Shown piece after piece: positions 1-64,000 of a stretch of 64,000 nucleotides of DNA. This stretch comes from an uncultured bacterium. Lineage in GTDB: Bacteria; Patescibacteriota; Patescibacteriia; Patescibacteriales; UBA12465. The DNA lies in the NCBI GenBank assembly GCA_938003925.1, contig CALKWQ010000022.1:90278-154277 (forward strand), given 5' to 3'. The position numbers and the translations under genes were made by a program. Under the pieces are notes generated by a model, which saw nothing but the letters and a program-made list of their open reading frames with translations, did not search any database and had not been told where the DNA came from. How positions within the stretch are numbered: position 1 is the stretch's first letter; every line of letters begins with the position of its first letter.

Positions 1-1166
1 ATCTGCTCACTTTTATGCTCAAAAAACTCTGCCCAAGGAATATTACTGTTATACATTACTTTCAAAAAATTAAAATACACTTGTTTATCACCTGGGGCAA
101 TCAAATCAAATAACTTATTGAGTGTCTTGTTACTATTTAAAAAACCCTCAATGTCACCATGGTTTTTGAGTAAGTCATCCCAATCGGTTTTAATTGACTG
201 TGCTTCTTGCTGCAACTGATTCCAAAATACTTCTCTGTCTTTATTTAGTTCTTTTAACATTACCACACCCCTACGATGAGCCGGCAGATATCTGGATAAA
301 AATTCTTCAGTTAATATATAACCCTTAATACTTTGATAAGGCAGCTCTCCTGTTTTTAACAAGGCCTTAAACCTTTTGTGGTCTATTTGGCCATTTTTAT
401 CAATAAATTGCAACCAAGTGGAAAAATCATTTTGCTTAATATTATTATCGGCTATTTTTTTAAACCCCAAACGATCAGCTAAAGGAGTGTCTAGTAGCCA
501 AGACTTGCCAATTACCGCCGCTGCTTCTGGCTCCTTATCCAAAATATACTCCGCCACCACTCCCAAATCACTGCTAATTAATTCCGAGCCTAAATTTTTC
601 TCACCCGTGTTATAGAAATCTTCCACGTGAACCTCAACAAAATGATCAGCCTTAGAGAATCCATATTTTTCCAAATCCTGATACTTTTTGTCAGCGTCTC
701 TTTCAATACTGGTAATTTTATTAAAATTCAACACCTTAGTACTGCCCTTTCTGGCGTTACGTTCAGCCTCTTTTAAATCCTCCACCTCTAGATATTTTTT
801 AATATTATCTCTTTTTGCATCAATCAACTGAGATATTTTATCTACATCAAAACCGCTAGTCTCGTATAGATAGTCAACCTCTTGATAGAAGGCTTGTAAA
901 AATAAATCGATTTGGGGCTGATATTTATTAAAATTAAATTGTTCCAGATGGAATACGGGTCTTAAAATAATATTTTCGATTGGGCTAAAGTCCTTCATGG
1001 CTGCAGAAAATTTATAATCTCTCTTGTTTTTCTTGGTCGCCTGAAAGTTTTGCTCAGCATAAACTAGAGAAATTTTTGTAATCCTCTCAAAAAGCACAGT
1101 TTGCTGCTCCTGTTTATCCTCAGTCTCGATAAGACGACTAAGATTATTTAAGCCCTCAAACTTCAT
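1..1166 (-). CDS. hypothetical protein (3' end lies beyond the left window edge)
   Basis: Not in the ORF track because no stop lies in the window. There is a minus-strand ATG at 1166..1164 (MKFEGLNNLSRLIE...). I checked every in-frame triplet down to base 3 and found no stop (...FEHKSEQ at the edge). No family recognised. Confidence 0.6.
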   Translation of the reverse strand, partial: MKFEGLNNLSRLIETEDKQEQQTVLFERITKISLVYAEQNFQATKKNKRDYKFSAAMKDFSPIENIILRPVFHLEQFNFNKYQPQIDLFLQAFYQEVDYLYETSGFDVDKISQLIDAKRDNIKKYLEVEDLKEAERNARKGSTKVLNFNKITSIERDADKKYQDLEKYGFSKADHFVEVHVEDFYNTGEKNLGSELISSDLGVVAEYILDKEPEAAAVIGKSWLLDTPLADRLGFKKIADNNIKQNDFSTWLQFIDKNGQIDHKRFKALLKTGELPYQSIKGYILTEEFLSRYLPAHRRGVVMLKELNKDREVFWNQLQQEAQSIKTDWDDLLKNHGDIEGFLNSNKTLNKLFDLIAPGDKQVYFNFLKVMYNSNIPWAEFFEHKSEQ

Positions 1167-1304
1167 ATAATTTTAAAATTATCATTATACCTTAAGTTTA
1201 GCTGAAAAATATTAAAAAATGAAGCTGACATGTCCATGGCTATATATTTTTTAGGGAAATTAGCAATTGACGCCATGTTTTCGCTTAAAACATATAATAC
1301 TAAA

Positions 1305-1327
1305 AAACGGGCTTTTGGTGCCCGTTT
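1305..1327 (-). terminator. intrinsic terminator-like hairpin
   Basis: AAACGGGC / GCCCGTTT 8-bp stem with a 7-nt loop. The T-run is on the minus strand only (cccgtttttta). It sits between the TatC remnant and the start of the 1..1166 gene. Confidence 0.4.
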
Positions 1328-1458
1328 CTATGTTTGATTGAATTTGCCAACAAAATATAAGATCCTGTTTATGGAAGGTACCCATTTTCTTAGACACATT
1401 GTCCATGGGTCAATTGATATTGCCGACTGTACATTACAGGCGGCATTTTTAATTTAGT

Positions 1459-1719
1459 ATGTATTCGGGTGTTATCATAGTCTTTCAGATCCCTATCGTC
1501 ATTATTGGAGGAATCTCCCTGGGCATACTAAAAACAAAATTATTAGCCCTTAAACGTAAGTACATTTATGTGGGTTTAATGATTGCGCTGGCCATTATCA
1601 CTCCAACAACTGATTTATTTAGTCTGGCAATATTATTTATTCCCTGTGTTATTATTTTTGAAATCAGCCTCATTGTTGGTAAAGTCGTAGAAAAAATAAA
1701 TAAACAAAAAATTGAATAA
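1459..1719 (+). pseudogene. tatC: TatC C-terminal fragment (last two TM helices only)
   Basis: The 86-aa ORF ...KRKYIYVGLMIALAIITPTTDLFSLAILFIPCVIIFEISLIV resembles the conserved TatC TM5-TM6 region (RkyaivgafvvaaiiTPpDvfSq..lAiPl..LyEisi). There is an in-frame stop at 1450..1452 directly upstream and no ORF for the missing ~170 N-terminal residues. Confidence 0.45.
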
Positions 1720-1762
1720 AAATTTAGATTGCTTTACAACATAAATTTATCTAAAATTAAAA

Positions 1763-1792
1763 CAAAATCAGGCCATAATAGCCTGATTTTGT
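1763..1792. terminator. terminator hairpin after prx (repeat copy A)
   Basis: Perfect 12-bp stem ACAAAATCAGGC / GCCTGATTTTGT with a 7-nt loop and T-rich flanks on both strands. It lies 29 nt past the prx stop. The same stem recurs at 3313..3343. Confidence 0.7.
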
Positions 1793-1821
1793 ATTTTACC
1801 ACTATTAGCAGTGAGAATGAT

Positions 1822-2550
1822 TTAACTCTTAATATTCAACTCTTTTTCAATATCTTCTTTACTAATCTTTTTAGTGCAGAAAAACCAATCATAGCAATGC
1901 ATTTCATCTTTATTTTCCATTCTCTCTTTAGCAACACCACAAGAACCAGCCGTAGGTACAATCACCTCATCGCCCGGACGCCAATCAGCTGGAGTAGCAA
2001 TTGAAAACTTGTCGGCTGCCTGCATAGCAACTAAAGCTCTATATAGCTCATCAAAATTACGGCCTAAACTTAGAGGATAATAAATAATAGCCCTAATTAT
2101 TCCTTTAGGATCAATAAAGAAAACGGCACGTACTGCCTTAGTATTACTTTCTCCTGGCTGAATCATACCGTATTTCTTAGCAACCTCCATAGTAATATCC
2201 TCAATTAGAGGAAATTTAACCTCAATATCTTTTATGCCTTTATATTCAATCTTCTCCTTAATTGTTCTAAGCCAAGCAATATGACTATATAGACCGTCGA
2301 CTGATAAACCGACTAGTTTACAGTTAGCATCATTAAATTTTTGCTCCATGCTCGCAAAAGTCATAAACTCCGAAGTACAAACCGGAGTAAAATCAGCTGG
2401 GTGACTAAACAAAATAACCCAAGAATCTTTATAATCCTCAGGAAAATTAATTTCTCCCTGAGTAGTGACTGCCTTAAAAGTTGGTGCTTTGTCGCCTATT
2501 CTTGGCATCGCCACGATATTTTCTTGATTTGCAATAATTGCTCCATCCAT
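1822..2550 (-). CDS. peroxiredoxin, Prx6/1-Cys (archaeal-type) subfamily
   Basis: Contains WVILFSHPADFTPVCTSEF (peroxidatic Cys motif) and a C-terminal CGVAKERMENKDEMHC cysteine pair. The true start is probably MPRIGDKAPTF at 2508. Confidence 0.9.
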   Translation of the reverse strand: MDGAIIANQENIVAMPRIGDKAPTFKAVTTQGEINFPEDYKDSWVILFSHPADFTPVCTSEFMTFASMEQKFNDANCKLVGLSVDGLYSHIAWLRTIKEKIEYKGIKDIEVKFPLIEDITMEVAKKYGMIQPGESNTKAVRAVFFIDPKGIIRAIIYYPLSLGRNFDELYRALVAMQAADKFSIATPADWRPGDEVIVPTAGSCGVAKERMENKDEMHCYDWFFCTKKISKEDIEKELNIKS

Positions 2551-2572
2551 AAATTTAAAATTAATTATTAAA

Positions 2573-2848
2573 TTATTTCACAATTTTTATAGCTTTACCA
2601 TTTGTAAGAGCGTCAGCTATCTTTTTATAGGCCGAATAAAGGATTCTTTGATAAGTGCTAGGAGAGGTATTCATTGTTTTAGCAGCAGCTTGCTGATCCA
2701 GGTTACTTATATGCCGTAAACGATAAGACTCCATTTCCTCAATAGATAATTCAACGATTTCGAGATTTCTCATAGGCACCCCTTGGGGCTTAAAATAAGT
2801 TACCACCGGATTGAATGCTATTTTTCGACAAAGTCTTGGTCTAGGCAT
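2573..2848 (-). CDS. DUF134 (UPF0251) family DNA-binding protein
   Basis: MPRPRLCRKI...YFKPQGVP...EEMESYRLRHISNLDQQAAAKTMNTSPSTYQRIL matches the DUF134 pattern (MPRP..R.....FKP.G.......dE.EalRL.D...qeeAA..M.vSr.Tf.Ril). Confidence 0.8.
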   Translation of the reverse strand: MPRPRLCRKIAFNPVVTYFKPQGVPMRNLEIVELSIEEMESYRLRHISNLDQQAAAKTMNTSPSTYQRILYSAYKKIADALTNGKAIKIVK

Positions 2849-2943
2849 ATATATTGAAAATTATAGCAAATTTGCTATTATAACTCTATAAGAGAAGGCT
2901 CTCCGGCCCCTTTTTGTTAAGAGGCCGGTTCCCGTGCCTTCTT

Positions 2944-3186
2944 TTATTTTTGGCTTTTTAAAGCCTCTTTTTCTTTCTTAATCACTTCTAAGTCTGATAA
3001 CAGATCCTGTTCTTCTTCGTCTAAAACTTTTAACTGATCCTCTGGAGATAAAGAAGACTTGAGACCGCCCCTTCCCATTGTCCTTCGTCCACACCAAAAC
3101 AATCTCTCTCCGCCAGCACAACGACCCATTCTTCTGCCCGTTTTTGACCCTTGGCCCATTGGACCAGTTCCATCCATTCTTGGCAT
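2944..3186 (-). CDS. DUF5320 family protein
   Basis: MPRMDGTGPMGQGSKTGRRMGRCAG... followed by an acidic coiled-coil tail, typical of DUF5320, which commonly pairs with DUF134. I moved the start from the track position (3291) to the ATG at 3186. Confidence 0.7.
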   Translation of the reverse strand: MPRMDGTGPMGQGSKTGRRMGRCAGGERLFWCGRRTMGRGGLKSSLSPEDQLKVLDEEEQDLLSDLEVIKKEKEALKSQK

Positions 3187-3312
3187 AAATTTATTATTAC
3201 TATTTTTTATAACGACAGATCGACCTTTGCCCCTGCCTGTTATGAGTATATACCCATAACTATATTGAGTCAAACATACAAACCACGGCAATATATTTAA
3301 TCCAATATTAAA

Positions 3313-3343
3313 ACAAAATCAGGCCTTAAAAGCCTGATTTTGT
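3313..3343 (-). repeat. terminator hairpin, repeat copy B
   Basis: Same 12-bp stem as 1763..1792 (ACAAAATCAGGC/GCCTGATTTTGT) with loop cttaaaa. It shares the upstream flank aatattaaaacaaaa with copy C at 6446..6460. Confidence 0.6.
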
Positions 3344-3348
3344 GTTTT

Positions 3349-3385
3349 GCTCGGGGTCGTGGACGAAGTTCGAAATAGCGTGGCT
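3349..3385 (-). pseudogene. degenerate 3' fragment of tRNA-Gln (att-like direct repeat)
   Basis: gctcggggtcgtgga-cgaag-ttcgaa... aligns with the 3' acceptor/T-arm of the intact tRNA-Gln (gctcggggacatggattcgaacc, 6489..6511) in the same orientation, with a short insertion. It lacks the 5' half. Confidence 0.5.
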
Positions 3386-3401
3386 AAGATTAAATAAGAT
3401 T

Positions 3402-3532
3402 TTAACCCTTAATATTCAATTCCTTTTCAATATCTTACTTACTAATCTTTTTAATGCAGAAAAACCAATCATAACAATGCATTTCATTTTTACTCTCCAC
3501 TTTCTCTCTCTAACAAAACTACAAGAACCAGC
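3402..3532 (-). pseudogene. duplicated 3' fragment of the peroxiredoxin gene
   Basis: 3401..3500 matches 1821..1920 at about 90 of 100 bases (aligned by eye). Translation gives AGSCSFVRERKWRVK / EMHCYDWFFCIKKISK*DIEKELNIKG, compared with AGSCGVAKERMENKDEMHCYDWFFCTKKISKEDIEKELNIKS. There is one frameshift and one premature TAA. Confidence 0.8.
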
Positions 3533-3643
3533 TATTAACAAAACTTATATAATTAAAACCAAACTTAATGATAATAAATAATAAAAAGTACCTATTTTCT
3601 TTAATAATCTTCTTTCACTAAATAAGTAAAATTATTAATATAA

Positions 3644-3841
3644 CTACTTTTTCTTCCGCAATCTCATACTAATAATTGCTAAAATTAAAAATATTAAACC
3701 AAACCAAACATGGAGGTGAATAATTAATTCTCTAGAAGGTCCTTGACCTAAAATATAATTAACAAAAAGAGGAATTGATGTTAGTAATAAAATTATAAAA
3801 GTTGTTGTTCGAATTCTGTCAAGAATTTTATTATTAGCCAT
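3644..3841 (-). CDS. small membrane protein (2 predicted TM helices), hypothetical
   Basis: 65 aa with two hydrophobic stretches (TTFIILLLTSIPLFVNYIL and VWFGLIFLILAIISM) and a basic C-terminus. No family recognised. Confidence 0.4.
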   Translation of the reverse strand: MANNKILDRIRTTTFIILLLTSIPLFVNYILGQGPSRELIIHLHVWFGLIFLILAIISMRLRKKK

Positions 3842-3978
3842 AATAATTAATTATTTAAAGATATTTATTTATTAATTATAACATTTATTTTTTTAAAAGT
3901 CATTCTATAATAAAGATATTTGCTATTAACCTAATGATAATATATACTTAGATTATCTAACTATTATTTTAATAATAT

Positions 3979-4410
3979 ATGAAAGATATAGATGAGTTTG
4001 TCGATTTAATATTTGTAATAAACCGACTAACTAAAGAGGGGTTAGAAAATGAAAAAGGTTCGCCATCTTATATTCAGTTACAGACCTTATCATTTATATC
4101 CCGTCAAAAAAAACCAATTATAAAAAGCGTTGCTGAATATCTAAACATTACCGCGCCATCAGCTACTTTTTTGATAAATAATTTGATAAAACTAGAACTA
4201 GTTAATCGCTTACACAATACTCGAGACAAAAGAATGGTGCATTTAGTTATTAGTAAAAAGGGCAAAAAAGAGTTAGCAAAAAGTTTTTTAAGATCAAAAC
4301 AACACTTACATAAAAAATTATCCCTTTTATCAGCTAAAGAACGTCAAAGTTTTATTTTTATTTTGAAAAAAATTTCTTTATTATTAACAACTGATAAAAA
4401 TGAACATTAA
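3979..4410 (+). CDS. MarR family transcriptional regulator
   Basis: Winged-HTH pattern: LQTLSFISRQKKPIIKSVAEYLNITAPSATFLINNLIKLELVNRLHNTRDKRMVHLVISKKGKKEL. It overlaps the downstream permease by 11 nt. Confidence 0.8.
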   Translation: MKDIDEFVDLIFVINRLTKEGLENEKGSPSYIQLQTLSFISRQKKPIIKSVAEYLNITAPSATFLINNLIKLELVNRLHNTRDKRMVHLVISKKGKKELAKSFLRSKQHLHKKLSLLSAKERQSFIFILKKISLLLTTDKNEH

Positions 4411-5611
4411 AGCCGCTTTCTTTTTGGCTTACAAAACAATTGTTAGGGGCAGTAAAGGGACATTAATAATGACTATATTAATAATGACCCTAGCCTACGT
4501 AAATCTAATATTTATATCATCTATTTTTGGTGGTATTGTTGAGGCTATTAATGAACAATATATAGATAATTTATATGGCAATATAGTTATCACCCCAGCA
4601 AGTGATAAAATTTATATAGAAAATAAACAAACAAGCTCTATAAATCATATACCCGGCATAGTAGCTATTTCAGCTCACTATATAAATGATGCTTTAATTT
4701 CTTATGATGAGTATAAAGATGGTAATAACATACAACAAGGAAAATGGAAAATAAAATCTGTTAACGTTGAAGATGAAAAAAGAGTGACTGCAATTAGCGA
4801 TTCTATCATATCGGGCGAATATCTAGACGACAAAGATAGAGATAAAATAGTCATCGGAAAAGAAATAGCAGGTGGCCAGGGCGGGGATTTAGATTATCTT
4901 AGTTTAGGAGGTGTTCTTGTTGGCGATACAATAGATGTGAAATTTAGCAATAATATAAAAAGAACTTACACAATAAAGGGTATTTTTTCCACAAAAAATA
5001 ATCAAGCTGATCAAATGGCTTTTATTACCAGAAAAGAAATGGAATCAATCCTTGGAGTACATAATTTATCTTCAGAAATAATTATAAAAACAATTGAAAA
5101 AGGCCAGGAAGAACAATACATAGAGTCAATAAGACAATCTGGTTTTTACGATGAAGAGATAAGAACATGGGAACAATTAACCGGCTTTACTTCTAGTGCT
5201 AGTAAAAGTTTTATGATGATCAGTATTATTCTTGGTGCGATTGGAACGATAGTGGCGGGAATTACAATATTTATTATCATTTTTGTTAGTATCGTAAATA
5301 AAAGAAGACAAATTGGCATACTAAAAGCTATCGGCATGGAAGAAAGTACAATAATTTTATCATTTATTATGCAGGCTGTATTCTATGCTATCATTGGAAT
5401 CCTTTTGGGTATTAGTATAATTTTATTTGTCATCAGGCCATTTTTCGTAGACAATCCCTTAGACTTTCCGGTTGGATGGGTATCGTTAAAAATAACTTTT
5501 GACATAATTAAGATAAGTAATATTAGTCTTATGATAGCTGCTTTAATTGGTGGTTTTATTCCTGCTTTTAGAGGCACTAGAGAAAGTATTCTAGATGCGA
5601 TTTGGGGTTAA
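4400..5611 (+). CDS. ABC transporter permease, FtsX/MacB-like
   Basis: N-terminal TM helix, a large extracytoplasmic domain and a C-terminal FtsX-type 3-TM bundle (RRQIGILKAIGMEESTIILSFIMQAV...). Confidence 0.85.
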   Translation: MNIKAAFFLAYKTIVRGSKGTLIMTILIMTLAYVNLIFISSIFGGIVEAINEQYIDNLYGNIVITPASDKIYIENKQTSSINHIPGIVAISAHYINDALISYDEYKDGNNIQQGKWKIKSVNVEDEKRVTAISDSIISGEYLDDKDRDKIVIGKEIAGGQGGDLDYLSLGGVLVGDTIDVKFSNNIKRTYTIKGIFSTKNNQADQMAFITRKEMESILGVHNLSSEIIIKTIEKGQEEQYIESIRQSGFYDEEIRTWEQLTGFTSSASKSFMMISIILGAIGTIVAGITIFIIIFVSIVNKRRQIGILKAIGMEESTIILSFIMQAVFYAIIGILLGISIILFVIRPFFVDNPLDFPVGWVSLKITFDIIKISNISLMIAALIGGFIPAFRGTRESILDAIWG

Positions 5612-5628
5612 TTTTTAAAATAAAAAAA

Positions 5629-6303
5629 ATGATTATTGAAGTAAAAAAATTAAAAAAAACCTATGGCGGAAAAATTCCAACCCATGTTCTCAAGGGAGTT
5701 AGTTTCGAGGTTGAGAAGGGGGAATTTATTGCCTTGATGGGGCGTAGCGGCTCAGGCAAGTCCACCCTTCTGCATCAACTAGGCCTGCTTGATTCTCCGA
5801 GTTCGGGAGATATTATTATAGATGGAATAAGCACAATAAATTTTACACAAAAACAAAAAAATGAATTTCGTTTAAAAAAATTAGGGTATGTTTTTCAAGC
5901 TTATGCCCTATTACCAGAATTAACAGCTCTAGAATCAATCTATTTACCGCTAATGCTGTCTGGTGTGCCAAAATCTCAATATATTAAGAAGGCTTTAGAA
6001 ATGTTAGAAAAAGTTGGTCTCAGTGAACGAAGAAACCATTTACCAAAAGAAATGTCCGGTGGCGAACAGCAGCGAGTGGCTATTGCTAGAGCACTAATAA
6101 ATGAACCGGCTATTTTATTTGCAGATGAGCCAACGGCCAATCTAGATAGCGAATCATCGGAAACGGTTTTGAAATTATTTAAAAAATTAAATAAAGAAAT
6201 TGGACAAACTATTATTATGGTTACTCATGAGCCAGATGACAAGAAATATGTTGATAGGGTTATTTGGCTTAAAGATGGAACAATAACATCAGAAGGGATT
6301 TAA
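5629..6303 (+). CDS. ABC transporter ATP-binding protein (MacB/LolD-like)
   Basis: Walker A GRSGSGKST, signature LSGGEQQRVAIARAL, Walker B ILFADEPT. The track start at 5602 is TTG; I prefer the ATG at 5629 (MIIEVKKLKKTYG). Confidence 0.9.
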   Translation: MIIEVKKLKKTYGGKIPTHVLKGVSFEVEKGEFIALMGRSGSGKSTLLHQLGLLDSPSSGDIIIDGISTINFTQKQKNEFRLKKLGYVFQAYALLPELTALESIYLPLMLSGVPKSQYIKKALEMLEKVGLSERRNHLPKEMSGGEQQRVAIARALINEPAILFADEPTANLDSESSETVLKLFKKLNKEIGQTIIMVTHEPDDKKYVDRVIWLKDGTITSEGI

Positions 6304-6454
6304 GATCCTAAAATAGTAGAAATCGAAACAAACACAGGAACAGGATTCGAACCAATATCGACCAATAAAATCAAGTGTTTTCTGTAAAATGTCATAAATA
6401 TCCCAAAAAAGTTCGAACCGCTTTGGAACTTAAAATGTGTCTAATATTAAAACA

Positions 6455-6479
6455 AAAACAGGCTTATAAAACCTGTTTT
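6455..6479 (-). terminator. terminator hairpin after tRNA-Gln (repeat copy C)
   Basis: AAAACAGG / CCTGTTTT 8-bp stem with a 9-nt loop, followed on the minus strand by tgttttaatatt. It is related to the hairpins at 1763 and 3313. Confidence 0.55.
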
Positions 6480-6489
6480 CGTGCTTTAG

Positions 6490-6560
6490 CTCGGGGACAT
6501 GGATTCGAACCATGATTGATGGCTTCAAAGGCCACTGTCCTACCATTAGACGATCCCCGA
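6490..6560 (-). tRNA. tRNA-Gln (anticodon UUG)
   Basis: Folded manually: acceptor TCGGGGA/TCCCCGA (the U1-A72 pair typical of bacterial tRNA-Gln), D stem GTCT/GGAC, anticodon stem GTGGC/GCCAT with loop CTTTGAA, T arm CATGG-TTCGAAT-CCATG, discriminator G. 71 nt, no encoded CCA. Confidence 0.9.
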
Positions 6561-6620
6561 ATATAATTGTTTAACTAGCTTATCTTAATCAATTTAAGCC
6601 TAAACGTCAACTACTAATAT

Positions 6621-6646
6621 AAAAGACGCTTTTATCAACTAAAGCG
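6621..6646 (-). terminator. possible terminator after ftsX
   Basis: CGCTTT / AAAGCG 6-bp stem with an 8-nt loop, followed on the minus strand by tcttttatatt. Confidence 0.35.
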
Positions 6647-6659
6647 CCTGGACTAACAA

Positions 6660-7568
6660 TTAAACCCGAGCATATTTGCGCACAGCGAAGAAACTGGCCA
6701 ACAGAGTAATAATAAAAACAACAGCAAACTGGAGACCAAAAATAGGCCAGAAATTATACACAAAATAACTCAACAGATTAACATTATAGCCCGCTAAAAA
6801 TACCTCTAAATAGGGCTGGAATAGGGTTAAAAATGGGTAAAAAATAGCAATCATTACCATTACGCTCATTAAGGCATACAAGAAAGCAGAAAATAAGAAA
6901 GGCATATAAATAAAGAAATTGGAGGCCCCCACTAAACGCATAATCTCAATTTCTTTTTTATGAGTATAAACCGCTACCCTAATAGAATTATAAACAACCA
7001 ACAAGCTGGTAAGGATAAAAATAGCAATAATCACTGCACCGACTTCGTTAACGCGCTTAGTCACGCTCTGAATTTTGGTCACTACTGCCGTATTGTCACT
7101 AAAATCACGAGATTCAATAATATCTGAGTCCAACTGGCGCAAAGTATTTACTAAATTAGAAGTATTATCAAAATCAGCTGGCGTGATAGCCAGACTCGGT
7201 GATAAGGGGTTGTTGCCTAATTCACGCAAGGCTTGTAAGATTTCGTTATTTTCACGATATTTAGAACGAAAAGAGACCAGAGCGTCTTGACTAGAAATAT
7301 AAACTACTCCTTTAATTTCAGGTAACCCCGCCAAGCGATCACGTAGAGCTAAAATATCACTTTCTGCTGATGCCGGTTTTAAATACAGGCTAATATCTAT
7401 CTTCTCTTTGACTGCGTTGACAGCATTTTCGCTAACCACCCGTACCGTCAACAGAGTGTTGATAGAAAACAACGCTAGCAATAAGATGGTAATAGTGACG
7501 ATAGACAGCCAGATATTGCGCACAATATCCTGCAAGCTAAATTTAATGATGCGAAAAAAAGAAAGCAT
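6660..7568 (-). CDS. ftsX: cell division permease FtsX
   Basis: N-terminal TM helix, periplasmic domain and C-terminal FtsX 3-TM module (HKKEIEIMRLVGASNFFIYMPFLF). It lies directly downstream of ftsE. Confidence 0.9.
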   Translation of the reverse strand: MLSFFRIIKFSLQDIVRNIWLSIVTITILLLALFSINTLLTVRVVSENAVNAVKEKIDISLYLKPASAESDILALRDRLAGLPEIKGVVYISSQDALVSFRSKYRENNEILQALRELGNNPLSPSLAITPADFDNTSNLVNTLRQLDSDIIESRDFSDNTAVVTKIQSVTKRVNEVGAVIIAIFILTSLLVVYNSIRVAVYTHKKEIEIMRLVGASNFFIYMPFLFSAFLYALMSVMVMIAIFYPFLTLFQPYLEVFLAGYNVNLLSYFVYNFWPIFGLQFAVVFIITLLASFFAVRKYARV

Positions 7569-7578
7569 AAAAAATTAT

Positions 7579-8259
7579 TTAAAGCAGATATTTACCATGA
7601 GCCTGATCGCTCACAACAGCGCCTTTATCCATCGTAATAACACGACGATTCAAGCGATTAACAATTTCCTTGTTATGTGTCACTAAGATAACAGTAGTGC
7701 CGAATTTATTAATTCTAAGCAACAATTCAATAATCTCGTCAGCATTGATGGCGTCTAAATTACCGGTAGGCTCATCCGCCAAAAGAATACGGGGCTGATG
7801 AACCAGAGCTCTAGCGATAGCCGCTCGCTGCTGTTCACCACCGGACACTTCGTGTGGATATCTACCTTGCTTATCCTCTAAGCCCACTATCTTTAAAACA
7901 CTGGGCACAATTTTCTTGATTTTTGCCTGACTTGCTCCACAGACTTCTAAAGCAAAGGCTACGTTCTCACGTAAAGTCTTTTTGGGCAATAATTTAAAAT
8001 CTTGAAAGATAACTCCAATTTGCCGACGCAGATAAGGGACTTCGTACCTGCTTAAACGGGTAATATCCCAATCACCAATTACAACTTGACCTTCATCTGC
8101 CCGTTCTTCACCGATTAAAAGCTTAACCAAGGTAGTCTTGCCGGCTCCAGATTGTCCCACCACAGAAACAAACTCTCCCGCCTTGATGTGAAGATTCACA
8201 TCATTAAGCACGGGGTTGCGCTTAGAATAGCTTTTAGAAACATGCAACAAGGTAATCAT
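7579..8259 (-). CDS. ftsE: cell division ATP-binding protein FtsE
   Basis: Walker A GQSGAGKTT, signature VSGGEQQRAAIARAL, Walker B ILLADEPT. It is about 226 aa and paired with ftsX. Confidence 0.9.
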   Translation of the reverse strand: MITLLHVSKSYSKRNPVLNDVNLHIKAGEFVSVVGQSGAGKTTLVKLLIGEERADEGQVVIGDWDITRLSRYEVPYLRRQIGVIFQDFKLLPKKTLRENVAFALEVCGASQAKIKKIVPSVLKIVGLEDKQGRYPHEVSGGEQQRAAIARALVHQPRILLADEPTGNLDAINADEIIELLLRINKFGTTVILVTHNKEIVNRLNRRVITMDKGAVVSDQAHGKYLL

Positions 8260-8266
8260 ATGCTAA

Positions 8267-9832
8267 TTATTGAGCAAGTTGTTTTACGCCATAACGAATG
8301 AGTTGCTCATTATCTTTGAAATTATCTGCTTTGCTTTTGGCTCCAAAATTAACCACAATCAACGGGCCGGCAGCTGTTTCCACCCTAGTCATCAAACAAT
8401 AACCAGCCTCATCTAAATAACCGGTCTTGGAGCCGCTAATTTTATAAGCACCATTTAACAAAAGGCTGTTGGTGTTGCTGAGATTGTGCTTGACCTTCTT
8501 ATTGATCGTAGAAAAAGAGTAGCGGGCAGTAGTGCTAATTTTAACTAACAAAGGATGCTTAAAAAGTTCTTTTGTTATTATAGCATAATCGAGAGGAGAA
8601 CTCACATTTTCAGGCGACAAACCAGTGGGCTCTACGAACCTAGTGCCTGTTGCCCCCCAAGCTAACACCTGCTCATTCATTTTTTTAATAAACTCTGTTC
8701 TACTTAGACCGCTAACTCGCACCAGGCTTTCAACCGCGTTATTAGCCGAGCCAACTAAGGCGGCATATAACAAATTTTCTATCGTCATAGTCTCTCCTTC
8801 GGTGACGCGCAAACGAGCAGACTCCCAGGGCTCACAATATTCATAGTTATACTTCTCATCTTGAGTAGAATAAGCAACCACTTGGCTTAAGGTCGGTTTA
8901 GTATCTAAAAACACTCTAGCAGCCACTAATTTGGTTAAACTGGCCAGAGGCGCTGTAGAGCTTGCGTTCTTGTTATATAAAATTTTGCCGCTATCGGCTG
9001 CCATTACCACAGCTGAGCGTGAACTAAGTTCGGGTAAAGCTCCCGCTGGCTGTAGCTTAATTTGATCGTCGGGAGAAATTAATTTTTGTGGCTCAATTTT
9101 TACCTTAATCACGCCAGCTTTAGTAGAAGCAATTTTAGCAAAAGCCACTGCGTCCAAATCTACTACCCGTTCGGGATGTAATCGACGGTCAGGTCCGTAA
9201 TCATTAACCGTCACATTCACCGATTTGCCATTATCTAAGTTGGTAACCTTTAAAATAGTGCCGGCTTTAAAATCAGGTGAAGCAGTGAACAAGCCTCCCC
9301 TATGGCGATACCAGCTGGCCTGGCCCACAGTCATCAACTGATTAGTATACAACACGGCCACGCGCGCATAGGGTAAATGAATATCGGCACTGACAATCTT
9401 TTTATTGGGATCATCTACGGAGGGCAATGGTCGCCACTGTTTCCGACCACCATCATAGAAAAAAATCTGCTTATAGTAGTTATTGGTTTCGGAATAAGTT
9501 ATTTGCAACTTCAGTGGTTGAGTGCGATCGTAAGAGGCGCCTTTATCGGTAAAGTCAAACTGATAAACAGCGCTAAGAGGGCTGTAATTCCAAGGAAAAC
9601 TGAAAGCAGTGCCTAGATTGTCTAATTTTAAAGCAGTAGGTGATTTAATAGCTTTGGCCGTCGTATTAATCCTAAAAGCGTCTAACGTAGCCCCTTGAGC
9701 CAGGCCCGCCTGCCAAGCAGTAGTCACGCTAATTGGAGCCACTATCTCCTCTTGACCCTGAACAGGACCAGAAAAAGTTAATAATTGTACAATAAACGCC
9801 AGAGTTAAGAATATGGAAATTTTTTTAGACAT
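8267..9832 (-). CDS. secreted fusion protein: RlpA-like DPBB domain plus D-alanyl-D-alanine carboxypeptidase (peptidase S11/PBP5-like)
   Basis: Signal peptide MSKKISIFLTLAFIVQLLTFSGPVQG. RlpA-type DPBB segment QASWYRHRGGLFTASPDF...VTVNDYGPDRRLHPERVVDLD. S11 motifs SLTK (SxxK), SANN (SxN) and KTGY (KTG). The track ORF extends to 9997 only by reading antisense through the tRNA genes (MLYQLSYLG...), so I trimmed it to the ATG at 9832. Confidence 0.8.
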   Translation of the reverse strand: MSKKISIFLTLAFIVQLLTFSGPVQGQEEIVAPISVTTAWQAGLAQGATLDAFRINTTAKAIKSPTALKLDNLGTAFSFPWNYSPLSAVYQFDFTDKGASYDRTQPLKLQITYSETNNYYKQIFFYDGGRKQWRPLPSVDDPNKKIVSADIHLPYARVAVLYTNQLMTVGQASWYRHRGGLFTASPDFKAGTILKVTNLDNGKSVNVTVNDYGPDRRLHPERVVDLDAVAFAKIASTKAGVIKVKIEPQKLISPDDQIKLQPAGALPELSSRSAVVMAADSGKILYNKNASSTAPLASLTKLVAARVFLDTKPTLSQVVAYSTQDEKYNYEYCEPWESARLRVTEGETMTIENLLYAALVGSANNAVESLVRVSGLSRTEFIKKMNEQVLAWGATGTRFVEPTGLSPENVSSPLDYAIITKELFKHPLLVKISTTARYSFSTINKKVKHNLSNTNSLLLNGAYKISGSKTGYLDEAGYCLMTRVETAAGPLIVVNFGAKSKADNFKDNEQLIRYGVKQLAQ

Positions 9833-9890
9833 AAGATGATTAGTTAATTGACTAAGGTTGCAGCTTCTGCTTATAATATGAAAGATATCT

Positions 9891-9962
9891 GCGGGTGTCG
9901 TATAATGGTTATTATGCAAGCTTCCCAAGCTTGAGACGGCGGTCCGATTCCGCTCACCCGCT
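9891..9962 (+). tRNA. tRNA-Gly (anticodon CCC), non-canonical T-loop
   Basis: Acceptor GCGGGTG/CACCCGC, anticodon stem CAAGC/GCTTG with loop TTCCCAA, T arm GGCGG-TCCGATT-CCGCT, discriminator T, no CCA. The T-loop reads TCC where TTC (T54-Psi55-C56) is expected. Confidence 0.8.
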
Positions 9963-9970
9963 CTAATTCG

Positions 9971-10046
9971 GCCGAGATAGCTCAACTGGTAGAGCAACGG
10001 TATCGTAAACCGTAGGTTGTGGGTTCAAGTCCCATTCTCGGCTCCA
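9971..10046 (+). tRNA. tRNA-Thr (anticodon CGU)
   Basis: Acceptor GCCGAGA/TCTCGGC, D arm AGCTC..GAGC, anticodon stem ACGGT/ACCGT with loop ATCGTAA, T arm GTGGG-TTCAAGT-CCCAT, discriminator T and an encoded CCA. 76 nt. Confidence 0.9.
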
Positions 10047-10050
10047 ACAA

Positions 10051-10087
10051 TAAATAAAGCCGGCCACAGTGCCGGCTTGTTTATTTT
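10051..10087. terminator. bidirectional intrinsic terminator
   Basis: AAGCCGGC / GCCGGCTT 8-bp GC-rich stem with a 6-nt loop, flanked by aataaataa and gtttatttt. It lies between the convergent tRNA pair (+) and the FtsB-like gene (-). Confidence 0.75.
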
Positions 10088-10114
10088 CCGTCAGGCCGGC
10101 CAGGATTAAAATTA

Positions 10115-10537
10115 TCAATTGGCAAAATATTGCCACCATTTACGCCAATTAGCCACTGAGACTTTAGGTTCTGCCACTGGTTGAACTGACCCGAAAGCTT
10201 CACCTTGGATAACGGCAACGGTTTCTCCTGGACGCTTTAAGCCCATATTTAAACGGGCCTGCTCTTCTAAGGATTGGTCTGATTGTAAATAGTCAATCAT
10301 CTCCTTCAAATCTTGATTCTTGGCCTCAAACTCACTAATCTCCTGTTGAATATCAGCAATTTCTCGCTCAATAATACGCTTACGACTATAATTCTTGGCT
10401 AATGGCACCAAAATGAGCAATAAAAAAAGTAAAGCAATAATTGCAAGTATTCGCGGATTAGCTAACCAACGACTAAAAAAATCTGATTTAACTCGTTGTT
10501 GCTGTTTAAAATTAGAGACCGGTTTTGCTTTTGCCAT
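10115..10537 (-). CDS. septum formation initiator (FtsB/DivIC family)
   Basis: Single TM helix (ILAIIALLFLLLILVPL) followed by a coiled coil and ...SLEEQARLNMGLKRPGETVAVI, the DivIC/FtsB family signature. Confidence 0.7.
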   Translation of the reverse strand: MAKAKPVSNFKQQQRVKSDFFSRWLANPRILAIIALLFLLLILVPLAKNYSRKRIIEREIADIQQEISEFEAKNQDLKEMIDYLQSDQSLEEQARLNMGLKRPGETVAVIQGEAFGSVQPVAEPKVSVANWRKWWQYFAN

Positions 10538-10614
10538 AAATGATGCTAACCAAAAAAATATCTACACCCATCATAACAAAATTCTACAGAAAGAGACAGC
10601 TGTTGTTCTTAAAC

Positions 10615-12195
10615 TTAAGCACGTGATTTGGGTGTCACCCAAAAACCCATATATTTACCACGCAATAATCGCCACTGGGCGTCCAAACAAGGAATAGAGC
10701 CAAATAAAATAATAGTTACAGGCACAAAAATCCACTCCAACACCATGCGCACATTTTTAAAAGCGGTATATTTTTTAGGACGCTTGGGCAATAACAAAGC
10801 TGAAACTACCGCCGATAAAACTAGACCAACCATGGCTATATTCATCAAAGTCTGAGAAATTGCTGGTAAATTACCAGATAGCACAGTACTGTTAAAACGT
10901 TCTCCCCCTAATAGCATAGGCATCCAGCCAATCACCGCGATAATTAAGGCATTAGTAGCCCAAGAATGAAAACCGTAAATTTGTGTGGCAATATGACTCA
11001 CCAATTTACCCCGATCAATGCGGTGCCAATGTTTCACCGTATTAAACATCAAATAGGGCACATTTTCCGCTCCCCAAGCCCAGCGTCGTTGCTGCTTATA
11101 TAAACTCCTAGCCGTCTGCCAGAAATTACGGTCAAAAGTAATATCCATAGATACTGGAAAATAGAGCGGTTCCACCCGATAATCACCTTGATAATGTAAT
11201 AAGCAATGCCAGAAAATTCGTGAGTCCTCACTCACCATATTAGTGGACCAAAAACCAATATCAACTAAAGCCCGCCAAGTCATAGAATGAGACGAGTAGG
11301 TTACGAGTTGCTCTTCTCTAATTTGCATCATCATTTGCCAAAAGGTATTAGACGAGGCGGCTACGCGCGAAAAGAAAGGCGCTTCCCACAGATTATTATG
11401 ATACACGGGAATCGGCTGATAGCTGGCGCGATAAGGCGACGAAACGGTCAAAAATTTGTAGGTCAGAGCAAAAAAATAACCAGGACGCACCATAGTATCA
11501 ATATCAAATACACTTACCAAAATATTGTCGTAATCAAAATTCTCTGTATCCAAAACTTCTCGTTGTACCTGTTTGGCCGCCCAAGCTTGATTAGCCCCCT
11601 TGCCTTTCAACTCGCCAGCGATGCCATCTGGATGAAAAGTAATAACCAGGCGACCAAAACGATCACGGAATCGTGTTTGAATCAATTGAGCCCGCTCGCG
11701 AGCCGATTGACCAGCGCGCTCTTCCATTGCCACCACCACCAACATCTGCGCCGGAGGAAAACCGTCTTGCAACAAAGATTCCAAAGCGCTAGCGATAATT
11801 TCAACGCTCTCATTATAATTCGGCAAGATAATCAATTGCCTTACATCCTGCCAAACCTTACCTTGTCTCGCTAGACAATCTGCAACAATAGCTGGATCAG
11901 AAAAATCCGCTCTACTTAAACGCTCACAGCGCTCACGCCAGTCAACGGCTGCATTTTTCTTTAATTTGCGATAAGCAGCCACCAAATAAAGAGCTAGGTA
12001 AATCACTAACAAGAGCCAATAAACATCAAAAGCAATAATAAAAAAGGCTACCCAAACCGGTTGCAGATACGACATCACCAACAAAACAATCAGGGTAAGA
12101 AAAGATAGGGCTCCGGGTAAAATTTCAAAAAAACGATAAAGACGCCGGTCCTTACCGCTCAAATCAGTAGCCTTACTTACTTTAAGATAATCCAT
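10615..12195 (-). CDS. membrane-embedded family-2 glycosyltransferase, processive (cellulose/chitin-synthase-like) type
   Basis: ILPNYNES, VFDIDT, VSEDSRIFW and QQRRWAWG (the Q-x-x-R-W motif of processive GT2 enzymes), flanked by multiple TM helices. I moved the start to the ATG at 12195, 1 nt after the upstream stop. Confidence 0.75.
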   Translation of the reverse strand: MDYLKVSKATDLSGKDRRLYRFFEILPGALSFLTLIVLLVMSYLQPVWVAFFIIAFDVYWLLLVIYLALYLVAAYRKLKKNAAVDWRERCERLSRADFSDPAIVADCLARQGKVWQDVRQLIILPNYNESVEIIASALESLLQDGFPPAQMLVVVAMEERAGQSARERAQLIQTRFRDRFGRLVITFHPDGIAGELKGKGANQAWAAKQVQREVLDTENFDYDNILVSVFDIDTMVRPGYFFALTYKFLTVSSPYRASYQPIPVYHNNLWEAPFFSRVAASSNTFWQMMMQIREEQLVTYSSHSMTWRALVDIGFWSTNMVSEDSRIFWHCLLHYQGDYRVEPLYFPVSMDITFDRNFWQTARSLYKQQRRWAWGAENVPYLMFNTVKHWHRIDRGKLVSHIATQIYGFHSWATNALIIAVIGWMPMLLGGERFNSTVLSGNLPAISQTLMNIAMVGLVLSAVVSALLLPKRPKKYTAFKNVRMVLEWIFVPVTIILFGSIPCLDAQWRLLRGKYMGFWVTPKSRA

Positions 12196-12196
12196 A

Positions 12197-12772
12197 TTAA
12201 ATATTAAAACCGCGACGGCGGATTTCAAAAAAACAACGAGCGCAAGCCAGCACATCCACCATCGCGTTATGAGCTTCGGCAAAGTCGCGATTAAACAAAT
12301 AGCGGTGGAGCTCGGCTAAATTTGGCCACTTATAACCGCCCCGCCCATTACTGATACGACAAATATCAGCACCAGCCTTCATGGTGCATATTTTTTTAGA
12401 TGAAGCTAAATCATTAGCAATCAGAAATCTATAAAACTCACAGCCGATAATTTTATCATCAAAATCAATATTGTGGCCGACTAAAGCCTCTGCACGAGAG
12501 ATGTGACGGGCAAACTCGGTTAGCACCGTTAAAGCGTCTTTACCTTCAGCTACAGCCTGTTCGTGGCTAATGCGATGGATACGGGTTGCCTCTTCCGGAA
12601 CTACAAAGCCATCAGGCTTAATAATATAATCGTAACGATCCCAGGCTTTACCATCTTTATCAAACCAAGCCCAAGACAACTGGACTAGACGAGGCCAATT
12701 CTCTGTATCGGTAATCGGCGCCTTATAACTCTTAGGCAAGCCAGTGGTTTCCGTATCAAAAACTAAATACAT
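12197..12772 (-). CDS. DnaQ-like 3'-5' exonuclease (DEDDh)
   Basis: Exo I LVFDTETTG, Exo II VGHNIDFDDKII, Exo III HNAMVDVLA. Confidence 0.85.
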   Translation of the reverse strand: MYLVFDTETTGLPKSYKAPITDTENWPRLVQLSWAWFDKDGKAWDRYDYIIKPDGFVVPEEATRIHRISHEQAVAEGKDALTVLTEFARHISRAEALVGHNIDFDDKIIGCEFYRFLIANDLASSKKICTMKAGADICRISNGRGGYKWPNLAELHRYLFNRDFAEAHNAMVDVLACARCFFEIRRRGFNI

Positions 12773-12778
12773 AAAAAA

Positions 12779-14752
12779 TTATTCAGGGCGACGAGAAAAA
12801 TCAATGACTTCGTCGGCCATAATATCCAGCCCCTCTTCGCCATCCATCTCTGATTCATTCAGAACTACTTTAGGTGCCACCGTCTTCTCTGGTCTACCTT
12901 TAAAGTCAACCGGCCGAGCTTGATGCAAAGATGACAAAGACAAAGCAGGGGTAGAGCTGGCTAAATTTTCCAATTCCTCACTCTTGGCCTGCTTACGCGT
13001 ATCTAATTCGGCCTTCTTTTCCTGTCGTTTTAGACTAAGGCAATCTTTACAAAAAACTGGCCGCACACCATCTGGCACAAATACAGTGGTAGTATCAACA
13101 CCACAACGGGCGCAGACAGCGGAATAAGATGGCTTGGCAGCAGCTGACTTAACTGGAGCAGGTGTTGCATTACGTGGCGCTGTAGTGGCGGTAGGGCGCC
13201 TTAACTGATCATTGCTTGATGCTGGGGCAGTACTGCGCGGCATTGCTGCTGCCTGGTTACTATTAGCCTTAACCACTAGTGGAGTTGAAAGAGTTGGAGT
13301 AGAACCTACCGAAATTTTATTAACTACCGAAGTAACGGTCGACCTAGGCGTGAGGGTGGGGGCTGATTGGCTAATGTTAGTAGCGACCTGACTTGTACTA
13401 ACGGCGCTCACAGGAGTGCTGGGCGCTATACGGGGAGCGCTAACATTAGAGTTAACAGCAACTGGAGCATCATCTGCTGCTTCATGCCAACGTAAAATCT
13501 TCTCCTCTACTTCAGCCCGACTACTAGCATATTTCTCGCGTGAATACGCAATAACCTTCTCTACGTTATTGGTTTTTTCCTCCTCTGTCAAAGGAGGCAA
13601 GCCTTTAGCAGAAAAAGGAGAGGAAGCAATACCATCGATCATTAATTTAAGATACATCTCGTATTTAGGTAGGTTGACCAAATCTTCTTCAGTAAAAACC
13701 GGGGCAAACTCTTTTGCCAACTCTTCAGCGTCAGTAGCGCCAACCCTGAACGAAACCATAGTGCCGACGTTACCAAATACTGCCGGTTTCACCTTTTCAC
13801 TTAACTGTTCAATATATTGGTGAGCCAAAATTAAATTCAAATGGTACTTTCTTGCTTCTGATAAAATATTTGCAAAACTGTCGGTGGAGAAATTTTGAAA
13901 TTCATCAATATATAAATAAAAATCTTTACGTTCTTTTTCCGGCATGTCCACACGACTCATCGCAGCCAATTGAATCTTAGTAATCATCATTGCCCCCAAT
14001 AAAGCCGAATTGTCCTCGCCAATACGCCCTTTACTCAGATTCATAATCAAAATCTTGCCCTCATCCATGATGTTACGAATATCGATAGATGATTTAACTT
14101 GACCAATTATATTACGCATTAAAGAGCTAGAAAGAAATTGACCAACCTTATTTTGAATAGGAGATACCGCCTCGGAAGCAAATTTATCCGCGTAAGACGC
14201 AAATTCTTTTTCCCAAAAAGCTTTAACAACAGGATCTTTAATATTAGCAACCACTCTTTTACGGTATGATTTATCCGATAACATCCGCACCACACCTAAA
14301 AGCGTAGAGCCAGGAAAATCCAGAATAGCTAAAATAGCATTACGCAAAATATACTCTAGGCGAGGCCCCCAAGAGTCTGCCCATAGTTTTTGGAAAACTC
14401 CCAGCAAACCAGAGGCGACTAAATGGCGTAAATGCGGCTCAACCTGTTCCAAAACATTAAAAGCAATCGGATAATCCATGTCCGATGGGTTAAAATATAC
14501 TACATCTTGAATACGGTTAGCTGGCACATACTCAATAATTTTTTCGGCTAAATCACCGTGAGGATCAACCACCGCCAATCCGTAACCGGCACGAATATCG
14601 CCCACAATCATATTCTCCTGAATGGTGGACTTACCCATACCTGTTTTCCCAATCAAATACATGTGCCGGCGACGATCGTCGGTTTTGATACCAAATTTTT
14701 TAAATTGATTGCGGAAAGTCGTTTGCGCGAACACCGCTATCTCTTCACTCAT
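12779..14752 (-). CDS. soluble VirD4/TraD-like (FtsK/HerA superfamily) P-loop ATPase with C-terminal zinc ribbon
   Basis: Walker A GKTGMGKS, Walker B FYLYIDEFQNF, and ARKYHLNLILAHQY. There is no N-terminal TM helix. The ~170-aa S/T/P/A-rich tail carries CARCGVDTTTVFVPDGVRPVFCKDC (CxxC-x17-CxxC). Confidence 0.7.
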   Translation of the reverse strand: MSEEIAVFAQTTFRNQFKKFGIKTDDRRRHMYLIGKTGMGKSTIQENMIVGDIRAGYGLAVVDPHGDLAEKIIEYVPANRIQDVVYFNPSDMDYPIAFNVLEQVEPHLRHLVASGLLGVFQKLWADSWGPRLEYILRNAILAILDFPGSTLLGVVRMLSDKSYRKRVVANIKDPVVKAFWEKEFASYADKFASEAVSPIQNKVGQFLSSSLMRNIIGQVKSSIDIRNIMDEGKILIMNLSKGRIGEDNSALLGAMMITKIQLAAMSRVDMPEKERKDFYLYIDEFQNFSTDSFANILSEARKYHLNLILAHQYIEQLSEKVKPAVFGNVGTMVSFRVGATDAEELAKEFAPVFTEEDLVNLPKYEMYLKLMIDGIASSPFSAKGLPPLTEEEKTNNVEKVIAYSREKYASSRAEVEEKILRWHEAADDAPVAVNSNVSAPRIAPSTPVSAVSTSQVATNISQSAPTLTPRSTVTSVVNKISVGSTPTLSTPLVVKANSNQAAAMPRSTAPASSNDQLRRPTATTAPRNATPAPVKSAAAKPSYSAVCARCGVDTTTVFVPDGVRPVFCKDCLSLKRQEKKAELDTRKQAKSEELENLASSTPALSLSSLHQARPVDFKGRPEKTVAPKVVLNESEMDGEEGLDIMADEVIDFSRRPE

Positions 14753-14774
14753 AAATTAAATAATAAAGCGCTGT

Positions 14775-15062
14775 TTACAAAGCTAAACCGCTACCTAAAG
14801 TCTGCAATAGCTGCTGATAATAATCACGGATTAAAGGCGGCAAGTAAATTACACCGATAATTAAGGGTATAATAATTAATATGAGTTTTATCCAGCCGAA
14901 CAAACGCTGCCAAGCTACGTAGGTATTGATATGTTTAACCATGGCCTGAATTTCTTTAGTCATGGCTAAATTAGCCCGTAATAAAGCAGCCAGATCTTCC
15001 TTGTTTTCAGCCTGAATATCATCAACTTCTACAGAAGTCTGCAAAGGGGTCTGATTATCCAT
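14775..15062 (-). CDS. hypothetical C-terminally membrane-anchored protein
   Basis: 95 aa from the ATG at 15062 (4 nt after the nrdG stop). It has an acidic/coiled N-terminus and one TM helix (WIKLILIIIPLIIGVIYL). Confidence 0.5.
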   Translation of the reverse strand: MDNQTPLQTSVEVDDIQAENKEDLAALLRANLAMTKEIQAMVKHINTYVAWQRLFGWIKLILIIIPLIIGVIYLPPLIRDYYQQLLQTLGSGLAL

Positions 15063-15066
15063 ATAA

Positions 15067-15801
15067 TTAAATGCGGGCGCGACACTCTTGCACAAACTGC
15101 GCGCCTATTAAAGCAAAATTTTCTAAATCTTTATCCAAAAAAGTACTCTTATTCTCAAAAGAGTCATTTACCAATGTAGTATCTGCCTTAAATTTTTGCA
15201 AATACCAACGCTGAGCCCCCTGAATCATGGACCCCATCAGAGCAATATCCGACTCTTCGTGTAAACTGGGCACTAAAGTGGTCCTAAACTCGTAGGGCAA
15301 ACCGCTAGCCATTATTATTTTAACACTTTTTTGCAAATTCTCTAAATTTACCCCCACCCCCACCACTGCTTCATATTTAGACCAAGGAGCTTTAATGTCC
15401 ATGGCAATATAGTCAATTAGCCGGTCTTTAATTAATCGATCTAACATCTCCGGATTAGTCCCATTACTATCAAGCTTAACTAAGTAGCCTAAATCTTTGA
15501 TTTTCTTAATAAATTCTGGTAAATCATGATGCAGAGTGGGCTCGCCACCACTTATGACTATTCCATCTAACTTACCCCGCCTTTCTGCTAAAAAAAGAAA
15601 AAGGTCGTCCTCCTTAATCAGGGGATAACCTTTATCTTTATGTTTAGTATCTAGCTCCAACTCGTCAGTACGGCGGGGCCAGACAAGCATAGGGTTGTAG
15701 CAAAAATGGCAACGAAAATTACAAGATTGAGTAAAAACAATGGCTGCCAATTTATCAGGATAATCTAACAGGGTTAATTTTTCTAAACCGCCAATAATCA
15801 T
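15067..15801 (-). CDS. nrdG: anaerobic ribonucleoside-triphosphate reductase activating protein (radical SAM)
   Basis: CNFRCHFCYNP (CxxxCxxC cluster) and GIVISGGEPTL. GGAGG lies 9 nt upstream of the ATG. Confidence 0.9.
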   Translation of the reverse strand: MIIGGLEKLTLLDYPDKLAAIVFTQSCNFRCHFCYNPMLVWPRRTDELELDTKHKDKGYPLIKEDDLFLFLAERRGKLDGIVISGGEPTLHHDLPEFIKKIKDLGYLVKLDSNGTNPEMLDRLIKDRLIDYIAMDIKAPWSKYEAVVGVGVNLENLQKSVKIIMASGLPYEFRTTLVPSLHEESDIALMGSMIQGAQRWYLQKFKADTTLVNDSFENKSTFLDKDLENFALIGAQFVQECRARI

Positions 15802-15870
15802 ATAGGTGAGCCTCCAGGAGCCGCCGGGATATCACAACGGCCCTGTCCCCGCACCCCTTGATTAATTATT

Positions 15871-16014
15871 TTACTCAGAACAAGCAACCTTGAAAGTCTT
15901 ACGATCTTTATACTCAGAAGCCTTGCCCGGATTAAAGCTTTTAACTGGAGTTAACCAACCGACGACGCGGCTGTAAACAATGCATTCCTGACGTTGAGTA
16001 GTAATGGGGCTCAT
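15871..16014 (-). CDS. stand-alone glycyl-radical segment of class III RNR (47 aa)
   Basis: Below the track size cut-off. My translation is MSPITTQRQECIVYSRVVGWLTPVKSFNPGKASEYKDRKTFKVACSE. VYSRVVGW...FNPGK matches the NrdD C-terminal glycyl-radical motif (E. coli RRVCGYLG..FNAGK). An in-frame stop lies at 16044..16042 upstream. Confidence 0.65.
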   Translation of the reverse strand: MSPITTQRQECIVYSRVVGWLTPVKSFNPGKASEYKDRKTFKVACSE

Positions 16015-16087
16015 ATTAATTAATATTAGGTTGAAGGGCGATTAAGCGATGGATTCAACCGCTCAAAGCCAACTCCCCCTTAAATAT

Positions 16088-16116
16088 ATTATAAAATAAA
16101 TTTACCTAGAAAACAA
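16088..16116 (-). promoter_or_regulatory. promoter-like element inside the nrdD / glycyl-radical ORF gap
   Basis: Minus strand TTGTTT-17 nt-TATAAT. The region is AT-rich, so a chance occurrence is possible. Confidence 0.3.
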
Positions 16117-16117
16117 A

Positions 16118-18178
16118 CTAACAGGTAGAACAGCGCTCTGCTTGCATATCAGCACTAGTAAACCCCATCTCTTCGTCACATTTAGGGCAATATTTGTGCT
16201 CACCCGCCAGATAACCATGCTTGGGACAAATGGAAAAGGTCGGAGTAATCGTGAAATAGGGTAACCTATAGTTGTTAATAATCCTCTGGGCTAATTTCTT
16301 AGCAGCTTCACCATCTGGCAAACGCTCTCCCAAATATCCATGTAAAACTGTGCCACCAGTATATTTTATCTGTAAATCATCTTGTAAGTCTAAGGCGGTA
16401 AAAATATCATCAGAAAAACCAACTGGCAAATGAGTAGAATTGGTATAATAAGGAGCAGCTCCAGCTTTAACCGCCTCAGTATTAGCAAAAATCATATCTG
16501 GATAAAGCTCTAAATCTTTTTTAGCAAAACGATAAGTAGCTCCTTCACCGGGGGTAGCTTCTAAGTTGTAAAGGTTATTAGTCTCGTTCTGGTAATCCAT
16601 CAAACGCTCACGCATGGCGTTCATTACTTCAATTGCAAAAGCATGTCCTTCGGGAGTAGAAATATCTTTGCCCAACAAATTCAGTAAAGCCTCGTTCATA
16701 CCATTAATACCAATAGTATTAAAATGGTTCTGCCAGTAAGTGCCAAAACGTGCTTTAATATCAGACAAATAATGACAAGAATAGGGGTACAAACCATCTT
16801 CCGAAAATTTCTCAATAATCTTACGCTTAATCTCTAAGCTATCCTTGGCAACAGCCATTAACCTATACACCTGCTCAATAAACTCTTCTTTGGTTTTAGT
16901 ATTGTGACCAATACGAGCTAGATTTAAAGTAACCACACCCAAGCTGCCAGTTAAGGGATTAGCGCCAAAGAGACCGCCACCACGTTTTCTTAATTCACGA
17001 TTATCCAATCTTAAGCGACAACACATTGAACGAGCATCATCGCGATCCATGTCGGAATTTACAAAATTGGAGAAATAAGGAATGCCATATTTAGCCGTCA
17101 TCGCCCAAACTGGCTCCAAACATTCACGATCCCAATCAAAGGACTTATCAATCATATACGTAGGAATCGGAAAGCCGAAAACGCGGCCAGTGGAGTCACC
17201 TTCTAACATTACTTCCGCAAAAGCCTTATTGAACATATCCATTTCGGCCTGGAAATCTTTATACTTCTCGGGCATCAGCTGACCACCAATTACAACATTT
17301 TCCTCGCCTACCAGCTTAGAAGGAGTAACATCCATCGTAACATTAGTAAATGGCGTTTGAAAGCCAACACGAGTAGGCACATTGATATTAAACATGAACT
17401 CTTGTAAACCCTGTTTTACTTCTTTATAACTTAAATTATCATAACGGATAAAAGGGGCGAGGTAGGTATCGAAATTAGCGAAAGCCTGGGCGCCAGCCGC
17501 TTCTCCTTGCATAGTGTAAAAGAAATTAACAATCTGGCCCAAAGCGCTGCGAAAATGTTTAGGTGGTTTACTCTGCACTTTTTCCGGTACACCGCCGAAG
17601 CCTCTAATCAATAAATCTTTTAAATCCCATCCGCAACAATAGGGGGCTAATAAACCTAAATCATGAATATGTAAATCTCCATTCACATGAGCGTCGCGTA
17701 TAGCCTGGGGATAAAGCTTGTTCAACCAATAGCGAGCAGAAATCGCAGAAGCAATATAATTATTTAAACCTTGTACCGAAAAGCTCATGTTGCTATTCTC
17801 TTTCAAGCGCCAATCAGCTCTGCCTAAATAATCTTCCATTAACTTTTCGTCAGAAGTTGCTTTATTCAACTCGCGTAATTGACGATGCTGATCGCGATAC
17901 AAGATATAAGCTTTAGCGGTTTTAATTTGTTTATGTTCAATTAAGACTTCTTCCACTAAATCCTGAATTTCCTCAACTGCCGGGATGCTATTCTTATGAA
18001 ATTTCTTAGCAATTTTAGCTACCACTTCATCACTCAGTTGCTGAGCTAACGTCTCATCGTCAATTTCTACTGACAGAGCCGCTTTATAAATTGCCTGGGT
18101 AATTTTTGACTGGCTGAAGTCAACGATGTCGCCGGAGCGTTTCCGGAGTTGGGTAATGATTTCGAGCATGGGTTTCAA
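16118..18178 (-). CDS. nrdD: anaerobic ribonucleoside-triphosphate reductase (class III), lacking its glycyl-radical C-terminus
   Basis: N-terminal ATP-cone (RKRSGDIVDFSQSKITQAIYKA), a core conserved throughout, and the Zn site ICPKHGYLAGEHKYCPKC. It ends ...DEEMGFTSADMQAERCSTC* without an RxxGY motif. The track start at 18178 is TTG; an ATG lies at 18169. Confidence 0.9.
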   Translation of the reverse strand: MKPMLEIITQLRKRSGDIVDFSQSKITQAIYKAALSVEIDDETLAQQLSDEVVAKIAKKFHKNSIPAVEEIQDLVEEVLIEHKQIKTAKAYILYRDQHRQLRELNKATSDEKLMEDYLGRADWRLKENSNMSFSVQGLNNYIASAISARYWLNKLYPQAIRDAHVNGDLHIHDLGLLAPYCCGWDLKDLLIRGFGGVPEKVQSKPPKHFRSALGQIVNFFYTMQGEAAGAQAFANFDTYLAPFIRYDNLSYKEVKQGLQEFMFNINVPTRVGFQTPFTNVTMDVTPSKLVGEENVVIGGQLMPEKYKDFQAEMDMFNKAFAEVMLEGDSTGRVFGFPIPTYMIDKSFDWDRECLEPVWAMTAKYGIPYFSNFVNSDMDRDDARSMCCRLRLDNRELRKRGGGLFGANPLTGSLGVVTLNLARIGHNTKTKEEFIEQVYRLMAVAKDSLEIKRKIIEKFSEDGLYPYSCHYLSDIKARFGTYWQNHFNTIGINGMNEALLNLLGKDISTPEGHAFAIEVMNAMRERLMDYQNETNNLYNLEATPGEGATYRFAKKDLELYPDMIFANTEAVKAGAAPYYTNSTHLPVGFSDDIFTALDLQDDLQIKYTGGTVLHGYLGERLPDGEAAKKLAQRIINNYRLPYFTITPTFSICPKHGYLAGEHKYCPKCDEEMGFTSADMQAERCSTC

Positions 18179-18258
18179 AACGATCGCGAGATTGAAGAGC
18201 TAAAACTAGCCTCCAGGTTTTTAAATCTTAAACCGCGCCATCGCCGCAATATATTAAT

Positions 18259-18717
18259 TTATTTTTTGTCCTTAATTAACTTATTCAACTCACGCCTGAA
18301 CTCATTTGCGTCTTTGAAAGATTCATAAACGGAAGCATAACGGATATAAGCAACGGGGTCGGTTTTCTTCAAATGTTTCATCACCATTTGACCTACTTGA
18401 AGAGAAGTAATCTCATTCTGCCTTAATTTCTGCAAGTCCCTCTCAATACCGTGAACAATTTGCTTAAATTTATCCTCTGTAATGGGCCTCTTTTCCAAAG
18501 ACTTACGCAAACCGCTAACTAATTTCTCCCGACTATAGGATTCGCGTCGACCGTCACGCTTTACAATCATTAAGTCTAAAATTTCTATTTCTTCATAGGT
18601 GGAAAAACGAAAATTACACTTTAAGCATTCACGGCGGCGGCGGATAGAAAGGCCATCGGGAGCCACTCGAGAATCTACTACTTTAGTATCATTATAATAA
18701 CAGACCGGACATTTCAT
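18259..18717 (-). CDS. nrdR: transcriptional repressor NrdR
   Basis: MKCPVCYYNDTKVVDSR...CLKC zinc ribbon plus an ATP-cone. 152 aa. Confidence 0.95.
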   Translation of the reverse strand: MKCPVCYYNDTKVVDSRVAPDGLSIRRRRECLKCNFRFSTYEEIEILDLMIVKRDGRRESYSREKLVSGLRKSLEKRPITEDKFKQIVHGIERDLQKLRQNEITSLQVGQMVMKHLKKTDPVAYIRYASVYESFKDANEFRRELNKLIKDKK

Positions 18718-18732
18718 AAAAAAGCTTTAAAA

Positions 18733-18778
18733 CCTATATTTTGTGGGTATTTTCACTCACTAACCACTAAATATTGTG
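18733..18778 (-). promoter_or_regulatory. tandem NrdR boxes
   Basis: On the minus strand, tCACAATATTTAGTGg (18765..18778) and CCACAAAATATAGG (18733..18746), compared with the consensus acaCwAtATaTwGtgt. Centres are 32 bp apart, between the -10 box and the nrdR ATG. Confidence 0.6.
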
Positions 18779-18787
18779 ATTATCTCT

Positions 18788-18816
18788 ATTATAGCAGAAT
18801 ACCAAACCATGGTCAA
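18788..18816 (-). promoter_or_regulatory. sigma-70-type promoter of the nrdR-nrdD-nrdG operon
   Basis: Minus strand TTGACC (18816..18811), a 17-nt spacer, then TATAAT (18793..18788). Confidence 0.6.
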
Positions 18817-18889
18817 AATCAGCCAATATTCAGATAAAAAACTAATAAATCGAGGCCTCTAAAGTTTGCCTGTGGATAATTATGACTAC

Positions 18890-18917
18890 TAAAAACTCCG
18901 CCTTAGAGATAGGCGGA
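18890..18917 (-). terminator. intrinsic terminator after the GT2 gene
   Basis: CTCCGCC / GGCGGAG 7-bp stem with a 9-nt loop. The minus strand reads ggcggagtttttag. Confidence 0.65.
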
Positions 18918-18948
18918 GCAAAATCTAACTTGGAGCACTAAAAATTAA

Positions 18949-19665
18949 CTAAAAACGAGTTCTTAAGCGCATAATTTCACGTAAAAAAACCCAACCTTCA
19001 CGCCAGACCTTAATTTTACTCCGACGGTGACTATACCTGTTTTCTGACCAATTAACCGGGATCTCGCACAAACGATACGCTTGACGGTGAGCAAGATAGA
19101 TTAATTCTGTATCAAAAAACCATGCCCGGTTTAAGATTAGAGGAGAAATTGTTCGCCAAGCTGGAGCGGTGATGGCTTTAAAACCGCACTGTAAATCAGA
19201 AAAGTGATGACGCAGTAAATAGCGAGATAGATATAAATAGGCTTGTGAGCTAGACTCCCGTAACCAAGAACGGTTTTTTAACGAAGTCGGCAGCATTCTA
19301 GAGCCAAAGCTTAAATCAGCCTCCCCTGCTAAAATAGGTGATAATAAACTCGGTAAATCTTTTAAATCAACCGCTAGATCGATGTCCATATATACCAATA
19401 TATCAGCGTCGCTAGCATCAAAATAACTTTTAATAGCCAGACCTTTGCCGGCTTCTAAAACAACAAAACAGACTGCTTGTGGTCTGTTTTGATTAACGAA
19501 GTCTTGAACTAAATCACAAAAATCCTGAGTTGAGCCGTTGACAATAAACACTAGACGCCAACTATGAACCAAATTTAAAGCCTGTAAAAACTGCCAAGTT
19601 CTAGCAGCGTTAGCAGGAAAAATAACGTCTTCATTATAAACAGGTATACAAAAATCGATTTTCAT
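18949..19665 (-). CDS. family-2 glycosyltransferase (polyprenol-phosphate glycosyltransferase-like)
   Basis: MKIDFCIPVYNED N-terminus and a YMDIDLAVD (DxD) motif. It is ~238 aa with no TM region. Confidence 0.7.
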   Translation of the reverse strand: MKIDFCIPVYNEDVIFPANAARTWQFLQALNLVHSWRLVFIVNGSTQDFCDLVQDFVNQNRPQAVCFVVLEAGKGLAIKSYFDASDADILVYMDIDLAVDLKDLPSLLSPILAGEADLSFGSRMLPTSLKNRSWLRESSSQAYLYLSRYLLRHHFSDLQCGFKAITAPAWRTISPLILNRAWFFDTELIYLAHRQAYRLCEIPVNWSENRYSHRRSKIKVWREGWVFLREIMRLRTRF

Positions 19666-19689
19666 GGCCGTAACTGCAAGAGTAACGAA

Positions 19690-20889
19690 TTAATTACCCA
19701 TTTTTTTCCGAATAAACGCAGGAACGCTTAAATCATCCTCTTCTTCCAACTCCAATTCTGGCGCTTTTTCAACGCGCTTCTCTACTAAGGGTTTAAGAGG
19801 AATATTCTTGATAGTCTGAACTTTAGCTTTTTTGTCTCCCCATAAAGCAGAAGCAGGGCCACTATCCTTCTCATTTTCGCTCTCAATAAAAGGATTTGGA
19901 GTATAGCTCTTTAGTTCAGTTTTAACACCTTTACTCTTGCCATCAAATCCAGTAGCAACTACGGTGATTTTAATCTGGTCTTTCATCTTCTCATCAATCA
20001 CGGCACCAAAAATAATCTTGGCATCTTCATCAGCTGCGGAGGTAATTACTTTAGCTGCGTCACTGACCTCATTCATACTTAAATCCGGTCCACCAGTAAT
20101 GGTAAAGACGATGCCACGAGCACCATCGATAGACATATCTAATAAATTAGAGTTGATAGCAGCTTTAGCCGCCTCAATCGCCTTATTCTCGCCACTAGCC
20201 TGACCAATACCCATTAAAGCGGAACCGGCGTTAGCCATAACTGCCTTCACGTCGGCAAAGTCAGCATTAATAACACCAGGCACCGTGATAATCTCAGCAA
20301 TACCTTGGACACCTTGACGCAGAACGTCATCAGCGATGGCAAAAGCCTCTAACAAAGAAGTGCGTTTATCGATAACTTGTAATAACTTATCATTGGAAAT
20401 GGTAATAATTGTGTCCACCTTATCGGCTAAATCAGCGAAGGCTCTGTCGGCAATATTCTTACGCTGTCCGCCCTCAAAAATAAAAGGTTTAGTCACAACA
20501 GCTACGGTTAATGCTCCTAAATCGCGCGCCACTTGAGCTACGATTGGAGAGGCTCCGGAACCAGTGCCGCCACCCAAGCCGCAAGTGACAAATACCATGT
20601 CGCACCCCTTTAAAGCTTCTCTAATTTCATTCTGAGACTCCTCGGCTGCACCTTTGCCTAAGTCTGGGTTCATGCCCGCGCCTAAGCCACGGGTGACTGT
20701 TTTGCCGATATGAATCTTCTCGCCCGCTTTATTGTAATGCAAAGCTTGAATATCAGTATTGATGGCCACGAACTCTACGCCTTTAATGCCGTTTTCAATC
20801 ATACGGTTAATAGCGCTACCGCCGCCGCCGCCAACACCGACGACTTTTATCTTCGCAAAAGTTTCAATTTCTGGTTTTACTTCCGCCAT
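19690..20889 (-). CDS. ftsZ: cell division GTPase FtsZ
   Basis: GVGGGGGSAINRM and the GGGTGSGASP tubulin signature, plus the C-terminal DDLSVPAFIRKK peptide. Confidence 0.97.
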   Translation of the reverse strand: MAEVKPEIETFAKIKVVGVGGGGGSAINRMIENGIKGVEFVAINTDIQALHYNKAGEKIHIGKTVTRGLGAGMNPDLGKGAAEESQNEIREALKGCDMVFVTCGLGGGTGSGASPIVAQVARDLGALTVAVVTKPFIFEGGQRKNIADRAFADLADKVDTIITISNDKLLQVIDKRTSLLEAFAIADDVLRQGVQGIAEIITVPGVINADFADVKAVMANAGSALMGIGQASGENKAIEAAKAAINSNLLDMSIDGARGIVFTITGGPDLSMNEVSDAAKVITSAADEDAKIIFGAVIDEKMKDQIKITVVATGFDGKSKGVKTELKSYTPNPFIESENEKDSGPASALWGDKKAKVQTIKNIPLKPLVEKRVEKAPELELEEEDDLSVPAFIRKKMGN

Positions 20890-20947
20890 AGGTCTGGCTG
20901 AATTGCCGTTTACTAATTCCCTAGAAAACGACTACTCTACATTTAAT

Positions 20948-22204
20948 TTATCTTGGAATAATTTTTTGAAAAATATTCTTGGCCTTACCAAAAATATTAC
21001 CGATATTCTTCTGAAAATTACCGGCGCTTTGACTGGGATAAGCATTAGCGCCCCAAATAACCAAGCCTAGTGCTGGTAAAAATTCTGGGGTGCGAACCTT
21101 ATCAATAACCACGCTGATATTTTTAGATTGACCGAGAGCCGCTGGCAGACGCAACTTGCGTTTAGCCGCTTCAATCATGCCATCCAATTGGGAGCCGGCA
21201 CCGGTAAAAACTATACCGGCCGGCAACATGCCAGAGCGATCAATCTTCTTTAACTCCTTATCTACCTTATCAAATATTTCTTCCACCCGAGCTTCAATGA
21301 TTTCCGCAATATATTTTCTGGAAACTAAGCTAATGTCATCATTAACATCTTCTTCTTTAACTAAACGAGTTACATCAACCTCATCGCCCTCAGTAAAAGC
21401 ATCTGGATTAGCGCTGCCAAATTCCAACTTAATCCTTTCCGCTAAATTAATAGGACAACGCAAACCTAAAGCAATATCATTAGTAATATACTCTGAACCA
21501 ACTGGCAAAACAGCCGCGTGTAGAAGATTGCGCTCCTCATAAACAGCCAAAGAAGTAGTTGAGGAACCGATATTAACTAGAGCCACGCCTAACTCTTTCT
21601 GCTTTGGGGTTAACACCGCCTCCGCTGCAGCCAAAGGAGAAATTACTAAGTCTTCAATTTCTAAACCAGTGCGAAAAATTGCTTTGGTCAGATTTTTTGT
21701 CTGCGTGCTTAAACCTTGAATAATTAAAGCTTCCACTTCCAAACGAATACCACTCATACCGATAGGATCTTTGATGTCGGTTTGATTATCTACACTGAAC
21801 TTAATCGGCATGACGTGTAAAATCTCGTAATTTACCGGCACCGCCAAAGCGCGCGCGGCTTCAATAGCCCGATTAACATCGGCTTCGCTGATTTCACCAT
21901 CACTTTTACTGACAGCTACTACGCCTTTGCTACGTTCACATTTAACATTAGGATCATTAATGCCGACCCAAACACTAGAGATTGGCACTCCCACAATTCT
22001 TTCAGCTTTTTCGAGACACGCTGAAATTGAGGAAGTTGTTTCCTCAATACTGTTTACCACCCCCTTGCTCACACCTGCAGTAGGCGAAGAGACGGCGCCA
22101 ATAATTTGAATTTCCTCCCCAGTCGGGCCAGAAATTTTCTGTCCGATTACTAAACGGACAGCCGTGGAACCAATGTCTAAACCAGCGATAATGTCATCTT
22201 TCAT
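20948..22204 (-). CDS. ftsA: cell division protein FtsA
   Basis: Actin-fold motifs GLDIGSTAVRLVIG, VNIGSSTTSLAVY and GIVFTGAGSQLDG. It lies upstream of ftsZ. Confidence 0.93.
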   Translation of the reverse strand: MKDDIIAGLDIGSTAVRLVIGQKISGPTGEEIQIIGAVSSPTAGVSKGVVNSIEETTSSISACLEKAERIVGVPISSVWVGINDPNVKCERSKGVVAVSKSDGEISEADVNRAIEAARALAVPVNYEILHVMPIKFSVDNQTDIKDPIGMSGIRLEVEALIIQGLSTQTKNLTKAIFRTGLEIEDLVISPLAAAEAVLTPKQKELGVALVNIGSSTTSLAVYEERNLLHAAVLPVGSEYITNDIALGLRCPINLAERIKLEFGSANPDAFTEGDEVDVTRLVKEEDVNDDISLVSRKYIAEIIEARVEEIFDKVDKELKKIDRSGMLPAGIVFTGAGSQLDGMIEAAKRKLRLPAALGQSKNISVVIDKVRTPEFLPALGLVIWGANAYPSQSAGNFQKNIGNIFGKAKNIFQKIIPR

Positions 22205-22276
22205 AAAATAATGAAAACAGCCTAAAGGTCTTATCTACAAAAACAGCCCTTAAGCAATTTAAGCCATACTTATTTC

Positions 22277-22305
22277 ATTATAATAAATTTTTGAAATATT
22301 AACAA
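22277..22305 (-). promoter_or_regulatory. candidate ftsAZ promoter
   Basis: Minus strand TTGTTA-17 nt-TATAAT, in the 101-nt gap between pilD and ftsA. Confidence 0.4.
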
Positions 22306-23109
22306 CTAGAACAGGCCCCAATAATAAGCTAGCAGCTCGGGCCCCCAGGATAAAGCTAAGATAGCGCCCAGCGCTAAGAAAACGCCCAGTGGTAATTTTG
22401 AGCCCCAAGACTTACGACCAGCCGCAATTAAACCTAAGCCCACAATCGTGCCCATAATATAAGCTGAAAAAATGGCTACAATTAACAAATCTAGCTGAGG
22501 AAACAAGGCTCCCAGTAACAAACCCAGCCAAATATCCCCCTCCCCGAGACCACGACCTCGCGTCAAAACAAATTGAATCCCAAAAAAAGCAACAGCTATA
22601 GCCATAGTCATCAGCAGCGACCACCACAGAGCTCCTAAGATTAAGTTAAGCAACACAAACAGAATAACAGCGGGGATGACAACTAAATTAGAAACCAGAT
22701 AAAATCTAGCATCAAAAACAAAAATAACCATGAAGACTGCCACCGCTAACCAATCGCGCATTAAAGAGACCCAAAACATCGGTTCCCCTACTAACATTAA
22801 AAGCGCTTCTGGTGTTAACCAATTAAAACTCAGATGTTGCCAGAAAAAAAACACAAACCATAACCCTGTAATTAACTCTACAGCCGGATATTGCCAAGCA
22901 ATCCGCCGATGGCATGACCGACAACGAGCACCTAACAAGACATAGCTGAGCAAGGGAATGTTATCATACCAAGCGATTTGCGACCCGCATAAAGGACAAT
23001 AAGATCTGCCGCCAACTTTCTCTTGGCGATACAAGCGCCAAACCAAACAATTAACAAAGCTGCCAACCGATAAACCCAATAGACTAACAATAATTAATGG
23101 TAATAACAT
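22306..23109 (-). CDS. pilD: prepilin peptidase (A24 family, PilD-like)
   Basis: CPLCGSQIAWYDNIPLLSYVLLGARCRSCHRRIAWQYPAVEL Zn-finger region, with GEGDIWLG and polytopic TM helices. The track TTG start at 23124 is replaced by the ATG at 23109. Confidence 0.88.
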   Translation of the reverse strand: MLLPLIIVSLLGLSVGSFVNCLVWRLYRQEKVGGRSYCPLCGSQIAWYDNIPLLSYVLLGARCRSCHRRIAWQYPAVELITGLWFVFFFWQHLSFNWLTPEALLMLVGEPMFWVSLMRDWLAVAVFMVIFVFDARFYLVSNLVVIPAVILFVLLNLILGALWWSLLMTMAIAVAFFGIQFVLTRGRGLGEGDIWLGLLLGALFPQLDLLIVAIFSAYIMGTIVGLGLIAAGRKSWGSKLPLGVFLALGAILALSWGPELLAYYWGLF

Positions 23110-23113
23110 AAAT

Positions 23114-25402
23114 TTATTTAACAATTACAGCCTCGGTCATGGTAGTGCTGGCTGTATTGCCAAGCATTGAAGCCTGAGTCTGATAATAGTCAGCTTTAAC
23201 TTGATTGCCGGCAGCTTTAAACAGCTCCGCTAACGCTAAAGGCCACTGAGAATCCGTAGGTTGACGCAAGCTACCATGATTTAACAGTAGCGCGGCAGAT
23301 TCGTAGTCTTTTAACTGCAAATAAGCGTTAGCCCGGGACTTCAACAAACTAACATTGCTAGGATTATAAGCATAAGCCAAACGATAAGCCTCAATCGCTG
23401 ATTGGTAATCAGCCACTGACTCCAAGATTAGCCCTCGTTCAGATTGCAGACGAGATAAATAAAAATAAAGATAGTCTCGGTGCTCTTGATTGAGACGGGA
23501 ATCTATTACTTGAGGCAAATGACTTAAGGCTTGATCATAAGCCGACAAAGCACCTGCGCTATCACTTAGTTGCAAGCACTGCCCCCAATCACGGTACACG
23601 CCGGGACGATTAGGGCTAAAGTCTATCAAGGTCAAAAAACTGGCCTGACCAGAAACGCCCGCTGTTAAAAAACAAGTTAAGCGTGCCTGCGTTAATTTAT
23701 TTTCATAACCCTGTCTGGGTAAATTTTTTTCAATTACAGCTAGGTGTTCGCGTATTAACCAGCGTGTAGATATATCAGGCAATGAAGACCAATCAGATAG
23801 AGCGAAGGCGCTAAAAGCACGCTGATAATGAGCTTTAAAAACTGGATTCAACGCACTGGCTTCCGCATAAGAATATAAAGTATCGGCGGTAAAATATTGC
23901 CGTGATGGCAAAGAGCGATAAAACTGCAGAAAGTAATAATCTGCTTGCAGACTATTGATGCCTAAATAAATTTGCCCCGAAGCTACTAATAATAAAACGC
24001 CGGAAGCTAACGCGGCTACTCGGGACCAAGCTGAAGAGTAAATATTTTTTAATGACACAGATTTATACTGATCAAAACGTAAGGCCAAATTACCAGCTGT
24101 AACTAAAGCCGCTAACACCCAAAAATAAAAAATATTGGTTATATCAGAGATGCCAACCATCAACGACAATCCGTAAGCCAACATCGCCGTACCCGCAACC
24201 AAAGCAAAAGCTCGCCCCGCCGGTAGTTGCCACAAGCGCCAACACTGCCAAGCCCAAAATATATAAAGCCCCAACCAAAAGATTAATCCTAAAAAACCAG
24301 TCTGAATAACAATATCAAGCAAGCTATTATGCACTTTATCGGTATAACCATCAATTGGCATAAACACCCCCCAATCGGATTGATATTGCTTTACTAAAAC
24401 TTCGCCGCCATTTTCTAAGCCAACACCAAACCAGGGACGCTCGCTAATTGCTGGCCAGGCAGCCTGATAAAAATAATGGCGCAAAGCTAAACTACCCCCA
24501 CTCCAATCACCTAGAGCCAAAAAACGCCCAGGCATCAACAAATAAAAAGCCCCCACTGATAAACACACAAAAATTAAAGCCAAACCTATAGCCCAATAAC
24601 GCCAACGACGCCAAGCTAACAACAGAACGGCTGCGCCTGTACTTAAAATCAGCGCCAGCCAAGCCGCGCGAGAACCACTAACCACTAGACCGGTTAGTTG
24701 TATTAGCACTAAACTGAAAATTAGTACGCGCGGCCAAAAGTTTGTTTTAAATACAAAAATATAAGCAGAGAGTGGCAAGGTAAAAAGTAAAAAAGAACCC
24801 AGAAAATTAGGCTGACCAAGAGTGGATATGGCCCGAGTATATAGTTGTGGCTCCTGCCATAGAGCAAAGTCGTAACCACAAAATTGTAAAAAGGCGTAAA
24901 TACTAGCCACGCTGCCAGCGATAACCATCAACCAGCTGCTAGACATCACCCCTCGTTGCCAAATAGCAATTGATGCGGAAGACCGTTCTTGGCGACTACC
25001 TCCAAAATAATAAACTATAAAGCTATACCAAATTGCCAGCCAAAAATAAAAACCTAGGCCCATTTGTCGCTCGTAGGATCCAAACCAGGACTGCAAAAAA
25101 TTAACAGAATTTAGTGATAACAAAGACCATGCTAACCAAAAAAACCAAATTGGCAGTACGGCGCGACCCAGACTAGTCCAACTCAAACCCGCCCCCGGCC
25201 AACGCCAAAATTTTGCAACCACAGTTAAAATAATTAAAATTACTGCCCCTAAAGTCTGCAACCAGAAAGATTTAATTAAATTAAAAGGGCTGAAAATCGG
25301 AAAAAAATAAGACATGCCCAAAGGAATAAGCAGTAAGGCGCTACTATAAATCATGGGTAACAACCAGGATAAAATCTTAGACCAGTTTAACTTAGATATC
25401 AT
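23114..25402 (-). CDS. O-antigen ligase family (Wzy_C) polytopic membrane protein fused to C-terminal TPR repeats
   Basis: About 12 TM helices with VHNSLLDIVIQTGFLGLIFWLGLY (Wzy_C-like loop/helix). The C-terminal ~300 aa carry TPR-like repeats (AIEAYRLAYAYNPSNVSLLKSRANAYLQLKDYESA). Confidence 0.7.
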   Translation of the reverse strand: MISKLNWSKILSWLLPMIYSSALLLIPLGMSYFFPIFSPFNLIKSFWLQTLGAVILIILTVVAKFWRWPGAGLSWTSLGRAVLPIWFFWLAWSLLSLNSVNFLQSWFGSYERQMGLGFYFWLAIWYSFIVYYFGGSRQERSSASIAIWQRGVMSSSWLMVIAGSVASIYAFLQFCGYDFALWQEPQLYTRAISTLGQPNFLGSFLLFTLPLSAYIFVFKTNFWPRVLIFSLVLIQLTGLVVSGSRAAWLALILSTGAAVLLLAWRRWRYWAIGLALIFVCLSVGAFYLLMPGRFLALGDWSGGSLALRHYFYQAAWPAISERPWFGVGLENGGEVLVKQYQSDWGVFMPIDGYTDKVHNSLLDIVIQTGFLGLIFWLGLYIFWAWQCWRLWQLPAGRAFALVAGTAMLAYGLSLMVGISDITNIFYFWVLAALVTAGNLALRFDQYKSVSLKNIYSSAWSRVAALASGVLLLVASGQIYLGINSLQADYYFLQFYRSLPSRQYFTADTLYSYAEASALNPVFKAHYQRAFSAFALSDWSSLPDISTRWLIREHLAVIEKNLPRQGYENKLTQARLTCFLTAGVSGQASFLTLIDFSPNRPGVYRDWGQCLQLSDSAGALSAYDQALSHLPQVIDSRLNQEHRDYLYFYLSRLQSERGLILESVADYQSAIEAYRLAYAYNPSNVSLLKSRANAYLQLKDYESAALLLNHGSLRQPTDSQWPLALAELFKAAGNQVKADYYQTQASMLGNTASTTMTEAVIVK

Positions 25403-25446
25403 AAAAAAATTAGTCTAATAACTAACAACAATCTTAATTATAACAT

Positions 25447-25481
25447 ACAAAAAAGCTCCGAGCCATCTCTGGTCGGAGCTT
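25447..25481 (-). terminator. intrinsic terminator after secF
   Basis: AAGCTCCGA / TCGGAGCTT 9-bp stem. The minus strand continues ttttttgtatg. Confidence 0.75.
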
Positions 25482-25506
25482 AAATAATCAACACTGTTAG
25501 TAATAA

Positions 25507-26409
25507 TTAACGACGGCTCTGCCATCTTTCCCACACCACCAATAGAGGACTGGCTACAAAAATAGAGCTGTAGGCACCACAGAAAATACCAATAATCAAA
25601 GCTAAAACGAAATCACGTACAGAATCACCGCCAAAGAATAAAACAGCCAATAAGGCTAACAGGGTGGTAATAACCGTATTAATAGAACGAACAAAAGTTT
25701 GGTTTAAGCTATTATTAACAGTTTCGGCAAAATTAGTGGTACTCTTGGGTAAGTTTTCGCGAGTGCGGTCAAAAACGACGATCGTATCATTAACGCTGTA
25801 ACCAAGAACAGTCAATAAGGCAACAACGAAGGTGGTATTAATCTCCACTCCATAAAATCTGCCCAACAGAGAAAAGACGCCAAGAGTAATCAACAAATCA
25901 TGGAATAAAGCCACTACCGCAATCACGCCGTATTTCCAGGAAGCAACCGGCTTAGAAACGCGCTGAAAAGTAAAGGCAATATACACAATAATGACAATCA
26001 ACACAAAAAACATCAACCAAAAAGCCTTACTGCGTAATTCCTGACCAATAGAAGGGCCAATGGCTTCGAAACGAATTTCTTCCATGCCTAATTGGGCTTC
26101 CGGCAAGGTCTTTAAAGCTGCTAACACCGCCTGATGCGAAGCCTCATCGCTTTCTTGAAAGCGCAAGATCATGGATTCTTCACTGGGCTGAATAGTTAAA
26201 CTGCTAACTGCTACCCCGGTTAACTTTTCTTGAACTGCCGACACGCTAGCCTGGCCGCCATTGAATTTAAGCTCCAACAGACTACCACCCGTAAAATCAA
26301 GGCCAAATTTCAGTCCCCACATCAATAGAAACACTATAGAGGCGGCAACCATCACACCAGATAGAGCCAGCCAAAGCCGGCGGTGGTTAATAATTTTCAA
26401 ATTAATCAT
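25507..26409 (-). CDS. secF: protein translocase subunit SecF
   Basis: GLDFTGG and YSVNDTIVVFDR motifs with 6 TM helices. I moved the start to the ATG at 26409 (MINLKIINHRR), 10 nt after the secD stop. Confidence 0.92.
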   Translation of the reverse strand: MINLKIINHRRLWLALSGVMVAASIVFLLMWGLKFGLDFTGGSLLELKFNGGQASVSAVQEKLTGVAVSSLTIQPSEESMILRFQESDEASHQAVLAALKTLPEAQLGMEEIRFEAIGPSIGQELRSKAFWLMFFVLIVIIVYIAFTFQRVSKPVASWKYGVIAVVALFHDLLITLGVFSLLGRFYGVEINTTFVVALLTVLGYSVNDTIVVFDRTRENLPKSTTNFAETVNNSLNQTFVRSINTVITTLLALLAVLFFGGDSVRDFVLALIIGIFCGAYSSIFVASPLLVVWERWQSRR

Positions 26410-26419
26410 ATATCCTGTT

Positions 26420-28309
26420 TTACTTGTTAAGACGGCGGACACCAAGCAACCAGCGGTTGCGGTCAAGCCAAGAACTCTTAAATACTTTTAATAAAGTATA
26501 GGTAATAACGATGCTGCTAAACATGGAAATAGACACGCCAATAAACAAAGTAGCGCCAAAACCTTTAACCAAACCGGTGCCGAAACCCATTAAAATAAAG
26601 CAGGTCAAAATGGTGGTGATGTTGCCATCGCGAATAGACGGCCAAGCCCTTCTAAACCCATCATCTAAGGCGGCAGCCAATGGTTTGCCTAGACGTAGCT
26701 CTTCCTTCATGCGCTCAAAAATTAAAACGTTAGCGTCCACTGCCATACCAATCGACAAAATAAAACCAGTGATACCTGCTAAAGTAAGAGTTACGGTTTG
26801 ATTGGCATAATAAACTAAGAAAGCTAAAATCACTAAAAATAACAGGGCTGAAAAGACACCGTCAAAAATCTTTAAGTGATTAAAAACATTAACAAACAAA
26901 ACGACTAATAAGGCAATAAACAGTAGAGCCAACCAGATCGGAGCGGCCTTAAAAATTGTTAATACTGTTAACGCATACACCGCCAAAGAAACTACAGAGA
27001 CTGCGCCCGGCAAACGATAAAATAGAATCATGAAAATAGCCACCAAACCAAAACCGATTAAACCGGCCATCACGCTATTAGAAATAGATTTTTGTCCCAA
27101 ACTAGAACCAATGGTCTGCTGGCCAATTAAATTAATAGGCACAGGCAGAGCGCCAGTATTTAAACGCTGGACCAATAATTTAGCCTCTTGGACGTTAAAA
27201 CGTCCAGAAATGACGGCTCGACCATCAGGAATGCGCTCATTAACAGTAGGCACACTAATAGCATAACCGTCTAAAAAGATGGCTACAGGACGGCCAATAT
27301 TTCGCTCCGTAATGTTAGCAAACATTTCTGCTCCCTCAGCATCAAATTCTAAAGAAACCTCCGGAGAACTGTCTTGAGGATTAAATTGCAAGGTAGCTCT
27401 TTCTAAATTTTTGCCAGACAGTTCTGTATTCTGCCAATTATCACCCAGAGTTAAGACGGGTGACTCATTTTGAATAGCAAAGGATAACAATTGAGCTTTA
27501 TATTCAGTGATTTTAGCGCTTTGACCAGGCTGATCTTTAAAAGGATTATCTTTTTCATTCTTAGCTAAAAGCTTAGCTAATACCAAGGCTTCAGGGGTTT
27601 TAACGGCCTGAGCGGTAATTGCACCGACATTTAAACTTTTCAAAGCAGACGCTAATTCAGCTTGTGTCTCTTCAGTCACAACAATATCTGCAGTAAAACT
27701 AGCTTGATATTTTTCCGCCAAACCCTGCCAATCAGTATTACCAGCAGCTTCTTTAACGGCATCGGCTGCCCGCTTAGCTACCTGTTGGTTAAATGCCACC
27801 GCTTCAGCATTTGGCTCGGCATTAAGGGCTTGGGTTTCCAAGCTTTGCTCTTTAAATTCCAATAGTGGCGTCTCACCAATTAACCTAATAGCCTCGTTAA
27901 CATCTTTAATGCCAGCCAACTCAGCAATAATCCTATATTCGCCCTTCAGGGTACGATTAACTTGCACCAGCGGCTCGCTTACACCGGCTACGTTCACCCG
28001 ACGCTCAATAATGTCACGTACGCCCTCTAAAGCGCTGGTACGCTCTGACTCAGCAATATTGGCCACATCAGCCTCGTAAACTAACTGGGTGCCCCCTTGC
28101 AGGTCTAGACCGAGTACAAAATTGCTCTCAGGGGCAGACGGCAGCACAATAATATTATTAGTGGCGGTGGCTAGAGACTGGACTCCCTGATTATAAAAAT
28201 TGCCAGCCGCCAAAACAAAACCCAGAGAAGCGAAAATAACCAGCAGTAGAAACAGCCAGCGCTGACGATGACGCTTTAATGAAGAAGATAACTTTTGCAG
28301 TTTAGACAT
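26420..28309 (-). CDS. secD: protein translocase subunit SecD
   Basis: LGLDLQGG, GIGMAVDANVLIFERMKEE, and a large periplasmic domain. Confidence 0.93.
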   Translation of the reverse strand: MSKLQKLSSSLKRHRQRWLFLLLVIFASLGFVLAAGNFYNQGVQSLATATNNIIVLPSAPESNFVLGLDLQGGTQLVYEADVANIAESERTSALEGVRDIIERRVNVAGVSEPLVQVNRTLKGEYRIIAELAGIKDVNEAIRLIGETPLLEFKEQSLETQALNAEPNAEAVAFNQQVAKRAADAVKEAAGNTDWQGLAEKYQASFTADIVVTEETQAELASALKSLNVGAITAQAVKTPEALVLAKLLAKNEKDNPFKDQPGQSAKITEYKAQLLSFAIQNESPVLTLGDNWQNTELSGKNLERATLQFNPQDSSPEVSLEFDAEGAEMFANITERNIGRPVAIFLDGYAISVPTVNERIPDGRAVISGRFNVQEAKLLVQRLNTGALPVPINLIGQQTIGSSLGQKSISNSVMAGLIGFGLVAIFMILFYRLPGAVSVVSLAVYALTVLTIFKAAPIWLALLFIALLVVLFVNVFNHLKIFDGVFSALLFLVILAFLVYYANQTVTLTLAGITGFILSIGMAVDANVLIFERMKEELRLGKPLAAALDDGFRRAWPSIRDGNITTILTCFILMGFGTGLVKGFGATLFIGVSISMFSSIVITYTLLKVFKSSWLDRNRWLLGVRRLNK

Positions 28310-28387
28310 AGATTTTGGTAATTTATTGCCAAAGATTAGAAACTTTTAAAATCTTAGACTAAAAAGACGAAAAAATCAAGACAAGAC

Positions 28388-28416
28388 TTTACAAAAATGC
28401 TTAACTGCCATATAAT
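28388..28416 (+). promoter_or_regulatory. candidate clpP promoter
   Basis: TTTACA-17 nt-TATAAT, 37 nt upstream of the clpP ATG. Confidence 0.45.
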
Positions 28417-28452
28417 TCTTAATAATAGCAAAAAATAATTAAATTTAAGCTT

Positions 28453-29034
28453 ATGACCTTAATCCCAACCGTTATCGAAAAAGAAGGGCAAGTGGAAAGA
28501 GCCTACGATATTTATTCCCGTCTGCTAAAAGATCGCATTATTTTTTTAGGCGAAGCTATTGACGACCATGTAGCTAATATTGTTATTGCTCAAATGCTGT
28601 TTCTGGCCGCCGAAGACAAAGAAAAAGATATCAAATTCTATATTAACTCTCCCGGTGGCTCCGTATCTGCCGGCCTCGCCATCTACGACACCATGCAGTA
28701 TATTAAATGCCCAGTATCCACCATCTGTGTAGGATTAGCAGCCTCAATGGCCTCAGTACTGCTAGCAGCAGGGACTAAGGGTAAACGTCTTGCCTTGCCT
28801 AATAGCGAAGTTATGATTCACCAAGTCATGGGCGGAGCTGAGGGTCAAGCATCAGATATTAAAATTAGGGCAGAACATATTCTAAAAATCAAAGATAAGA
28901 TGAATAAAATCTTAGCAACCCATACTGGTCAGAAGATAGCTGTAATTGAAAAAGACAGTGATCGAGATAATTTCATGAGCGCTGATGAAGCTATGAAATA
29001 CGGTCTAATCGATAAGGTTATCTCCAAAGAATAA
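28453..29034 (+). CDS. clpP: ATP-dependent Clp protease proteolytic subunit
   Basis: [16 protein letters not shown], the active-site context [11 protein letters not shown] (Ser) and MIHQ (His). 193 aa. Confidence 0.96.
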
Positions 29035-29050
29035 GCCATTAAAACAATAA

Positions 29051-29080
29051 AAAATCCGCTTTAAACCAGCGGGTTTTTTG
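29051..29080. terminator. bidirectional terminator (clpP / surface-protein operon)
   Basis: CCGCT / AGCGG stem extended by A/T pairs. T-runs are present on both strands (aaaaatccgct...agcgggtttttt). Confidence 0.6.
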
Positions 29081-29092
29081 TTGATCAACTAT

Positions 29093-30100
29093 TTATTGTA
29101 AACGCATTAAAGAGGCTACCATCATCTTAAATATTTCTAAATAAGGAGCTGTTTCTCCTGACTTAATATAAGACACTACAAAAACGCGACGGCCATCGGT
29201 ATCTAAAAAATAAGCAATCTGCTGGTCAGCGCTCAAAATCCCCGGCCCAAAACTACTTTCAATCAACCGGTCCTGACTCAAAGTGTCAACATCAGAAAAC
29301 TGGCTCTTATACCAAGTTATAATGTCGGGATAATTTTGTTCAGCATCTTCAAAAGCAATCTGAATAAAAGACTGATCGGGCGCAGAAAATAATGTTGCCT
29401 TCTGATTGGCAGCATTCACCTCCCAGGCAGCAGGGTAGATTACAGCAAAGTAACCCTGGTCGTCAGAGAAAAGAGCTAGATTGCCATTGTCATTCAATTT
29501 GCCCGCTCCTGCCGGATTATAACCTGCTAAAATTTCTTGCTTATCGCTGTAATTATCATTATCGGTGTCGGCTAATTGCGGATTAGTACCCAGAAAAACT
29601 TCAGCCACATCGCTTAGGCCGTCATTATCAGCATCAGCGATTACCGGCAAGATTAAATCTGGCACTACCTCTGGAGTGGTTGAAGAAGACTCAGCTTCCA
29701 CCGGCACTACTGTCAAGGCGGTAGCTGTAGCTACTAACTCTGGCACTACCGGTTCATTAACTACTGGCACGACTGTCTGCTCTGCCGGAGGAGTCTGTTT
29801 TAAGCCTGAGTTATTCATGGCCGGCTTAATAACAAAACGATAAGCTAAATAAAATAATGCTGCGACTATTAATAAACCAACACCAATAATAATAATACCG
29901 GTAGACTTATGGTCAATTTTACCCTTAGAAACACTGCTTAAACTAGGCTGGGAAGAATTGTTACTAGTCGTCGTCTCCTTCTCATAACTAGCGCCACTAA
30001 AACTAGTAAAAGCGGGCATATTTTTGACCACAAAATCCTGTTGCAATCTTTTCTGCAATTCATCTAACTTCTTATTATCTTGATCGGAAATCTTATCCAT
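29093..30100 (-). CDS. membrane-anchored protein with thrombospondin-type-3-like Ca-binding repeats
   Basis: TM helix GIIIIGVGLLIVAALFYLAY, a P/V/T-rich linker, DADNDGLSDVAEVFLGTNPQLADTDNDNYSDKQE repeats and a ~140-aa C-terminal domain. Confidence 0.6.
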   Translation of the reverse strand: MDKISDQDNKKLDELQKRLQQDFVVKNMPAFTSFSGASYEKETTTSNNSSQPSLSSVSKGKIDHKSTGIIIIGVGLLIVAALFYLAYRFVIKPAMNNSGLKQTPPAEQTVVPVVNEPVVPELVATATALTVVPVEAESSSTTPEVVPDLILPVIADADNDGLSDVAEVFLGTNPQLADTDNDNYSDKQEILAGYNPAGAGKLNDNGNLALFSDDQGYFAVIYPAAWEVNAANQKATLFSAPDQSFIQIAFEDAEQNYPDIITWYKSQFSDVDTLSQDRLIESSFGPGILSADQQIAYFLDTDGRRVFVVSYIKSGETAPYLEIFKMMVASLMRLQ

Positions 30101-30102
30101 AT

Positions 30103-30291
30103 TTAATCAGCCAAAAAATAAAAAATCGCTACAATCAAAATTGCCGCGGCCACAAAAGGAGCAATCCAGTGCCAAGCCTTACCACGTAAAGGCATGTTTA
30201 ATTTAGGCATCACGTGTACACGTAAATACAAACGCACACCGGTGACGCCAGCCTGACTTTTGTGATTATTCTTGGTTGCCTTAACTGCCAT
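30103..30291 (-). CDS. small membrane protein, hypothetical
   Basis: 62 aa with a basic N-terminus and a C-terminal TM helix (WIAPFVAAAILIVAIFYFL). Its stop is 2 nt from the next start, so it is packed within the operon. Confidence 0.4.
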   Translation of the reverse strand: MAVKATKNNHKSQAGVTGVRLYLRVHVMPKLNMPLRGKAWHWIAPFVAAAILIVAIFYFLAD

Positions 30292-30314
30292 AAAATTGAT
30301 GCTAGTCTCAAAAC

Positions 30315-31004
30315 TTAAAGCTTGCCTTCTCCGCTGGGACTGTAGCCATTTTTTACCTCATCGCCGTCGCTGTAGCCGTCACCGTCGGTATCGGTGTTTA
30401 AGGGATTACTGCCATAAACACGCACCTCTTCATAATCAGACAAACCATCAAAATCAGAATCTAGTAGATTGGGATTGGTTTGTAAAATCTGCTCCTCGGC
30501 ATCTGTTAAGCTATCACCATCGGAATCAATAGGCGCCATAATAATTTCTGTGCCTGTAGCTGAAGGCGTATTACTAGCGACATCAACCACCGGAGTCGTA
30601 TTAGTGGCAATCACTTCGGGTGTAGGTGTAACCACATTATTTACCGGAGGCGTCACTGGTGTAGATGGGGTAGTATCTACAACTGGATTTTGATTAACTG
30701 GAATATTTTCATTATCAGCAACAGAGCGCATTAATTTAACATAAACCAAATAAGCGGCAGCGGCCAAGATTAAGACAGCTAATAATATAATTAAAATAAA
30801 TTTTAACTTAGACCGAGAGGGGCTGTGTCCCTCGACATCCCCACTAGCAGTATAAGGCTGAGCAGATAAGCCTGCGGTCTGAGCTTCGATATTGACTGAA
30901 GCGGGCGTAGTATTATTGATGTTGGCATCAGTTTCCGCAAAAATATCATCCACGGCATTTCGACTGGCATTGCCTGGTTGTTGGCCATTTAGGTTGTTAA
31001 ACAT
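30315..31004 (-). CDS. membrane-anchored protein with thrombospondin-type-3-like Ca-binding repeats (paralog of 29093..30100)
   Basis: TM helix [20 protein letters not shown], a P/T/V-rich linker, then [12 protein letters not shown]...[12 protein letters not shown]...[12 protein letters not shown]. Confidence 0.6.
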
Positions 31005-31069
31005 AGATTTCGATTTTTATTTTTATGAGCTTAATTTTATTATAACCGATTAGAGATAAAAATGCATCC

Positions 31070-31387
31070 CTACTGCCTAGTCGGACGAGTAGATGAGGCG
31101 GAGCCAGGAATAACCACGTCAGCGTCATTATTAATAATCTTATAGGTAATAATGCTACCATCCTCGCCACGATTAATTACTTGAATTTTAGTTTCCTCGG
31201 GAATAGCAAAAATCTGCTTTTCCTCAGAAGTCATAAACACGGGCGCTGTATTAGTAGTTGGGTTTGTTTCAGGGGTAAATTCAGTATCAACAACTGGACG
31301 TTGCCAGAGCAGATAAATAACAACTAAAGCTATAACCAGTAGAATTAAACCGCCAATAATAAGACCCTGTTTTTTTGATATAATCAT
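31070..31387 (-). CDS. small N-terminally anchored protein, hypothetical
   Basis: 105 aa with TM helix GLIIGGLILLVIALVVIYLLW followed by a short beta-rich domain. Confidence 0.5.
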   Translation of the reverse strand: MIISKKQGLIIGGLILLVIALVVIYLLWQRPVVDTEFTPETNPTTNTAPVFMTSEEKQIFAIPEETKIQVINRGEDGSIITYKIINNDADVVIPGSASSTRPTRQ

Positions 31388-31411
31388 ATTATTAATGAGA
31401 TACTTTATGCT

Positions 31412-34400
31412 TTAATTAGCATTATTGCCAGAGGCTTGGTTTTGCAAATACTGACACATAGCGGCATTATTAGCGCAATTAGCCACACCCTGGACATAAC
31501 AACAGGACTGATTCAAATTACAAACCGTATCTGCCTCGTCGTCGCAACCAAAAACTACAGAACAAATCTGTATGGGTGGACAACACTTCTGAGAGTTGGG
31601 ATTATAACATTCCTCGCCACAAGGCAGTTGACCGTTAGGACAACCCTCCTGGCTATCAGAAACGCATTGAGCGTTAGGCCAAGCCGCACTGTTCCAGTGG
31701 GAACCTAAAGGACAAGAACAACTACTAGCCTCGCAATCGTAACGACCATCGCAGTTGTACATACCGCTTTCGCAACTAGTGGTACAAGTACTGCCTTGAT
31801 AATTATAACACTTGTTAGAATTGGCGCCGCAACTAAACTGAGAGGTGCGTGAATAACACTCTCCGCCACATAAATATTCATCCTGAGCACAGCCATCAAA
31901 TACGCTGCCGCCGCCTCCCGTGCCGCCATCAGGCAAAATGTCGCAAGCATGATTAGTTTCACAACCAGGCGTCTCTGTCTCGCAGTCAAACCAACCTTCG
32001 GCGCAAATACACGCGTTGCCTTCTTGCACTTGATTAACACCCGCACAGGTGCAATCAGCCGGGCAATAACCATCTATTTCCCAAGGCACAAGAACTCCGT
32101 TGCGTTTTATCTTTGCCTGACAATAACCATCGCCGCAATAGCCACCGCCGTCCTCGGCTTCAGAAGACAGGTAAACACAAAAATACTGATTGTTCATAAT
32201 CGGATAAGGCACTGCCTCACCGACCTTATTGGTACAACCATACTGTAGATTAATGGAGCTAACCCCAATTTGACTACGATTTACGGCAATACCAGCATTG
32301 CCATCACAGTCTTCATGGCCATCATTGTAAAAACCACCGCGTCCCTCTAAATTAGGGGTTTGCCTGGCTCCATCGCCACAATAAGTATTGACTGCTAAAT
32401 TAAATTCACGCTGAGAAACGGCACCAAACTCGTTCTCGGCTTTAATCTTAACTAACAAAGAAGAAGAAGAAGCGGTGGTAGGGGTACCATTTAAAGAATA
32501 GTAAAGCATCATCACCGCTGCCTTAGCTGGCTTAAAAGCACCTTCCAGCCAAGACATTAAACGATGCCAGGGCTTTAGTCTGGCCTGAGTATTATTACCT
32601 AGATCATCTTCAATGGCCCCTTCAGAGCCGCTAATCACCAATCCTGTCGGCAAGAGTCCAACGGCGCTATAAGTAATTGTATGATCCCCCTGTTTTTGCC
32701 AACCCAAACCGCAATAATAACTAGCGCCGACACGAACCGCTTTAGCACAGTTAAAATCTAAAATGGGTGGATCAACTTTAATAACTAAATTAACTTGACG
32801 CGTAGCTGTGGTATTATAAGCATCTTTGGCAGTAATTACATAAACAAAAGTCGTATCCGTAGTGAACTTATTGGTGGTATGCAAATTGTATTTCAAGGTG
32901 TAATAAACTGTATCTCCCACTCTATTGGAAGTCGCCCCCATAAAAGTGGCATTCCCGGGAGAAAGTAAATCATAAGGACCGGAATTCCAAGTCGCCTTAG
33001 TTAAAGTATACGTCACCGGATGATGCTTATCCGTGATATTAAAACGAATGGTTAAAGGAATAACCGTGCTGGGATAATAAATCACGTCATCCGATTGAAT
33101 GGTTGGAGCGCCATTGTTAATCTTAATCGGCGTTACAGTGGCCAAAGTTCCTCCCTGCCCATCGGTAACAGTTAACGACACATTATAGGTTCCGGTATTG
33201 CCAGCCGCAGCAGCATAAAGCTTCTTCTGATTAGGATTAGCAGTATCTTGCATAATCGGCGCCGCACTCCAATTAGACCAAGTTGCGCCCGCTGTATTAA
33301 TATTCCAGTTTAAAGGATTGCCTTCTGGATCAAGCACTTTAATAAATCCGCTAAAAGCCTGTCCCTGCTCTCCTTGTAAGTTAGCCGAGATTAAAACCGG
33401 TGGTAAATTATTACTTGAACCAGTATAGCCAGCTCCACTAGCCACACAACCAGAATCAGCTAATTGGCCCTCGGTAGTATTATAACCTAAACTCTTACTC
33501 TCCATCGCTGCGCACAAACTGTAATTAGAACCATTGCTATCACTGGAATAAACAAAAGCATAGCTACCGCCAGGTAATTCTAGAGTATTATTACCTACCT
33601 CCGGATCAGCAAAAGAATTAGTATTTTCATTCCAACAAGTAACGGCATCGTGTTCGGCGCAGGGGCCAAGCATATTAATCGGATCGACCAATGATTGAGC
33701 TGAACCTAATTTTGGTAAAAATGAAGACTGCCAACTTGGCCAAACCGACAAACTAGTCAAAGGCAAATAAGTGCCGGCACCTAAGACTGGGTATTTACTA
33801 TTAGCCTGTTTGAAAGCTGAGAGCGACTCGCGCAAATCACCTAAAATACCCAAACGACGTACGTCGCGGGCGATCTTGGCGCGCAGACTGTCACAATAAA
33901 TCCCTGCTCCGCAATCAGCATCGGTATAACAAACATCATTATTGGCAGGACGACAACGACCTGGAGCAGTGCTTTTACCAAAGCAAGTCTGGCCATCGGT
34001 ACAATCAGTATCATTTTGACAAGTGAGAGTAGAAATATAACAGTGACCAGGAGTATTAAGATTACTATTAAAGCGCCAATGATCAACGATTTGCCCTAAA
34101 ACGTCAATGGTTTTAAAGTTAGGGTTTTGATTATAGGAAATCAAATAAATATTAGTGTAGATAAGGTGTGAAGCTTCGTCCACATTAGCGGCATTAACAT
34201 AAACGGTGCGGCCATCACGCACAGCATCATAACCATCAACTAATAAAGCCTGCGGCGAACCGGAAAATCCCTGGCTTTTATACCAACGCGCGGCGCTATA
34301 ATGATTAGGGTTAGGCAAGACGCGCACGGCAATGGCATCGCCGTCATCAGTCTGAACGCTATTCCCGTTCTGATCAATCATGAGGTCAATAACCCCCTCA

Positions 34401-34483
34401 GCTGCTCGTGCTGACTGTGGGGCAAATAACCAAAGACAGACTGCTAAGCCAAAAACTAAATAAAGATGGCGCTTAAAATTCAT
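31412..34483 (-). CDS. secreted 1023-aa protein with Ig-like segments and a cysteine-rich C-terminal region
   Basis: Signal peptide MNFKRHLYLVFGLAVCLWLFAPQSARA. Putative-Ig-like segments (PPVLISANLQGEQGQAFSGFIKVLDPEGNPL and LLPTGLVISGSEG). The last ~230 aa are dominated by Cys (CSCPLGSHW..., CCPPIQIC...). Confidence 0.75.
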   Translation of the reverse strand: MNFKRHLYLVFGLAVCLWLFAPQSARAAEGVIDLMIDQNGNSVQTDDGDAIAVRVLPNPNHYSAARWYKSQGFSGSPQALLVDGYDAVRDGRTVYVNAANVDEASHLIYTNIYLISYNQNPNFKTIDVLGQIVDHWRFNSNLNTPGHCYISTLTCQNDTDCTDGQTCFGKSTAPGRCRPANNDVCYTDADCGAGIYCDSLRAKIARDVRRLGILGDLRESLSAFKQANSKYPVLGAGTYLPLTSLSVWPSWQSSFLPKLGSAQSLVDPINMLGPCAEHDAVTCWNENTNSFADPEVGNNTLELPGGSYAFVYSSDSNGSNYSLCAAMESKSLGYNTTEGQLADSGCVASGAGYTGSSNNLPPVLISANLQGEQGQAFSGFIKVLDPEGNPLNWNINTAGATWSNWSAAPIMQDTANPNQKKLYAAAAGNTGTYNVSLTVTDGQGGTLATVTPIKINNGAPTIQSDDVIYYPSTVIPLTIRFNITDKHHPVTYTLTKATWNSGPYDLLSPGNATFMGATSNRVGDTVYYTLKYNLHTTNKFTTDTTFVYVITAKDAYNTTATRQVNLVIKVDPPILDFNCAKAVRVGASYYCGLGWQKQGDHTITYSAVGLLPTGLVISGSEGAIEDDLGNNTQARLKPWHRLMSWLEGAFKPAKAAVMMLYYSLNGTPTTASSSSLLVKIKAENEFGAVSQREFNLAVNTYCGDGARQTPNLEGRGGFYNDGHEDCDGNAGIAVNRSQIGVSSINLQYGCTNKVGEAVPYPIMNNQYFCVYLSSEAEDGGGYCGDGYCQAKIKRNGVLVPWEIDGYCPADCTCAGVNQVQEGNACICAEGWFDCETETPGCETNHACDILPDGGTGGGGSVFDGCAQDEYLCGGECYSRTSQFSCGANSNKCYNYQGSTCTTSCESGMYNCDGRYDCEASSCSCPLGSHWNSAAWPNAQCVSDSQEGCPNGQLPCGEECYNPNSQKCCPPIQICSVVFGCDDEADTVCNLNQSCCYVQGVANCANNAAMCQYLQNQASGNNAN

Positions 34484-34504
34484 ATAAAAATATTAGTAAG
34501 CCTT

Positions 34505-37500
34505 TTATTGAGCAGTAATTACCAAAGAAATAGGTGCTGATTTTATACTTTCATTATTAGAAGCATCTACAGCCGATAAAGCAAAATAATGCACACCTGG
34601 ACTAAACTGACGAATATCTAAATCTAAAGCCGTGGCTGCGTTATCAGAATCAAAAGATTCCCCGTATTGACCGCTCACTACTCCGTGATACAGGCGATAG
34701 AATAAAGTATCATCAGTATTAGCCTGCCAGGTGAAACGTAAGCGCTGGCCGGTAATAATAGAGCCACCAAGAGCCTGGGGAGCACTAGGAGCTATTTGAT
34801 CAGTAACAGTAGCCGTTTTTTCGTCAGATAGTGGACTTTCTACTTGAGCACTAGAAATAGCAGAAACTTTAAAACGATAAGTTATGCCGGCCTGAAGTCC
34901 GCGCACCAAAGCTCGACAACTATAATTTTCGCCATTAATTGGCACAGCGGGCACACAAACAGGGGTAGAAAAACCGTCTATATAATTGTCGGTTGGCTTA
35001 ACATCAACAAATGACATGCTGCCGGAAACTTCCGGCGCATAGTAAATACGATACTTGCCTAGCTGACTAGGATTTGCATTGTAGATCACACTGGAACTGC
35101 CATACCACTCTAAACGCACGGTATCACCGTCTTCCTCATCCACCGCCGCAGTAATAGCACCAACGCTGGGAGTAGCTTCTTTAAAGAAATAAGATTCTTT
35201 TAACACGTTCCAGATACAGAAGCCGTCCGCCACGCCGTCGTAGTTATTATCGGGACCGCAAGTCGCGCCCAAAGAGGAACAAGCTGTCTGCCCTTCGCTA
35301 CAAACTAAAGTACTGCCAGACCCTCTAATCACAGCCGGATTAATCATTGCGGGCAAATCATCCGCTAGCCCATCTTCTCCAGCATCACGGCAATAGTAGA
35401 ATTTATAATTATAGTTAGCACAATTACCAATCGCACCCAAACAAGTGTCATACCAAGGAGACCAGCTCTGAGTTGACTGATTAACTGCCGGCCAAGGATT
35501 CTGACACAAAAAAGTAAATATTGGGGTCTCTGCTAATAAATCGTCTCCATCCTGATAAACATTACAGCAGTTATTAAAACAGTCTGGTTCCGCGCACACA
35601 CAGGTGGCGGCATTGTTGCAACTAGGCTCAGAGAATCGATCCATATTAACCTGAGCTGACAAAATAGTAGAATCATCAGTCACGCCGCTAGCAGCCACTA
35701 CTAAAGCCTGATTGTCGGCTAATCCAGCAACTGTAGCAATAGTAGCCATGCTAGGCTTAGCTACTTCCCAATCCCAATCCCAATAATATCCAGAGCTAGG
35801 GTGTAATAACTGATCATCAGAACTATAAGCGCTGGCAGAAAATAATTTATCGCGATCACTTTTGGTATCAAAACTATTGCTCTGCGGGTCGGAATCATCT
35901 TCATTTAGATCGTTGTCGGTATTTTGAAAAAGATAAGACGCCGGGGCGGTAGTCACATATTCCACCGCACAAATACCAGCACTAGATCCTGCTTGTGGTA
36001 AGGTGCTGAAGTTAGCAATATAAGAATTAGCGAACACTAAGTTATTAAAAGATAAATTTTCACCTTCTATATAACTATTGGCAGACAAATCTAAATAACC
36101 TTGCCCGTTTAAACCTAATTGCCACTGACTCAAAACGCCAGAATTACTATCTAAGGCCGCATCCCCTTTAACAATCAAATAATAGTTAGTAGCCGGGGCC
36201 AGTACTTTCTTTGGTTGAAATTCAGCCACACTCCCATTACCATTTTGGGTAACCGAAACAACTCCAGGCACGGCACAATATAGTTTAGAGGCACTAGGTG
36301 GCGCTACTGCCAGGGCTGTATCTGAAGCCAAACCTAAACTACGTAAAGTCAGACGTAAAGTACGACTTAACCGCTGATAGGTGCGAGCTAACCAATTTTG
36401 ATGCAAAGGTTTAAAACCATCAGCAGCCGCCACAAAAGTACCTGCCGGACAAGTACCAGTGCCATAGTCGTGCTCTTCTAATAAAATGATGCCGTTCATT
36501 AAACTATTAATATCCATCTCCTGGTCAAAAGGTATTCTCATGCTAGCATTTCGGCAAACACCGGTAGCCCCGTGAGGAGGTAATAGCTGGTCAGTTAAAA
36601 CCGCCGGGCGAGCGCGACAGCAAGTACCGGCATCACAACCTAGAGTCTCAACATTACCGCAATCAGCATCCTGGCTACAACCACAACACAAACCACGATC
36701 ATTGCCGGAACAAGGAGCTTCATTGGGTTGGCAAACTAAATTACCATTGCCGATACCGGCACAAGAATTAGGGTTGCTCACCTGACAACAACAGGTACCA
36801 CAATCACCGGGCAGGCCGACCGAACCGGTACTATTTAAACAAGCAAAAGGAGAGGAGCAAAAGGAAGTATTACAGTCATCTTCTTCATCTATGCTTAAAT
36901 TACGACAGTCTTTGCCTAGTCCTCCCAGTGCCGGTAAAGCGCAACCGGTAGCACAAGCCGTGAAACTACTATAGGTTCCAACGGTAACTGGATTAGCATC
37001 GCATTGGTCCTGGTTAGGCTCGCCCTGGCAATTAAAATAGGCACAAAAACCACCAAACATCTGTTCTCCGCCCCGGCAGCGCTGATCACTGAAATTGAAA
37101 CAGCAACCGGAGGCGGCAGCGCACCCTACTTGATCACCATCATATTGACCGCAAAAAGACAAGCCAGGTGAAGCAGCACAATTAGCGTCACAACTATCGA
37201 TATTTTGAAACAAACCAAAAATCTTAGGAGTAGAAGAGGCGCATAAGCTGGGATCGCCGGGAGGAGTAGAAGAAGCGCTCTGACAGTCAAAGTAGGCACA
37301 ATAACCAAAGTCTGGGCTAGATGGATCACTGCTGACAGCCTGGCCGTCGCCGCCACGGCAAACGTCATCATTAGCGGTAGCGGTGCCACGAGAATCTAAA
37401 CAACAAGTTTGACTGTGTTCTATACAGGAGCTGGCAGACAAGCGGCTACAATCTACGCAAGCGCCAGTCGGTACTGATACATCACAAAATTTACCAGAAT

Positions 37501-40363
37501 GATTACTGCAATTACATGCCTGATCAGATAAAATCTGCTCTGCCTCAGAAATAATGCCGTTGCCATCATTATCAATAGCACACCCGGAACATTGGCCTAA
37601 GCCGGCGGCGTCATCGCTAGTGTCACTGCCGCAAGAGCCTGTACAAGTTAAGGGGGCGCAACAATCGCGAGCATCTTCACCAATTTCACAACAACAATCA
37701 CAACGAGCGCCCTGGGCGGCTACGCAGGTATTGCCGGAGCAACTAGCTCCCCCGGCACATAATTCGGTAGTAACGCAACGACCTTGGCCATTAACATCTT
37801 GACAGTTAAAGCCGGTGGCGCATAAGGAGCAGGTCGAACTACTATTACTTACACTATCAACACAACGACCACCATCTAACCTAGTCCATCCCTGAGGACA
37901 GGAAGTGGGAGTACTTATTTCCCAATGAGCTTGGCCGCCAAATTGAGGGAAAATTCGACAGGTTTGAATCGCACTGAAATCGCTACCATTGAGCGTGTAA
38001 TTTAAAGTTGAGCTTAAAGAACAGGTCTCGTTATTTAACAAACAAGCATCCAGCTGACCATTATAAGTACAACCTTGAGCCTGCCCAGAACAAGCTGCTA
38101 CGGTAGTACAACTAGAGTCGCAAGCACCTAAAGTTAAGGTGCTACCAGCAAAAGGAGAGCATAAACCCGGGGAGTTAGGACAGAAGGCTCCCACTTGGCA
38201 AGCGCCCAAAGCCTGGGCCATGCCCTGGCAGCTATCATAGGGGGTGGTAGTCCCTACGCCACCAAAACCAGAAGAGAAACCCCACTCAAATACCGAATTG
38301 GGAATATCTACATAACAATCAGCTAAAGCGTTAACGCAACGACCTTGTTTATAAGTACCAGCCGGGCAACAAACTTCACCGCCACAATCACTGTTAGCTA
38401 CACAGGTGCCAATCTCAAAATTAACATCATTACCCCACTCATTATTTTTCACAACTTTCACCGATCCAGTAACTGCATTCTCCGGGACCATTGGACTTAA
38501 CTTTTGCGCCGACTGATCAGCGCTAATCTGCCCACTGACGGCACGATTGTAGGTAAAGACCGTTAAAGCATCCGTGCCAGTTTGACCAAAATATTCACCC
38601 CACAGATTTACCACTGTACCAATTTGACCGCGCTGAGGAGAAATTTTACAAATACTAGTTTTCAAAGACAAACTAGCGTCAGCCAAGAAGGCGTTGGGGT
38701 TGGCGTTCTGCGAAGTAACTTCTTCTTCATTTAATTTAACTCTAATGGTATAGCTGCCGTCAGATAAATCAGCTGGTACTTTTACAATAATCTGCCCATC
38801 GCGCCACACGGAGTTAGCGCATACTTCTGGGAAATTATAATCTGCTTCAGTATCACCGAAAAATACCTGAGAAGAGCCACGAGCGCCGCCAAAACCACCA
38901 CCATGGATAGTAATATACTGACCAGCGCGACCAGTAGCTGGCTCAAAATAACTAATAAATGGTCCGGCGTCAGGTTCTTCTTGTTTAACAAAACTAACAT
39001 AATTACTCTTCTCTTGGTTTCCAGCTACGCTAGCTACCACAAAGCTACTCATCTTGCCTTTATTAAGATTGGGAATCGTACTAGTACCAGCTAAACCGGC
39101 GGGATTAGTAAATACGGAATCTAAACCGCGCACATTCTGATTATAGTCACCAAAATATGCTTGGCCGGAATACAGATTAACTCCGCGATAATTAACTTGT
39201 TGACTCAACAAACCGGCATCAGGAGTTAATAAACACAAACCAGGACGCACAATATCATTAGCAATAAAATCTGGAAGAACCGGACCGTTTTCATCGGCGG
39301 TGGTATCGATTTTATTGTCAGCAGTAACTACAGTTAAAGGGCCAGTAGCCGCACCCAGAGGCACAACAATAATAATTTGATTATTAGTCCAGGAACTAAC
39401 GCAATCAGGATTAACTGTCGCCGGCTCAACACCAACAACATCACCACCGAAGATAACCTTACTGGTCACAGGATCATAAGCACCAAAATTACTACCCATA
39501 ATGGTAATAACATTGTCGTCTGCACCGTTAGGAACAGTTAAATTACAGGCTACCGTGCAATCATCATCGCTATCACAACTACGGTTGACGTCTTCCTGAC
39601 AAAATCCACCCACCGGACTGACTTCAGTGATTACTGGCGGCCCGTAACAAGTGCAAGAAGTGGTGTCACAGCTCAAATATTCAGCACAACGGTCGTTATC
39701 AGCTTCGCAAGTAGGCGTAAGTTCATCAGCATCACAAGAATCACCCAGTCCGCCCTGAGGGACGCAGGCGCAAGAACTACTATCACAATAATCACCATCA
39801 GCGCACATTTGTGCGGTTGCCTGGCAACCGCCTAGAGCGCTGCCGTCACAACCGGTAGGACCACCACCAAAATTACAATCCGAACCAAGACATGGACCCC
39901 AGGCACCATCAATACAGCTCATGGATCCGCCGCATTGACAAGAGGCGGATTGGCCATTAGTGCAAATCTCCGAACCAGTTCCGCCAGTAGTAGCGCTGAT
40001 GAGTCGACTTAAAATAAAAGAAGCAATTCCCCAGGCGGACAAAATAATTACCAAACCGATAACTCCGTTTTTTAAAATCTTTTTAGCTTTATCAAGCTTA
40101 TCTTCTTCGCCCCCAGCCGTCATCCATAAAAAGCCGGCATAAACAATTAAGCCGACTGCCAACACGCCCAGAACCAGCATAACTATATTAATCACTCGCG
40201 CCGCAATCACCCTAGGGTCAGAAGCACTTAATACAATATCGCTGTTAATCTCATTAACACCGACGTCTATTTGCGCACCAGCCAATTGCGCAAAAGCAAA
40301 ACTGGCGCTGGCAAGCAGAAAGAAGGCTAGAACACGCGTAACTATTTTCTTATGCTTAAACAC
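34505..40363 (-). CDS. giant (1952 aa) surface protein: T4SS-pilin-like N-terminal module, Cys-rich blocks, three IPT/TIG-like domains, an Ig-like domain and two C-terminal FN3-like domains
   Basis: GTG start. The N-terminus has a signal peptide plus VLGVLAVGLIVYAGFLWMTAGGEEDKLDKAKKILKNGVIGLVIILSAWGIASFIL (a VirB2/TrbC-like two-helix pilin pattern). IPT-like: PPVITEVSPVGG...ITIMGSNFG, GPFISYFEPATGRAGQYITIHGGGFG, CKISPQRGQIGTVVNLWGEYFG. FN3-like: RLEWYGSS...YRIYY and RLRFTWQAN...YRLYHG. Confidence 0.8.
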   Translation of the reverse strand: MFKHKKIVTRVLAFFLLASASFAFAQLAGAQIDVGVNEINSDIVLSASDPRVIAARVINIVMLVLGVLAVGLIVYAGFLWMTAGGEEDKLDKAKKILKNGVIGLVIILSAWGIASFILSRLISATTGGTGSEICTNGQSASCQCGGSMSCIDGAWGPCLGSDCNFGGGPTGCDGSALGGCQATAQMCADGDYCDSSSCACVPQGGLGDSCDADELTPTCEADNDRCAEYLSCDTTSCTCYGPPVITEVSPVGGFCQEDVNRSCDSDDDCTVACNLTVPNGADDNVITIMGSNFGAYDPVTSKVIFGGDVVGVEPATVNPDCVSSWTNNQIIIVVPLGAATGPLTVVTADNKIDTTADENGPVLPDFIANDIVRPGLCLLTPDAGLLSQQVNYRGVNLYSGQAYFGDYNQNVRGLDSVFTNPAGLAGTSTIPNLNKGKMSSFVVASVAGNQEKSNYVSFVKQEEPDAGPFISYFEPATGRAGQYITIHGGGFGGARGSSQVFFGDTEADYNFPEVCANSVWRDGQIIVKVPADLSDGSYTIRVKLNEEEVTSQNANPNAFLADASLSLKTSICKISPQRGQIGTVVNLWGEYFGQTGTDALTVFTYNRAVSGQISADQSAQKLSPMVPENAVTGSVKVVKNNEWGNDVNFEIGTCVANSDCGGEVCCPAGTYKQGRCVNALADCYVDIPNSVFEWGFSSGFGGVGTTTPYDSCQGMAQALGACQVGAFCPNSPGLCSPFAGSTLTLGACDSSCTTVAACSGQAQGCTYNGQLDACLLNNETCSLSSTLNYTLNGSDFSAIQTCRIFPQFGGQAHWEISTPTSCPQGWTRLDGGRCVDSVSNSSSTCSLCATGFNCQDVNGQGRCVTTELCAGGASCSGNTCVAAQGARCDCCCEIGEDARDCCAPLTCTGSCGSDTSDDAAGLGQCSGCAIDNDGNGIISEAEQILSDQACNCSNHSGKFCDVSVPTGACVDCSRLSASSCIEHSQTCCLDSRGTATANDDVCRGGDGQAVSSDPSSPDFGYCAYFDCQSASSTPPGDPSLCASSTPKIFGLFQNIDSCDANCAASPGLSFCGQYDGDQVGCAAASGCCFNFSDQRCRGGEQMFGGFCAYFNCQGEPNQDQCDANPVTVGTYSSFTACATGCALPALGGLGKDCRNLSIDEEDDCNTSFCSSPFACLNSTGSVGLPGDCGTCCCQVSNPNSCAGIGNGNLVCQPNEAPCSGNDRGLCCGCSQDADCGNVETLGCDAGTCCRARPAVLTDQLLPPHGATGVCRNASMRIPFDQEMDINSLMNGIILLEEHDYGTGTCPAGTFVAAADGFKPLHQNWLARTYQRLSRTLRLTLRSLGLASDTALAVAPPSASKLYCAVPGVVSVTQNGNGSVAEFQPKKVLAPATNYYLIVKGDAALDSNSGVLSQWQLGLNGQGYLDLSANSYIEGENLSFNNLVFANSYIANFSTLPQAGSSAGICAVEYVTTAPASYLFQNTDNDLNEDDSDPQSNSFDTKSDRDKLFSASAYSSDDQLLHPSSGYYWDWDWEVAKPSMATIATVAGLADNQALVVAASGVTDDSTILSAQVNMDRFSEPSCNNAATCVCAEPDCFNNCCNVYQDGDDLLAETPIFTFLCQNPWPAVNQSTQSWSPWYDTCLGAIGNCANYNYKFYYCRDAGEDGLADDLPAMINPAVIRGSGSTLVCSEGQTACSSLGATCGPDNNYDGVADGFCIWNVLKESYFFKEATPSVGAITAAVDEEDGDTVRLEWYGSSSVIYNANPSQLGKYRIYYAPEVSGSMSFVDVKPTDNYIDGFSTPVCVPAVPINGENYSCRALVRGLQAGITYRFKVSAISSAQVESPLSDEKTATVTDQIAPSAPQALGGSIITGQRLRFTWQANTDDTLFYRLYHGVVSGQYGESFDSDNAATALDLDIRQFSPGVHYFALSAVDASNNESIKSAPISLVITAQ

Positions 40364-40478
40364 AAAGGCAGAAAGGCAATCTAACGATTAAAAATGAAAC
40401 GCTTAATTTTTAAGCTTAAATTCATCCTTAAAGCGTAGGGATGCTTGATAACTTTTTAAGTTTTTATTTTACTGCTGA

Positions 40479-43154
40479 TTATTCGCAATTACCATCCAGA
40501 CCTAAAGCATTGGTCGCAGCACCATAGCAACAAGAAGGCAACTCTGGTGTGGCTACACAATTAGGTCCGGTGCTGGGTTTGTAACAATTCTGGTATATAT
40601 CTTTAACACCAGAGCCAACTTGAGTCTTATAACTTACCGATGAAGATAATTCAGTATGATGTAAAAACGCAAAAGTAGTATCAGGCTCACCGTCTAAAGG
40701 GTTAACGTCACGATTATCAGCTCCCACCCAATAACCTATGGGCGAAGGAGAAGAACTAAAAAGATTAATTAGGTGATGATTAATATCTCTTTGTCCGTTA
40801 TTAATCATGACGCTGCCGGTCAGCAAACTAGAATTCATCATTAAAGTATTAAAGTTAATCTGAATAGGCGCTTTAGTATCAACACCGAGGTCGTTATTCT
40901 CAGGTTTAATAAAAGAAATCTGCGGTGGCTCAGACATGATTTGGTCATTGATATAAAAAGACCATTTATATTTATCCTTTAAATTTAAATTGTCTGCCTG
41001 ATTTTCATTATAAAAATCTAGAGGTCCATCAGCAAAAACATCGCGATTACCATCTAGAGAATTGAGGGCGGCATCAACAATACCATCCAATTGATTTACA
41101 TTAGACACTGGGTAGTTTTTGCCATTGGTATCCTGACAAGTAGAATAAGAAGAAAAAGGTGCGCAAGTAGAAAAGGGCTGAAAAGCAGAACAGTCAGCAT
41201 CAGTGGTACAAGTCTTTAAATTAGCCGAAACCATTTCTACCGCTAAATGACTATTGGCCGGCAAACAATAGATTTTTTCACCACAACCATTTTGGCCACA
41301 TTCTACATCTGAAATAAATTCTACCGTTCGATAAGCATTAGAAATCATAAAACGACCAGAAAGATAATCACCGACACAAACATTAGCGTCACATTTATAG
41401 GACAAGCAGTCGCTGTTTTGTGTACAAGCAGACCCAGATACCGCCGAAGGTTCTGCATTAATAATGCGTAAATAATTACTAACCTCGTCTGCTTGACCTG
41501 ACACTAACATTGGATTCACTGATTCGTTAAAGTTCAACTGAATAACGGAATTCATCGGGCGATCATGCCGATCTTTGACCTCGCTGGTACGCACTAAATT
41601 CTGACCACCGCTAAAAGGCTGCAAGGAGAGAGAGGTTGTGTTATTGGTGGCTAAATACAGATTATTACCAGCTGCCCCGGCCACTTTAGCGGACAAACTT
41701 ACGGTTGCCTCTGTTTTATCAACATTAACATCGGGATGGCCACTAAGTTTAGAATAAATAGAAGTGGCCACAACATTAACATCGCAATTATTTTCGGGCA
41801 CCAAAATATTATTTCCAGTCCCAGAGGTAGCAAAAGTATACACCTCGCCACCAACAGTTAAATTATCGGCCAAAACTTCCGGTCTTAAAGCAATATTCCA
41901 AGCACTACCAGCGGCATGACCATCAACCTGCAATTGAAAATAACCATTAAAGTCAGCGCTGTTACCCTGCCATTGTGCTACACCTAATAATTCCTGCCCG
42001 GAAAACAATTGCGCCTGAGTATTATCAGACGTCGTCACTACAGATAAAGAAGAAAAATTGGCATGATAATCTTCAGATATTGTACCCGTACCATTATAAC
42101 CGCCCGCCGTCGGCGTTACCCCTAACACTGCCGCTGGCTGATAAACGTTAGGGCAAGATTGAACCTGAATCGCAGCAGTAGCTACTGACGCCGGCACCGA
42201 TTGTTCAAAAATATCCTCTTCATTGTCGGGTAAAGGGAAAATACCGCCACGTAAAACTTGGGGAGGGGTTAAGTCTAAATTATTACTGACTTCAAAACCC
42301 CACTGAAAGAAATCATTGCTGCAGGTTTTAAATATAGACTCCCCTCCATCCTTTAAAACATCGCCAGTAAAAAGCACCGAGTAATCAACATTGCCGTCAG
42401 CTTGACCAAGAAATTCTAAGGGAGTAATAATTAGAGTACGACGATCATCAGACGCATGAACATAAGCTCTACTAACATTAGTATTGTCGGCCGGGCAACT
42501 AGAATCTCCGCAATTGTCACCTAAATCTTGACGGAAAATACGGATATTTTCGGGGTTGAGCAAGTGGCAATCGGTTTGATTACAGACACAAGCACCACCA
42601 GCTTCATTTTGGCAAACACTATCTAACAACAGAGCTTCTTTAAAAGAAATAATGATGGAAGTATTACGAGCCACATCACTTTGACCGTCTTCTGGATAAA
42701 CACGTTCTACGGTACAGGCGCCCATCGCTCCTGTTCCTATTAAAGATGAATTATTCGAGTTATTGCCGAACAGATTGCCCGCCCCAGTCACACCTAGTAG
42801 ACGACTTAAGACAAAAGAGGCGATGCCCCAAGCAGACAATATAATCACCAAACCAATAACGGCATTCCTTAAAATTCTCTTGGCTTGATCAATTTTGTCC
42901 TCACTGCCGCCACTTGTCATCCACAGAAAACCGGCATAAATAATCAAACCCACAGCAATTACCCCTAGGAACAAAAGGGCAAAATTAATAACGCGAGCCA
43001 CGATAACGCGGGGGTCAGTTGAGCTCAATTGAATAGTGTTGCCAATCTCATTCATCCCCACATCAATATTCTGAGCAAAAGCTAAATTAGCCAAGCTTAA
43101 ACCGGCCACAATTAGCGTGAGAAATAATAAAAAAGAAAAAAATCTGCGACGCAT
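40479..43154 (-). CDS. large (891 aa) surface protein with a T4SS-pilin-like N-terminal module and Ig-like/Cys-containing ectodomain
   Basis: N-terminus MRRRFFSFLLFLTLIVAGLSLANLAFA...FLGVIAVGLIIYAGFLWMTSGGSEDKIDQAKRILRNAVIGLVIILSAWGIASFVL is paralogous to the 1952-aa protein. It also has the Big_5/SbsA-like segment CTVERVYPEDGQSDVARNTSIIISF. Confidence 0.8.
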   Translation of the reverse strand: MRRRFFSFLLFLTLIVAGLSLANLAFAQNIDVGMNEIGNTIQLSSTDPRVIVARVINFALLFLGVIAVGLIIYAGFLWMTSGGSEDKIDQAKRILRNAVIGLVIILSAWGIASFVLSRLLGVTGAGNLFGNNSNNSSLIGTGAMGACTVERVYPEDGQSDVARNTSIIISFKEALLLDSVCQNEAGGACVCNQTDCHLLNPENIRIFRQDLGDNCGDSSCPADNTNVSRAYVHASDDRRTLIITPLEFLGQADGNVDYSVLFTGDVLKDGGESIFKTCSNDFFQWGFEVSNNLDLTPPQVLRGGIFPLPDNEEDIFEQSVPASVATAAIQVQSCPNVYQPAAVLGVTPTAGGYNGTGTISEDYHANFSSLSVVTTSDNTQAQLFSGQELLGVAQWQGNSADFNGYFQLQVDGHAAGSAWNIALRPEVLADNLTVGGEVYTFATSGTGNNILVPENNCDVNVVATSIYSKLSGHPDVNVDKTEATVSLSAKVAGAAGNNLYLATNNTTSLSLQPFSGGQNLVRTSEVKDRHDRPMNSVIQLNFNESVNPMLVSGQADEVSNYLRIINAEPSAVSGSACTQNSDCLSYKCDANVCVGDYLSGRFMISNAYRTVEFISDVECGQNGCGEKIYCLPANSHLAVEMVSANLKTCTTDADCSAFQPFSTCAPFSSYSTCQDTNGKNYPVSNVNQLDGIVDAALNSLDGNRDVFADGPLDFYNENQADNLNLKDKYKWSFYINDQIMSEPPQISFIKPENNDLGVDTKAPIQINFNTLMMNSSLLTGSVMINNGQRDINHHLINLFSSSPSPIGYWVGADNRDVNPLDGEPDTTFAFLHHTELSSSVSYKTQVGSGVKDIYQNCYKPSTGPNCVATPELPSCCYGAATNALGLDGNCE

Positions 43155-43179
43155 TTTATTTTAATTGAACCGCAAAGCG

Positions 43180-43188
43180 TGATATAAT
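43180..43188 (+). promoter_or_regulatory. candidate extended -10 promoter for rel
   Basis: TGaTATAAT at 43180..43188, with a TTGAAC 12 nt upstream that is too close to be a normal -35 box. Confidence 0.35.
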
Positions 43189-43211
43189 TTAAAAGCTTAG
43201 CAGTTAAGCTT

Positions 43212-43240
43212 ATTATAACATAAAAACACAAAATTGGAAA
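43212..43240 (-). promoter_or_regulatory. candidate promoter of the surface-protein operon
   Basis: Minus strand TTTCCA-17 nt-TATAAT, about 60 nt upstream of the ATG at 43154. Confidence 0.3.
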
Positions 43241-43244
43241 AGAC

Positions 43245-44705
43245 ATGACTATAGATCGCATCATCAAAAAATTTGAAGAAAATCATCCCGGTGAAGACGC
43301 TACTATGTTGCGCTTAGCTTATGATTTTGCCAACGAGGCTCACGCTGGACAATTACGTAAAACCGGAGAACCATACATCCAACACCCCCTACACACCGCC
43401 TTTTTGCTAGCAGAAATAAAAGCCGACTTACCTACCATTATCGCCGGCATGATTCATGATGTTCCGGAAGATACTAACCGCACCATTGAAGATGTTCAGA
43501 AAAACTTTGGCGAGGAAGTGGCCACACTGGTGGCTGGCATCACTAAACTAGGCAAAATTAAATATCGTGGCATTGAACGCTACCGTGAAAACCTAAAAAA
43601 GATGTTTTTAGCGATGGCCGCCGATATTCGTGTCATCTTTATCAAATTTTGTGACCGTCTCCATAACTTAAGAACCCTAGAAGGCTTACCACCAGTCAAA
43701 CAGAAAAGAATTGCCGAAGAAACTTTAGAAATATATGCTCCAATAGCCGGCATGCTGGGCATTTGGAGACTGAAATGGCAACTAGAGGACCTGTGTTTTA
43801 AGTATCTGTACCCGGATAAATTCCAAGAATTGGAACAAGAGTATGAAGTGGAAAAAAAAGCCGAAAGAAACCAATATTTTCAAAAAATCAAGAAAGAACT
43901 ACTACCTAGATTAGAAGAAACTGGATTAAAATACGAAATAGAGGTGCGTTTTAAACATCTATACAGCATTTACCAAAAAATGCAGCGCAAAGATCGTAAA
44001 TTTGACGAAATTTATGACGTCTTCGCTCTCAGAATAGTGGTACCTCATGTCGACGATTGTTACAAAGCTTTAGGCATTATACACACCTTATGGCGTCCTA
44101 AACCTAACCGTTTCAAAGACTATATCGCTGTGCCAAAACCTAACGGCTACCGCTCTTTGCATACCACTATCTTCGGACCCGAAGGCAAAGCTGTAGAATT
44201 TCAAATTCGTACCCAAGAAATGCACGAAGAATCAATGTACGGTTTGGCCGCCCATTGGTATTACAAAGCTAAAAATCAAGGCGGCATGCAACCGCACTGG
44301 GTCAAAGAGATTGTAGAAATTCAGAAAGAAATTTCCGATACCAGTGAGCTGATTAAAAATATTAAACTTGATATTTTTAATGATCGCATCTTCGTTTTTT
44401 CTCCCAAAGGAGACGTCTTTGAATTACCAGAGCAAGCCACACCAATTGATTTTGCCTATGCCGTCCACACTAATATCGGCAATCAGGCCACAGGGGCAAT
44501 CATTAATGACCGACTGGGTAAATTAGACCAGGAACTCAAGAATGGCGATTTGGTAGATATTATCACGGAAAAGGGCCGACAATACCCTAACAGAGATTGG
44601 CTAAAATTTGCTAAGACTAAACGCGCACGCGACCGCATTAAACAGTTTGCAAAAAAACGCCCCTTAGACAATATCAAGCGTTTCATACCTGGTATTAAAA
44701 ACTAA
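43245..44705 (+). CDS. rel: bifunctional (p)ppGpp synthetase/hydrolase, short Rel/SpoT type (HD + synthetase + TGS)
   Basis: HD domain (HPLHTAFLLA..MIHDVPEDT), synthetase (YSIYQKMQRK...GYRSLHTTI) and TGS (VFSPKGDVFELPEQATPIDFAYAVHTNIG). It ends after TGS with no ACT/RRM domain. Confidence 0.9.
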   Translation: MTIDRIIKKFEENHPGEDATMLRLAYDFANEAHAGQLRKTGEPYIQHPLHTAFLLAEIKADLPTIIAGMIHDVPEDTNRTIEDVQKNFGEEVATLVAGITKLGKIKYRGIERYRENLKKMFLAMAADIRVIFIKFCDRLHNLRTLEGLPPVKQKRIAEETLEIYAPIAGMLGIWRLKWQLEDLCFKYLYPDKFQELEQEYEVEKKAERNQYFQKIKKELLPRLEETGLKYEIEVRFKHLYSIYQKMQRKDRKFDEIYDVFALRIVVPHVDDCYKALGIIHTLWRPKPNRFKDYIAVPKPNGYRSLHTTIFGPEGKAVEFQIRTQEMHEESMYGLAAHWYYKAKNQGGMQPHWVKEIVEIQKEISDTSELIKNIKLDIFNDRIFVFSPKGDVFELPEQATPIDFAYAVHTNIGNQATGAIINDRLGKLDQELKNGDLVDIITEKGRQYPNRDWLKFAKTKRARDRIKQFAKKRPLDNIKRFIPGIKN

Positions 44706-44707
44706 AC

Positions 44708-44736
44708 AAAAATCTCCCCTGAAGGGGAGATTTTTT
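44708..44736. terminator. bidirectional terminator between rel and rpsU
   Basis: TCTCCCC-tgaa-GGGGAGA stem extended by A/T pairs, with T-runs on both strands. Confidence 0.75.
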
Positions 44737-44737
44737 A

Positions 44738-44968
44738 TTATCTATTCTGAGTCTCTTCTAACTTACCAGTCTTACGCAAATATTCTTTCTTGCGTTGCAT
44801 TTCCATGCTAGTTAAAGCATATTTCTTTTGCTGCCGTTTGGTCTTTTTTGGTTCTAAGTGTTGCTTGGAACGGGCTTTTTCCAGGCGTTTGCTGTTTTTT
44901 AAGCCTTTCTTGAATTTACGCAAGAAGCTTTCAAAACTTTCACCAGGTTTTCTTTTAAAATCAGCCAT
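44738..44968 (-). CDS. rpsU: 30S ribosomal protein S21
   Basis: KRKPGESFESFLRKFKKGLKNSKRLEKARSKQHLEPKKTKRQQKK parallels the S21 pattern (nESlEdALRRFKR.v.K.g.l.E.Rkr..yEKPs.kRkrK). Confidence 0.65.
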   Translation of the reverse strand: MADFKRKPGESFESFLRKFKKGLKNSKRLEKARSKQHLEPKKTKRQQKKYALTSMEMQRKKEYLRKTGKLEETQNR

Positions 44969-46319
44969 AAATTACACCTTCCTTTCTATTTACTTTTTTT
45001 TCTAATCTATCTTTAATTTTCTTAAACGCGACGGTTTCTTGAACTCCAGACTCCATATCCCTTAGCAAAATAGTCTCATCCATTACTTCTTTTTTACCTA
45101 AAATTAAACTAATTTTTGACTTGAGACGGGAGGCCTCTTCCATCTGATTCTTTAGACTGTCGGTAGAAAAAGATTGTCTCACATTAAAGCCATGGCGACG
45201 TAGCTCTTCAAATAGAATTAAAGACTTGATTTTAGCTTGCTCGCCTAGTTGTGCTAAGAATATAACCTCTTCTTTTAAATCTGGCAAGACCACACGATCT
45301 TTGACCTTGGCTACTAAGCGTTCTAAACCAATGGCCAAACCTACGGAAGGAGTCGGACGGCCACCCAGACTTTCTACTAAGCCATCATAACGGCCACCGC
45401 CAGCCAAAGCTAACTTGCTATGGGCTATGCCGTCATCATTAACCGGCCAGAATTCAAAGACGGTATCATTATAATAACTTAAACCTCTGGCTAGATAAGG
45501 ATTGAAATTATAGGGGATGTTTAGCTCATCTAGATATTCCAAAACTTTAGCGAAATGTTCACGGCTTTCGTCAGACAAACAATCGGCAATTTGAGGAGCT
45601 TCGCTCAATAACTGTTGACAACCGTCTTCTTTGCAATCCAGTAACGCCAACATATTCTTACCCAAATGCTTTTTGCAGTTATTACAAAGCTTAGAGCGAC
45701 GACCACGTTCCTTATAAAAATTATTTAACTTGTTAGTATACTCCTTACGACAATCGGCCTTACCTAAACTATTGATCTGAATTTGAAAATTAGCTTGTAG
45801 GTCTTGAAAAAAATTATAGGCGGCAGCCAACAATAAAGCTTCGGCCATGGGTTTGTTTTCACCAATAATTTCTAAATTAAACTGAGTAGACTCACGATAA
45901 CGGCCAGTCTGCATTTTTTCACGACGAAAAACAGGGCCGATAGAATAAAGTCGCACAGGCTGAGGCAACTCAGAAAAATTATTCTCAATATACGCGCGCA
46001 AAATACCCTGGGTTAGTTCTGGCCTTAAAATTGCGTTCTCTCCTTTTTCGCCATCTAGGCCGTATAACTCCTTATCATTGTTGTGACGAGTGGATTTCTT
46101 ATATAAATCGGCGTTTTCAATAATAGGAGTTTTAATAGCATTAAAGCTATAAAGCTCAGCCAACGAAGCGGCCTTATCCGACACAGTACTAAAATAACGG
46201 AATTCGCCAGGAACTATATCTTTCATGCCCAAAAGACGGTCAATCGCCTTAGCGCTTCTTTTCTCTACCGGTTTCTTATAGGCAGGCATATTTCTGGCTG
46301 GCATTTTTTTACGAGGCAT
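44961..46319 (-). CDS. hisS: histidine--tRNA ligase
   Basis: Class II motifs ILRPELTQGILRAY, YSIGPVFRREKMQTGRYRESTQFNLEIIG and GGGRYDGL, plus a C-terminal anticodon-binding domain. Confidence 0.9.
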   Translation of the reverse strand: MPRKKMPARNMPAYKKPVEKRSAKAIDRLLGMKDIVPGEFRYFSTVSDKAASLAELYSFNAIKTPIIENADLYKKSTRHNNDKELYGLDGEKGENAILRPELTQGILRAYIENNFSELPQPVRLYSIGPVFRREKMQTGRYRESTQFNLEIIGENKPMAEALLLAAAYNFFQDLQANFQIQINSLGKADCRKEYTNKLNNFYKERGRRSKLCNNCKKHLGKNMLALLDCKEDGCQQLLSEAPQIADCLSDESREHFAKVLEYLDELNIPYNFNPYLARGLSYYNDTVFEFWPVNDDGIAHSKLALAGGGRYDGLVESLGGRPTPSVGLAIGLERLVAKVKDRVVLPDLKEEVIFLAQLGEQAKIKSLILFEELRRHGFNVRQSFSTDSLKNQMEEASRLKSKISLILGKKEVMDETILLRDMESGVQETVAFKKIKDRLEKKVNRKEGVIYG

Positions 46320-46410
46320 AAAGAGAAAGAGTGATAAAATTATATAAAATTATTATTCCGCCCAAAACTTTATACTATATGACTAATTACTTAAAAGCTT
46401 AAATTCCTAT

Positions 46411-46980
46411 CTACTGCAGTGAATAATCTACCGGATCGTTAAAAATAGCTGCGCGACTAAAAGGCCAGCCTCGCAAAAATACTCGTCCAGTAATAAAACT
46501 ACGGTTGACCGGTCCAAAACTGCGGGAGTCTTTAGAGGCGGTGCGATTGTCACCTAATACAAAATATTCGTCAGCGCCCAAAGTTATTTTGTCATCGCTG
46601 TTAGAATAGGTGGGAGTACTAACATCCAGATAAGCTTCTTTTAACACCAAACCACCGGGAAATTCTTCATTATAAACAATTACTTGAGCATCTTTGACTT
46701 GTACGCTTTCACCAGGTAGAGCGATAACGCGTTTAATGAAATATTCTTGGGGATTTAAAGGATAACGAAAAACAACAACTTCTCCGCGCTCAATTGGCCG
46801 AAAACGATAACTAATCTCATCAATAATCAAGTATTCATGATCATGGAAAGTTGATTCCATAGAAGCACCTTTCACATAAAAAGGCTGGATGAGAAAATAT
46901 CTTACCGGGATAATAATAGCTAAAGAAATAGCAATAACTTTTAACCCCTCCCACGCTAAAATTAGTAATTTCTTGAACAT
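46411..46980 (-). CDS. lepB: signal peptidase I
   Basis: GASMESTF (catalytic Ser), IKRVIALPGE (Lys box) and GDNRTASKDSR. Confidence 0.92.
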   Translation of the reverse strand: MFKKLLILAWEGLKVIAISLAIIIPVRYFLIQPFYVKGASMESTFHDHEYLIIDEISYRFRPIERGEVVVFRYPLNPQEYFIKRVIALPGESVQVKDAQVIVYNEEFPGGLVLKEAYLDVSTPTYSNSDDKITLGADEYFVLGDNRTASKDSRSFGPVNRSFITGRVFLRGWPFSRAAIFNDPVDYSLQ

Positions 46981-47110
46981 AATGAAAAATTGCTAAAAAA
47001 TGGCCGGCTGCACTGTCAATAAATAAAAATAAGTAGATACAACCAATTAGCAATGTTTAATGAGCATATCACAAAAGAGTAAAAAAGGCAAATCAATTAA
47101 ATATTTATTA

Positions 47111-48163
47111 TTAGCCAATAAACATCGCATCGCCATAGCTGTAAAAACGATAATGTTCAGCTATGGCTACCTGATAAGCGGCTCGTACTTGGTTGTAGCC
47201 AGCAAAGGCTGATACCAACATCAACAAACTCGATTTAGGTAAATGAAAATTGGTAATCAGACCATCAGTTAGTTGAAAATCGTAGCCCGGATAGATAAAA
47301 ATATCAGTCCACTCCTGATACGCTTGCCCTAAGGCTAATCTTCCCGCCTTAATAGCTTGGCCGTATGATTCTAAGACCCGGCAGCTAGTTGTGCCAACGG
47401 CGATTAGACGACGATGCTCAGCTTTAGCCCTAGCTAAAGAACGGGCGGAGGCAGTGCTAATAGTCGCAAACTCTGCATGCATATTATGAGCCTTAATATC
47501 CTCAGTTTTAACAGCTGCAAAGGTGCCCAAGCCAACATGCAGGGTGACAGTCACAATCTCAACACCTTGAGCTTGCAGCTTAGCTAACAAGCGCTTGGTA
47601 AAATGGAGACCGGCTGTAGGCGCAGCTACTGAACCCTTATGTTTAACGTCAGCATAAACAGTTTGGTAACGAGTATTGTCTAATCCTTGCTTATGACTAG
47701 GCTTAATATAGGGAGGCAGAGGCACGTGCCCAATTTTGTCTAAAACCTGCCAGAACTTTTTTCCTGTCAAATTGAAATCTACCAGCCAAGTACCATCACC
47801 TTGATCGGTTACTAAAGTAGCAGTTAAACCACCGCCCAGCGTAACCACCAATCCGGATCTAACGCGACCCCCTATCAGGCATTCCCAGCGATTAGATAAT
47901 ATTGGTTGATGCAAGAAAATTTCTACTTTACCACCAGTATCGGTTTTAGAACCCAATAAACGGGCCGGGAACACTTGAGAATTATTAACCACCAATACAT
48001 CGCCCGCACGCAGATGCTCAGTTAAACGATCAAAACGACTATGTTCCAGACTGCCATCAACACGATCTAAACATAAAAGCCGGGCATGGTCGCGCGGCTT
48101 TACCGGTACTTGCGCGATTAAAGCTCGCGGCAGCGTATAATCAAAATCAGTCAATGACAACAT
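47111..48163 (-). CDS. queA: tRNA preQ1(34) S-adenosylmethionine ribosyltransferase-isomerase
   Basis: FDYTLPRALIAQVPVKPRDHARLL, GHVPLPPYI and VAAPTAGLHFT. Confidence 0.93.
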   Translation of the reverse strand: MLSLTDFDYTLPRALIAQVPVKPRDHARLLCLDRVDGSLEHSRFDRLTEHLRAGDVLVVNNSQVFPARLLGSKTDTGGKVEIFLHQPILSNRWECLIGGRVRSGLVVTLGGGLTATLVTDQGDGTWLVDFNLTGKKFWQVLDKIGHVPLPPYIKPSHKQGLDNTRYQTVYADVKHKGSVAAPTAGLHFTKRLLAKLQAQGVEIVTVTLHVGLGTFAAVKTEDIKAHNMHAEFATISTASARSLARAKAEHRRLIAVGTTSCRVLESYGQAIKAGRLALGQAYQEWTDIFIYPGYDFQLTDGLITNFHLPKSSLLMLVSAFAGYNQVRAAYQVAIAEHYRFYSYGDAMFIG

Positions 48164-48169
48164 AAAGAC

Positions 48170-49186
48170 CTAAAGTGAAGATTTAGGAGAGGTTGGTCTA
48201 CCTAAATGTTGATAAGCAGCGGCAGTAGCCAAGCGACCACGGGGTGAGCGATCTAAAAATCCCAACTGTAGCAAATAAGGTTCATAAATATTTTCCAAAG
48301 TGTCTATCTCTTCCCCTGTTGCAGCGGCTAAAGTGTTAAGACCAACGGGTCCGCCTTGAAACTTGTCAATTAATGTCTCTAAAATTTTTCTATCCACAGC
48401 ATCTAAACCTAAATGATCAATGGCTAATAACGCAAAAGCCTCAGCGCAAGCATCCAGACTAATCTCGCCATTATTTTTTACCTGACAATAATCACGCACT
48501 CTTTTAAGCAGACGATTAGCAATACGAGGAGTACGCCTAGCCCGACTAGCGATTGCGGTAGCGGCGGCGGCAGGCAAAGATATTTTTAAAATATTAGCAC
48601 TACGGACAATAATCTTTTCCATTTCGGCTGCTTGATAAAATTCTAAGTGATGTGACAAACCAAATCTGTCACGTAAAGGTGCCGACAATAAACTAGCGAG
48701 GGTGGTAGCACCAATAATAGTAAAATGAGGAAGGTCTAAACGCAAAGTTCGAGCACTAGGCCCCTTACCCATTACTATATCTAGAGCGTAATCTTCCATC
48801 GCTGGATATAAAATTTCTTCCACTGTCTTGGGCAGACGATGAATTTCATCAATAAACAAAACATCGCCCTCTTCCAAATTACTCAAAATAGCAGCCAAGT
48901 CTCCGCTCTTTTCAATCGCCGGCCCAGAAGTGACCCGGATATTAGCTCCCATTTCATTAGCAATCACGTGGGCTAAAGTAGTCTTACCTAAACCAGGTGG
49001 CCCGTATAATAAAACGTGTTCAATCGGCTCTTTGCGCTGCTTAGCGGCGGTCATAGCAATCTCCAAATTCGTCTTGATGCTGTCTTGACCAATATACTCA
49101 CTTAAAAGACGAGGGCGCAAAGTCACTTCAATAACATCCTCTTCAATTGTTTCCTGCGGATCGAGCAGGCGCTGTTTTTCAGACAT
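48170..49186 (-). CDS. ruvB: Holliday junction branch migration helicase RuvB
   Basis: [12 protein letters not shown], Walker [10 protein letters not shown], Walker [11 protein letters not shown] and [18 protein letters not shown]. The track TTG start at 49219 is replaced by the ATG at 49186. Confidence 0.95.
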
Positions 49187-49209
49187 ATTTTTATAGACTA
49201 AACGACGAA

Positions 49210-49875
49210 TTAATCCCAAGTCTGACGTCCGTCACCACTCAAATCAAATATATCTCCGGCAAAGCGAGGACTGGATTTTAAGTTGATATCTAGCCAAGCT
49301 TTAATGGTTGCCGCCCATTCTCGGCGACGCATATAATTAATGTTGGCATAAAATCTTTGGTCCGCCCGACAACCCCACGCTTGCAGACCTAAGCTGTTAG
49401 CAATATACAGGGAGCGAGGCAAGTGAAAGTCTTGAGTAGCCACCAGGAAATTATCAGCTTGAAAAATTGACTTAGCCCTATAAAGACTATCGTAAGTATC
49501 AAAGCCTGCATGATCTAAGAAAATATCTTGAGCAGGAATATTTTTAGCTAATAAATAATCTTTGCCGGCATTAACTTCATCATAAAAATTACTACCGTGG
49601 TCGCCACTAACGATAATCTTTCGGACCAAACCGGCTTGATAAAGACCAACAGCCGTATCCAAACGATCAGAAAAAACAGGACTGATTTGCGTCGGGCTTT
49701 TAATCCCTGCCCCCAAGACTAAAACTGCTACACGTTGCCCTCTAATATCCCGCAAACAATCATCAACAATATAGCGATCAAAAGAATCTACTCTTTGATT
49801 TATCAACCATAAACCCCAGCAGCCAAATAAACAAATATACAGTAACCAACGAAAATGAAAATATTTTCCTAGCAT
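49210..49875 (-). CDS. DUF218 (SanA/YdcF/ElyC-like) membrane-anchored protein
   Basis: N-terminal TM helix, then VLVLGAGI...[26 protein letters not shown]...[12 protein letters not shown] moved the start to the ATG at 49875. Confidence 0.75.
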
Positions 49876-49895
49876 AATATATAAATAATTAAACA

Positions 49896-52859
49896 CTAAT
49901 GCTGGCGAAATTCGCAAATATTCTTAAAATCGCAGAATTTACACATCTCAGAAGGTTTCGGCGAAAAATTACGAGATTTAATCGCTTTAATTTGAGCAGC
50001 GATCTCTAATTTAAGCTTATCTTTCTCCGTTTCTTTTGGGCTGAAAGAGATTACATTGCCACTTTCTACGTAATAGTATTTTAGAGATAAAACTTTAATT
50101 TGTAAAACCTCCTCCAAAAACAGTTGATAGAGTATGAGTTGACGTTTATCTGCCCAGACCAACTTATCCTTCGTGCGTCCAGTCTTATAATCAATAACTT
50201 CAACGCCGCCGTCCACTTGATCAACTCGATCAATTGTGCCCTTGATAGTCTCTCCAGCTATCTTAAAAGCAAAGTTTTTCTCTAAAAACAAGGGTTGCGG
50301 CTGCTTACCGTCAGCAACAAAGAAAGCTTGCAAAAAATCACCGAGCGCTTGCTGAGCTTTCTGTAGATATTCTTCTCTCTGATTCGCACTTTCATAACCG
50401 TCATTTACCCAATGCCTCTTTAAGATTTTTTGTAAGTTGGTCAGACTAAAAGACTCATTTGTTAAAGCAGACTTGCCGAATAAACTAGCTTGCGGACCAC
50501 TGATTAGAGGTTTGAGAAAATCGTAAAAAACTTGATGCATCACCCGTCCGAAAATTAAGCTGGGCTTATCCGCCGGAGCTGGTATTTTTAAAACAAAGGC
50601 AAATTTATACTGTAACGGACAGTTGTCGAAAGCGGCCAATTGTGAAAAAGAAAAACGTTTAGGTAATTGTTCCGGCTTCAGCTCGGTAGCTAAAAATTCT
50701 AGTCCTTCAGCAGCTAAATCCCTTAATAATTCATTGGGCTCGGCCGTTGCTGCCACCGTATTAGTCGCTAAACCGGCCTCAGCTATAAAGCGAGAAGGCT
50801 TTTTCTCTCTAGCGCCACCATAATCTTGAGCGCTAGTAACATATAATTCCCTTTTGGCTCGAGTAAGCGCCACATAAAATAGGCGTCGCTCCTCTTCTAA
50901 ATGCGCATCCCTAGAATCAACCAAAACCTCTTTGACCAGACCTGATGGTAGCGGTATTTTTTCACTGCGATTGATGGTTGGGAATTTTTTGTCCGCTACA
51001 TTCACCACAAATACATAGGGAAATTCTAAACCTTTGGCGGCATGTACAGTCATGACCTTAACAGTATCCGCGTCCACAAAATCTAAACGTAAAGCGCCGC
51101 TATCACCAGCCTCCAACTCTAATTCCATAGCAGTCATAAAATCAGACAAGCGCGTCTCTGGTGCTCCTGCCTCCAGACGTTTCATCTTCTGATAAAATTG
51201 ATTGAGGTAAGAAAAGGTTTCTTGATCACGATCTAAATCTAAGCCCTTAATCAAACCAGATTCTTCTACAAATTTAAAAAACAGGCGACTGGGCAAGGTT
51301 GAAGCTACCAGCAGAGAGTGTTTAGCTACTAGCTGCAGCAAAGAACGAATTGCCGGCAAAGCCTCTGCGCTTAAATCAGGTACCAACTCAGCTTGTTGCA
51401 AAGTTTCAAATAATGACCAGGCTTTACGTCTAGCAAAACGGCTTAAATTGATAATATCGGTATGAGCTACCTTAAATGGCTCTAAATTCAATACTCTAAA
51501 TAAAGCAGATGACTCGTGATAATTATCTAACAAACGCAAGTAAGCCAAGCAATCCAAAATAATTGGCTTATAATACAACCCGCGTAAAGACACAAACTGA
51601 TTAGGGATGCCTTGCCGACTAAGCTCTTTGACAAATAAGTCGGCGGTGTCATTAGAGCGAGTGAGGACAGCAAAATCAGACCAAGCCGCACCCTCTTCAG
51701 TAGCCTGATTCCGCTGATAAATTTCTAAAATCTTCCCCGCCACAAAACTAAGTTCGTCCTCTTGTCTAGACAAGAGTGAAAAAGTAGGCGGCTGTCCTAA
51801 ATCAGCATCTTTACCAGCGGCAATAAGAGCCTTATTGATATTTAGCTTATCCTCTAAACGATTAGGATTATTATGTTTAATGAAACTATGCGCCGCATCT
51901 AAAATGTCCTGGCGAGAACGATAATTAGCAGTTAAAATCACCTCTTTAGCTTGAGGGAAGTCATCTTTAAACTGCATAATATTAGCCAAAGAAGCTCCAC
52001 GAAAACGATAAATTGCCTGATCATCGTCACCCACTACCATCAAATTATAATTAGGAGCTGCTAATAATTTCACCAGTTCATACTGAGCCCAATTGGTGTC
52101 CTGAAACTCATCCACCATCAAATATATAAATTTTTCTCGATAGTATTTTAAGATATTAGGACGATGCTGTAACAATCTAAGAGTGTAAATAATTAAATCA
52201 CCAAAATCTAACCAACTATTTTCCAACAGTAATTGATTATAAACCTGGTAAGCGCCAGCAAGCTCTTGCAAACGAGAGCCTTCTATTATATCCTCCGCAG
52301 AATCTTCGTCATCTTTGATACTGTCAGCGTCATGATTGTATTTTAAAGCATGTTTTTCTGCATAAGCTAAATATTCCGTAGTCGAAATATTTTCGTCTTT
52401 CAAGCGAGAAAAATGCTTCAACAATTCAGAGATAAACTTGGTGGGATTGCCTAAGGGCCGGTAATAATCTAGAGCGAAAAGGGATAAATTCTTTTTCACC
52501 ATCATCCATTGTTCCGTTGTACTTAAAACTCTAAAATCAGCTGGTAAGCCAATATCTAAGGCGTGCTCGCGCAGAATCCGTTCACAAAAACTATGGAAAG
52601 TATTAATCCATAGATCAAGATAACCATAAGGAAGCAAACGATCGGCTCGTTCTTCCATTTCTTGAGCTGCCTTTTCTGTAAATGTCAAAAGCAACACCCG
52701 ATCGCTACTTAGTTTTTCCTGCTCTAAAATATCAGCCAACCGATTAACTAAAACTGTAGTCTTGCCGGTACCAGCTCCCGCCACTACTAACAATGGGCCC
52801 TGGCGATGCTCAATAGCCTCCTGCTGACTGGCGTTAAATTTATTCTGAGTTGTAGCCAT
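49896..52859 (-). CDS. UvrD/PcrA/AddA-type helicase fused to a C-terminal PD-(D/E)xK, Cas4/AddB-like Fe-S nuclease
   Basis: Walker A GAGTGKTT, LMVDEFQDTN, VGDDDQAIYRFRGA and TVHAAKGLEF. In the C-terminus, NCPLQYKF..., IDRVD...VIDYKTG and CKFCDFKNIC (C-xn-CxxCx5C). Confidence 0.85.
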   Translation of the reverse strand: MATTQNKFNASQQEAIEHRQGPLLVVAGAGTGKTTVLVNRLADILEQEKLSSDRVLLLTFTEKAAQEMEERADRLLPYGYLDLWINTFHSFCERILREHALDIGLPADFRVLSTTEQWMMVKKNLSLFALDYYRPLGNPTKFISELLKHFSRLKDENISTTEYLAYAEKHALKYNHDADSIKDDEDSAEDIIEGSRLQELAGAYQVYNQLLLENSWLDFGDLIIYTLRLLQHRPNILKYYREKFIYLMVDEFQDTNWAQYELVKLLAAPNYNLMVVGDDDQAIYRFRGASLANIMQFKDDFPQAKEVILTANYRSRQDILDAAHSFIKHNNPNRLEDKLNINKALIAAGKDADLGQPPTFSLLSRQEDELSFVAGKILEIYQRNQATEEGAAWSDFAVLTRSNDTADLFVKELSRQGIPNQFVSLRGLYYKPIILDCLAYLRLLDNYHESSALFRVLNLEPFKVAHTDIINLSRFARRKAWSLFETLQQAELVPDLSAEALPAIRSLLQLVAKHSLLVASTLPSRLFFKFVEESGLIKGLDLDRDQETFSYLNQFYQKMKRLEAGAPETRLSDFMTAMELELEAGDSGALRLDFVDADTVKVMTVHAAKGLEFPYVFVVNVADKKFPTINRSEKIPLPSGLVKEVLVDSRDAHLEEERRLFYVALTRAKRELYVTSAQDYGGAREKKPSRFIAEAGLATNTVAATAEPNELLRDLAAEGLEFLATELKPEQLPKRFSFSQLAAFDNCPLQYKFAFVLKIPAPADKPSLIFGRVMHQVFYDFLKPLISGPQASLFGKSALTNESFSLTNLQKILKRHWVNDGYESANQREEYLQKAQQALGDFLQAFFVADGKQPQPLFLEKNFAFKIAGETIKGTIDRVDQVDGGVEVIDYKTGRTKDKLVWADKRQLILYQLFLEEVLQIKVLSLKYYYVESGNVISFSPKETEKDKLKLEIAAQIKAIKSRNFSPKPSEMCKFCDFKNICEFRQH

Positions 52860-52866
52860 AAGCCAT

Positions 52867-54141
52867 TTAAAGTTTAAGCAAGCGACGCAAACGCGCCTGT
52901 TCGCCTGTTTTAACGGGCCCGATTAAGGCAAGATTGAGGCCCTGATTCTTCATAATCATAGCCGCAGCCCGACGTAAGTCGGCGACACTGAGAGCGCGCA
53001 AACGTTGTTCTAAATCTTGAGGGTCTATAAATTTATTACGTAAAATTGCTTGACGACCATACCAGCTAGCCACTTCGTCGCTGGCTTCTAACTGCATCAA
53101 CAGACGACCGGAGATTAAATCCTTAGCTCTGGATAATTCCTCAGCCGAGACGTCTTCATTGGCAATGCGACGATATTCTTGCAAAATAATCGCCACAGCT
53201 GCCTCTGCCTTATCTCTAGGTACTCCAGCCTGTGTGCTCAAATAGCCTGAATCGGAATAAAATTCGGCGGTAGTTTTAACGTAATAAGCTAAACCAGAGC
53301 GTTCGCGTAAAGAAATAAACAGCCTTGAACTCATAGAGCCTCCCAAAATGACACTGAGTAATTTCACGGCCAATTCCTGAGGATGGCCAACTGGAAATGA
53401 ACGCACGGCCAAGGCGAGATTGACTTGATCAGTTTTCTTAACGACCACTTTAAAAGCTGGCGCTAGCTGTTTTTCTTTCACAGCTGGTTTATCACGCCAA
53501 GGATTACGCCCAAATTGACTAAAAATCTTCACCGCCGCCTTCTGATCAGCGGCACTAACAGCGCCGCTCAAAATCACACTCATACTAGCAGCTCCATATT
53601 GACGTTGAAAATAGCGCAGAAAGTCGCGACGCTGAAAAGATTGAATATTCTTTTTGGTGCCAATAGTATCCCAGCCTGCAGGCGTATCGCCGTACAAACA
53701 AGACTCAAGCACATCCTCAACGTGCATCATGGGATTATCCTCATACATGTTTAGCTCTTCAATAATCACTCCTTTTTCTCGTTCTATCTCGGCAGCCTCA
53801 AATTTAGAAGCTTGTAACATATCACCTAGAATATCTAAGGCTGCCTTTAGCTTGCCGGCCGCTACTTTAACATAATAACCGGTATATTCTTTGGAAGTAA
53901 AAGCATTATATTCTCCTCCCAACACGTCCAATTCGGCTGACAGTGATAGGGTGTTGGGACGACGCTCGGTGCCCTTAAAAAACATGTGTTCTAAAAAGTG
54001 AGACAAACCGCTCTCCGCTCGTGTTTCATATTTAGACCCGGTTTTAACCATAACTAGAGCCGTAACGGTTTTTACACCCGGCATAGGGGCTAAAATTAAG
54101 GGAATTTTATTAGACAAAAGCACTTTTTTATGTTTAAACAT
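52867..54141 (-). CDS. M16 family (pitrilysin/insulinase-like) zinc peptidase
   Basis: GLSHFLEHMFFKG (HxxEH) and a downstream E in EREKGVIIEE. The track TTG start at 54228 is replaced by the ATG at 54141. Confidence 0.85.
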   Translation of the reverse strand: MFKHKKVLLSNKIPLILAPMPGVKTVTALVMVKTGSKYETRAESGLSHFLEHMFFKGTERRPNTLSLSAELDVLGGEYNAFTSKEYTGYYVKVAAGKLKAALDILGDMLQASKFEAAEIEREKGVIIEELNMYEDNPMMHVEDVLESCLYGDTPAGWDTIGTKKNIQSFQRRDFLRYFQRQYGAASMSVILSGAVSAADQKAAVKIFSQFGRNPWRDKPAVKEKQLAPAFKVVVKKTDQVNLALAVRSFPVGHPQELAVKLLSVILGGSMSSRLFISLRERSGLAYYVKTTAEFYSDSGYLSTQAGVPRDKAEAAVAIILQEYRRIANEDVSAEELSRAKDLISGRLLMQLEASDEVASWYGRQAILRNKFIDPQDLEQRLRALSVADLRRAAAMIMKNQGLNLALIGPVKTGEQARLRRLLKL

Positions 54142-54232
54142 AGAGATAAATGAAATAAAATTATATTTTAAATTTAACACATCTCTGTTATAATGGAAAG
54201 CGAAAGCAACTACTTTAATTTTTGCCAATTAT

Positions 54233-54949
54233 ATGCCTTATCGCCTAAAATCTAGCCCCACTACCATCAACCATGGACGCGCTTACGAGATTAAAAAAGT
54301 ACGTGACATGGCCGAGGGAGAAAAGCCGCGCGAAAAAATGATTGCTGAAGGTGTTGGAGCTTTAAGCATGGCCGAATTACTCGCTGTAGTACTAGGAGTA
54401 GGAACTAAGCGTGAAGAAGTGTTTGCAATGTCTTCTAGGTTACTACGAGAATACGGCGAAAAGGCTATTGCTTCACAAAAAGACCCCATAACCATCACCA
54501 AAGAGTTGAATTTGCCCACCAACAAAGCTTGTCAGATTGTAGCTTGTTTTGAACTCGGACGCCGACTTTTTCAAAAGAAACCTGGCGGGCTCATTACTAT
54601 TCGCAATGCCGCCCAAGCTTTTGCCTACCTAAAAGACATGAGCAATTTAAAAAAAGAACAATTTCGCGGCCTCTATCTCAATAATCATTACCAATTAATC
54701 CATGATGAAGTAATTTCCATTGGTACAATTGATGCCTCTTTAGTACAAGCTAGGGAAGTGTTTCGCCCCGCCTTAGAATATGGCGCCAGCGCCATCATCA
54801 TCGCTCACAATCATCCTTCGGGCATCTTAAAATCTAATCGTAATGATGCCGAAATAACCGACAACCTCTTGGCGGCTGGTAAAATTTTAGACGTAGAAAT
54901 TCTTGACCATCTCATTATTGGCAACGGTAAATATTTAAGTATTATCTAA
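54233..54949 (+). CDS. radC: RadC-like JAB/MPN domain protein
   Basis: EKPREKMIAEGVGALSMAELLAVVLGVGT and the JAMM motif AIIIAHNHPSG. Confidence 0.9.
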   Translation: MPYRLKSSPTTINHGRAYEIKKVRDMAEGEKPREKMIAEGVGALSMAELLAVVLGVGTKREEVFAMSSRLLREYGEKAIASQKDPITITKELNLPTNKACQIVACFELGRRLFQKKPGGLITIRNAAQAFAYLKDMSNLKKEQFRGLYLNNHYQLIHDEVISIGTIDASLVQAREVFRPALEYGASAIIIAHNHPSGILKSNRNDAEITDNLLAAGKILDVEILDHLIIGNGKYLSII

Positions 54950-55251
54950 TGGCTCCGACTAATCATAACTACCAGCTTCACCGCACCGCCAGGCTATTAA
55001 AAGACGCAGCCAGCGTTAAATTTCATGTGGATAATAATGACTACTTTGGTACTGCTGCCACTTTAGTGCGTCTATTGCAACAACAATGGCGCGAAGGTAT
55101 CAAAAAAGCGCCCGCAGCAGAGATGGCGCTTATAGAACAAGCTTTTAAAAATTTAGAAAATGACTTGCTGTTATTACAGAAAAACTACCACATTAAAGCT
55201 AACACTAGAAAAACTAAAATCGACCCAAAGGGCAAACTGAATAGCCAATGA
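54949..55251 (+). CDS. hypothetical protein
   Basis: 100 aa. Its ATG overlaps the radC stop (TAATG), suggesting coupling. No family recognised. The 3' end overlaps the convergent gene by 67 nt. Confidence 0.4.
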   Translation: MAPTNHNYQLHRTARLLKDAASVKFHVDNNDYFGTAATLVRLLQQQWREGIKKAPAAEMALIEQAFKNLENDLLLLQKNYHIKANTRKTKIDPKGKLNSQ

Positions 55252-56444
55252 TCAAATAAGGTTAAAACAAATAAGGCAAAAAATAAACCAGTCAGCCGGC
55301 GCAGCCGGCTTTTTTGATAGCTTTTAAACCATAGACCAGCTAAAGCAATCACAAAAAATATACCGCTCTCCGCTGCTGCCAACAACCAATAATTATGAGC
55401 TGGCTGATAAGCCCAAGGTGGCTGCATCACTCCGTTTAGCTGATCTTGCTGTCGAGCCGACAAAGTAGAGGCACCCAAGCCGCTCCCCTGTAGCGGTCGC
55501 TGGAGCAAATCCTGCCAAGCGCGTTGATTAAATTGATGACGATCACGCAGAGATATTTGTTCTAAGCGATTATCCAGGCGGCTACGAGCCCAAAATAAAT
55601 CTTGGTACTGAAGACCAAATAGCACTCCAGATAGCACCGACAAGACCAGGATGGCTGTCGCCAAGCGCTTATTAATAATCAAAAAACGACGATTATCAAC
55701 TACCGACACCAGTAAGCCAACTGCCAGAGCGAGAACCGCTGCCCGAGAGAAAGACACAAAAGTAGCGGCTAAAAAAATGGTATAAATACTCAAAAATAAA
55801 ACTCGCTTCCATCGCGATGTAGTAGCAAATAATAAATATAAGCTGCCCACAGCCGCTAAAGCCATTAAACCACCAAAAACGTTAGGGTGGTCACTAGCAC
55901 CATAAGCGCGCAACCAACGACCATTTTCAGTCTCAACTACTGTTGCGCCTAAGTCACTAGCTTGATGATAAGCTATGCCTAAATAACCACTAGACCAAGA
56001 GGTTTGAGTAAAAAATTGCCCCAAACCGATAATGGCCTGCAAAGTTAAACTGATGACTAGCAGTTGAGCCAAATAAAGACGTTTTGGTGCCGGCAAACCA
56101 ATAATTAAAAAACTCAAGCCCAAAGCACTGAAGAATAAGAACGTACGATACCCTGCCAATAGCAAGTCGGGCGAGAAGATGATGGCTATTAAACTAAAGA
56201 GGGTCATCGTAACCAAAAACAAGCGTAAATCGAAAGATGAGTTACCGAGCTTTAGTTTTAGTTGCGACCATAAAGGCAAAGCAGTCAACAAGGTTAGCCA
56301 CAAGATGATAAAAGAAGCAAAAATGGATATTTCCCAATAATTACTCAGAGCGGGGCGTAAGATTAATTTTGTCTGCCACGGCAAAACAATGACGGCCAAC
56401 GCCAATAAATAAAAATTTAGACGTGTCCAAAAGATATTATTCAT
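55185..56444 (-). CDS. O-antigen ligase family (Wzy_C) membrane protein
   Basis: About 10-12 TM helices, an extracytoplasmic loop with AYGASDHPNVFGG, and SFSRAAVLALAVGL. Confidence 0.7.
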   Translation of the reverse strand: MNNIFWTRLNFYLLALAVIVLPWQTKLILRPALSNYWEISIFASFIILWLTLLTALPLWSQLKLKLGNSSFDLRLFLVTMTLFSLIAIIFSPDLLLAGYRTFLFFSALGLSFLIIGLPAPKRLYLAQLLVISLTLQAIIGLGQFFTQTSWSSGYLGIAYHQASDLGATVVETENGRWLRAYGASDHPNVFGGLMALAAVGSLYLLFATTSRWKRVLFLSIYTIFLAATFVSFSRAAVLALAVGLLVSVVDNRRFLIINKRLATAILVLSVLSGVLFGLQYQDLFWARSRLDNRLEQISLRDRHQFNQRAWQDLLQRPLQGSGLGASTLSARQQDQLNGVMQPPWAYQPAHNYWLLAAAESGIFFVIALAGLWFKSYQKSRLRRLTGLFFALFVLTLFDHWLFSLPFGSILVFLVLALMW

Positions 56445-57381
56445 GGAATAAGCGTCGTAAGCGTTCTTGATAACGGCGCATAAATTCTTGACGGCGGTCT
56501 ACTAAGTATAATTTTAGGACTCCCGGACGAATCACTACCCGCGAGTCTTGATTAATCTTTTCCTGTAAAACTGCCGGCATAATTAAAAGCTGAAAAGCGC
56601 GGCTCATTTTTTCCAAACGATCACAAAAATGTTGCCAAAATTTCAATACCAAACGTGGTCTCAGCCAAAAGCGAGGAGATTCTCGATAAGATTGATTATT
56701 AACGACGAAATCACCATTAGGAAGATAACTTCTTAACCAACGATTGGCGGTCATTAGCTGATGGTGGTAGGCGCCAGCATCATACAAGGGATAGAGTCCC
56801 GCCAACCAGAAATGGAAATAATGATCTTCGGGGCCATCAGACAAAGAACTTAAATCTAAATGCGTTTCATCAATGTAAAAGCTTAAACAAATCTTATCAC
56901 GTTTTTTAGAAGGAGTCGGCCGTTGTCGCAAAAACTTCATAATACCAGCACAAAAAAGACGTGTAATCCAAATTCTGTTAGCCTTAGCAACAATAAAAAT
57001 ATCAATATCGCTGCCGTCGCGTAAATTATGACGACCGATGAGGTTGCTTAATGCTGCAAACTTAACTGTCGGCATGAGCTTGAATAAATCCACTGCTCGA
57101 CGGGCAATTTTTAGCTTCCGATTCGCATAGTGGTAGCGCTGTTTGCGCACAGCCACCAAACGTGCTTGACCGGGCAAAAAATAAAAACCCTGTTCGCTGC
57201 CCAATTTACCAGTTACAGCTAACTGGCGAGCGGCGTTATCAGCTTCAGCAAAATTAGCGGCGATACCGACATAACGCCACAATTCATAAGTGGTGAGGGG
57301 ATAGGAAAACATGTCAAAAAAAACAACAATTTTTACAATCGCTTCTTCTAGTTCTGATAATTGACTAAGTTTACTCTCCAT
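56437..57381 (-). CDS. hypothetical protein with a possible nucleotidyltransferase-fold core
   Basis: ALSNLIGRHNLRDGSDIDIFIV resembles the G-S-x-D-x-D NTase signature. It overlaps the downstream Wzy_C gene by 8 nt. Confidence 0.45.
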   Translation of the reverse strand: MESKLSQLSELEEAIVKIVVFFDMFSYPLTTYELWRYVGIAANFAEADNAARQLAVTGKLGSEQGFYFLPGQARLVAVRKQRYHYANRKLKIARRAVDLFKLMPTVKFAALSNLIGRHNLRDGSDIDIFIVAKANRIWITRLFCAGIMKFLRQRPTPSKKRDKICLSFYIDETHLDLSSLSDGPEDHYFHFWLAGLYPLYDAGAYHHQLMTANRWLRSYLPNGDFVVNNQSYRESPRFWLRPRLVLKFWQHFCDRLEKMSRAFQLLIMPAVLQEKINQDSRVVIRPGVLKLYLVDRRQEFMRRYQERLRRLFHE

Positions 57382-57385
57382 AAGT

Positions 57386-58507
57386 TTATTTTGGCCCCTC
57401 TAATTTCATCGGTTCAATTTCACTGGCGCCGCCGGTAATCTTAACAACATCTTTGTCAATCTTTTTAAATTCATGGTAAGCGTTATTATAGTGATTAATA
57501 CTGGTAGATAAACTGCCTCCTAGTTTGCGTAAAAACTCATCATAACTGAGCATGTGTTTACCAAGTTTTTCAATATTTTCCTTAATTTCTTTAGCTTTTT
57601 CTTCGATCTGCATTGCCTTCAAGCCCTGCAACACAGTTTGTAAATATGCTAAAAATGAAGTGGGGGAAACGATAATAACTTTTTTATCACGAAAAGCATA
57701 TTCAATCAAATCACGGGTGTTGACCTTGACTGAGCCGACGGAATTGACTAGCAAGTCATAGTAAATTGCCTCCGAAGGAATAAACATAAACGCAAATTCC
57801 ATCGTTCCTCTTTCTGGCAGCACATACTTAGCTGTCTCATCAATCCTATTTTTTAAATCCTGCTTAAACTGCACCTCAATCTTCTTGCGTACTTCAATGT
57901 CGGTGGTATTTAATAGACGTTCGTAATTCTCTAAAGAAAACTTAGCATCAATTGGAATAATCTTATCTTTCACAAACACCACGGCATCAACAATTAAATC
58001 TTTGCCCGTCTTTTCATTTTTACCTAAAGGATACTGCAAGGCATATGATTTTGGTGGCAAGACATTCTTTAAGGTTTCTTCTAAAAAGTATTCACCCAAT
58101 ACTCCCCGTTGCTTGGGATTTTTAAGAATATCCTGTAATCCCTGGAGCTGAGAGGAAAAATTAATGACCTGTTTGTTGGTCTCGTCCAATTTGGCCAACT
58201 TTTCCGTCACCTCAGCGATTAGTTTGGCTGATTGCCCCGTAATATCCTTAATTACCCGAGTGGTCTGCTCAAACTGCCCCTGGCTAGCCCGGTGAGTTTC
58301 ACTTAATTTCTTATCTAACTCTAGGCGCATTTCTGTGTTCTGCAAAGCTAACTGCGACAGTTTTTCCGACTGCTGCGCCAAACGTTCTAGAGTCGCCACA
58401 GCTTGCAAGTCAGAAACAGGGTTCTTGCGTTTCAATAAAATCATAATTACCGCTGCTAAAGCGAAGAAAATTAAAATGGCTAGCCCTACTAATAATGATT
58501 CATTCAT
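57386..58507 (-). CDS. rmuC: DNA recombination protein RmuC
   Basis: N-terminal TM helix and a long coiled coil, then VDAVVFVKDKIIPIDAKFSLENY and FMFIPSEAIYYDLL. I moved the start to the ATG at 58507 because the track start lies inside the gyrA terminator. Confidence 0.85.
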   Translation of the reverse strand: MNESLLVGLAILIFFALAAVIMILLKRKNPVSDLQAVATLERLAQQSEKLSQLALQNTEMRLELDKKLSETHRASQGQFEQTTRVIKDITGQSAKLIAEVTEKLAKLDETNKQVINFSSQLQGLQDILKNPKQRGVLGEYFLEETLKNVLPPKSYALQYPLGKNEKTGKDLIVDAVVFVKDKIIPIDAKFSLENYERLLNTTDIEVRKKIEVQFKQDLKNRIDETAKYVLPERGTMEFAFMFIPSEAIYYDLLVNSVGSVKVNTRDLIEYAFRDKKVIIVSPTSFLAYLQTVLQGLKAMQIEEKAKEIKENIEKLGKHMLSYDEFLRKLGGSLSTSINHYNNAYHEFKKIDKDVVKITGGASEIEPMKLEGPK

Positions 58508-58543
58508 ATGGAGATAATAAAATCTTAAATAAGTTCTGACTTT

Positions 58544-58573
58544 ATTATACCTTGTTTTGGGAAACTTGAGCAA
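58544..58573 (-). promoter_or_regulatory. candidate rmuC promoter
   Basis: Minus strand TTGCTC-18 nt-TATAAT, between the gyrA terminator and the rmuC ATG. Confidence 0.3.
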
Positions 58574-58590
58574 ACACGCAAGATTAAACA

Positions 58591-58617
58591 AAAAACCGCT
58601 CTCATGAGCGGTTTTTG
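58591..58617 (-). terminator. intrinsic terminator after gyrA
   Basis: ACCGCTC-atga-GAGCGGT stem, followed on the minus strand by tttttt. Confidence 0.75.
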
Positions 58618-58644
58618 TTAAATAAATAGATTAGTAGGGATAAT

Positions 58645-61164
58645 TTAGACCCAAGTCACGCTGGCCACTCGGTCATCTGCATCCTTAAAACGCATAATAC
58701 GCACACCCTGAGTATCGCGACCCAACACACTGACCGTGTTAAACGGGGTGCGAATAACCTGGCCGTTATTAGAAATGATGATTAAATCACGGTCCTCCAT
58801 GGTATCGGCATTGACTAGGAAGGAGTTAGTTATTTCTCCGGTTTTGTCGGTCACCTTGGCTGTCTTAATGCCGCTGCCACCACGCCCCTGAACTTTATAT
58901 AAGGAAAAATCTGTACGCTTGCCACAGCCCTTGGCCATGATGGTTAAAATCTGATAGTTACGTTTCTTTTCCTTATCAGTCTTGGCTATTCCCATGCCCA
59001 CCACGGCATCGTCTTTATGTAAGCGAATACCGTAGACACCGGCTGCGTTGCGCCCCATATCTCGGACATCGGTTTCTTTAAACCTGATAGCCTGACCTTG
59101 GGCAGTAACTAAATGTATATGATCACTACCGGAAGTAGGTTTGGCCCAAATTAAACGATCATCCTCTTTAATCTTAATTGCAATCAAACCGCTGCGACGC
59201 ACATTGTTAAAGGCGGATAGCTCCACTTTCTTCACTAAACCTTTCTCAGTGGCAAAGAAGAGATACTTGCTGCCAAAAATCTTGTCTAAGGGCAAAACCG
59301 AGGTAACGCTTTCTCCGCTAGTTAATTGCAGAAAATTAACAATGGAATTACCTTTGGCAACCCTAGAAGCTTGAGGGATTTCATGAGCCTTTAATTGGAA
59401 AGCTCGACCTCGGGTGGTAAAGAAAAGGATGTCGCTATGAGTGAAGGTCGTGAACATGAACTCTACCGTATCCTCCTCTTTAGTTGTTAGCCCCATCACA
59501 CCCTTGCCGCCGCGAGCCTGCACCTTAAAGGTATCCGGCTCTAGGCGCTTGATATAACCATCACGAGTCATCATCACCATGGTTTCCTCATTAGGCACCA
59601 AGTCTTCTAAACTAAACTCTTTAATGCCATGAGCGGTAACGGCCGTACGACGAGGATTATCAAATTTATCGGCAATAGCTTGAATTTCTTCTTTAATAAT
59701 ACCACGTATCTTCGTAATGGACTTGAGAATGCTTTCTAATTCTTTAATCATCTGCTGTTTCTCTGCCCACTCCTGCTCAATCTTTAATTGTTCTAGGTTG
59801 GCTAAGCTCTGGAGCTTCATCTCCAAAATTGCTACAGCTTGGCGTTCTGACAACTTAAACTTCTTAATTAAACTTAAACGAGCAGCTTCTTTATCGCGAG
59901 AAGCTTTAATAGTCTTAATCACCTCATCAATATTCTTCAAGGCAATTAGCAAACCCTCTAAAATATGAGAACGGTCCTTGGCCTTGTTTAATTCAAACTG
60001 AGTACGGCGGCGAACTACTTCTTCGCGATGTTTAATATACTCCTCTAAGATCATTTTAAGGGTCAAGACTTTGGGCTGAATGCCGTCTACCAAAGCCAGC
60101 ATGTTGACGTGAAAAGTGGTCTGTAAAGAAGTGTGCTTATACAGAGCATTTAAGATTTTCTTGGGATAAGAATCTTTTTTCAATTCAGCCACAATGCGTA
60201 CACCATCTTTATCAGACTCATCACGTAAAGCCTTAATGCCCTCCAACTTTTTATCTTTAACTAAATCAGCAATTTTTTCTACCAAATCGGCTTTATTGAC
60301 TTGATAGGGAATCTCGGAAATAATAATTTGAAAATTACCGCCCTTTTGTTCTTCAATTTCCGCTTTGCCGCGAATAATAATACCGCCCTTACCGGTCGCA
60401 TAAGCAGCGGAGATATCTTTTTGATTATAAATAATACCGCCGGTAGGAAAATCGGGGCCCTTCACGAATTGCATTAGATCATCAATGCTGGCCTCAGGAT
60501 TATCTAATAAATAACTAATTGCTGCTACCAATTCACCTAAATTATGCGGCGGTATGTTGGTGGACATACCAACAGCAATACCCATGGTACCATTGAGCAA
60601 CAAATTTGGCAGTTTAGCCGGTAAAACCTGCGGTTCTTTATGAGAGCCATCGTAATTGGGAATGAAATTAACTGTGTCCTTCTCAATATCAAACAACATT
60701 TCTTCAGCAATGCCAGCCAACTTAGCCTCAGTATAACGCATAGCCGCGGCTGGGTCGCCATCCATCGAGCCGTAGTTTCCTTGACCGCGCACCAAGGGAT
60801 AACGCATGGAAAAATCCTGAGCTAGACGCACCATGGAATAGTAGACAGCGCTATCGCCATGAGGATGATATTTACCTAAAACCTCACCAACCACGGTAGC
60901 AGATTTACGGAATTTAGCGTTAGCTCGCAGGCCGATACTCCACATTGCGTATAAAATGCGGCGATGCACCGGTTTTAAACCATCGCGAACGTCCGGTAAG
61001 GCCCGAGAAATGATTACGCTCATCGCATATTCAAGATATGAGCGACTCATCTCTTCAACCAAGGGCTGATCCTGAATTAAGCCGAAAGTGGATTGGCGCT
61101 GATTACTAGGCAAAACCTCAGTAATATTGTTTTCTAAATCCTCCGGATTTTGATCTTTTTTCAT
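58645..61164 (-). CDS. gyrA: DNA gyrase subunit A
   Basis: [20 protein letters not shown], the active-site context AAMRYTE, and C-terminal beta-pinwheel repeats. I moved the start to the ATG at 61164, 1 nt after the upstream stop. Confidence 0.95.
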
Positions 61165-61165
61165 A

Positions 61166-61684
61166 TCAGTAAGCAATTTGAGTAATATTTTCACAGCCTG
61201 GCGGAATAACGCAGGGCTTAGCTTCACCTATAGATGGCATGCAATTAATAAATTGGGGGCAAGAATCAATAGCTGGCTGCTCAGCTTCTGGTAAGCGGGC
61301 AGCTAAATCTGCCAATAATTGTTCTGGCGTGACCGTAGCCACAGCTGGAGACCCTGTTTCTACCACAGGAGAAGGGGAGGCTTCTCGAGCCGCTAGATTA
61401 TCAGCCATGTCCTGTAAAAAATCTTCGCCGTTACCACTAGCTGTAGCCTGATTCTCTAAACTGGCCTGCAAGGAGCTAAAAGTATCAGTGAATTCTTGCT
61501 GCCAATCATCATTCACTTCCGCGGGCTGGCCCTGAGCGGCAGTAGAACGAGTAGAGGTAAAGGAGTCGCTGAGATTAAATAACCAAAAGACAATAATTAT
61601 CAACGAAAAGAAACTAACCCCTAACTTTAACATTAAGAGTTTTTTAGCTTCTGCAACTGAATTATCTGTGGGCAAAGAAGGCAT
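61166..61684 (-). CDS. hypothetical N-terminally anchored protein
   Basis: TM helix [12 protein letters not shown], an acidic low-complexity middle and the C-terminal Cys motif [23 protein letters not shown]. It is packed between ndk and gyrA. Confidence 0.5.
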
Positions 61685-61689
61685 AGTTC

Positions 61690-62295
61690 TTATTCCTTAA
61701 TTCCATCTAAATTAACATCGTATAAAATTTGCTCAGCCACCAACTTATAACTAACTAATGCTTCCGGTTTAAACCAGAGGGATATCTCTCGCTGTGCTTC
61801 ATCTACTTGATCCGAACAATGCACTAAGTTGCGTACTGCCCGCTCATCACGATTAGCTAATTCGTAAGAATCAAGAGTTAAGTCACCGCGAATAGTGCCA
61901 ACATCTGAAGTAGTGGGCTCAGTGCCACCAACAATTTTTTTAACTACCGATACCGCCTGATTACCCTCCCAAACCATGGGAACCACTGGACCGCAACTCA
62001 TAAATTTCACCAAGGCGCGTATAATATCTTTACCATATTCAACCGCCTCTTTATCTACCACCATGCCTAAATCCTGGCGATTCTTAACGGTCATCTCACC
62101 CTTCTTTTGAAACCAAGCCTCATCTTTATTGTAATGGGACCACAACAAATCTTCTGCAGCAATCACAAAATCCATAGCCACCAACTTTAAACCAGCGGCT
62201 TCAAAACGTTTAATGGTTTCACCAATTAAACCACGTTGAACCGTGTCTGGTTTTAAAATCACAAAAGTTCTTTCTTTCTTAGGGTGAGGCATCAT
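61690..62295 (-). CDS. ndk: nucleoside diphosphate kinase (long form)
   Basis: ERTFVILKPDTVQRGLIGETIKRFE, GTIRGD and NLVHCSD (the canonical motif is NxxHGSD). It is ~200 aa, whereas the usual size is ~140 aa. The ATG at 62295 is preferred over the track TTG at 62313. Confidence 0.8.
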   Translation of the reverse strand: MMPHPKKERTFVILKPDTVQRGLIGETIKRFEAAGLKLVAMDFVIAAEDLLWSHYNKDEAWFQKKGEMTVKNRQDLGMVVDKEAVEYGKDIIRALVKFMSCGPVVPMVWEGNQAVSVVKKIVGGTEPTTSDVGTIRGDLTLDSYELANRDERAVRNLVHCSDQVDEAQREISLWFKPEALVSYKLVAEQILYDVNLDGIKE

Positions 62296-62390
62296 ATATT
62301 TACATGGCTGCAAGATTCAAAACTAACTAGACCAAATATATGATCTTATATCTTTGAATCTTCTTAAAAATTAAATTATCTATTTAGTTA

Positions 62391-63038
62391 TTAATATTTT
62401 AAAATCACTAATTCCATCTCTTCCTGAGGCAAGTCTTTCTTGCTGATTTTCAGTTTTTCTTCATAGGTAGGGGTTAAACCCATTTCTTTGATGAATTTAT
62501 CTACACCGTCAATATCATCCATTTTTAAGTCATCGGTCTTATAGTGCATAGGTATAATAATGCGAGGCTCAATTTGAGCAATCATCTCTACCGCCTGCTT
62601 AGCATCAAGTGTGTATTTGCCACCGACAGGAATTAGCAGAATATCGGTACCAGCTAACTTTTCTAGCTGAGAACTATCCAGAGACTGGCCCAAGTCACCT
62701 AAGTGCACTACAGAAATATCATCGATTTCTAGACGAAAGATAATATTACGACCGCGGTCAGCACCACTATTACCATCGTGAAAAGAGTCTACCCCTTCTA
62801 CTAGCACATTCTTAAAATCATATTCGCCAGCGCAATCAATCACAAAAGGATTACCCCTTAGCGCCTCTACATTATTATGATCGTCATGCTGATGAGAAAC
62901 GGTAACTATATCAGCTTCAAAGTTAGGAACTTTTAATCCCAAATGTTTTCCAAAAGGATCGGTCACGACGGTGACGCCATCCGGACCAATCTTATCTTGA
63001 AGTTTAAAGCAGGAATGTCCCAGCCAGGTTAAAATCAT
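62391..63038 (-). CDS. metallo-beta-lactamase-fold hydrolase (UPF0173-like)
   Basis: MILTWLGHSCFKL and VTVSHQHDDHNN (HxHxDH). Confidence 0.8.
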   Translation of the reverse strand: MILTWLGHSCFKLQDKIGPDGVTVVTDPFGKHLGLKVPNFEADIVTVSHQHDDHNNVEALRGNPFVIDCAGEYDFKNVLVEGVDSFHDGNSGADRGRNIIFRLEIDDISVVHLGDLGQSLDSSQLEKLAGTDILLIPVGGKYTLDAKQAVEMIAQIEPRIIIPMHYKTDDLKMDDIDGVDKFIKEMGLTPTYEEKLKISKKDLPQEEMELVILKY

Positions 63039-63142
63039 ATATTTAGTAACCGGCCGCTGACTAGCGTGCCGATATTTGACCGAAAATTAAAAAAATATTG
63101 AATGGCAATAACAATAAAAATAGGTCCTCCAACCTTGATTTT

Positions 63143-63171
63143 ATTATATCAAAGAGCGGGCCCTAGGTCAA
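63143..63171 (-). promoter_or_regulatory. sigma-70-type promoter upstream of the MBL-fold gene
   Basis: Minus strand TTGACC-17 nt-TATAAT, about 100 nt upstream of the ATG at 63038. Confidence 0.5.
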
Positions 63172-63191
63172 TTTTAAGCAATTAAACCAAG

Positions 63192-63230
63192 AAAAAACCC
63201 GCACTATCAACTTGCGTTAATAGGCGGGTT
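63192..63230 (-). terminator. intrinsic terminator after the 63247.. gene
   Basis: AACCCGC...GCGGGTT outer stem with an inner ctatcaac/gttaatag extension. The minus strand continues ttttttcttgg. Confidence 0.65.
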
Positions 63231-63246
63231 AGGAGGAAACAAAGTG

Positions 63247-64000
63247 CTAACGACCGATGCCGTAAATTTGGTCGTCCATGGGACGAACCTTGATGATCGG
63301 TACCCTATCGGGTGCGATTTCAAAGATCGCCAGCCGTTGGACTTTGGTTTTGTCGTCATAAAAATACCACACCAAATCACCAATCTGATCTATTCTAATT
63401 ACTTTGGAAGACCTTCCAGGCTTTAGGGCCTTCAGACGTTTATTCTGAGACCGGGGATACATCGTGGTATTCCCGGTATTTTTGAATCTGATTTCTTTCT
63501 GCATTAAAGTCTTAATGTCAAAGAAATCTTCATCGGTGATTACTATGGTGTCAGTTGCTGACATTACCATATACCCCACAGCTTGCTGAGCGAACATGAG
63601 CGAATGTCCACCCATTGCAGGAGCGGACACATCCTGATATTGACCAGCCACTTGAGCTGAGTCATCAGACAGCTTATAGAGCATCGTCAGTTCTATTAAG
63701 CCTGGCCTGACCATTTCTTTGGACAAAATCCTGTCCTTGGGTTTCATGGCCGAACCAGTAAAAACATTTCCGATGAATAAAATGTCTTTATTCGATGCAT
63801 TTTTAGCGGGTAACTTGAAAGTTGGGATGTCAGCCGATATCCCCTTAATAAAGTTCACTTGCCCCACTTCGGGTCGATAATTGTCGTTGCCACTGCTGGC
63901 AGCTGAAGAGTTTGATTGCCCATTGACCACATCTCTCTGATTGCCATCATTTTTCTTTTCAACTACTACGTCAGCAGTTAGCGATTCCGGAACTGTGAGC
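63247..64000 (-). CDS. hypothetical protein (5' end may lie beyond the right window edge)
   Basis: The track starts it at a GTG (63930), but I found the frame stays open to base 64000. No family recognised. Confidence 0.55.
   Translation of the reverse strand, partial: LTVPESLTADVVVEKKNDGNQRDVVNGQSNSSAASSGNDNYRPEVGQVNFIKGISADIPTFKLPAKNASNKDILFIGNVFTGSAMKPKDRILSKEMVRPGLIELTMLYKLSDDSAQVAGQYQDVSAPAMGGHSLMFAQQAVGYMVMSATDTIVITDEDFFDIKTLMQKEIRFKNTGNTTMYPRSQNKRLKALKPGRSSKVIRIDQIGDLVWYFYDDKTKVQRLAIFEIAPDRVPIIKVRPMDDQIYGIGR

Follow-up and report, generated by a model that had tools for sequence, protein, structure and literature searches.

The 64-kb stretch of Patescibacteria DNA analysed here (the window) carries AT-rich sequence directly behind the 3' end of a tRNA-Gln gene, which raises the question of whether this DNA is a single decayed genomic islet with an efflux module, as had been proposed in the original prediction, or belongs to a larger system. 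The 3' end of tRNA-Gln was indeed found to have received foreign AT-rich DNA that is partly decayed, has no integrase and is closed off at its far end by a tRNA-3'-like sequence, but the idea of a single islet was not borne out: the window contains an array with three copies of a repeat unit (U), two cassettes (1 and 2) and further variable genes. We conclude that the region is probably the tRNA-proximal part of a horizontally mobile cassette array, assembled as one cassette after another inserted at the 3' end of tRNA-Gln, and that the AT-rich efflux module is one horizontally transferred cassette of this integron-like array.

A tRNA-Gln gene anchors a variable region

The tRNA-Gln was predicted to be intact, and both ARAGORN and Rfam agreed. 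Its 3' end, ...CCCCGAGC, is the anchor and insertion point of the array. Upstream lie FtsEX, a peptidase S11 protein and tRNA-Gly/Thr, and the order FtsE-FtsX-tRNA-Gln is kept in ∼45 related species. Downstream, alignment with relatives showed that content differs: none of the close relatives readable at this point had the window's content there, the sole one with a peroxiredoxin gene (prx) in the region, L009, carries it ∼7 kb downstream of the tRNA, and the conserved far flank (c5) lies between 1.5 and 11.5 kb away from the tRNA. The variable region is ∼11.5 kb long, up to the first syntenic gene, and extends ∼5 kb past the left end of the window. A TfoX_N gene is located within it. Assembly breaks at the tRNA end were considered as evidence of polymorphism and rejected, as a repeated 30-mer explains them. 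The low GC content that had been suspected by eye was confirmed by windowed analysis, with values of 0.298 (3349..6303) and 0.325 (1..6489) against 0.42 for 8260..64000, within which the lowest same-size window was not below 0.383. The features, read outward from the tRNA, are as follows.

6490..6560, minus strand: intact tRNA-Gln(UUG) (ARAGORN; Rfam tRNA, 64.9 bits)
6304..6489, minus strand: full-length inter-cassette U, copy C (nhmmer E = 2.5e-59 for 6304..6518)
5629..6303, plus strand, antisense to the array: ABC transporter ATPase (Pfam ABC_tran, E = 3.5e-34)
4400..5611, plus strand: MacB-type permease (Pfam MacB_PCD and FtsX domains), cassette 1 cargo
3979..4410, plus strand: MarR-family regulator (Pfam MarR, E = 3.4e-7), cassette 1 cargo
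3644..3841, minus strand: small membrane protein, 65 aa (DUF4405 match weak, below cut-off)
3400..3532, minus strand: prx 3'-end remnant (76% identity; 3291..3532 against 1741..1950, E = 4e-40)
3349..3395, minus strand: cassette 3'-end element, 'type 2 fragment' TTAGCCACGCTATTTCGAACTTCGTCCACGACCCCGAGC (94% to L009 12368..12415; 92.6% to L112-L115)
3291..3348, minus strand: truncated U, copy B (hairpin 3313..3343 and first part of the spacer kept)
2944..3187, minus strand: DUF5320 protein (Pfam DUF5320), cassette 2 cargo
2573..2848, minus strand: DUF134 protein (Pfam DUF134, E = 3.6e-18), cassette 2 cargo
1822..2550, minus strand: intact 1-Cys peroxiredoxin, prx (Pfam AhpC-TSA and 1-cysPrx_C)
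1718..1798, minus strand: truncated U, copy A (hairpin 1762..1792 and part of the spacer kept)
1459..1719, plus strand, antisense to the array: TatC C-terminal remnant, a pseudogene (Pfam TatC positions 152-208 of 208)
1..1189, minus strand: 5' part of a 413-aa gene with no assigned function (41% homologue in L080)

A conserved unit opens each cassette

U is a conserved sequence of ∼215 nt that leads from the tRNA-Gln 3' end, or from a tRNA-3'-like fragment, through a terminator hairpin into a spacer with two GGTTCGAA motifs; ∼190 nt of it, comprising the terminator and both motifs, stand at the start of each cassette. It matched no Rfam family. Of the three copies in the window, the one at 6304..6518 is full-length and the other two are truncated. 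In copy C the hairpin (6452..6482) is followed by the spacer TTTTAATATTAGACACATTTTAAG, by GGTTCGAAC as motif 1 (∼6411..6420), by a degenerate tRNA-Gln-like stretch and finally by GGTTCGAATCC as motif 2 (6343..6353). Both motifs had been seen before and taken for T-arm-like debris of a tRNA; they are real, but are the conserved GGTTCGAA motifs of U rather than debris. Copy C was aligned with 43 further distinct units, 44 distinct full copies are present outside the window, and copies were 85-90% identical between copies and species (85-89% for copy C against units of L009, L012 and L035).

A second copy of the hairpin and its flank had been predicted near 3349..3385. Comparison of the window with itself supported it, 3301..3363 matching 6440..6503 with 81% identity over 64 nt (self-BLAST E = 4e-9), and a profile of U matched 3300..3374 (E = 2.9e-14). 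The two hairpins were the best terminator-like matches of the scan; both have a stem of 14 pairs and, behind it, a T-run. This copy, B, is the start of cassette 2 and has both GGTTCGAA motifs deleted; a full U is present at the homologous junction in L110 and before DUF5320 in L086. That the repeat includes the terminator had been noted as something an att duplication does not explain, and the inclusion is now accounted for, the terminator being part of the conserved U. A third copy of hairpin and flank, additional to these two, was seen at 1718..1798 (copy A). It is 75% identical to 6406..6488 (E = 2e-7), was also found by nhmmer (E = 7.6e-7) and by the terminator scan, and is not preceded by a tRNA-like fragment.

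A conserved tRNA mimic ends the cassettes

Each cassette spans a terminator hairpin, the remainder of U, its own promoter and gene(s), and a 45-nt tRNA-3'-like end element finishing ...GAGC. The element at 3349..3395 mimics the 3' half of tRNA-Gln, and the only two occurrences of GCTCGGGG in the 64-kb window are those at 3349 and 6489. The degenerate tRNA 3' copy originally placed at 3349..3385 is thus real, lies in the same orientation and reaches ∼3395. It is not a decayed duplicate of the local tRNA, however, because its identity is 92-94% across species but only ∼70% with the resident tRNA, relative to which it has a 5-nt insertion. The insertion is constant relative to true tRNAs: the TTCGAA-like motif is 20 nt from GAGC in 30/35 fragments of four or more sequence types, the distance in true tRNAs being 15 nt (9/9). 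Homology between genomes and contexts breaks off sharply at ...GAGC, with unrelated hairpins beyond. The sequence at 3349..3395 is a conserved cassette end, and the transferred unit is the segment from the hairpin/U through the ...GAGC of the fragment.

The cassettes occur in distant hosts

Cassette 1 runs from U (6304..6489) through the antisense ABC ATPase, MacB permease and MarR genes, the small membrane gene and the prx remnant to the end element. The predicted MacB-like exporter, MarR regulator and small membrane protein agree with the Pfam results, weak as the last match is, and a MacB-type exporter under MarR control is the most likely cargo. The remnant at 3400..3532, whose L110 counterpart was called as a 67-aa 1-cysPrx_C ORF, is what remains of a prx cassette after its fusion into cassette 1.

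In L110, cassette 1 including U and the fragment is 92.8% identical at the nucleotide level and its proteins are 92-98% identical (ATPase 97.8%, small membrane protein 95.4%, MarR 91.6%), whereas the host genes FtsX and FtsE are 66% and 79% identical; past fragment B the two sequences are wholly different. Cassette 1 is also present in L112-L115 (ATPase 95.4%, MarR 85.3%), again with U on one side and this end element on the other, and the arrays around it include CBASS and restriction-modification genes. This version lacks the small membrane gene, which in the window and L110 belongs to the transferred unit. Finding the same cassette elsewhere without repeats had been named as evidence against an islet: the permease copies with 90-97% identity, which lie in other arrays, are all flanked by the same repeats, and the homologue found in an ordinary chromosomal context without them is only 79% identical.

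Cassette 2 consists of DUF5320, DUF134 and prx. The DUF5320 gene likely starts at the ATG at 3187 (MPRMDGTGP...), the extension to a TTG at 3291 coming from the ORF finder, and its homologue in L118 was called as 80 aa. The order U, DUF5320, DUF134 is shared with L086 and L094, where DUF134 is 74.7% identical (aa). In other arrays prx is a single-gene cassette, and in the window it is fused behind DUF134; it is 96% identical (aa) in L074 (U-prx-fragment) and L095 (tRNA-Gln-U-prx), yet FtsX of the L095 host is just 57% identical. Among the variable genes further left, the TatC remnant has broken reading frames upstream of it, and the L080 homologue of the 413-aa gene is a U-flanked cassette behind tRNA-Gln(CUG).

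The same cassettes with these ends were thus found in distantly related hosts, at differing array ranks and beside different neighbours. The left limit of homology varies, lying after motif 2 of U for a DHH cassette, after motif 1 for the prx cassette and at the hairpin for cassette 1 compared with L110, and genes were also reshuffled at gene boundaries with no intervening U. Homologous recombination or gene conversion between copies of U is no worse a fit to this pattern than a fixed crossover.

Similar arrays are present in other Patescibacteria

Dozens of Patescibacteria contigs showed the same architecture behind tRNA-Gln(UUG) or tRNA-Gln(CUG), with U directly following the former in ∼10 loci and the latter in ∼7. 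Up to five units were present per contig, stacked behind the intact tRNA-Gln, and all 37 of 37 neighbouring pairs were co-oriented. Units were spaced 209-8623 nt apart (median ∼1.4 kb; 744-8623 nt for gene-bearing cassettes). The cassettes are compact, mostly with one or two genes and their own promoters; 66 array ORFs were sense and 13 antisense. Such arrays are probably a main route by which the tiny Patescibacteria genomes gain accessory genes. In L012 and L071 conserved genes come after the tRNA and U, and the end element is missing, so U may be native there.

A serine recombinase is a candidate for cassette insertion

The predicted lack of an integrase in the cassette held for the whole 64-kb window, in which no recombinase gene was found, and most arrays had no physically linked recombinase. 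In L097 and L027, large serine recombinases (Resolvase, Recombinase and Zn_ribbon_recom domains; phrog_95 integrase, E = 3e-87) are encoded together with a rolling-circle Rep inside elements bounded by U and the fragment, and in L005 and L011 the 3' end of tRNA-Gln directly adjoins a recombinase gene. No tyrosine recombinase was seen among the array genes in a non-exhaustive screen (about ten ORFs scanned directly, others judged by precomputed Pfam labels). Serine integrases show a described shift of the zinc-ribbon motif between attP and attB (PMC3783163), and the 20-nt versus 15-nt TTCGAA spacing is this shift. To the right of GAGC the TTCGAA motif has no symmetric partner, and for this reason a canonical serine-integrase site cannot be drawn. 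Neither an excised circle nor an empty site was observed, and no recombination directionality factor was identified for the arrays.

We infer that the junction of a circular cassette (...GAGC / hairpin) would recombine with the ...CCCCGAGC end of tRNA-Gln, leaving the tRNA intact and supplied with the terminator of the incoming cassette. Older cassettes would be shifted distally, lose motifs and become fixed, the state in which copies B and A of the window may be. Less confidently, the enzyme might be a large serine recombinase from the larger, Rep-encoding array members, acting in trans on the small integrase-less cassettes.

Alternative explanations

Cassette exchange could instead have come about through homologous recombination alone, with U (∼190 nt) and the end element serving as portable homology arms and DNA taken up from relatives replacing or adding cassettes by RecA-dependent crossovers, with no dedicated site-specific recombinase. 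The left breakpoints that vary within U, the gene-level mosaicism with no U between genes, the lack of a recombinase in the window and most array contigs and the TfoX_N gene in the variable region all fit this explanation, but it is rather unlikely to be the whole account, given that the right boundary is sharp and exactly at ...GAGC with unrelated hairpins past it, that the end element keeps its 20-nt spacing in sequence types too diverged to act as homology arms, that two different tRNA-Gln genes anchor arrays, that every neighbouring pair is co-oriented and that the serine-recombinase/Rep elements share the same ends. Homologous recombination could nevertheless be a source of secondary reshuffling. 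Insertion of one islet by a classical tRNA-targeting tyrosine integrase, since lost, would leave what is seen at first sight, an intact tRNA at one end, a same-orientation decayed repeat of its 3' end at the other, low GC and no integrase. We regard this as improbable: the conservation of the fragment across species already contradicts local decay, the repeat takes in the terminator and ∼190 nt more, the window has three units and other contigs up to five, and the non-exhaustive screen of array genes gave no tyrosine recombinase.

Without any mobility, an ancestral tandem duplication of tRNA-Gln and its terminator could have decayed locally into U-like repeats, with U conserved as a terminator/promoter module or RNA and the genes between being ordinary lineage-specific ones. 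The degenerate full-length tRNA-Gln-like stretch inside U, a layout like that of the terminator-promoter region preceding the real tRNA and compensatory changes in the hairpin, as expected of a working terminator, agree with such an origin. It is nonetheless very improbable, as identities between hosts of 92-98% for cassettes against 57-79% (aa) for flanking core genes contradict it unless they are a binning artefact, and the same cassette at different ranks with different neighbours, the GC deficit of 12 points and the lack of an Rfam match for U also speak against it. Compact, co-oriented cassettes of mostly one or two genes, stacked from one anchor with a structured repeat between them, would also describe a true integron, with an IntI tyrosine recombinase, attI and promoterless cassettes bounded by attC. 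This is scarcely credible and is contradicted by the context of the anchor, which has FtsEX, the peptidase S11 protein and tRNA-Gly/Thr upstream but no integrase gene beside it, by the repeat, a perfect terminator hairpin with tRNA-like sequence and not an attC with R''/L''-L'/R' boxes, by the cassettes' own promoters and by array-associated recombinases of the serine type.

Comparison with known systems

The mobile cassette array favoured here does resemble integrons, in which small cassettes are added at one anchor to form an ordered, co-oriented stack with a structured repeat at each boundary; in the proposed model, too, the newest cassette would adjoin the anchor. The array differs in having no linked IntI, a tRNA 3' end instead of attI, a repeat that is not attC, cassettes that bring both promoter and terminator, and a serine rather than tyrosine recombinase as candidate enzyme. 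The additive flexible genomic islands of Alteromonas share the tRNA-adjacent hot spot, the conserved flanks and cassette sets that differ by strain or species. Those islands usually contain integrases or integrons, and we know of no conserved ∼215-base inter-cassette unit in them. In streptococci, where integrative elements undergo site-specific accretion at tRNA genes, cis-mobilisable elements accumulate as att-bounded, integrase-less segments in tandem beside an autonomous element, whose integrase can move these neighbours. Tandem integrase-less segments are common to both systems, but the streptococcal ones are few and large with exact att repeats, whereas here long arrays of mini-cassettes share a tRNA-derived unit.

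As in large serine integrase systems (PMC3783163), the distance from the TTCGAA motif to the presumed crossover is 5 bp shorter in the chromosomal site, the tRNA, than in the element site, the fragment, few bases (CGAGC) are shared around the junction, and the arrays hold predicted recombinases with Resolvase, Recombinase and Zn_ribbon domains; in contrast to those systems, the left half-site alone is recognisable, with no symmetric right half-site. The tycheposons of Prochlorococcus integrate at tRNA 3' ends in a streamlined genome, a minority of them with large serine recombinases and many with replication genes; their cargo is adaptive or defence-related, and successive integrations push older elements deeper into islands in which partial tRNAs and degenerate remnants are scattered (bioRxiv 10.1101/2020.12.28.424599). 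All these traits of tRNA-anchored islands are shared with the Patescibacteria arrays. Unlike tycheposons, the units described here are mostly 0.7-2.5 kb with one or two genes and no integrase or replication module, each opens with the same conserved ∼190 nt (terminator and two GGTTCGAA motifs) and ends in a conserved tRNA mimic with a 5-nt insertion instead of an exact partial tRNA, and a single tRNA species, Gln in both isoacceptors, is used in a host of the phylum Patescibacteria.

Genes and repeats beside the tRNA-Gln gene

The left end of the window holds two groups of genes, both to the left of an intact tRNA-Gln gene. Cassette 1 comprises an ABC ATPase, a MacB permease, a MarR regulator, a small membrane gene and a remnant of the peroxiredoxin gene (prx); cassette 2 comprises DUF5320, DUF134 and intact prx genes. 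Copies A to C are copies of a conserved unit of about 215 nt, here called U.

Features at the left end of the window
Leftmost part: gene extending past the left window edge
1459..1719, plus strand: TatC C-terminal remnant, about 57 last profile positions kept as an ORF
3644..3841: 65-aa membrane protein; weak, sub-threshold match to DUF4405
3979..4410: MarR (Pfam)
4400..5611: permease, 403 aa, MacB_PCD (PF12704) and FtsX (PF02687) (Pfam)
5629..6303: separate ABC ATPase, 224 aa, PF00005 (Pfam)
6490..6560, minus strand: intact tRNA-Gln(UUG) (ARAGORN and Rfam, 64.9 bits)
Copy C, in tRNA sense: tRNA-Gln, hairpin, flank
Copy B, in tRNA sense: prx 3' remnant, tRNA-like fragment, hairpin
Copy A, in tRNA sense: intact prx (1822..2550), 21 nt, hairpin, flank

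The MacB periplasmic core and FtsX C-terminal domain lie on the permease and the ATPase on a protein of its own, the domain composition of a predicted MacB-type ABC exporter. The reading frames upstream of the TatC remnant (window 1200..1719) are broken, and this ORF is a pseudogene remnant, antisense within the variable region. An inverted similarity of 68% at the nucleotide level between 6043..6228 and 7675..7857 pairs the cassette ABC ATPase with FtsE; it was rejected as a repeat of the element, being ordinary conservation of ABC ATPase motifs. On the other side of the tRNA, a 576-aa ORF reported by the ORF finder (8267..9997) crosses the tRNA-Gly gene and stops inside tRNA-Thr (tRNA span 9891..10046), so that its N-terminal part is an artefact; the matching contig calls this gene as 521 aa with DPBB_1 and Peptidase_S11 domains.

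The original prediction was of a tRNA-targeted islet, AT-rich and bounded by a degenerate copy of the tRNA 3' end, and every feature that it described (tRNA-Gln, hairpins, gene content and AT-richness) was found again by ARAGORN, Rfam, self-comparison, Pfam and GC analysis. When the first 8 kb were compared with the whole window, 3301..3363 aligned with 6440..6503 (81% identity over 64 nt, E = 4e-9); the octamer GCTCGGGG has just two sites in the 64 kb, at 3349 and 6489. The hairpins at 6452..6482 and 3313..3343 were the top terminator-like sites of the region in a terminator scan. Self-comparison also gave a longer repeat, 3291..3532 against 1741..1950 (76% over 242 nt, E = 4e-40), and a third copy of the hairpin and its flank, 1718..1798 against 6406..6488. 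The GC content that the prediction had left to be computed is 0.298 for 3349..6303 and 0.325 for 1..6489, against 0.42 for 8260..64000, within which windows of equal size never fell below 0.383.

The tRNA-like fragment itself (3349..3395, minus strand) resembles a tRNA 3' end in the correct orientation, but its exact match to the tRNA is limited to ...CCCCGAGC, it carries a 5-nt insertion, and fragments of other genomes resemble it more closely (92-94%) than the resident tRNA does. An Rfam search of window 1..12000 at E <= 10 returned three tRNAs only, with no match to U or the fragment. Counted over the whole 64-kb window, TTCGAA occurs at 6 sites, about 20 being expected from base composition; 4 of the 6 fall within the tRNA, U or the fragment, and one is at 26065.

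A conserved unit separates co-oriented cassettes

An FtsX protein query retrieved 54 loci from Patescibacteria MAGs (Falkowbacteria/Parcubacteria-like), about 45 of which keep the order FtsE-FtsX-tRNA-Gln(UUG), with variable content downstream of the tRNA. The sequence directly after the window's tRNA-Gln was 85-89% identical in three of these related loci (L009, L012 and L035), and L009 and L035 hold four copies of it each; the FtsX of L035 is only 60% identical to the window's. As read from L009, this unit U runs from a tRNA 3' end, or a fragment ending ...GAGC, through a terminator hairpin and TTTTAATATTAGACACATTTTAAGTTCCAAAGCGGTTCGAAC to a degenerate tRNA-Gln-like stretch ending ...TATTGGTTCGAATCC. 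A profile built from six units recovered all three copies in the window, at 6304..6518 (E = 2.5e-59), 3300..3374 (2.9e-14) and 1730..1797 (7.6e-7). What had been taken for two pieces of T-arm debris beside the tRNA is the pair of GGTTCGAA motifs that U contains, and that reading was dropped.

An exact-pattern scan of metagenome contigs added 52 loci; the same pattern had no match in IMG/VR viral contigs. U lies directly behind tRNA-Gln(UUG) in about 10 loci and behind tRNA-Gln(CUG) in about 7. Contigs carry up to 5 units, all 37 neighbouring pairs are co-oriented, and the spacing between units is 209-8623 nt (median about 1.4 kb; 744-8623 nt for gene-bearing cassettes). Cassettes hold 1-3 genes, and 66 ORFs between units are in sense and 13 in antisense orientation, the latter mostly in a few large intervals. 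The hairpin folds in 43 of 44 distinct full units, with at least 4 different stem sequences that compensate mutually, as expected of a working terminator, and -35/-10-like boxes after U suggest that the cassettes have promoters of their own. Among the cassette genes are NUDIX, DHH/DHHA2, GNAT, methyltransferase, reverse transcriptase, antiporter-like membrane protein, peroxiredoxin, ArsR-thioredoxin-DsbD, glutathione peroxidase, glyoxalase, CBASS (SMODS) and restriction-modification genes. A short variant of U (L112, about 2080..2160, minus strand; L041, right after tRNA-Gln) runs from the hairpin through GTGTATATTTTGGTTCGAAT(T/C)CTTG to the promoter and has one GGTTCGAA motif only.

Contigs of several independent assemblies stop at the tRNA-Gln 3' end (L001, L013, L016, L042) or inside the gene (L002, L003), and L118, a contig of the window's own strain, ends at window 6518. 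Strain polymorphism was rejected as the source of such ends: in one sample, two Logan contigs share the final 29-30 nt of the tRNA (k-1), so that the break is a branch which the repeat causes in the assembly graph. The frequent breaks are explained by the conserved unit, since the repeated tRNA end plus U leads assemblies, and probably MAG bins, to fragment at this locus.

Cassettes have defined ends and occur in distant lineages

L110 is a contig from another lineage, in which the tRNA-Gln sequence is not the same either; its FtsX and FtsE are 66% and 79% identical to the window's. Identity reaches 92-98% for the MarR, permease, ATPase and small membrane proteins and 92.8% over 2.9 kb for the DNA of cassette 1, prx remnant and fragment included. 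Right after the fragment the window continues with DUF5320-DUF134-prx, whereas L110 continues with ArsR-thioredoxin-DsbD and further genes; this immediate divergence makes copy B a true cassette boundary. In L112-L115 the MarR, permease and ATPase genes (85-95% at the amino acid level) lie between a full U and a matching fragment, 92.6% identical to window 3346..3399, in defence-gene arrays and lacking both the small membrane gene and the prx remnant. A 79% homologue on a 675-kb contig was in an ordinary context with no U. Similarly, a prx protein 96% identical to the window's is found within an array in L074 and in L095, where it is the first cassette behind the tRNA-Gln of a host with FtsX of 57% identity; near-identity between these two loci covers the second half of U, the promoter and prx. 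Judged by these identities, cassettes have been transferred horizontally into the same kind of site.

At the distal end, similarity from one context to another invariably breaks off right after ...GAGC, past which the hairpins are unrelated, and the roughly 45 nt preceding GAGC fall into a few conserved types, of which the window's (TTAGCCACGCTATTTCGAACTTCGTCCACGACCCCGAGC) is the commonest and 94% identical to the L009 copy. A TTCGAA-like motif lies 20 nt from the GAGC end in 30 of 35 fragments, belonging to at least 4 diverged sequence types, against 15 nt in all 9 true tRNA-Gln genes. Such a fixed spacing across diverged types indicates that the fragment is a constrained, cassette-borne site and not a decaying local copy of the tRNA. 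The 'tRNA fragments' at the locus are functional-looking cassette ends rather than random debris. At the level of sequence, then, these comparisons establish the architecture, recurrence and limits of the cassettes.

Most of the cassette genes are missing behind tRNA-Gln in close relatives

The window's ABC, MarR, DUF5320 and DUF134 genes are all absent behind tRNA-Gln in the species whose FtsX is 78-88% identical to the window's and whose downstream sequence could be read; prx occurs there only in L009, about 7 kb past the tRNA. GC falls by 8-12 points after the tRNA in several relatives. The locus accordingly combines an intact tRNA gene at one junction with atypical composition and absence from close relatives, as islands do. 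The conserved far flank of the variable region, which starts at a peptidase U32 gene, is 1.5 kb (L012) to 8.7 kb (L009) from the tRNA. In L118, found via the permease and reaching 5.6 kb further left than the window, it is about 11.5 kb away, with no repeat units past copy A in that extension; an attempted extension via the prx protein gave a 2-kb contig only.

The islet reading was right as to the intact tRNA, the low GC and the lack of an integrase in the window (no integrase gene between 1 and 6490, and no serine recombinase homologue in the 64 kb), but what it described is one cassette of an array, and the fragment is not a decaying local copy. We conclude that the feature is the part of a cassette array nearest the tRNA, now decayed, and that arrays of this type recur and are apparently undescribed; no prior description of the arrangement in CPR/Patescibacteria was found in the literature searched, coverage of which was incomplete.

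A candidate serine recombinase and a possible route of insertion

In L005 and L011 a 531-aa ORF adjoins the tRNA-Gln 3' end and has the domains of a large serine recombinase (Resolvase, Recombinase and Zn_ribbon_recom). Homologues lie in an 8.4-kb interval in L097 and a 6-kb interval in L027, both bounded exactly like cassettes, and each is accompanied by a rolling-circle replication initiator (PF23343); L097 has an additional phrog_3419 and an integrase match to phrog_95 (E = 3e-87). Viral contigs held no relatives of the L097 recombinase. The attB and attP half-sites of serine integrases differ by 5 bp in motif spacing (PMC3783163), and the motif spacing of tRNA (15 nt) and fragment (20 nt) matches this difference (PMC3783163) for the left half-site only. 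Inspection by eye of the mirrored position right of GAGC showed no TTCGAA-like partner (the next GGTTCGAAC is about 70 nt off), and the imperfect dyad symmetry about a central dinucleotide that marks serine integrase att sites was not found. Two palindromic motifs, GGTTCGAACC or similar, lie in the C-terminal coding region of the recombinase (L005 11074..11300; L011 6503..6730), which is antisense and abuts the tRNA. They are arranged much like the motifs of U, which is suggestive of U being derived from, or overlapping, the 3' end of the recombinase gene.

We propose that site-specific recombination would join the cassette junction (...GAGC, then hairpin) to the tRNA end, leaving the tRNA intact with the cassette's terminator now serving it; an incoming cassette that supplies this terminator would explain why the hairpin is part of the repeat. 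The newest cassette would then adjoin the tRNA and older ones would lose motifs; copy B is without both GGTTCGAA motifs and copy A is without the fragment as well. Less securely, the serine recombinase of the Rep-bearing elements may act in trans.

Homologous recombination between units is a rival explanation for cassette exchange, and its main argument is that the proximal limit of cassette-specific identity shifts, lying at the hairpin (window against L110), after the first GGTTCGAA motif (prx) or after the second (DHH cassette); we read this shift as probable later exchange among U copies. A crossover in the T-loop, the classical tyrosine-integrase sublocation, was rejected for the common cassettes, because the sequence from TTCGAA to GAGC is specific to the cassette and not the host's, and such a crossover would disrupt the tRNA.

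Patescibacteria (CPR) have very small genomes and their gene exchange is little understood. The present data point to a recurrent, sequence-defined route of gene gain by which small accessory cassettes cross genus-level lineages and accumulate behind tRNA-Gln, and the conserved unit offers a searchable marker of the flexible genome in MAGs. A wider reading, which we advance tentatively and consider rather doubtful as a whole, is that the phylum possesses an integron-like system of gene capture based on serine, not tyrosine, recombination: a recombinase of rolling-circle elements would insert mini-cassettes equipped with promoter and terminator in trans at both tRNA-Gln 3' ends, the tRNA-derived unit would be a portable attachment site, and the ordered arrays would serve these reduced genomes as their chief reservoir of genes for accessory functions, stress and defence. 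If a trans-acting serine recombinase were confirmed, this would be a counterpart of the integron that works by another chemistry, and a candidate for use in inserting DNA site-specifically.

Comparison with known systems

Of the systems described so far, the tycheposons and tRNA islands of Prochlorococcus come closest: like the arrays, they are built by serial integration, contain partial tRNAs and remnants, and in some cases have serine recombinases. The 8.4-kb and 6-kb elements of L097 and L027 have the tycheposon make-up of integrase, replication module and cargo between full and partial tRNAs; the window's cassettes do not, and their likeness to Prochlorococcus was judged by architecture. 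Additive flexible islands beside tRNAs are also close. A classical tRNA island carries an integrase gene, whereas among the arrays only those of L097, L027, L005 and L011 do. The stacked, co-oriented mini-cassettes recall integrons, but the defining features of integrons are lacking: there is no intI, attI or Pc at the first cassette, the anchor being a tRNA with FtsX, FtsE, a peptidase S11 protein and DivIC as neighbours, and the boundary is a perfect terminator hairpin with a T-run plus tRNA-like sequence, not an attC with R and L boxes. Integron cassettes are compact, co-oriented and mostly promoterless; those of the arrays agree in co-orientation (37 of 37 pairs) but show promoter-like boxes.

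Unusual cassette contents

Reverse transcriptase cassettes (L076 98..2443, L097 10873..13215, L079 2753..6798; RVT_1, E = 4.8e-24) have small partner ORFs of 217 aa and about 105 aa, and may be a retron-, DGR- or Abi-like module. The arrays that share the ABC cassette contain defence genes (L112 4881..11928, L113 3994..10901, L115 3836..7653), namely CBASS-like SMODS/AGS_C with DUF2130, a LexA-like protein and type I and type III restriction-modification components, with an rve transposase nearby.

A GC-rich non-coding element of about 175 nt also occupies a cassette slot, directly after the tRNA-Gln terminator.

Copies of the GC-rich element
L110: 10089..10265, identical to 4087..4263
L108: 2201..2377
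L074: 1253..1417
L007: 11116..11283
L028: 11100..11251
L025: 11089..11245

Rfam assigned the L110 element to no family apart from tRNA. It folds well (z = -4.3), and its inner hairpins appear by eye to have compensatory changes between copies. Its last 12-17 nt copy the 3' end of the resident tRNA-Gln and are host-specific, so that a T-loop crossover is possible for this mini-element; it could be a structured RNA, or else a minimal integrative element whose crossover point differs.

Follow-up and report, generated by a model that had tools for sequence, protein, structure and literature searches.

A gene on the reverse strand of the window (the whole 64-kb stretch of DNA analyzed here) encodes a soluble P-loop ATPase of 657 aa (12779..14752) that appears T4CP-like (TrwB/VirD4-type) and ends in a predicted zinc-ribbon tail. 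Judging from sequence comparison, this is a chromosomal, highly conserved gene, almost universal in Patescibacteria and of housekeeping status, and the copy studied here is the orphan half of a split coupling ATPase, with no gene in the window for its usual membrane partner. Our preferred, still tentative, reading is that the ATPase supplies the motor of a two-part housekeeping translocase of the T4CP lineage, with the tail as a receptor arm and a chromosomal T4SS as its client. It is the family that is noteworthy, while the source copy is fairly ordinary.

Sequence and predicted fold of the ATPase core

The core (aa 1-425, 13478..14752, reverse strand) was delimited from an alignment of 38 homologues (A3) and from AF2 secondary structure, and the majority of its aligned columns are invariant. 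These include the Walker A motif GKTGMGKS (aa 35-42, 14627..14650, reverse strand) and the Walker B region FYLYIDEFQNF (aa 278-288, 13889..13921, reverse strand), so that both motifs named in the original prediction (GKTGMGKS and YLYIDEFQNF) could be located, as well as an N-terminal segment, FAxTxFRNxxKxFGIxxDDRRRH, that is common to the CPR ATPases and the forms fused to DUF8128. No segment rose above the TM threshold in a hydrophobicity scan, hence the ATPase has no N-terminal anchor of its own, as had been proposed.

A coupling-protein-like (TrwB/VirD4-type) identity is supported by both sequence and predicted fold, in line with the TraD/VirD4-like assignment made initially. The best Pfam match was TrwB_AAD_bind (PF10412, 3.6e-10, 39.7 bits vs. 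a cutoff of 20.5, aa 22-357), followed by DUF87 (7.6e-6, 26.6 bits), TraG-D_C (1.9e-5), and T4SS-DNA_transf (1.7e-4), and the same scan gave no match to FtsK_SpoIIIE. TrwB was also the sole significant sequence match of a phmmer search against the PDB (6e-5), with HerA weaker or partial. For the AF2 model, Foldseek placed TrwB, DotL, and Cag-beta on top, and 37 of the 38 matches at E ≤ 1e-3 were T4CPs (TrwB, DotL, Cag-beta) or HerA; this ranking is soft because the model is poor (mean pLDDT 60), with a TM-score to TrwB of 0.36-0.43. An all-helical insertion (aa ~100-231, pLDDT only 60-85) was predicted between strands 84-87 and 234-238. VirB4 has a helical bundle comparable to the all-alpha insertion of T4CPs, so this feature may not discriminate between the two. 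An HMM built on the CPR core scored TrwB at 41 bits and pSK41 TrsK (VirD4) at 24.7 bits, the latter colinear over positions 19-351, but pSK41 TrsE (VirB4) scored slightly higher than TrsK, at 28.7 bits in two short pieces, which counts against a VirD4-type assignment.

Two other identities were considered for the ATPase and rejected. For VirB4, the Pfam scan returned no match to PF03135 (CagE_TrbE_VirB) or AAA_10, the core HMM gave only 0.7 bits to TrwK and -0.6 bits to the VirB4-type TcpF, and VirB4 was absent from the top 50 Foldseek matches. For HerA or FtsK, DUF87 scored below PF10412, FtsK_SpoIIIE was unmatched, and the N-terminal barrel of HerA would not fit ahead of Walker A, which begins at aa 35.

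The ATPase is matched best by the T4CPs (TrwB of R388; VirD4, TraD, TraG, DotL, Cag-beta), whether by Pfam, by PDB sequence, or by fold, and it has in common with them a P-loop domain, possibly the helical insertion, and a C-terminal extension resembling a receptor arm. Unlike T4CPs, it has no N-terminal TM domain, is not encoded alongside a T4SS or relaxase, is far more conserved in its core, and falls far below the TraD/VirD4-like equivalog cutoffs of NCBIfam (SXT_TraD 42.4 vs. 366, conju_CD1115 37.3 vs. 250, CedD 26.9 vs. 600). Its zinc-ribbon tail also sets it apart from canonical T4CPs, as does its usual partner, DUF8128, which these lack.

Modular organization of the C-terminal tail

The core is followed by a disordered A/S/T/P/V-rich linker (aa 426-538, 13139..13477, reverse strand), recognized from pLDDT values < 50, composition (A 18%, S 16%, T 13%, P 12%, V 12%), and gapped, unconserved alignment columns, which varies in length and sequence among the A3 homologues. 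The low-complexity stretch had originally been put at ~170 aa, whereas core and ribbon are about 113-120 aa apart (aa 426-538/546).

Beyond the linker lies a predicted zinc ribbon with a long basic helix (aa 569-600), together spanning 12953..13129 on the reverse strand. The CxxC-x17-CxxC motif CARCGVDTTTVFVPDGVRPVFCKDC covers aa 547-571 (nt 13040-13114, with Cys 547, 550, 568, and 571), where the original prediction had placed it (about 13040..13120), and the suggestion that this is a named TIGRFAMs domain proved correct: the tail carries a zinc ribbon of the TIGR04272/PF23477 class, as predicted from matches to TIGR04272 (40.1 bits vs. a cutoff of 36) and PF23477 (zf_Tbcl_2, 8e-10, 38.7 bits vs. 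27). All four cysteines are invariant across the 38 homologues and the basic helix is conserved as well, while AF2 models ribbon and helix at a pLDDT of about 90, as two hairpins and then the helix, in agreement with the ribbon fold first proposed. Zinc binding has been demonstrated for two small CxxC-x17-CxxC proteins of Methanosarcina (PMC12704099), which have the same TIGR04272/PF23477 domain as the ATPase tail, above the curated cutoff. The Methanosarcina proteins differ in being small, whereas here the ribbon belongs to the C-terminal part of a large ATPase, ahead of the basic helix and conserved motifs. One of these, ALSLSSLHQARPVDFKGRP (aa 603-621, 12890..12946, reverse strand), has the consensus LSLxxLxxAxPVDF(K/R)GRP in A3, with S605, L609, P614, D616, F617, and G619 invariant, and is single-copy within the window. 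The C-terminal end, SEMDGEEGLDIMADEVIDFSRRPE (12782..12853, reverse strand), is acidic, as noted at the outset, and includes a semi-conserved E.E.IDFS motif in A3. The ribbon is found in only 11 of the 150 best cluster representatives of the family and never in DUF8128-fused forms, and it therefore cannot be central to the core function of the family.

Family distribution and the DUF8128 partner

Homologues of the ATPase form at least 8000 clusters, all from CPR, with 7,098 cluster representatives at E ≤ 1e-30, and they occur in at least 587 species-representative genomes. Core identity is 56-88% across CPR classes, and identity to 80 species-level loci (the best 80 of at least 587) spans 56-88% or, at its widest, 56-97%; together with the shared N-terminal segment, this makes the source core orthologous to the CPR family. 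Based on its Pfam profile and its PGAP name (type IV secretion system DNA-binding domain-containing protein), the source ATPase is a predicted member of the “T4CP homologues to VirD4” surveyed by Quinonero-Coronel et al. 2025 (PMC12102498). In that survey, VirD4-type homologues are reported from 2,918 of 3,035 Patescibacteria genomes (96%), and only 148 of 5,713 lie near virB4, i.e., they are widespread and far from virB4, like the source ATPase. The soluble architecture, zinc-ribbon tail, DUF8128 partner or fusions, and SecF/HARE-HTH synteny are not described in the passages searched.

Gene order points to a 2-TM DUF8128 protein as the conserved, family-wide partner, upstream of or fused to the ATPase in most relatives. 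A DUF8128 gene (family name confirmed in Pfam as PF26449:DUF8128) lies 2-76 nt upstream of the ATPase gene in 36 of the best 80 of at least 587 loci, and among the 150 best cluster representatives, 70 carry the domain fused N-terminal to the ATPase (E down to 1e-107). The AF2 model of DUF8128 (pLDDT 87, pTM 0.81) consists of a TM hairpin and then an alpha/beta domain, and its 14 top matches among PDB folds were all TrwK/VirB4 (probability ≥ 0.98, TM about 0.33). VirB4 was the only significant match among solved structures, the aligned portion of VirB4 being unspecified in the output, and no sequence similarity was found between DUF8128 and VirB4 or TrsD, so by fold search alone DUF8128 may resemble VirB4. 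The DUF8128-plus-ATPase module matches the VirB3-VirB4 layout (TM hairpin, N-domain of roughly 350 aa, ATPase) but differs from VirB4 (TrwK) in a motor that scores as VirD4-type and a DUF8128 dissimilar in sequence to VirB4/TrsD. Neither tblastn nor hmmsearch (E ≤ 10) detected DUF8128 in a six-frame translation of the 64-kb window; the original prediction could not include this partner because of its absence there, and it may therefore have been lost in the source lineage.

Gene order around the ATPase

In the window, the ATPase gene is packed within a predicted unit on the reverse strand, with the spacing described in the original prediction. Upstream are nrdR, a split nrdD, and nrdG (15067..18717; ORFs, with a Radical_SAM match for nrdG), and the nrdG stop at 15067 is separated by 4 nt from an ORF for a 95-aa single-pass membrane protein (14775..15062, start ATG MDNQ). 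A gap of 22 nt leads from this ORF to the ATPase gene, 6 nt separate the latter from a stand-alone DEDDh 3'-5' exonuclease of 191 aa (12197..12772), and 1 nt separates the exonuclease from a multi-TM GT2 glycosyltransferase (10615..12195, ATG at 12195, PF13632). The final gene of the predicted unit encodes a DivIC/FtsB-like division protein (10115..10537, PF04977 4e-14). Consensus matching placed a sigma-70-like promoter 5' of nrdR (18788..18816, reverse strand; best match 11/12, extended -10 TG) and a bidirectional terminator-like hairpin directly past DivIC (10057..10078), with no strong terminator or promoter match within the nrdR-DivIC interval, in keeping with the genetic coupling proposed initially. 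The genes from nrdR to DivIC are probably on one transcript in the source lineage.

The 95-aa protein has a conserved amphipathic helix, one hydrophobic TM helix, LFGWIKLILIIIPLIIGVIYLPPLI, and a YLPP motif. It matched no Pfam or NCBIfam family and shows no homology to DUF8128 (hhalign probability 0.3%). Its gene occupies the position of the DUF8128 partner gene in relatives; 22 related loci, all of the same clade, have a member of this family upstream of the ATPase. The exonuclease has DEDDh motifs and clear matches to RNase_T (PF00929, 3.8e-12, 47.5 bits vs. a cutoff of 24) and the PADLOC DEDDh model (4e-27), but it scored far below the DnaQ equivalog cutoffs (best PRK06310 40.9 bits vs. 236; TIGR00573 29.5 vs. 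71.5). It is thus predicted to be of DEDDh type, and not demonstrably a DNA polymerase III epsilon proofreader.

The link originally suggested between the ATPase, the exonuclease, and dNTP supply is seen in the local packing but is not a trait of the family. Among the best 80 of at least 587 loci, a set in which closest-clade counts are therefore upper bounds, the exonuclease lies 3' of the ATPase in 19 and nrdG lies 5' in 27, all in the closest clade, to which nrdR/nrdD/nrdG synteny (26-27/80) is also confined. Conservation of the ATPase-exonuclease pair elsewhere in CPR was accordingly not borne out, and even inside the clade seven members (L010, L011, L022-L025, L043) pass from ATPase to GT2 without the exonuclease, while two others (L020 and L021) have the 95-aa gene but neither nrdD nor nrdG. 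From these comparisons, the links to the exonuclease and nrd genes belong to a single clade and are dispensable even there, and the adjacency is best classed as a lineage-specific rearrangement, a local quirk of gene order and not a conserved functional module. GT2 is by the same comparison a more widely conserved downstream neighbor than the exonuclease, being found ≤3 kb downstream in 35 of the best 80 loci, distant ones at 44-45% identity included, and also at L087; DivIC is syntenic in 26 of the 80.

The wider surroundings are of several kinds. Across 36 related loci, the order SecF, Sigma70_r4/HARE-HTH protein, DUF8128, ATPase recurs in 29-33, and no T4SS family is among the 25 listed of 75 families (138 neighbor genes). 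In the window itself, SecDF is encoded 11 kb upstream of the ATPase gene on the same strand, and the ATPase gene sits between FtsA/FtsZ (19690-22204) and DivIC, a PBP5/RlpA-like protein, and FtsE/FtsX. Two giant T4SS_pilin-domain proteins are encoded 20-28 kb from the ATPase gene, an observation that counts for a T4SS client. No VirB4, VirB6, or relaxase was found in the 64-kb window, consistent with the original view that this is not a visible conjugation locus.

Candidate functions of the translocase

In our preferred reading, the ATPase would form a ring at the membrane and dock on DUF8128 (elsewhere in the genome, if retained) and/or on the 95-aa membrane protein, either of which could supply the membrane anchor in trans. 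ATP would then be used to recruit and feed a macromolecular substrate, and the tail as a whole, from the linker through the zinc ribbon, basic helix, and PVDF(K/R)GRP motif to the acidic end, may make up a receptor/adaptor arm. The C-terminal tails of TraD and DotL act as such arms. The most probable client would be the non-conjugative chromosomal T4SS of Patescibacteria, against which counts the near-total separation of the gene from T4SS genes. The 2025 survey (PMC12102498) adds two further points against this client: VirB4 occurs in only 80% of genomes vs. 96% for the VirD4-type homologues, and Tn-seq of strain ML1, as cited there, found the t4cp homologue non-essential for epibiotic growth and other T4SS genes essential. 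These figures would instead suit a translocase that takes up, salvages, or processes nucleic acids without a T4SS, in the sense of the DNA uptake or processing role suggested originally, as would the report that comEC, like t4cp, is non-essential in ML1. Here a ring ATPase would handle DNA or RNA at the membrane, the ribbon and basic helix would bind it, and in the source lineage the exonuclease would degrade the polymer to nucleotides and a class III RNR on the same transcript would supply dNTPs. Tight packing from nrdR to DivIC, the adjoining exonuclease in 19 of the best 80 loci, a DHH/DHHA1 phosphoesterase two genes downstream of the ATPase in 11-13 loci of another lineage, and the lack of nucleotide synthesis in Patescibacteria all speak for this alternative, which we nevertheless regard as unlikely given the clade-limited, dispensable exonuclease and nrd links, the rarity of the ribbon (11/150, never in fused forms), and the absence of comEC nearby. 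Its broader version seems more doubtful still, namely a phylum-wide, T4SS-independent housekeeping translocase made of a VirB4-like DUF8128 and a VirD4-like motor, with a ribbon tail in some lineages, that brings in or processes nucleic acids from the host or the environment for nucleotide salvage and that here shares an operon with the DEDDh exonuclease and the anaerobic ribonucleotide reductase.

In effector-translocating systems, T4CPs use their C-terminal tails to recruit proteins, which counts for a role at the membrane alongside Sec, in protein export or the assembly of surface structures, possibly the giant pilin-domain proteins. The recurrent SecF-to-ATPase gene order and the nearby SecDF fit this role, but such housekeeping synteny may be mere inherited gene order and genes for a secretion chaperone or substrate are not linked, making it an improbable explanation. 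A highly improbable one is an FtsK-like translocase for chromosome segregation or division: the flanking division genes, DivIC synteny, and housekeeping-motor degree of core conservation would agree with it, whereas FtsK_SpoIIIE is unmatched, the FtsK-like TcpA reached just 10.8 bits with the core HMM, at least one Patescibacterium, TM7x, has a separate ftsK, and Paceibacteria-type loci have pgk and efp as neighbors in place of a division context. We give the least credence to a HerA-like motor and a nuclease acting together in defense or in processing DNA ends, as in HerA-NurA or HerA-Sir2. The DUF87 match, HerA fold matches, PADLOC hits (mad8 1.2e-12, HerA 1.6e-7), and the nuclease encoded 6 nt downstream suggest it, but T4CP models reach higher scores, the N-terminal HAS-barrel region is missing, and the nuclease pairing is lacking in 61 of the best 80 loci. 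A near-universal gene in single or double copy, at 60-85% identity and in an otherwise housekeeping neighborhood, is also unlike defense genes.

Fused relatives on Firmicute mobile elements

Fused DUF8128-ATPase proteins were also found in Bacillus phage G (gp156, E 3.9e-15 to DUF8128), phages JL, CP-51, and Shanette, and SPO1 (gp27.4), and none of the Firmicute forms was found to be experimentally characterized in the literature. Relative to the CPR pair, they share 24-30% identity in the ATPase (187-215 bits) and 48-61 bits in the N-domain (hhalign 96.5%), and differ in being fused, without a zinc-ribbon tail, carried on mobile elements, and much less conserved. In a 913-aa fused protein of the Bacillus subtilis plasmid NZ_OX419568, a DUF8128-like N-terminus (hhalign 96.5%) precedes an ATPase with 28% identity to the source. 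Directly 3' of the gene for this protein come a replication-relaxation (relaxase) gene, TcpE, and a gene whose product is annotated as no more than ATP-binding, which is also how the VirB4 homologue TcpF on pCW3 is annotated. Adjoining the relaxase in this conjugation cluster, the plasmid copy occupies the position of a T4CP gene.

Anatomy and class of the ATPase

The original prediction's description of the sequence, namely an ATPase with these motifs packed among close neighbours, was confirmed. The 657-aa ATPase (12779-14752, minus strand) carries a Walker A motif GKTGMGKS at aa 35-42 and a Walker B motif YLYIDEFQNF at aa 279-288 and, as anticipated, lacks a TM anchor, with no TM segment found. 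Its best Pfam match was TrwB_AAD_bind (3.6e-10, aa 22-357), followed by DUF87 (7.6e-6), TraG-D_C (1.9e-5), and T4SS-DNA_transf (1.7e-4), and TrwB was the sole significant match in a PDB sequence search. NCBIfam models for TraD, VirD4-like proteins, and CedD matched weakly, far under their cutoffs. An AF2 model of the ATPase, built on a shallow, 70%-identical alignment, was poor overall (pLDDT 60), with a disordered linker and a ribbon and helix at ~90, and its fold matches were used as a ranking only: Foldseek placed TrwB, DotL, and Cag-beta first and HerA next, with no VirB4 among the matches. In this model, aa ~100-231 form a predicted all-helical insertion in the P-loop domain.

Comparisons of the ATPase profile with single VirD4 and VirB4 sequences (hhalign probabilities of 20% and 76%, respectively, over partial regions) were replaced by scoring a broader CPR core HMM against 11 references. 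The highest scores were obtained for Bacillus phage G gp156 (215 bits) and a 913-aa protein from a B. subtilis plasmid (187 bits), followed by TrwB (41 bits), pSK41 TrsE (VirB4, 28.7 bits), pSK41 TrsK (VirD4, 24.7 bits, colinear), TcpA (10.8 bits), TrwK (0.7 bits), and TcpF (-0.6 bits). Because of these domain, fold, and HMM score comparisons, the ATPase is best classified as a type IV coupling protein (T4CP)-like motor of a distinct clade, although it lacks defining T4CP features, i.e., a TM anchor, a T4SS or relaxase context, and scores above curated-model thresholds.

Alignment of 38 homologues revealed a nearly invariant core (aa 1-425), a variable linker (aa 426-538), and a tail combining an invariant zinc ribbon and basic helix with a conserved LSLxxL..A.PVDF(K/R)GRP motif and an acidic E.E.IDFS end. 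The ribbon corresponds to a named TIGRFAMs-type domain, as the original prediction proposed, with TIGR04272 scoring above its cutoff. Searching PDB sequences with the C-terminal tail gave nothing beyond a weak LIM-domain match (E 0.78).

A membrane partner in related loci

In 36 more distant loci, the gene directly 5' of the ATPase gene (2-76 nt, same strand) encodes a 415-570-aa protein bearing a TM hairpin at its N-terminus. Searches of Pfam (local copy), NCBIfam, and PDB sequences gave no match for this protein, and precomputed annotation assigns it to PF26449 (DUF8128), for which a literature search found no published mention. Among the best 150 cluster representatives, 70 are single polypeptides in which a full-length DUF8128 region precedes the ATPase, none of them with a zinc ribbon. 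Joining into one polypeptide what other genomes encode as two genes (a "Rosetta stone" link) strongly supports a joint action of DUF8128 and the ATPase.

The AF2 model of DUF8128 was confident (pLDDT 87, pTM 0.81) and has an alpha/beta domain after two TM helices. Its only significant matches among solved structures were 14 TrwK/VirB4 chains (E 9e-5 to 1.3e-3, TM ~0.33). The top viral models came from Bacillus phage G (gp156, E 3.9e-15, and gp155, which carries a VirB-like annotation), phage JL, and phage Slash. No conserved P-loop was found in DUF8128. Given this VirB4-like predicted fold and the TM hairpin, the two-part module would thus have a VirB3/VirB4 layout, yet with a VirD4-type motor. 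By sequence, an identification of DUF8128 with TrsD or the VirB4 N-domain was rejected, with no hhalign or hmmsearch signal against pSK41 TrsD/TrsE, R388 TrwK, or pCW3 TcpF; the predicted VirB4 link comes from the fold search only.

Gene order around the module is also conserved. Across partner-type loci (L026-L078) from distant Patescibacteria, 29-33 of 36 share the order SecF, Sigma70_r4/HARE-HTH protein, DUF8128, and ATPase, followed in 11-13 loci by pgk and a DHH/DHHA1 phosphoesterase, the phosphoesterase lying two genes downstream of the ATPase. The HARE-HTH protein is a candidate third component of the module. No T4SS family appeared among the 25 families listed, of 75, in this 36-locus census. 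Overall, the family displays housekeeping conservation and context and, in this sub-lineage, a conserved, motif-bearing zinc-ribbon tail.

A second, ~495-aa paralogue adjoins the ATPase in four of the compared loci (L041:7809-9302, L042:8118-9608, L059:8253-9671, and L075:7604-9088); the one in L041 shares 47% identity with the window core and lacks a zinc ribbon. Such a paralogue may provide redundancy or a hetero-oligomer.

Rearranged gene order in the window

Within the window, the ATPase belongs to a minus-strand run comprising nrdR (18259-18717), nrdD (16118-18178), nrdG (15067-15801), a 95-aa ORF (14775-15062), the ATPase, a 191-aa exonuclease (12197-12772), a multi-TM GT2 (Glyco_trans_2_3, 10615-12195), and DivIC (10115-10537). 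Reading the junctions from nrdG to GT2 bore out the predicted gaps of 4, 22, 6, and 1 nt. By consensus matching only, the top promoter match falls 5' of nrdR and the top terminator match after DivIC, with no strong promoter or terminator seen between the two. The surrounding genes are those of an ordinary Patescibacteria chromosome (FtsZ/FtsA, SecDF, ClpP, RelA/SpoT, HisRS, RuvB, an AddA-like helicase-nuclease, GyrA, and FtsEX).

This tight packing had been read as genetic coupling to the exonuclease and to dNTP supply. In the best 80 of at least 587 related loci, a sample biased to close relatives, the exonuclease lies 3' of the ATPase in 19/80 and nrdG 5' of it in 27/80, and both the exonuclease and the nrd neighbours are restricted to the nearest clade. 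Even there, seven loci run directly from ATPase to GT2, and two (L020 and L021) lack both nrdD and nrdG. The packing is thus real here, whereas the proposed coupling is clade-restricted. As neighbours 3' of the ATPase, GT2 (35/80) and DivIC (26/80) are conserved more broadly than the exonuclease, GT2 being still 44-45% identical in the Paceibacteria-type loci L047 and L050. Twenty-two nearest-clade loci encode the 95-aa protein family 5' of the ATPase, and it is absent from L003 and L007; since it is retained in L020 and L021, it travels with the ATPase and not with nrdG. This protein was rejected as a DUF8128 remnant (hhalign probability 0.3%).

Neither DUF8128 nor HARE-HTH genes were found in the window. 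A closer relative on a 638-kb contig (L087:6511-11537) encodes MurB, HARE-HTH, DUF8128, the ATPase (zf_Tbcl_2), DUF1361, GT2, DivIC, and a PBP5/DPBB protein, and this matches the window's own downstream order. Comparing the two therefore indicates that in the window's clade nrdRDG and the 95-aa gene replaced HARE-HTH and DUF8128, and that the exonuclease replaced DUF1361. The window locus is a rearranged copy without its partner, its gene order having changed in its lineage.

Relatives on plasmids and phages

A tblastn search with the core retrieved 42 phage records at 24-30% identity, including Bacillus phages G, CP-51, JL, Shanette, and the SPO1 group, and 384 plasmid records, with Streptomyces, Bacillus, Staphylococcus, haloarchaea, and Sulfolobus represented. 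The 913-aa protein, encoded on a 65-kb B. subtilis plasmid, combines a DUF8128-like N-terminus (hhalign 96.5%, E 9.4e-10) with the ATPase. Immediately 3' of its gene come a replication-relaxation family (relaxase) gene, a conjugal-transfer gene, TcpE, and a protein whose annotation reads simply "ATP-binding protein", as does that of the pCW3 VirB4 homologue TcpF. It thereby occupies the position, beside a relaxase, expected of a coupling protein, and this copy connects the CPR family with the conjugation systems of monoderms. That connection agrees with the MPF-FATA origin suggested for the CPR T4SS (2025 survey, Quinonero-Coronel et al., PMC12102498).

By fold, each of two adjacent proteins of Bacillus phage G, gp155 and gp156 (L084:2220-6362), matches the DUF8128 model; gp155 also has a weak P-loop match, and gp156 is a fusion of DUF8128 with a T4CP-like ATPase. 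SPO1-group phages also encode the ATPase (gp27.4). An alphaproteobacterial plasmid, from Sulfitobacter mediterraneus (NZ_CP081110, L082:6986-8173), carries a tail-less 395-aa copy flanked by transposases that is 42% identical to the window ATPase and reaches 433 bits with the CPR core HMM; it appears to have left the CPR-type family by horizontal transfer.

Distribution and possible role

Patescibacteria represent a large share of bacterial diversity and need hosts to supply nucleotides and other building blocks. A word-indexed search returned at least 8000 homologous clusters, every named one from a Patescibacteria MAG, labelled [quoted passage not shown] or "CxxC-x17-CxxC domain-containing protein". 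When representatives clustered at 50% identity were searched exhaustively, 23,868 matches passed E <= 1e-3, of which 7,098 passed E <= 1e-30, and at least 587 species-representative genomes encode the family. The 2025 survey reports 5,713 VirD4-type homologues in 2,918 of 3,035 Patescibacteria genomes, 148 of them near virB4, and VirB4 in 2,417 of the same genomes (PMC12102498). The survey explicitly poses the role of this ubiquitous "orphan" VirD4-type ATPase as a question. The gene family is hence already on record, uncharacterised, and the architecture described here adds a variation on the coupling-protein theme.

Taken as a whole, the data describe a T4CP-type motor with a conserved DUF8128 membrane partner of VirB4-like predicted fold. 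We suggest that the ATPase would assemble as a ring at the membrane, that the tail would act as a receptor arm, and that the Patescibacteria T4SS would be the most probable client, the sole T4SS reported essential for growth of its own carrier bacterium. Against a T4SS link stand the near-total lack of T4SS synteny, a family wider than VirB4, and a copy in strain ML1 that the survey notes as non-essential; the survey concludes that exaptation "cannot be ruled out" (PMC12102498). VirD4, T4CP, and VirB4 go unmentioned in the main text of the ML1 paper (Wang et al. 2023), and the non-essentiality statement therefore rests on the survey's citation. This non-essentiality could reflect paralogue redundancy, with an average of ~two copies per genome and tandem paralogues in L041, L042, L059, and L075.

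The part of the original interpretation that holds is a T4CP-like protein without conjugation genes around it, with no VirB4, VirB6, or relaxase found within the 64-kb window. Its suggestion of DNA uptake is close to the first-ranked alternative, nucleic-acid uptake or salvage, which we consider unlikely, the dNTP-supply neighbours being those of one clade. A Sec-linked export role, to which the recurrent SecF gene would be relevant, appears improbable. An FtsK-like role is less probable again; DivIC is a frequent neighbour, but TM7x has ftsK, which weakens a replacement of FtsK, and Pfam returned no FtsK_SpoIIIE match in the ATPase. The least probable is a HerA-nuclease role: HerA ranks behind the coupling proteins by fold, and PADLOC returned only generic P-loop and DEDDh matches on the locus (mad8, HerA, DEDDh), with defence context absent. 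For the favoured coupling-type motor, the split or fused module with DUF8128, the SecF/HARE-HTH neighbourhood, and the fused relatives beside a relaxase and in large Bacillus phages provide handles on its role, and an architecture between VirB4 and VirD4 bears on the diversification of T4SS ATPases. For the window itself the meaning is modest, i.e., one more family member in a lineage with rearranged gene order.

Other features of the window

The only T4SS-related signatures in the window are in two giant predicted surface proteins of 1952 aa and 891 aa (34505-40363 and 40479-43154, both minus strand), each with an N-terminal T4SS_pilin domain (PF18895) followed by TIG, Big_5, or fn3 repeats. 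A low-GC block at positions 1-6000 (0.31-0.34 vs. ~0.42 elsewhere), possibly an acquired island, adjoins tRNA-Gln (6489-6560) and encodes a peroxiredoxin, DUF5320, a MarR regulator, and a MacB-like ABC pair on the opposite strand. Class III ribonucleotide reductase is encoded in two pieces: the 686-aa NrdD ORF (16118-18178, minus strand) ends just past the C-terminal zinc site CPKC...CSTC, and the glycyl-radical motif YSRVVGWLTPV..NPGK..EY.DR lies on a separate 47-aa ORF (15871-16014, minus strand), 103 nt 3' of nrdD and before nrdG. The spacer between nrdD and this ORF matched no Rfam family. A separate glycyl-radical ORF, whose product invariably begins MSP or MAP, occurs in 26/26 related loci having nrdD.

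Follow-up and report, generated by a model that had tools for sequence, protein, structure and literature searches.

The question raised by this locus is whether a class III ribonucleotide reductase (RNR) gene that ends before its radical glycine is a broken gene or one half of an enzyme made in two pieces. A truncated NrdD without the radical glycine would be inactive alone. In the 64,000-nt stretch of DNA analysed here (the window; positions 90,278 to 154,277 of contig CALKWQ010000022.1, from an uncultured bacterium of the Patescibacteriota), a long nrdD gene stops short of the glycyl-radical motif, and a 47-aa open reading frame (ORF) downstream of it carries one. The initial annotation, made from the letters of the window, had left four options: a genuine two-piece NrdD, an insertion or decay event that inactivated the gene, a recoding or bypass event, and an assembly or sequencing error. 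The coordinates on which these options rested, together with the gap length, the in-frame stop, the relative frame and a TTGTTT-17-TATAAT element, were all borne out when checked against the sequence. All features described below lie on the minus strand.

The large gene (nrdD-large, 16118..18178) comprises 686 codons if counted from a TTG start, but the true start is probably the ATG at 18169, giving a protein of 683 aa as in database homologues. Its membership of the NrdD family is supported by scores above the curated cutoffs of three profiles: Pfam NRDD (PF13597; 599.5 bits, cutoff 26.2), NCBIfam NF006126 (1018 bits, cutoff 548) and TIGR02487 (517 bits, cutoff 326); the Pfam ATP-cone domain was matched as well. 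The gene thus appears to encode the ATP-cone, the catalytic barrel and the zinc motif, without the glycyl-radical loop. The predicted zinc-binding motif, C-P-K-H...C-P-K-C (ICPKHGYLAGEHKYCPKC; 16178..16228), stays on the large subunit, is kept in all homologues and aligns with the zinc-ribbon region of Thermotoga maritima NrdD (4COI, residues 552-609). At residue 381 of the 683-aa form stands the segment SMCCRLR, also present in the distant split homologues discussed below; it was tentatively assigned to the finger loop by comparison with the two-cysteine finger-loop type described in PMC9669993, the pairwise alignment with T. maritima NrdD having fallen outside this segment. The protein then ends in ...ICPKHGYLAGEHKYCPKCDEEMGFTSADMQAERCSTC, with the TAG stop (16120..16118) falling 19 codons past the Cys/His zinc motif, so that a short C-terminal tail (DEEMGFTSADMQAERCSTC; 16121..16177) is all that follows it.

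No glycyl-radical motif of the form RVxG[YFW] is present on the large ORF, which covers positions 1-530 of the 562 of the NRDD profile and 3-661 of the 684 of NF006126. The remainder is supplied by the small ORF (nrdD-small, 15871..16014; MSPITTQRQECIVYSRVVGWLTPVKSFNPGKASEYKDRKTFKVACSE), which matches the last 33 positions of NRDD (530-562; E 2.6e-7, above the gathering score) and positions 649-683 of NF006126. This complementary coverage of the two profiles indicates that the large protein is without its own glycyl-radical motif and that precisely this part is encoded by the small ORF, as the initial annotation had proposed. The predicted radical glycine is Gly19 of the small ORF (codon 15960..15958), within RVVGW. 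When the 47 aa were compared with Pfam at E<=10, NRDD was the sole match, and the Gly_radical family of the pyruvate formate-lyase (PFL) type (PF01228) was not matched. The two ORFs are separated by a 103-nt gap (16015..16117) with several stops in each frame; an in-frame stop precedes the small ORF at 16044..16042, and its frame relative to nrdD-large is +1. No second copy of the small ORF was found in the window.

The neighbouring genes are those expected of a class III system. Directly 5' of nrdD lies nrdR (18259..18717), with matches to the Pfam families Zn_ribbon_NrdR (E 1.9e-20) and ATP-cone (E 2.1e-19); NrdR is a transcriptional repressor of RNR genes. Downstream, a 69-nt spacer (15802..15870), containing a GC-rich hairpin (-26 kcal/mol, z -1.95 for the spacer fold) and a GGAGG ribosome-binding site, separates the small ORF from nrdG (15067..15801). 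The latter encodes the radical-SAM activase of class III RNR, as judged from its matches to Pfam Radical_SAM and to NCBIfam TIGR02495 (NrdG2; E 1.7e-59, 200 bits, cutoff 131). The order nrdR, nrdD-large, nrdD-small, nrdG is therefore quite probably that of a naturally split class III RNR operon.

We then looked at relatives, as the initial annotation had suggested, both for the same split and for conservation of the 47-aa ORF. Among the matches listed for the large protein, all 120 homologues (protein clusters, 80-100% identity; 671-703 aa) had their stop in the same position, ending 12-40 residues after CPKC with no Gly motif; 109 stand-alone homologues of the small peptide (41-65 aa) were retrieved as well. 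Exact matches to the window's own large and small proteins were sought in a contig index, and there were none. At the level of genomes, the split arrangement was found in 79 of 79 related species with a complete junction (65-92% identity). In one further locus (L060) the junction was masked by Ns, and the start of the small ORF, MSPIQTQRQ, could still be read in the same arrangement. These assemblies are independent and come from many projects. On this comparative evidence, the split is conserved in many uncultured bacteria and is not an error, and its recurrence in every related locus examined is far beyond chance.

What varies among the 79 loci is the sequence between the two proteins. With a median of 85 nt, the gap ranges from 18 to 249 nt, and its sequence has drifted freely outside the promoter-like motif; the large-subunit tail ranges from 12 to 42 aa; and the two ORFs stand in relative frames 0, 1 and 2 in 38, 19 and 22 loci, respectively. 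The N-terminus of the small ORF, by contrast with the gap, is stable: all 79 start with ATG and usually read MSPIxTxRQEC, followed by VYSRVVG(W/Y). A Shine-Dalgarno sequence is missing from most of them. A gene with the activase Cys motif (CxFxCx[FWY]C) lies 3' of the small ORF in 77 of the 79 loci, with a median spacing of 33 nt.

The pattern of substitution points the same way. In the large gene, pN/pS is 0.09 over the 20 codons before the end of CPxC; in the tail it is 0.19 for codons 1-6 and 0.89 for codons 7-12, so that constraint is confined to the first six residues, with the remainder evolving nearly neutrally. Across the small ORF it is 0.23, with 0.12 for codons 9-20 and 0.35 for codons 2-8, which form the N-terminal extension. 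These ratios show that purifying selection is acting on the small ORF and on the first six tail codons.

The gap itself contains a promoter-like element, TTGTTT-N17-TATAAT (16088..16116), with TTGTTT at 16116..16111, a 17-nt spacer and TATAAT at 16093..16088. It was not called by a generic promoter and terminator scan, which misses it because the -35 hexamer matches at only three positions of six; a comparative motif count across loci was used instead. The pattern TTGNNN-N16-18-TANAAT occurs in the gap of 32 of the 79 loci, versus 2.1 expected from shuffles, and in 2 of 1829 control windows inside nrdD. Moreover, the element is unchanged in the eight closest relatives, and neighbouring coding wobble positions vary. 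In many lineages the small ORF and nrdG are thus probably also transcribed from their own gap promoter. Between this element and the small ORF, an extended hairpin (16028..16080; -20.2 kcal/mol, z -2.3) is predicted in the putative leader of the small ORF, and seven close relatives have similar hairpins in the same place but with other sequences (z -1.4 to -4.8). Its 5' arm includes AAGGGGGAG (16081..16073), which had been noted in the gap. Since this motif lies 59 nt 5' of the ATG and belongs to the hairpin arm, it is no Shine-Dalgarno site for the small ORF. An NrdR box was looked for in the gap and not found; the single weak match is located 5' of nrdR, and such a number of matches is expected by chance.

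Contiguous relatives show what has been interrupted. In these proteins, CPxC is followed by 2-8 aa and then by C or T and EVYSRVVGYLRPV, i.e. (C/T)EVYSRVVGY, so that the alignment across the CPKC-VYSR interval, which the initial annotation had called for, places the insert where contiguous relatives have this linker. Given how short the linker is, the split behaves like an insertion of 100-300 nt at the hinge between the zinc motif and (C/T)-E-V-Y-S-R, an insertion that would have introduced the stop codon as well as the promoter and the start codon.

How far the split extends beyond close relatives was estimated from a search of 1.84 billion protein-cluster representatives. Among the best 150 of 4039 representative matches to the small peptide, all are stand-alone proteins (47-115 aa), and 143 of the 147 sequences newly retrieved from these best 150 begin with M. 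However, this breadth is an upper bound, as some 'small' database proteins are scaffold-gap artefacts; at least one of the best 150 is so affected (P0310, on locus L086). Two distant loci proved to be real splits. One (L082; 61% GC) carries nrdR, an nrdD of 676 aa, a small ORF of 59 aa and nrdG, and the other (L085; 33% GC, 47% identity) has the same operon; a third (L081) is too short to judge.

Several other explanations for this arrangement have to be weighed. That the gene is simply broken, through decay or through a sequencing or assembly error, with deoxynucleotides obtained otherwise, would suit the reduced genomes of CPR bacteria, many of which are host-dependent, and an NrdD truncated before the radical glycine, which would be inactive alone. 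Yet the identical break in the 120 listed protein clusters and in 79 species genomes from many independent projects, the strong purifying selection on both pieces (pN/pS 0.09 in the large gene, 0.12-0.35 in the small ORF) and the intact neighbours nrdG and nrdR leave it extremely unlikely; the comparative data effectively refute it, and with it both the inactivating insertion and the assembly error of the initial annotation. The recoding or bypass option, by which frameshifting, stop-codon read-through or translational bypass would join the two ORFs, fares no better, even though these are adjacent, on the same strand and, in the window, in different frames. Indeed, with relative frames split 38/19/22 and gaps of 18-249 nt, no single mechanism could serve the family; stops occur in every frame of the gap, no take-off or landing sequence is conserved in more distant relatives, and the invariably kept ATG and the promoter-like motif favour independent initiation. 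We consider such joining highly improbable.

Joining might also take place at the level of RNA. If the tail, the gap and the N-terminal extension (about 180 nt here) were a self-splicing or otherwise excised intron, its removal would give ...CPKCDEE|RQECIVYSR..., and precise excision would yield a normal protein, since no more than 2-8 residues separate CPxC from (C/T)EVYSR in contiguous relatives. The stable hairpin inside the gap, and the group I introns in nrdD of T4 and some other phages (PMC3653736), might be cited in favour. However, a search of 15000..19000 with Rfam cmscan at E<=10 returned no match, whether to group I, group II or any other family. The whole insert, moreover, is hypervariable in length and sequence and goes down to about 96 nt (in L030, with its 18-nt gap), which is far under the size of any self-splicing core known to us. 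The insert also behaves as coding sequence at both ends, with the ATG kept in 79 of 79 loci and both SPIxTxR (pN/pS 0.35) and the tail DEExGx (0.19) constrained as protein, and it holds a conserved promoter-like motif; an intron is thus very unlikely. Finally, the two proteins might be ligated after translation, by split-intein-like trans-splicing or otherwise, RNR genes being frequent hosts of inteins (PMC3653736). The extensions are far too short for this, consisting of a variable tail of 12-42 aa and an 8-aa N-terminus of the small ORF; tail codons 7-12 are almost neutral (pN/pS 0.89); and, for either ORF, only NRDD and ATP-cone exceed the Pfam gathering cutoffs, with a weak TipAS match below them and no intein family. 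The probability of ligation is close to nil.

The reading preferred here, and the first of the options listed in the initial annotation, is that of a genuine two-subunit class III reductase with its radical glycine on a separate peptide. The split in all 79 loci, the selection on both pieces and the small ORF's own ATG support it, and we regard it as likely. The ATP-cone, the Cys/His zinc motif and the catalytic barrel, complete with finger-loop cysteines, would all reside on the large subunit (683 aa); the small subunit, initiated from its own ATG, would add nothing but the glycyl-radical loop (RVVG19W) and a short stretch beyond it. We infer that the two pieces assemble non-covalently and that NrdG activates the small peptide; the split may also benefit the cell. 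NrdG would abstract the Gly19 hydrogen, whether before or after the peptide docks, and the peptide would fill the place of the C-terminal glycyl-radical loop of a one-piece NrdD, beside the finger-loop cysteine, with catalysis proceeding afterwards as in ordinary NrdD.

As to the benefit, oxygen cleaves the backbone of glycyl-radical enzymes at the radical glycine. A two-piece enzyme so damaged would need only a cheap 47-residue 'cartridge' replaced, provided that the small peptide is replaceable, as it may be. Oxygen repair is the most attractive candidate for the advantage of the split, which would then do within the enzyme itself what the spare part GrcA/YfiD does for PFL. A stronger version, which we put forward tentatively and hold to be rather less likely than not to be right, treats the 47-residue peptide as a diffusible, consumable radical cofactor. 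Transcription of the peptide and nrdG from a dedicated promoter would exceed that of the large subunit; the peptide would be activated by NrdG off the enzyme, docked into the empty barrel and exchanged after oxygen cleavage at Gly19, the split having been selected as a strategy against oxygen damage. That selection may have occurred several times independently, since the split is shared by lineages at 47-62% identity and 33-61% GC.

Structure prediction was of limited help in placing the peptide. A fused large-plus-small construct predicted with no alignment gave a mean pLDDT of 36; with a 119-row block alignment the mean rose to 68 (pTM 0.60), and the tail and the Gly loop stayed below 50, the loop not being placed confidently. 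Foldseek matched the fused model to NrdD structures only, at a TM of about 0.3 and an rmsd above 20 Å. Cys-rich ends of the large-subunit tail and of the small ORF, which could form an inter-subunit metal site, showed no significant co-occurrence (Fisher p = 0.10, uncorrected for phylogeny).

The closest known systems each share part of this arrangement. One-piece NrdD proteins (NF006126/TIGR02487; structures from T4, T. maritima, P. copri and S. thermophilus) belong to the same family and have the ATP-cone, the zinc motif, the putative finger-loop segment SMCCRL and RVVG(W/Y), and likewise have nrdG and nrdR as neighbours. Here, by contrast, the last ~33 profile positions, including the radical glycine, are on a separate polypeptide of 44-62 aa, which begins at a start codon of its own and is often preceded by a promoter-like motif. 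To our knowledge, the radical glycine and the catalytic site share one polypeptide in every glycyl-radical enzyme characterised so far, with GrcA/YfiD (and T4 Y06I) as the only exception; these are likewise small free-standing proteins with a glycyl-radical loop. The radical-SAM activase of the partner enzyme also activates GrcA, which complements the barrel of a glycyl-radical enzyme in trans (PMC8683613). However, GrcA is a back-up for PFL, which keeps its own glycine, whereas here no glycyl loop is found on the large subunit (79 loci; 120 clusters among the matches listed); as the large subunit never has its own glycine, the peptide would be obligatory. GrcA also belongs to the PFL-type Gly_radical family, the small ORF matching only NRDD. 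It is also longer than the 47-aa peptide, with 127 aa and an N-terminal half that is disordered. The same 2021 study of GrcA noted that validated spare parts were lacking for all other glycyl-radical enzymes (PMC8683613).

RNR catalytic subunits encoded in two adjacent genes are known from the class II enzyme NrdJa/NrdJb (PMC9669993) and from the class I nrdA-a/nrdA-b of phage Aeh1, reported to be still functional (PMC3653736). These belong to other RNR classes and have other split points, and the radical-storing residue stays with the barrel; moreover, Aeh1 nrdA is split by a homing-endonuclease gene, and there is no such gene at the present locus. Coding sequence is likewise interrupted in the nrdD genes of T4 (I-TevII intron), Lactococcus phage 949 and Clostridium phage c-st, which contain group I introns or inteins (PMC3653736). 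In these phages, recognisable elements excise the interruption from the RNA or from the protein. Here, by contrast, neither an intron nor an intein signature was found, the insert is too small and too variable, and its two flanks look like the termini of independent proteins. A full-text search, in which subscription journals are thinly covered so that an earlier mention is possible, found no published account of an nrdD whose glycyl peptide is encoded separately.

If the consumable-cofactor reading is true, this would be the first glycyl-radical enzyme with a radical site obligatorily supplied in trans. A reductase that always comes in two pieces would help to explain how small-genome, largely anaerobic CPR bacteria synthesize dNTPs under fluctuating oxygen, and would allow a direct test of radical-domain exchange after oxygen damage. 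For annotation, a large gene that seems truncated and a small one that is readily overlooked or called 'hypothetical' could lead metabolic reconstructions to score such genomes, wrongly, as being without a working RNR. At ~5 kDa, the peptide would also be a minimal substrate, provided by nature, on which to examine how an activase gains access to the glycyl loop and recognizes it. In the clade nearest the window this loop reads GW-LTPV-NYNPGK, versus the canonical GY-LRPV-QWNxGK.

On the minus strand of the window, four consecutive genes were found: nrdR (18259..18717), nrdD-large (16118..18178), nrdD-small (15871..16014) and nrdG (15067..15801), the last encoding a class III activase (TIGR02495, E 1.7e-59). 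nrdD-large is a 686-aa ORF from a TTG start, or 683 aa from the ATG at 18169 used by its database homologues, and its product ends in ...ICPKHGYLAGEHKYCPKCDEEMGFTSADMQAERCSTC before TAG. nrdD-small, a 47-aa ORF (MSPITTQRQECIVYSRVVGWLTPVKSFNPGKASEYKDRKTFKVACSE), lies 103 nt downstream in relative frame +1, as the initial annotation had described. Indeed, the two ORFs occupy complementary parts of the same families, positions 1–530 and 530–562 of Pfam NRDD (562 positions) and 3–661 and 649–683 of NCBIfam NF006126 (684 positions), for nrdD-large and the small ORF, respectively. Judged by these spans, they together make exactly one NrdD, and the earlier proposal that the large ORF has no glycyl-radical motif of its own, the small one supplying it, is borne out.

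This organization is widely conserved. All 120 clusters of nrdD-large homologues among the matches listed (80–100% identity; NCBI, JGI, ENA and Logan assemblies) encode 671–703 aa and terminate 12–40 residues past CPKC in a variable tail, the glycyl motif being absent in every one. When one genome per species was scanned, 523 loci encoding relatives came up, and the analysis used the 80 best (Falkowbacteria, Parcubacteria and other Patescibacteria; 65–92% identity). As had been suggested, the split and the 47-aa ORF were searched for in these genomes, and a small ORF was present downstream of nrdD-large in 79 of the 79 loci with a complete junction, locus L064 stopping ahead of it; in L060 Ns mask most of a genuine small ORF (around 2830), which nevertheless starts with MSPIQTQRQ. 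ATG is the start codon of every small ORF, and the N-terminus behind it is conserved, usually reading (S/A)PIxTxR-Q-E-C. The gap measures 18 to 249 nt (median 85), and the relative frame is 0, 1 or 2 in 38, 19 and 22 loci, respectively. An assembly error, raised in the initial annotation, does not explain one and the same split in clusters from several assembly sources and at every complete junction, and this retention also contradicts decay of the gene. Recoding or bypass is likewise ruled out, since no such mechanism could serve loci in all three frames over so wide a range of distances. In L080 (219..4741), a tandem repeat of the large–small unit (period 2267 nt; 219..2261 + 2286..2474, then 2459..4528 + 4553..4741) precedes a single nrdG; the repeat may be a true duplication or a product of assembly.

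With a chimeric query spanning the junction, contiguous NrdDs were recovered as 120 contig-edge fragments (Planctomycetes, Bacillota, Bacteroidota, archaea and some Parcubacteria/Paceibacterota) that show the pattern FSICPxHGY..GEH..CPxC-(2–8 residues)-(C/T)EVYSRVVGYLRPVxQWNxGK (e.g. CPKCDDEQPCEVYSR). In the window, CPKCDEE is followed by MGFTSADMQAERCSTC and the stop, 103 nt, and MSPITTQR ahead of QECIVYSR. Compared with the contiguous form, the split thus has the form of an insertion, placed at the hinge that joins the zinc motif to the conserved Cys-x-Val-Tyr-Ser-Arg; the proposed alignment of the CPKC–VYSR interval with homologues puts its size at about 180 nt in the window, and the same calculation gives about 100–300 nt for relatives. 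An intron would give this geometry, but the insert is hypervariable in size, shrinks to about 96 nt (L030), bears no ribozyme signature, contains a promoter-like motif and a conserved ATG, and shows protein-level constraint on both flanks, so that the intron reading fails. What is found is two separately initiated genes, both under selection, adjoining the class III activase gene.

Nei–Gojobori estimates of pN/pS across the loci are 0.09 for the 20 codons before the end of CPxC, 0.19 for codons 1–6 of the nrdD-large tail (DEExGx) and 0.89 for codons 7–12; in the small ORF they are 0.35 (codons 2–8), 0.12 (codons 9–20, the Gly loop) and 0.25 (codons 21–40). Amino-acid-level constraint thus acts on the N-terminal extension of the small ORF and on the start of the nrdD-large tail, the remainder of which evolves close to neutrally. 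Both pieces evolve in the manner of proteins, and the gap does not. The near-universal glycyl loop (RVVGY-LRPV-xQWNxGK) is retained in deeper split lineages (L072–L080, L082), and in the clade closest to the window it reads RVVGW-LTPV-(K)NYNPGK (15958..15960 and following codons; alignment A1), a change suggesting that, once split off, the loop co-evolved with NrdG or the barrel. CxxC, CC or CxC closes the nrdD-large tail in 26 of 79 loci (window 16121..16135), and the C-terminal tail of the small ORF contains Cys in 44 of 79 (window 15871..15885), with no significant association between the two across the 79 loci (Fisher p = 0.10). Such Cys-rich ends, which recur among L001–L080 and L085, resemble the C-terminal redox-shuttle cysteine pairs of class I/II RNRs, or an inter-subunit metal site.

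The 47-aa query returned 109 database proteins, all of 41–65 aa, several of which carry the name ‘anaerobic ribonucleoside-triphosphate reductase’ from annotation pipelines; public annotation already includes the small ORFs. A profile of the small peptides, run against 1.84 billion cluster representatives, gave 4039 matches at E<=1e-3, 387 of them at E<=1e-10. All of the best 150 of the 4039 measure 47–115 aa, and 143 of the 147 newly retrieved small sequences among them start with M, their N-termini being diverse. Genomic context was examined for four distant small homologues. L082 (61% GC) encodes nrdR, an nrdD of 676 aa (62% identity to that of the window, split at the same hinge), a small ORF of 59 aa, nrdG and then desulfoferrodoxin; L085 (33% GC) has a large subunit of 734 aa (47% identity) and, after it, a small ORF of 88 aa; L081 is too short for a split to be judged. 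The apparent split in L086 (protein P0310, around 1266..1303) was rejected as an artefact, an N run (scaffold gap) breaking a contiguous nrdD. As some stand-alone small NrdD database proteins are such artefacts, the raw counts are upper bounds; on the homologues compared, the two-piece form is common well beyond the window's clade. A few small homologues of 106–115 aa, such as P0274 and P0319 (contigs of about 1 kb), carry their own CxxC...CxxC zinc-ribbon motif before the Gly loop, a possible sign that other lineages have a second split point, upstream of the zinc site.

Within the gap, the segment right after the nrdD-large stop (TTTGTTTT...TTTATNNTTATAAT) is invariant in the eight closest relatives, whereas neighbouring coding wobble positions vary. 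It harbours a promoter-like motif on the minus strand (TTGTTT 16116..16111, 17-nt spacer, TATAAT 16093..16088), with TTGTAA-N17-TATAAT as its counterpart in more distant relatives. TTGNNN-N16-18-TANAAT occurs in 32 of 79 gaps, against 2.1 predicted by shuffles and only 2 of 1829 equal-length control windows within nrdD. Because a generic promoter scan did not call the gap motif, it is from conservation that we infer a promoter within the gap, driving the small ORF and nrdG. A long imperfect hairpin (16028..16080, minus strand) separates the putative -10 element from the small-ORF start in the window and in seven close relatives (L001–L006, L058), with differing primary sequences (z -1.4 to -4.8). 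It may be a 5' stem that stabilises the mRNA, serve in regulation or be left over from the inserted DNA. AAGGGGGAG was rejected as a ribosome-binding site, as it forms the 5' arm of this hairpin. Long inverted repeats also occur in many more distant gaps (L045, L047, L073, L075, L079). Rfam returned nothing relevant in the gap, even at E<=10.

In one-piece NrdD, the C-terminal loop enters the barrel, bringing the glycyl radical beside the finger-loop cysteine, and oxygen cuts the chain at the radical glycine. In the two-gene enzyme, NrdG would activate Gly19 of the small peptide, which would dock in place of the covalent loop, the candidate interface being formed by the DEExG(F/Y) stub of the large subunit and the peptide's MSPIxTxR-QEC N-terminus; separate transcription with nrdG could provide an excess of a cheap, replaceable radical carrier. 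GrcA/YfiD establishes that a small, unattached protein can both undergo activation and complement a barrel that has been cleaved (PMC8683613). The likeness, as read here from sequence and analogy, is one of working mode: the small ORF lies outside the GrcA/YfiD family, its only Pfam match being NRDD, and GrcA/YfiD is a spare whereas the peptide here is obligatory. Both structure predictions were unreliable around the junction. We hold with high confidence that the gene structure is that of a genuine, conserved two-gene class III RNR; that its products form an active enzyme in which the small peptide bears the radical is likely; that the split serves oxygen-damage repair via an exchangeable peptide is a tentative and rather doubtful suggestion.

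By sequence the system belongs to class III RNR, departing from it in that the glycyl motif lies off the catalytic polypeptide. Other split RNRs include NrdJa/NrdJb of class II and phage Aeh1 nrdA of class I, and introns and inteins interrupt phage nrdD genes, but none of these parts the radical-bearing residue from the barrel. The part of the literature covered yielded no published account of a split nrdD with a separate glycyl peptide, and according to a 2021 paper the two PFL spare parts were the only ones validated (PMC8683613).

The GC-rich spacer between the small ORF and nrdG (15802..15870, minus strand; genome 41% GC) contains a predicted hairpin (-26 kcal/mol, z -1.95) and then a strong GGAGG ribosome-binding site, of a kind that adjoins the start codon of neither nrdD-large nor the small ORF. 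Just upstream of nrdR (18764..18779, plus strand) lies a weak NrdR-box-like palindrome, CCACTAAATATTGTGA, with three mismatches to ACACWATATATWGTGT; it is the sole match in 64 kb, a count at chance level, and the same scan of the 64-kb window found no NrdR box in the nrdD-large/small gap. The neighbouring 657-aa ORF (12779..14752, minus strand) carries a P-loop (GKTGMGKST) close to its N-terminus and a CxxC...CxxC motif at the C-terminal end, along with a long low-complexity stretch rich in Ala/Ser/Pro/Thr.
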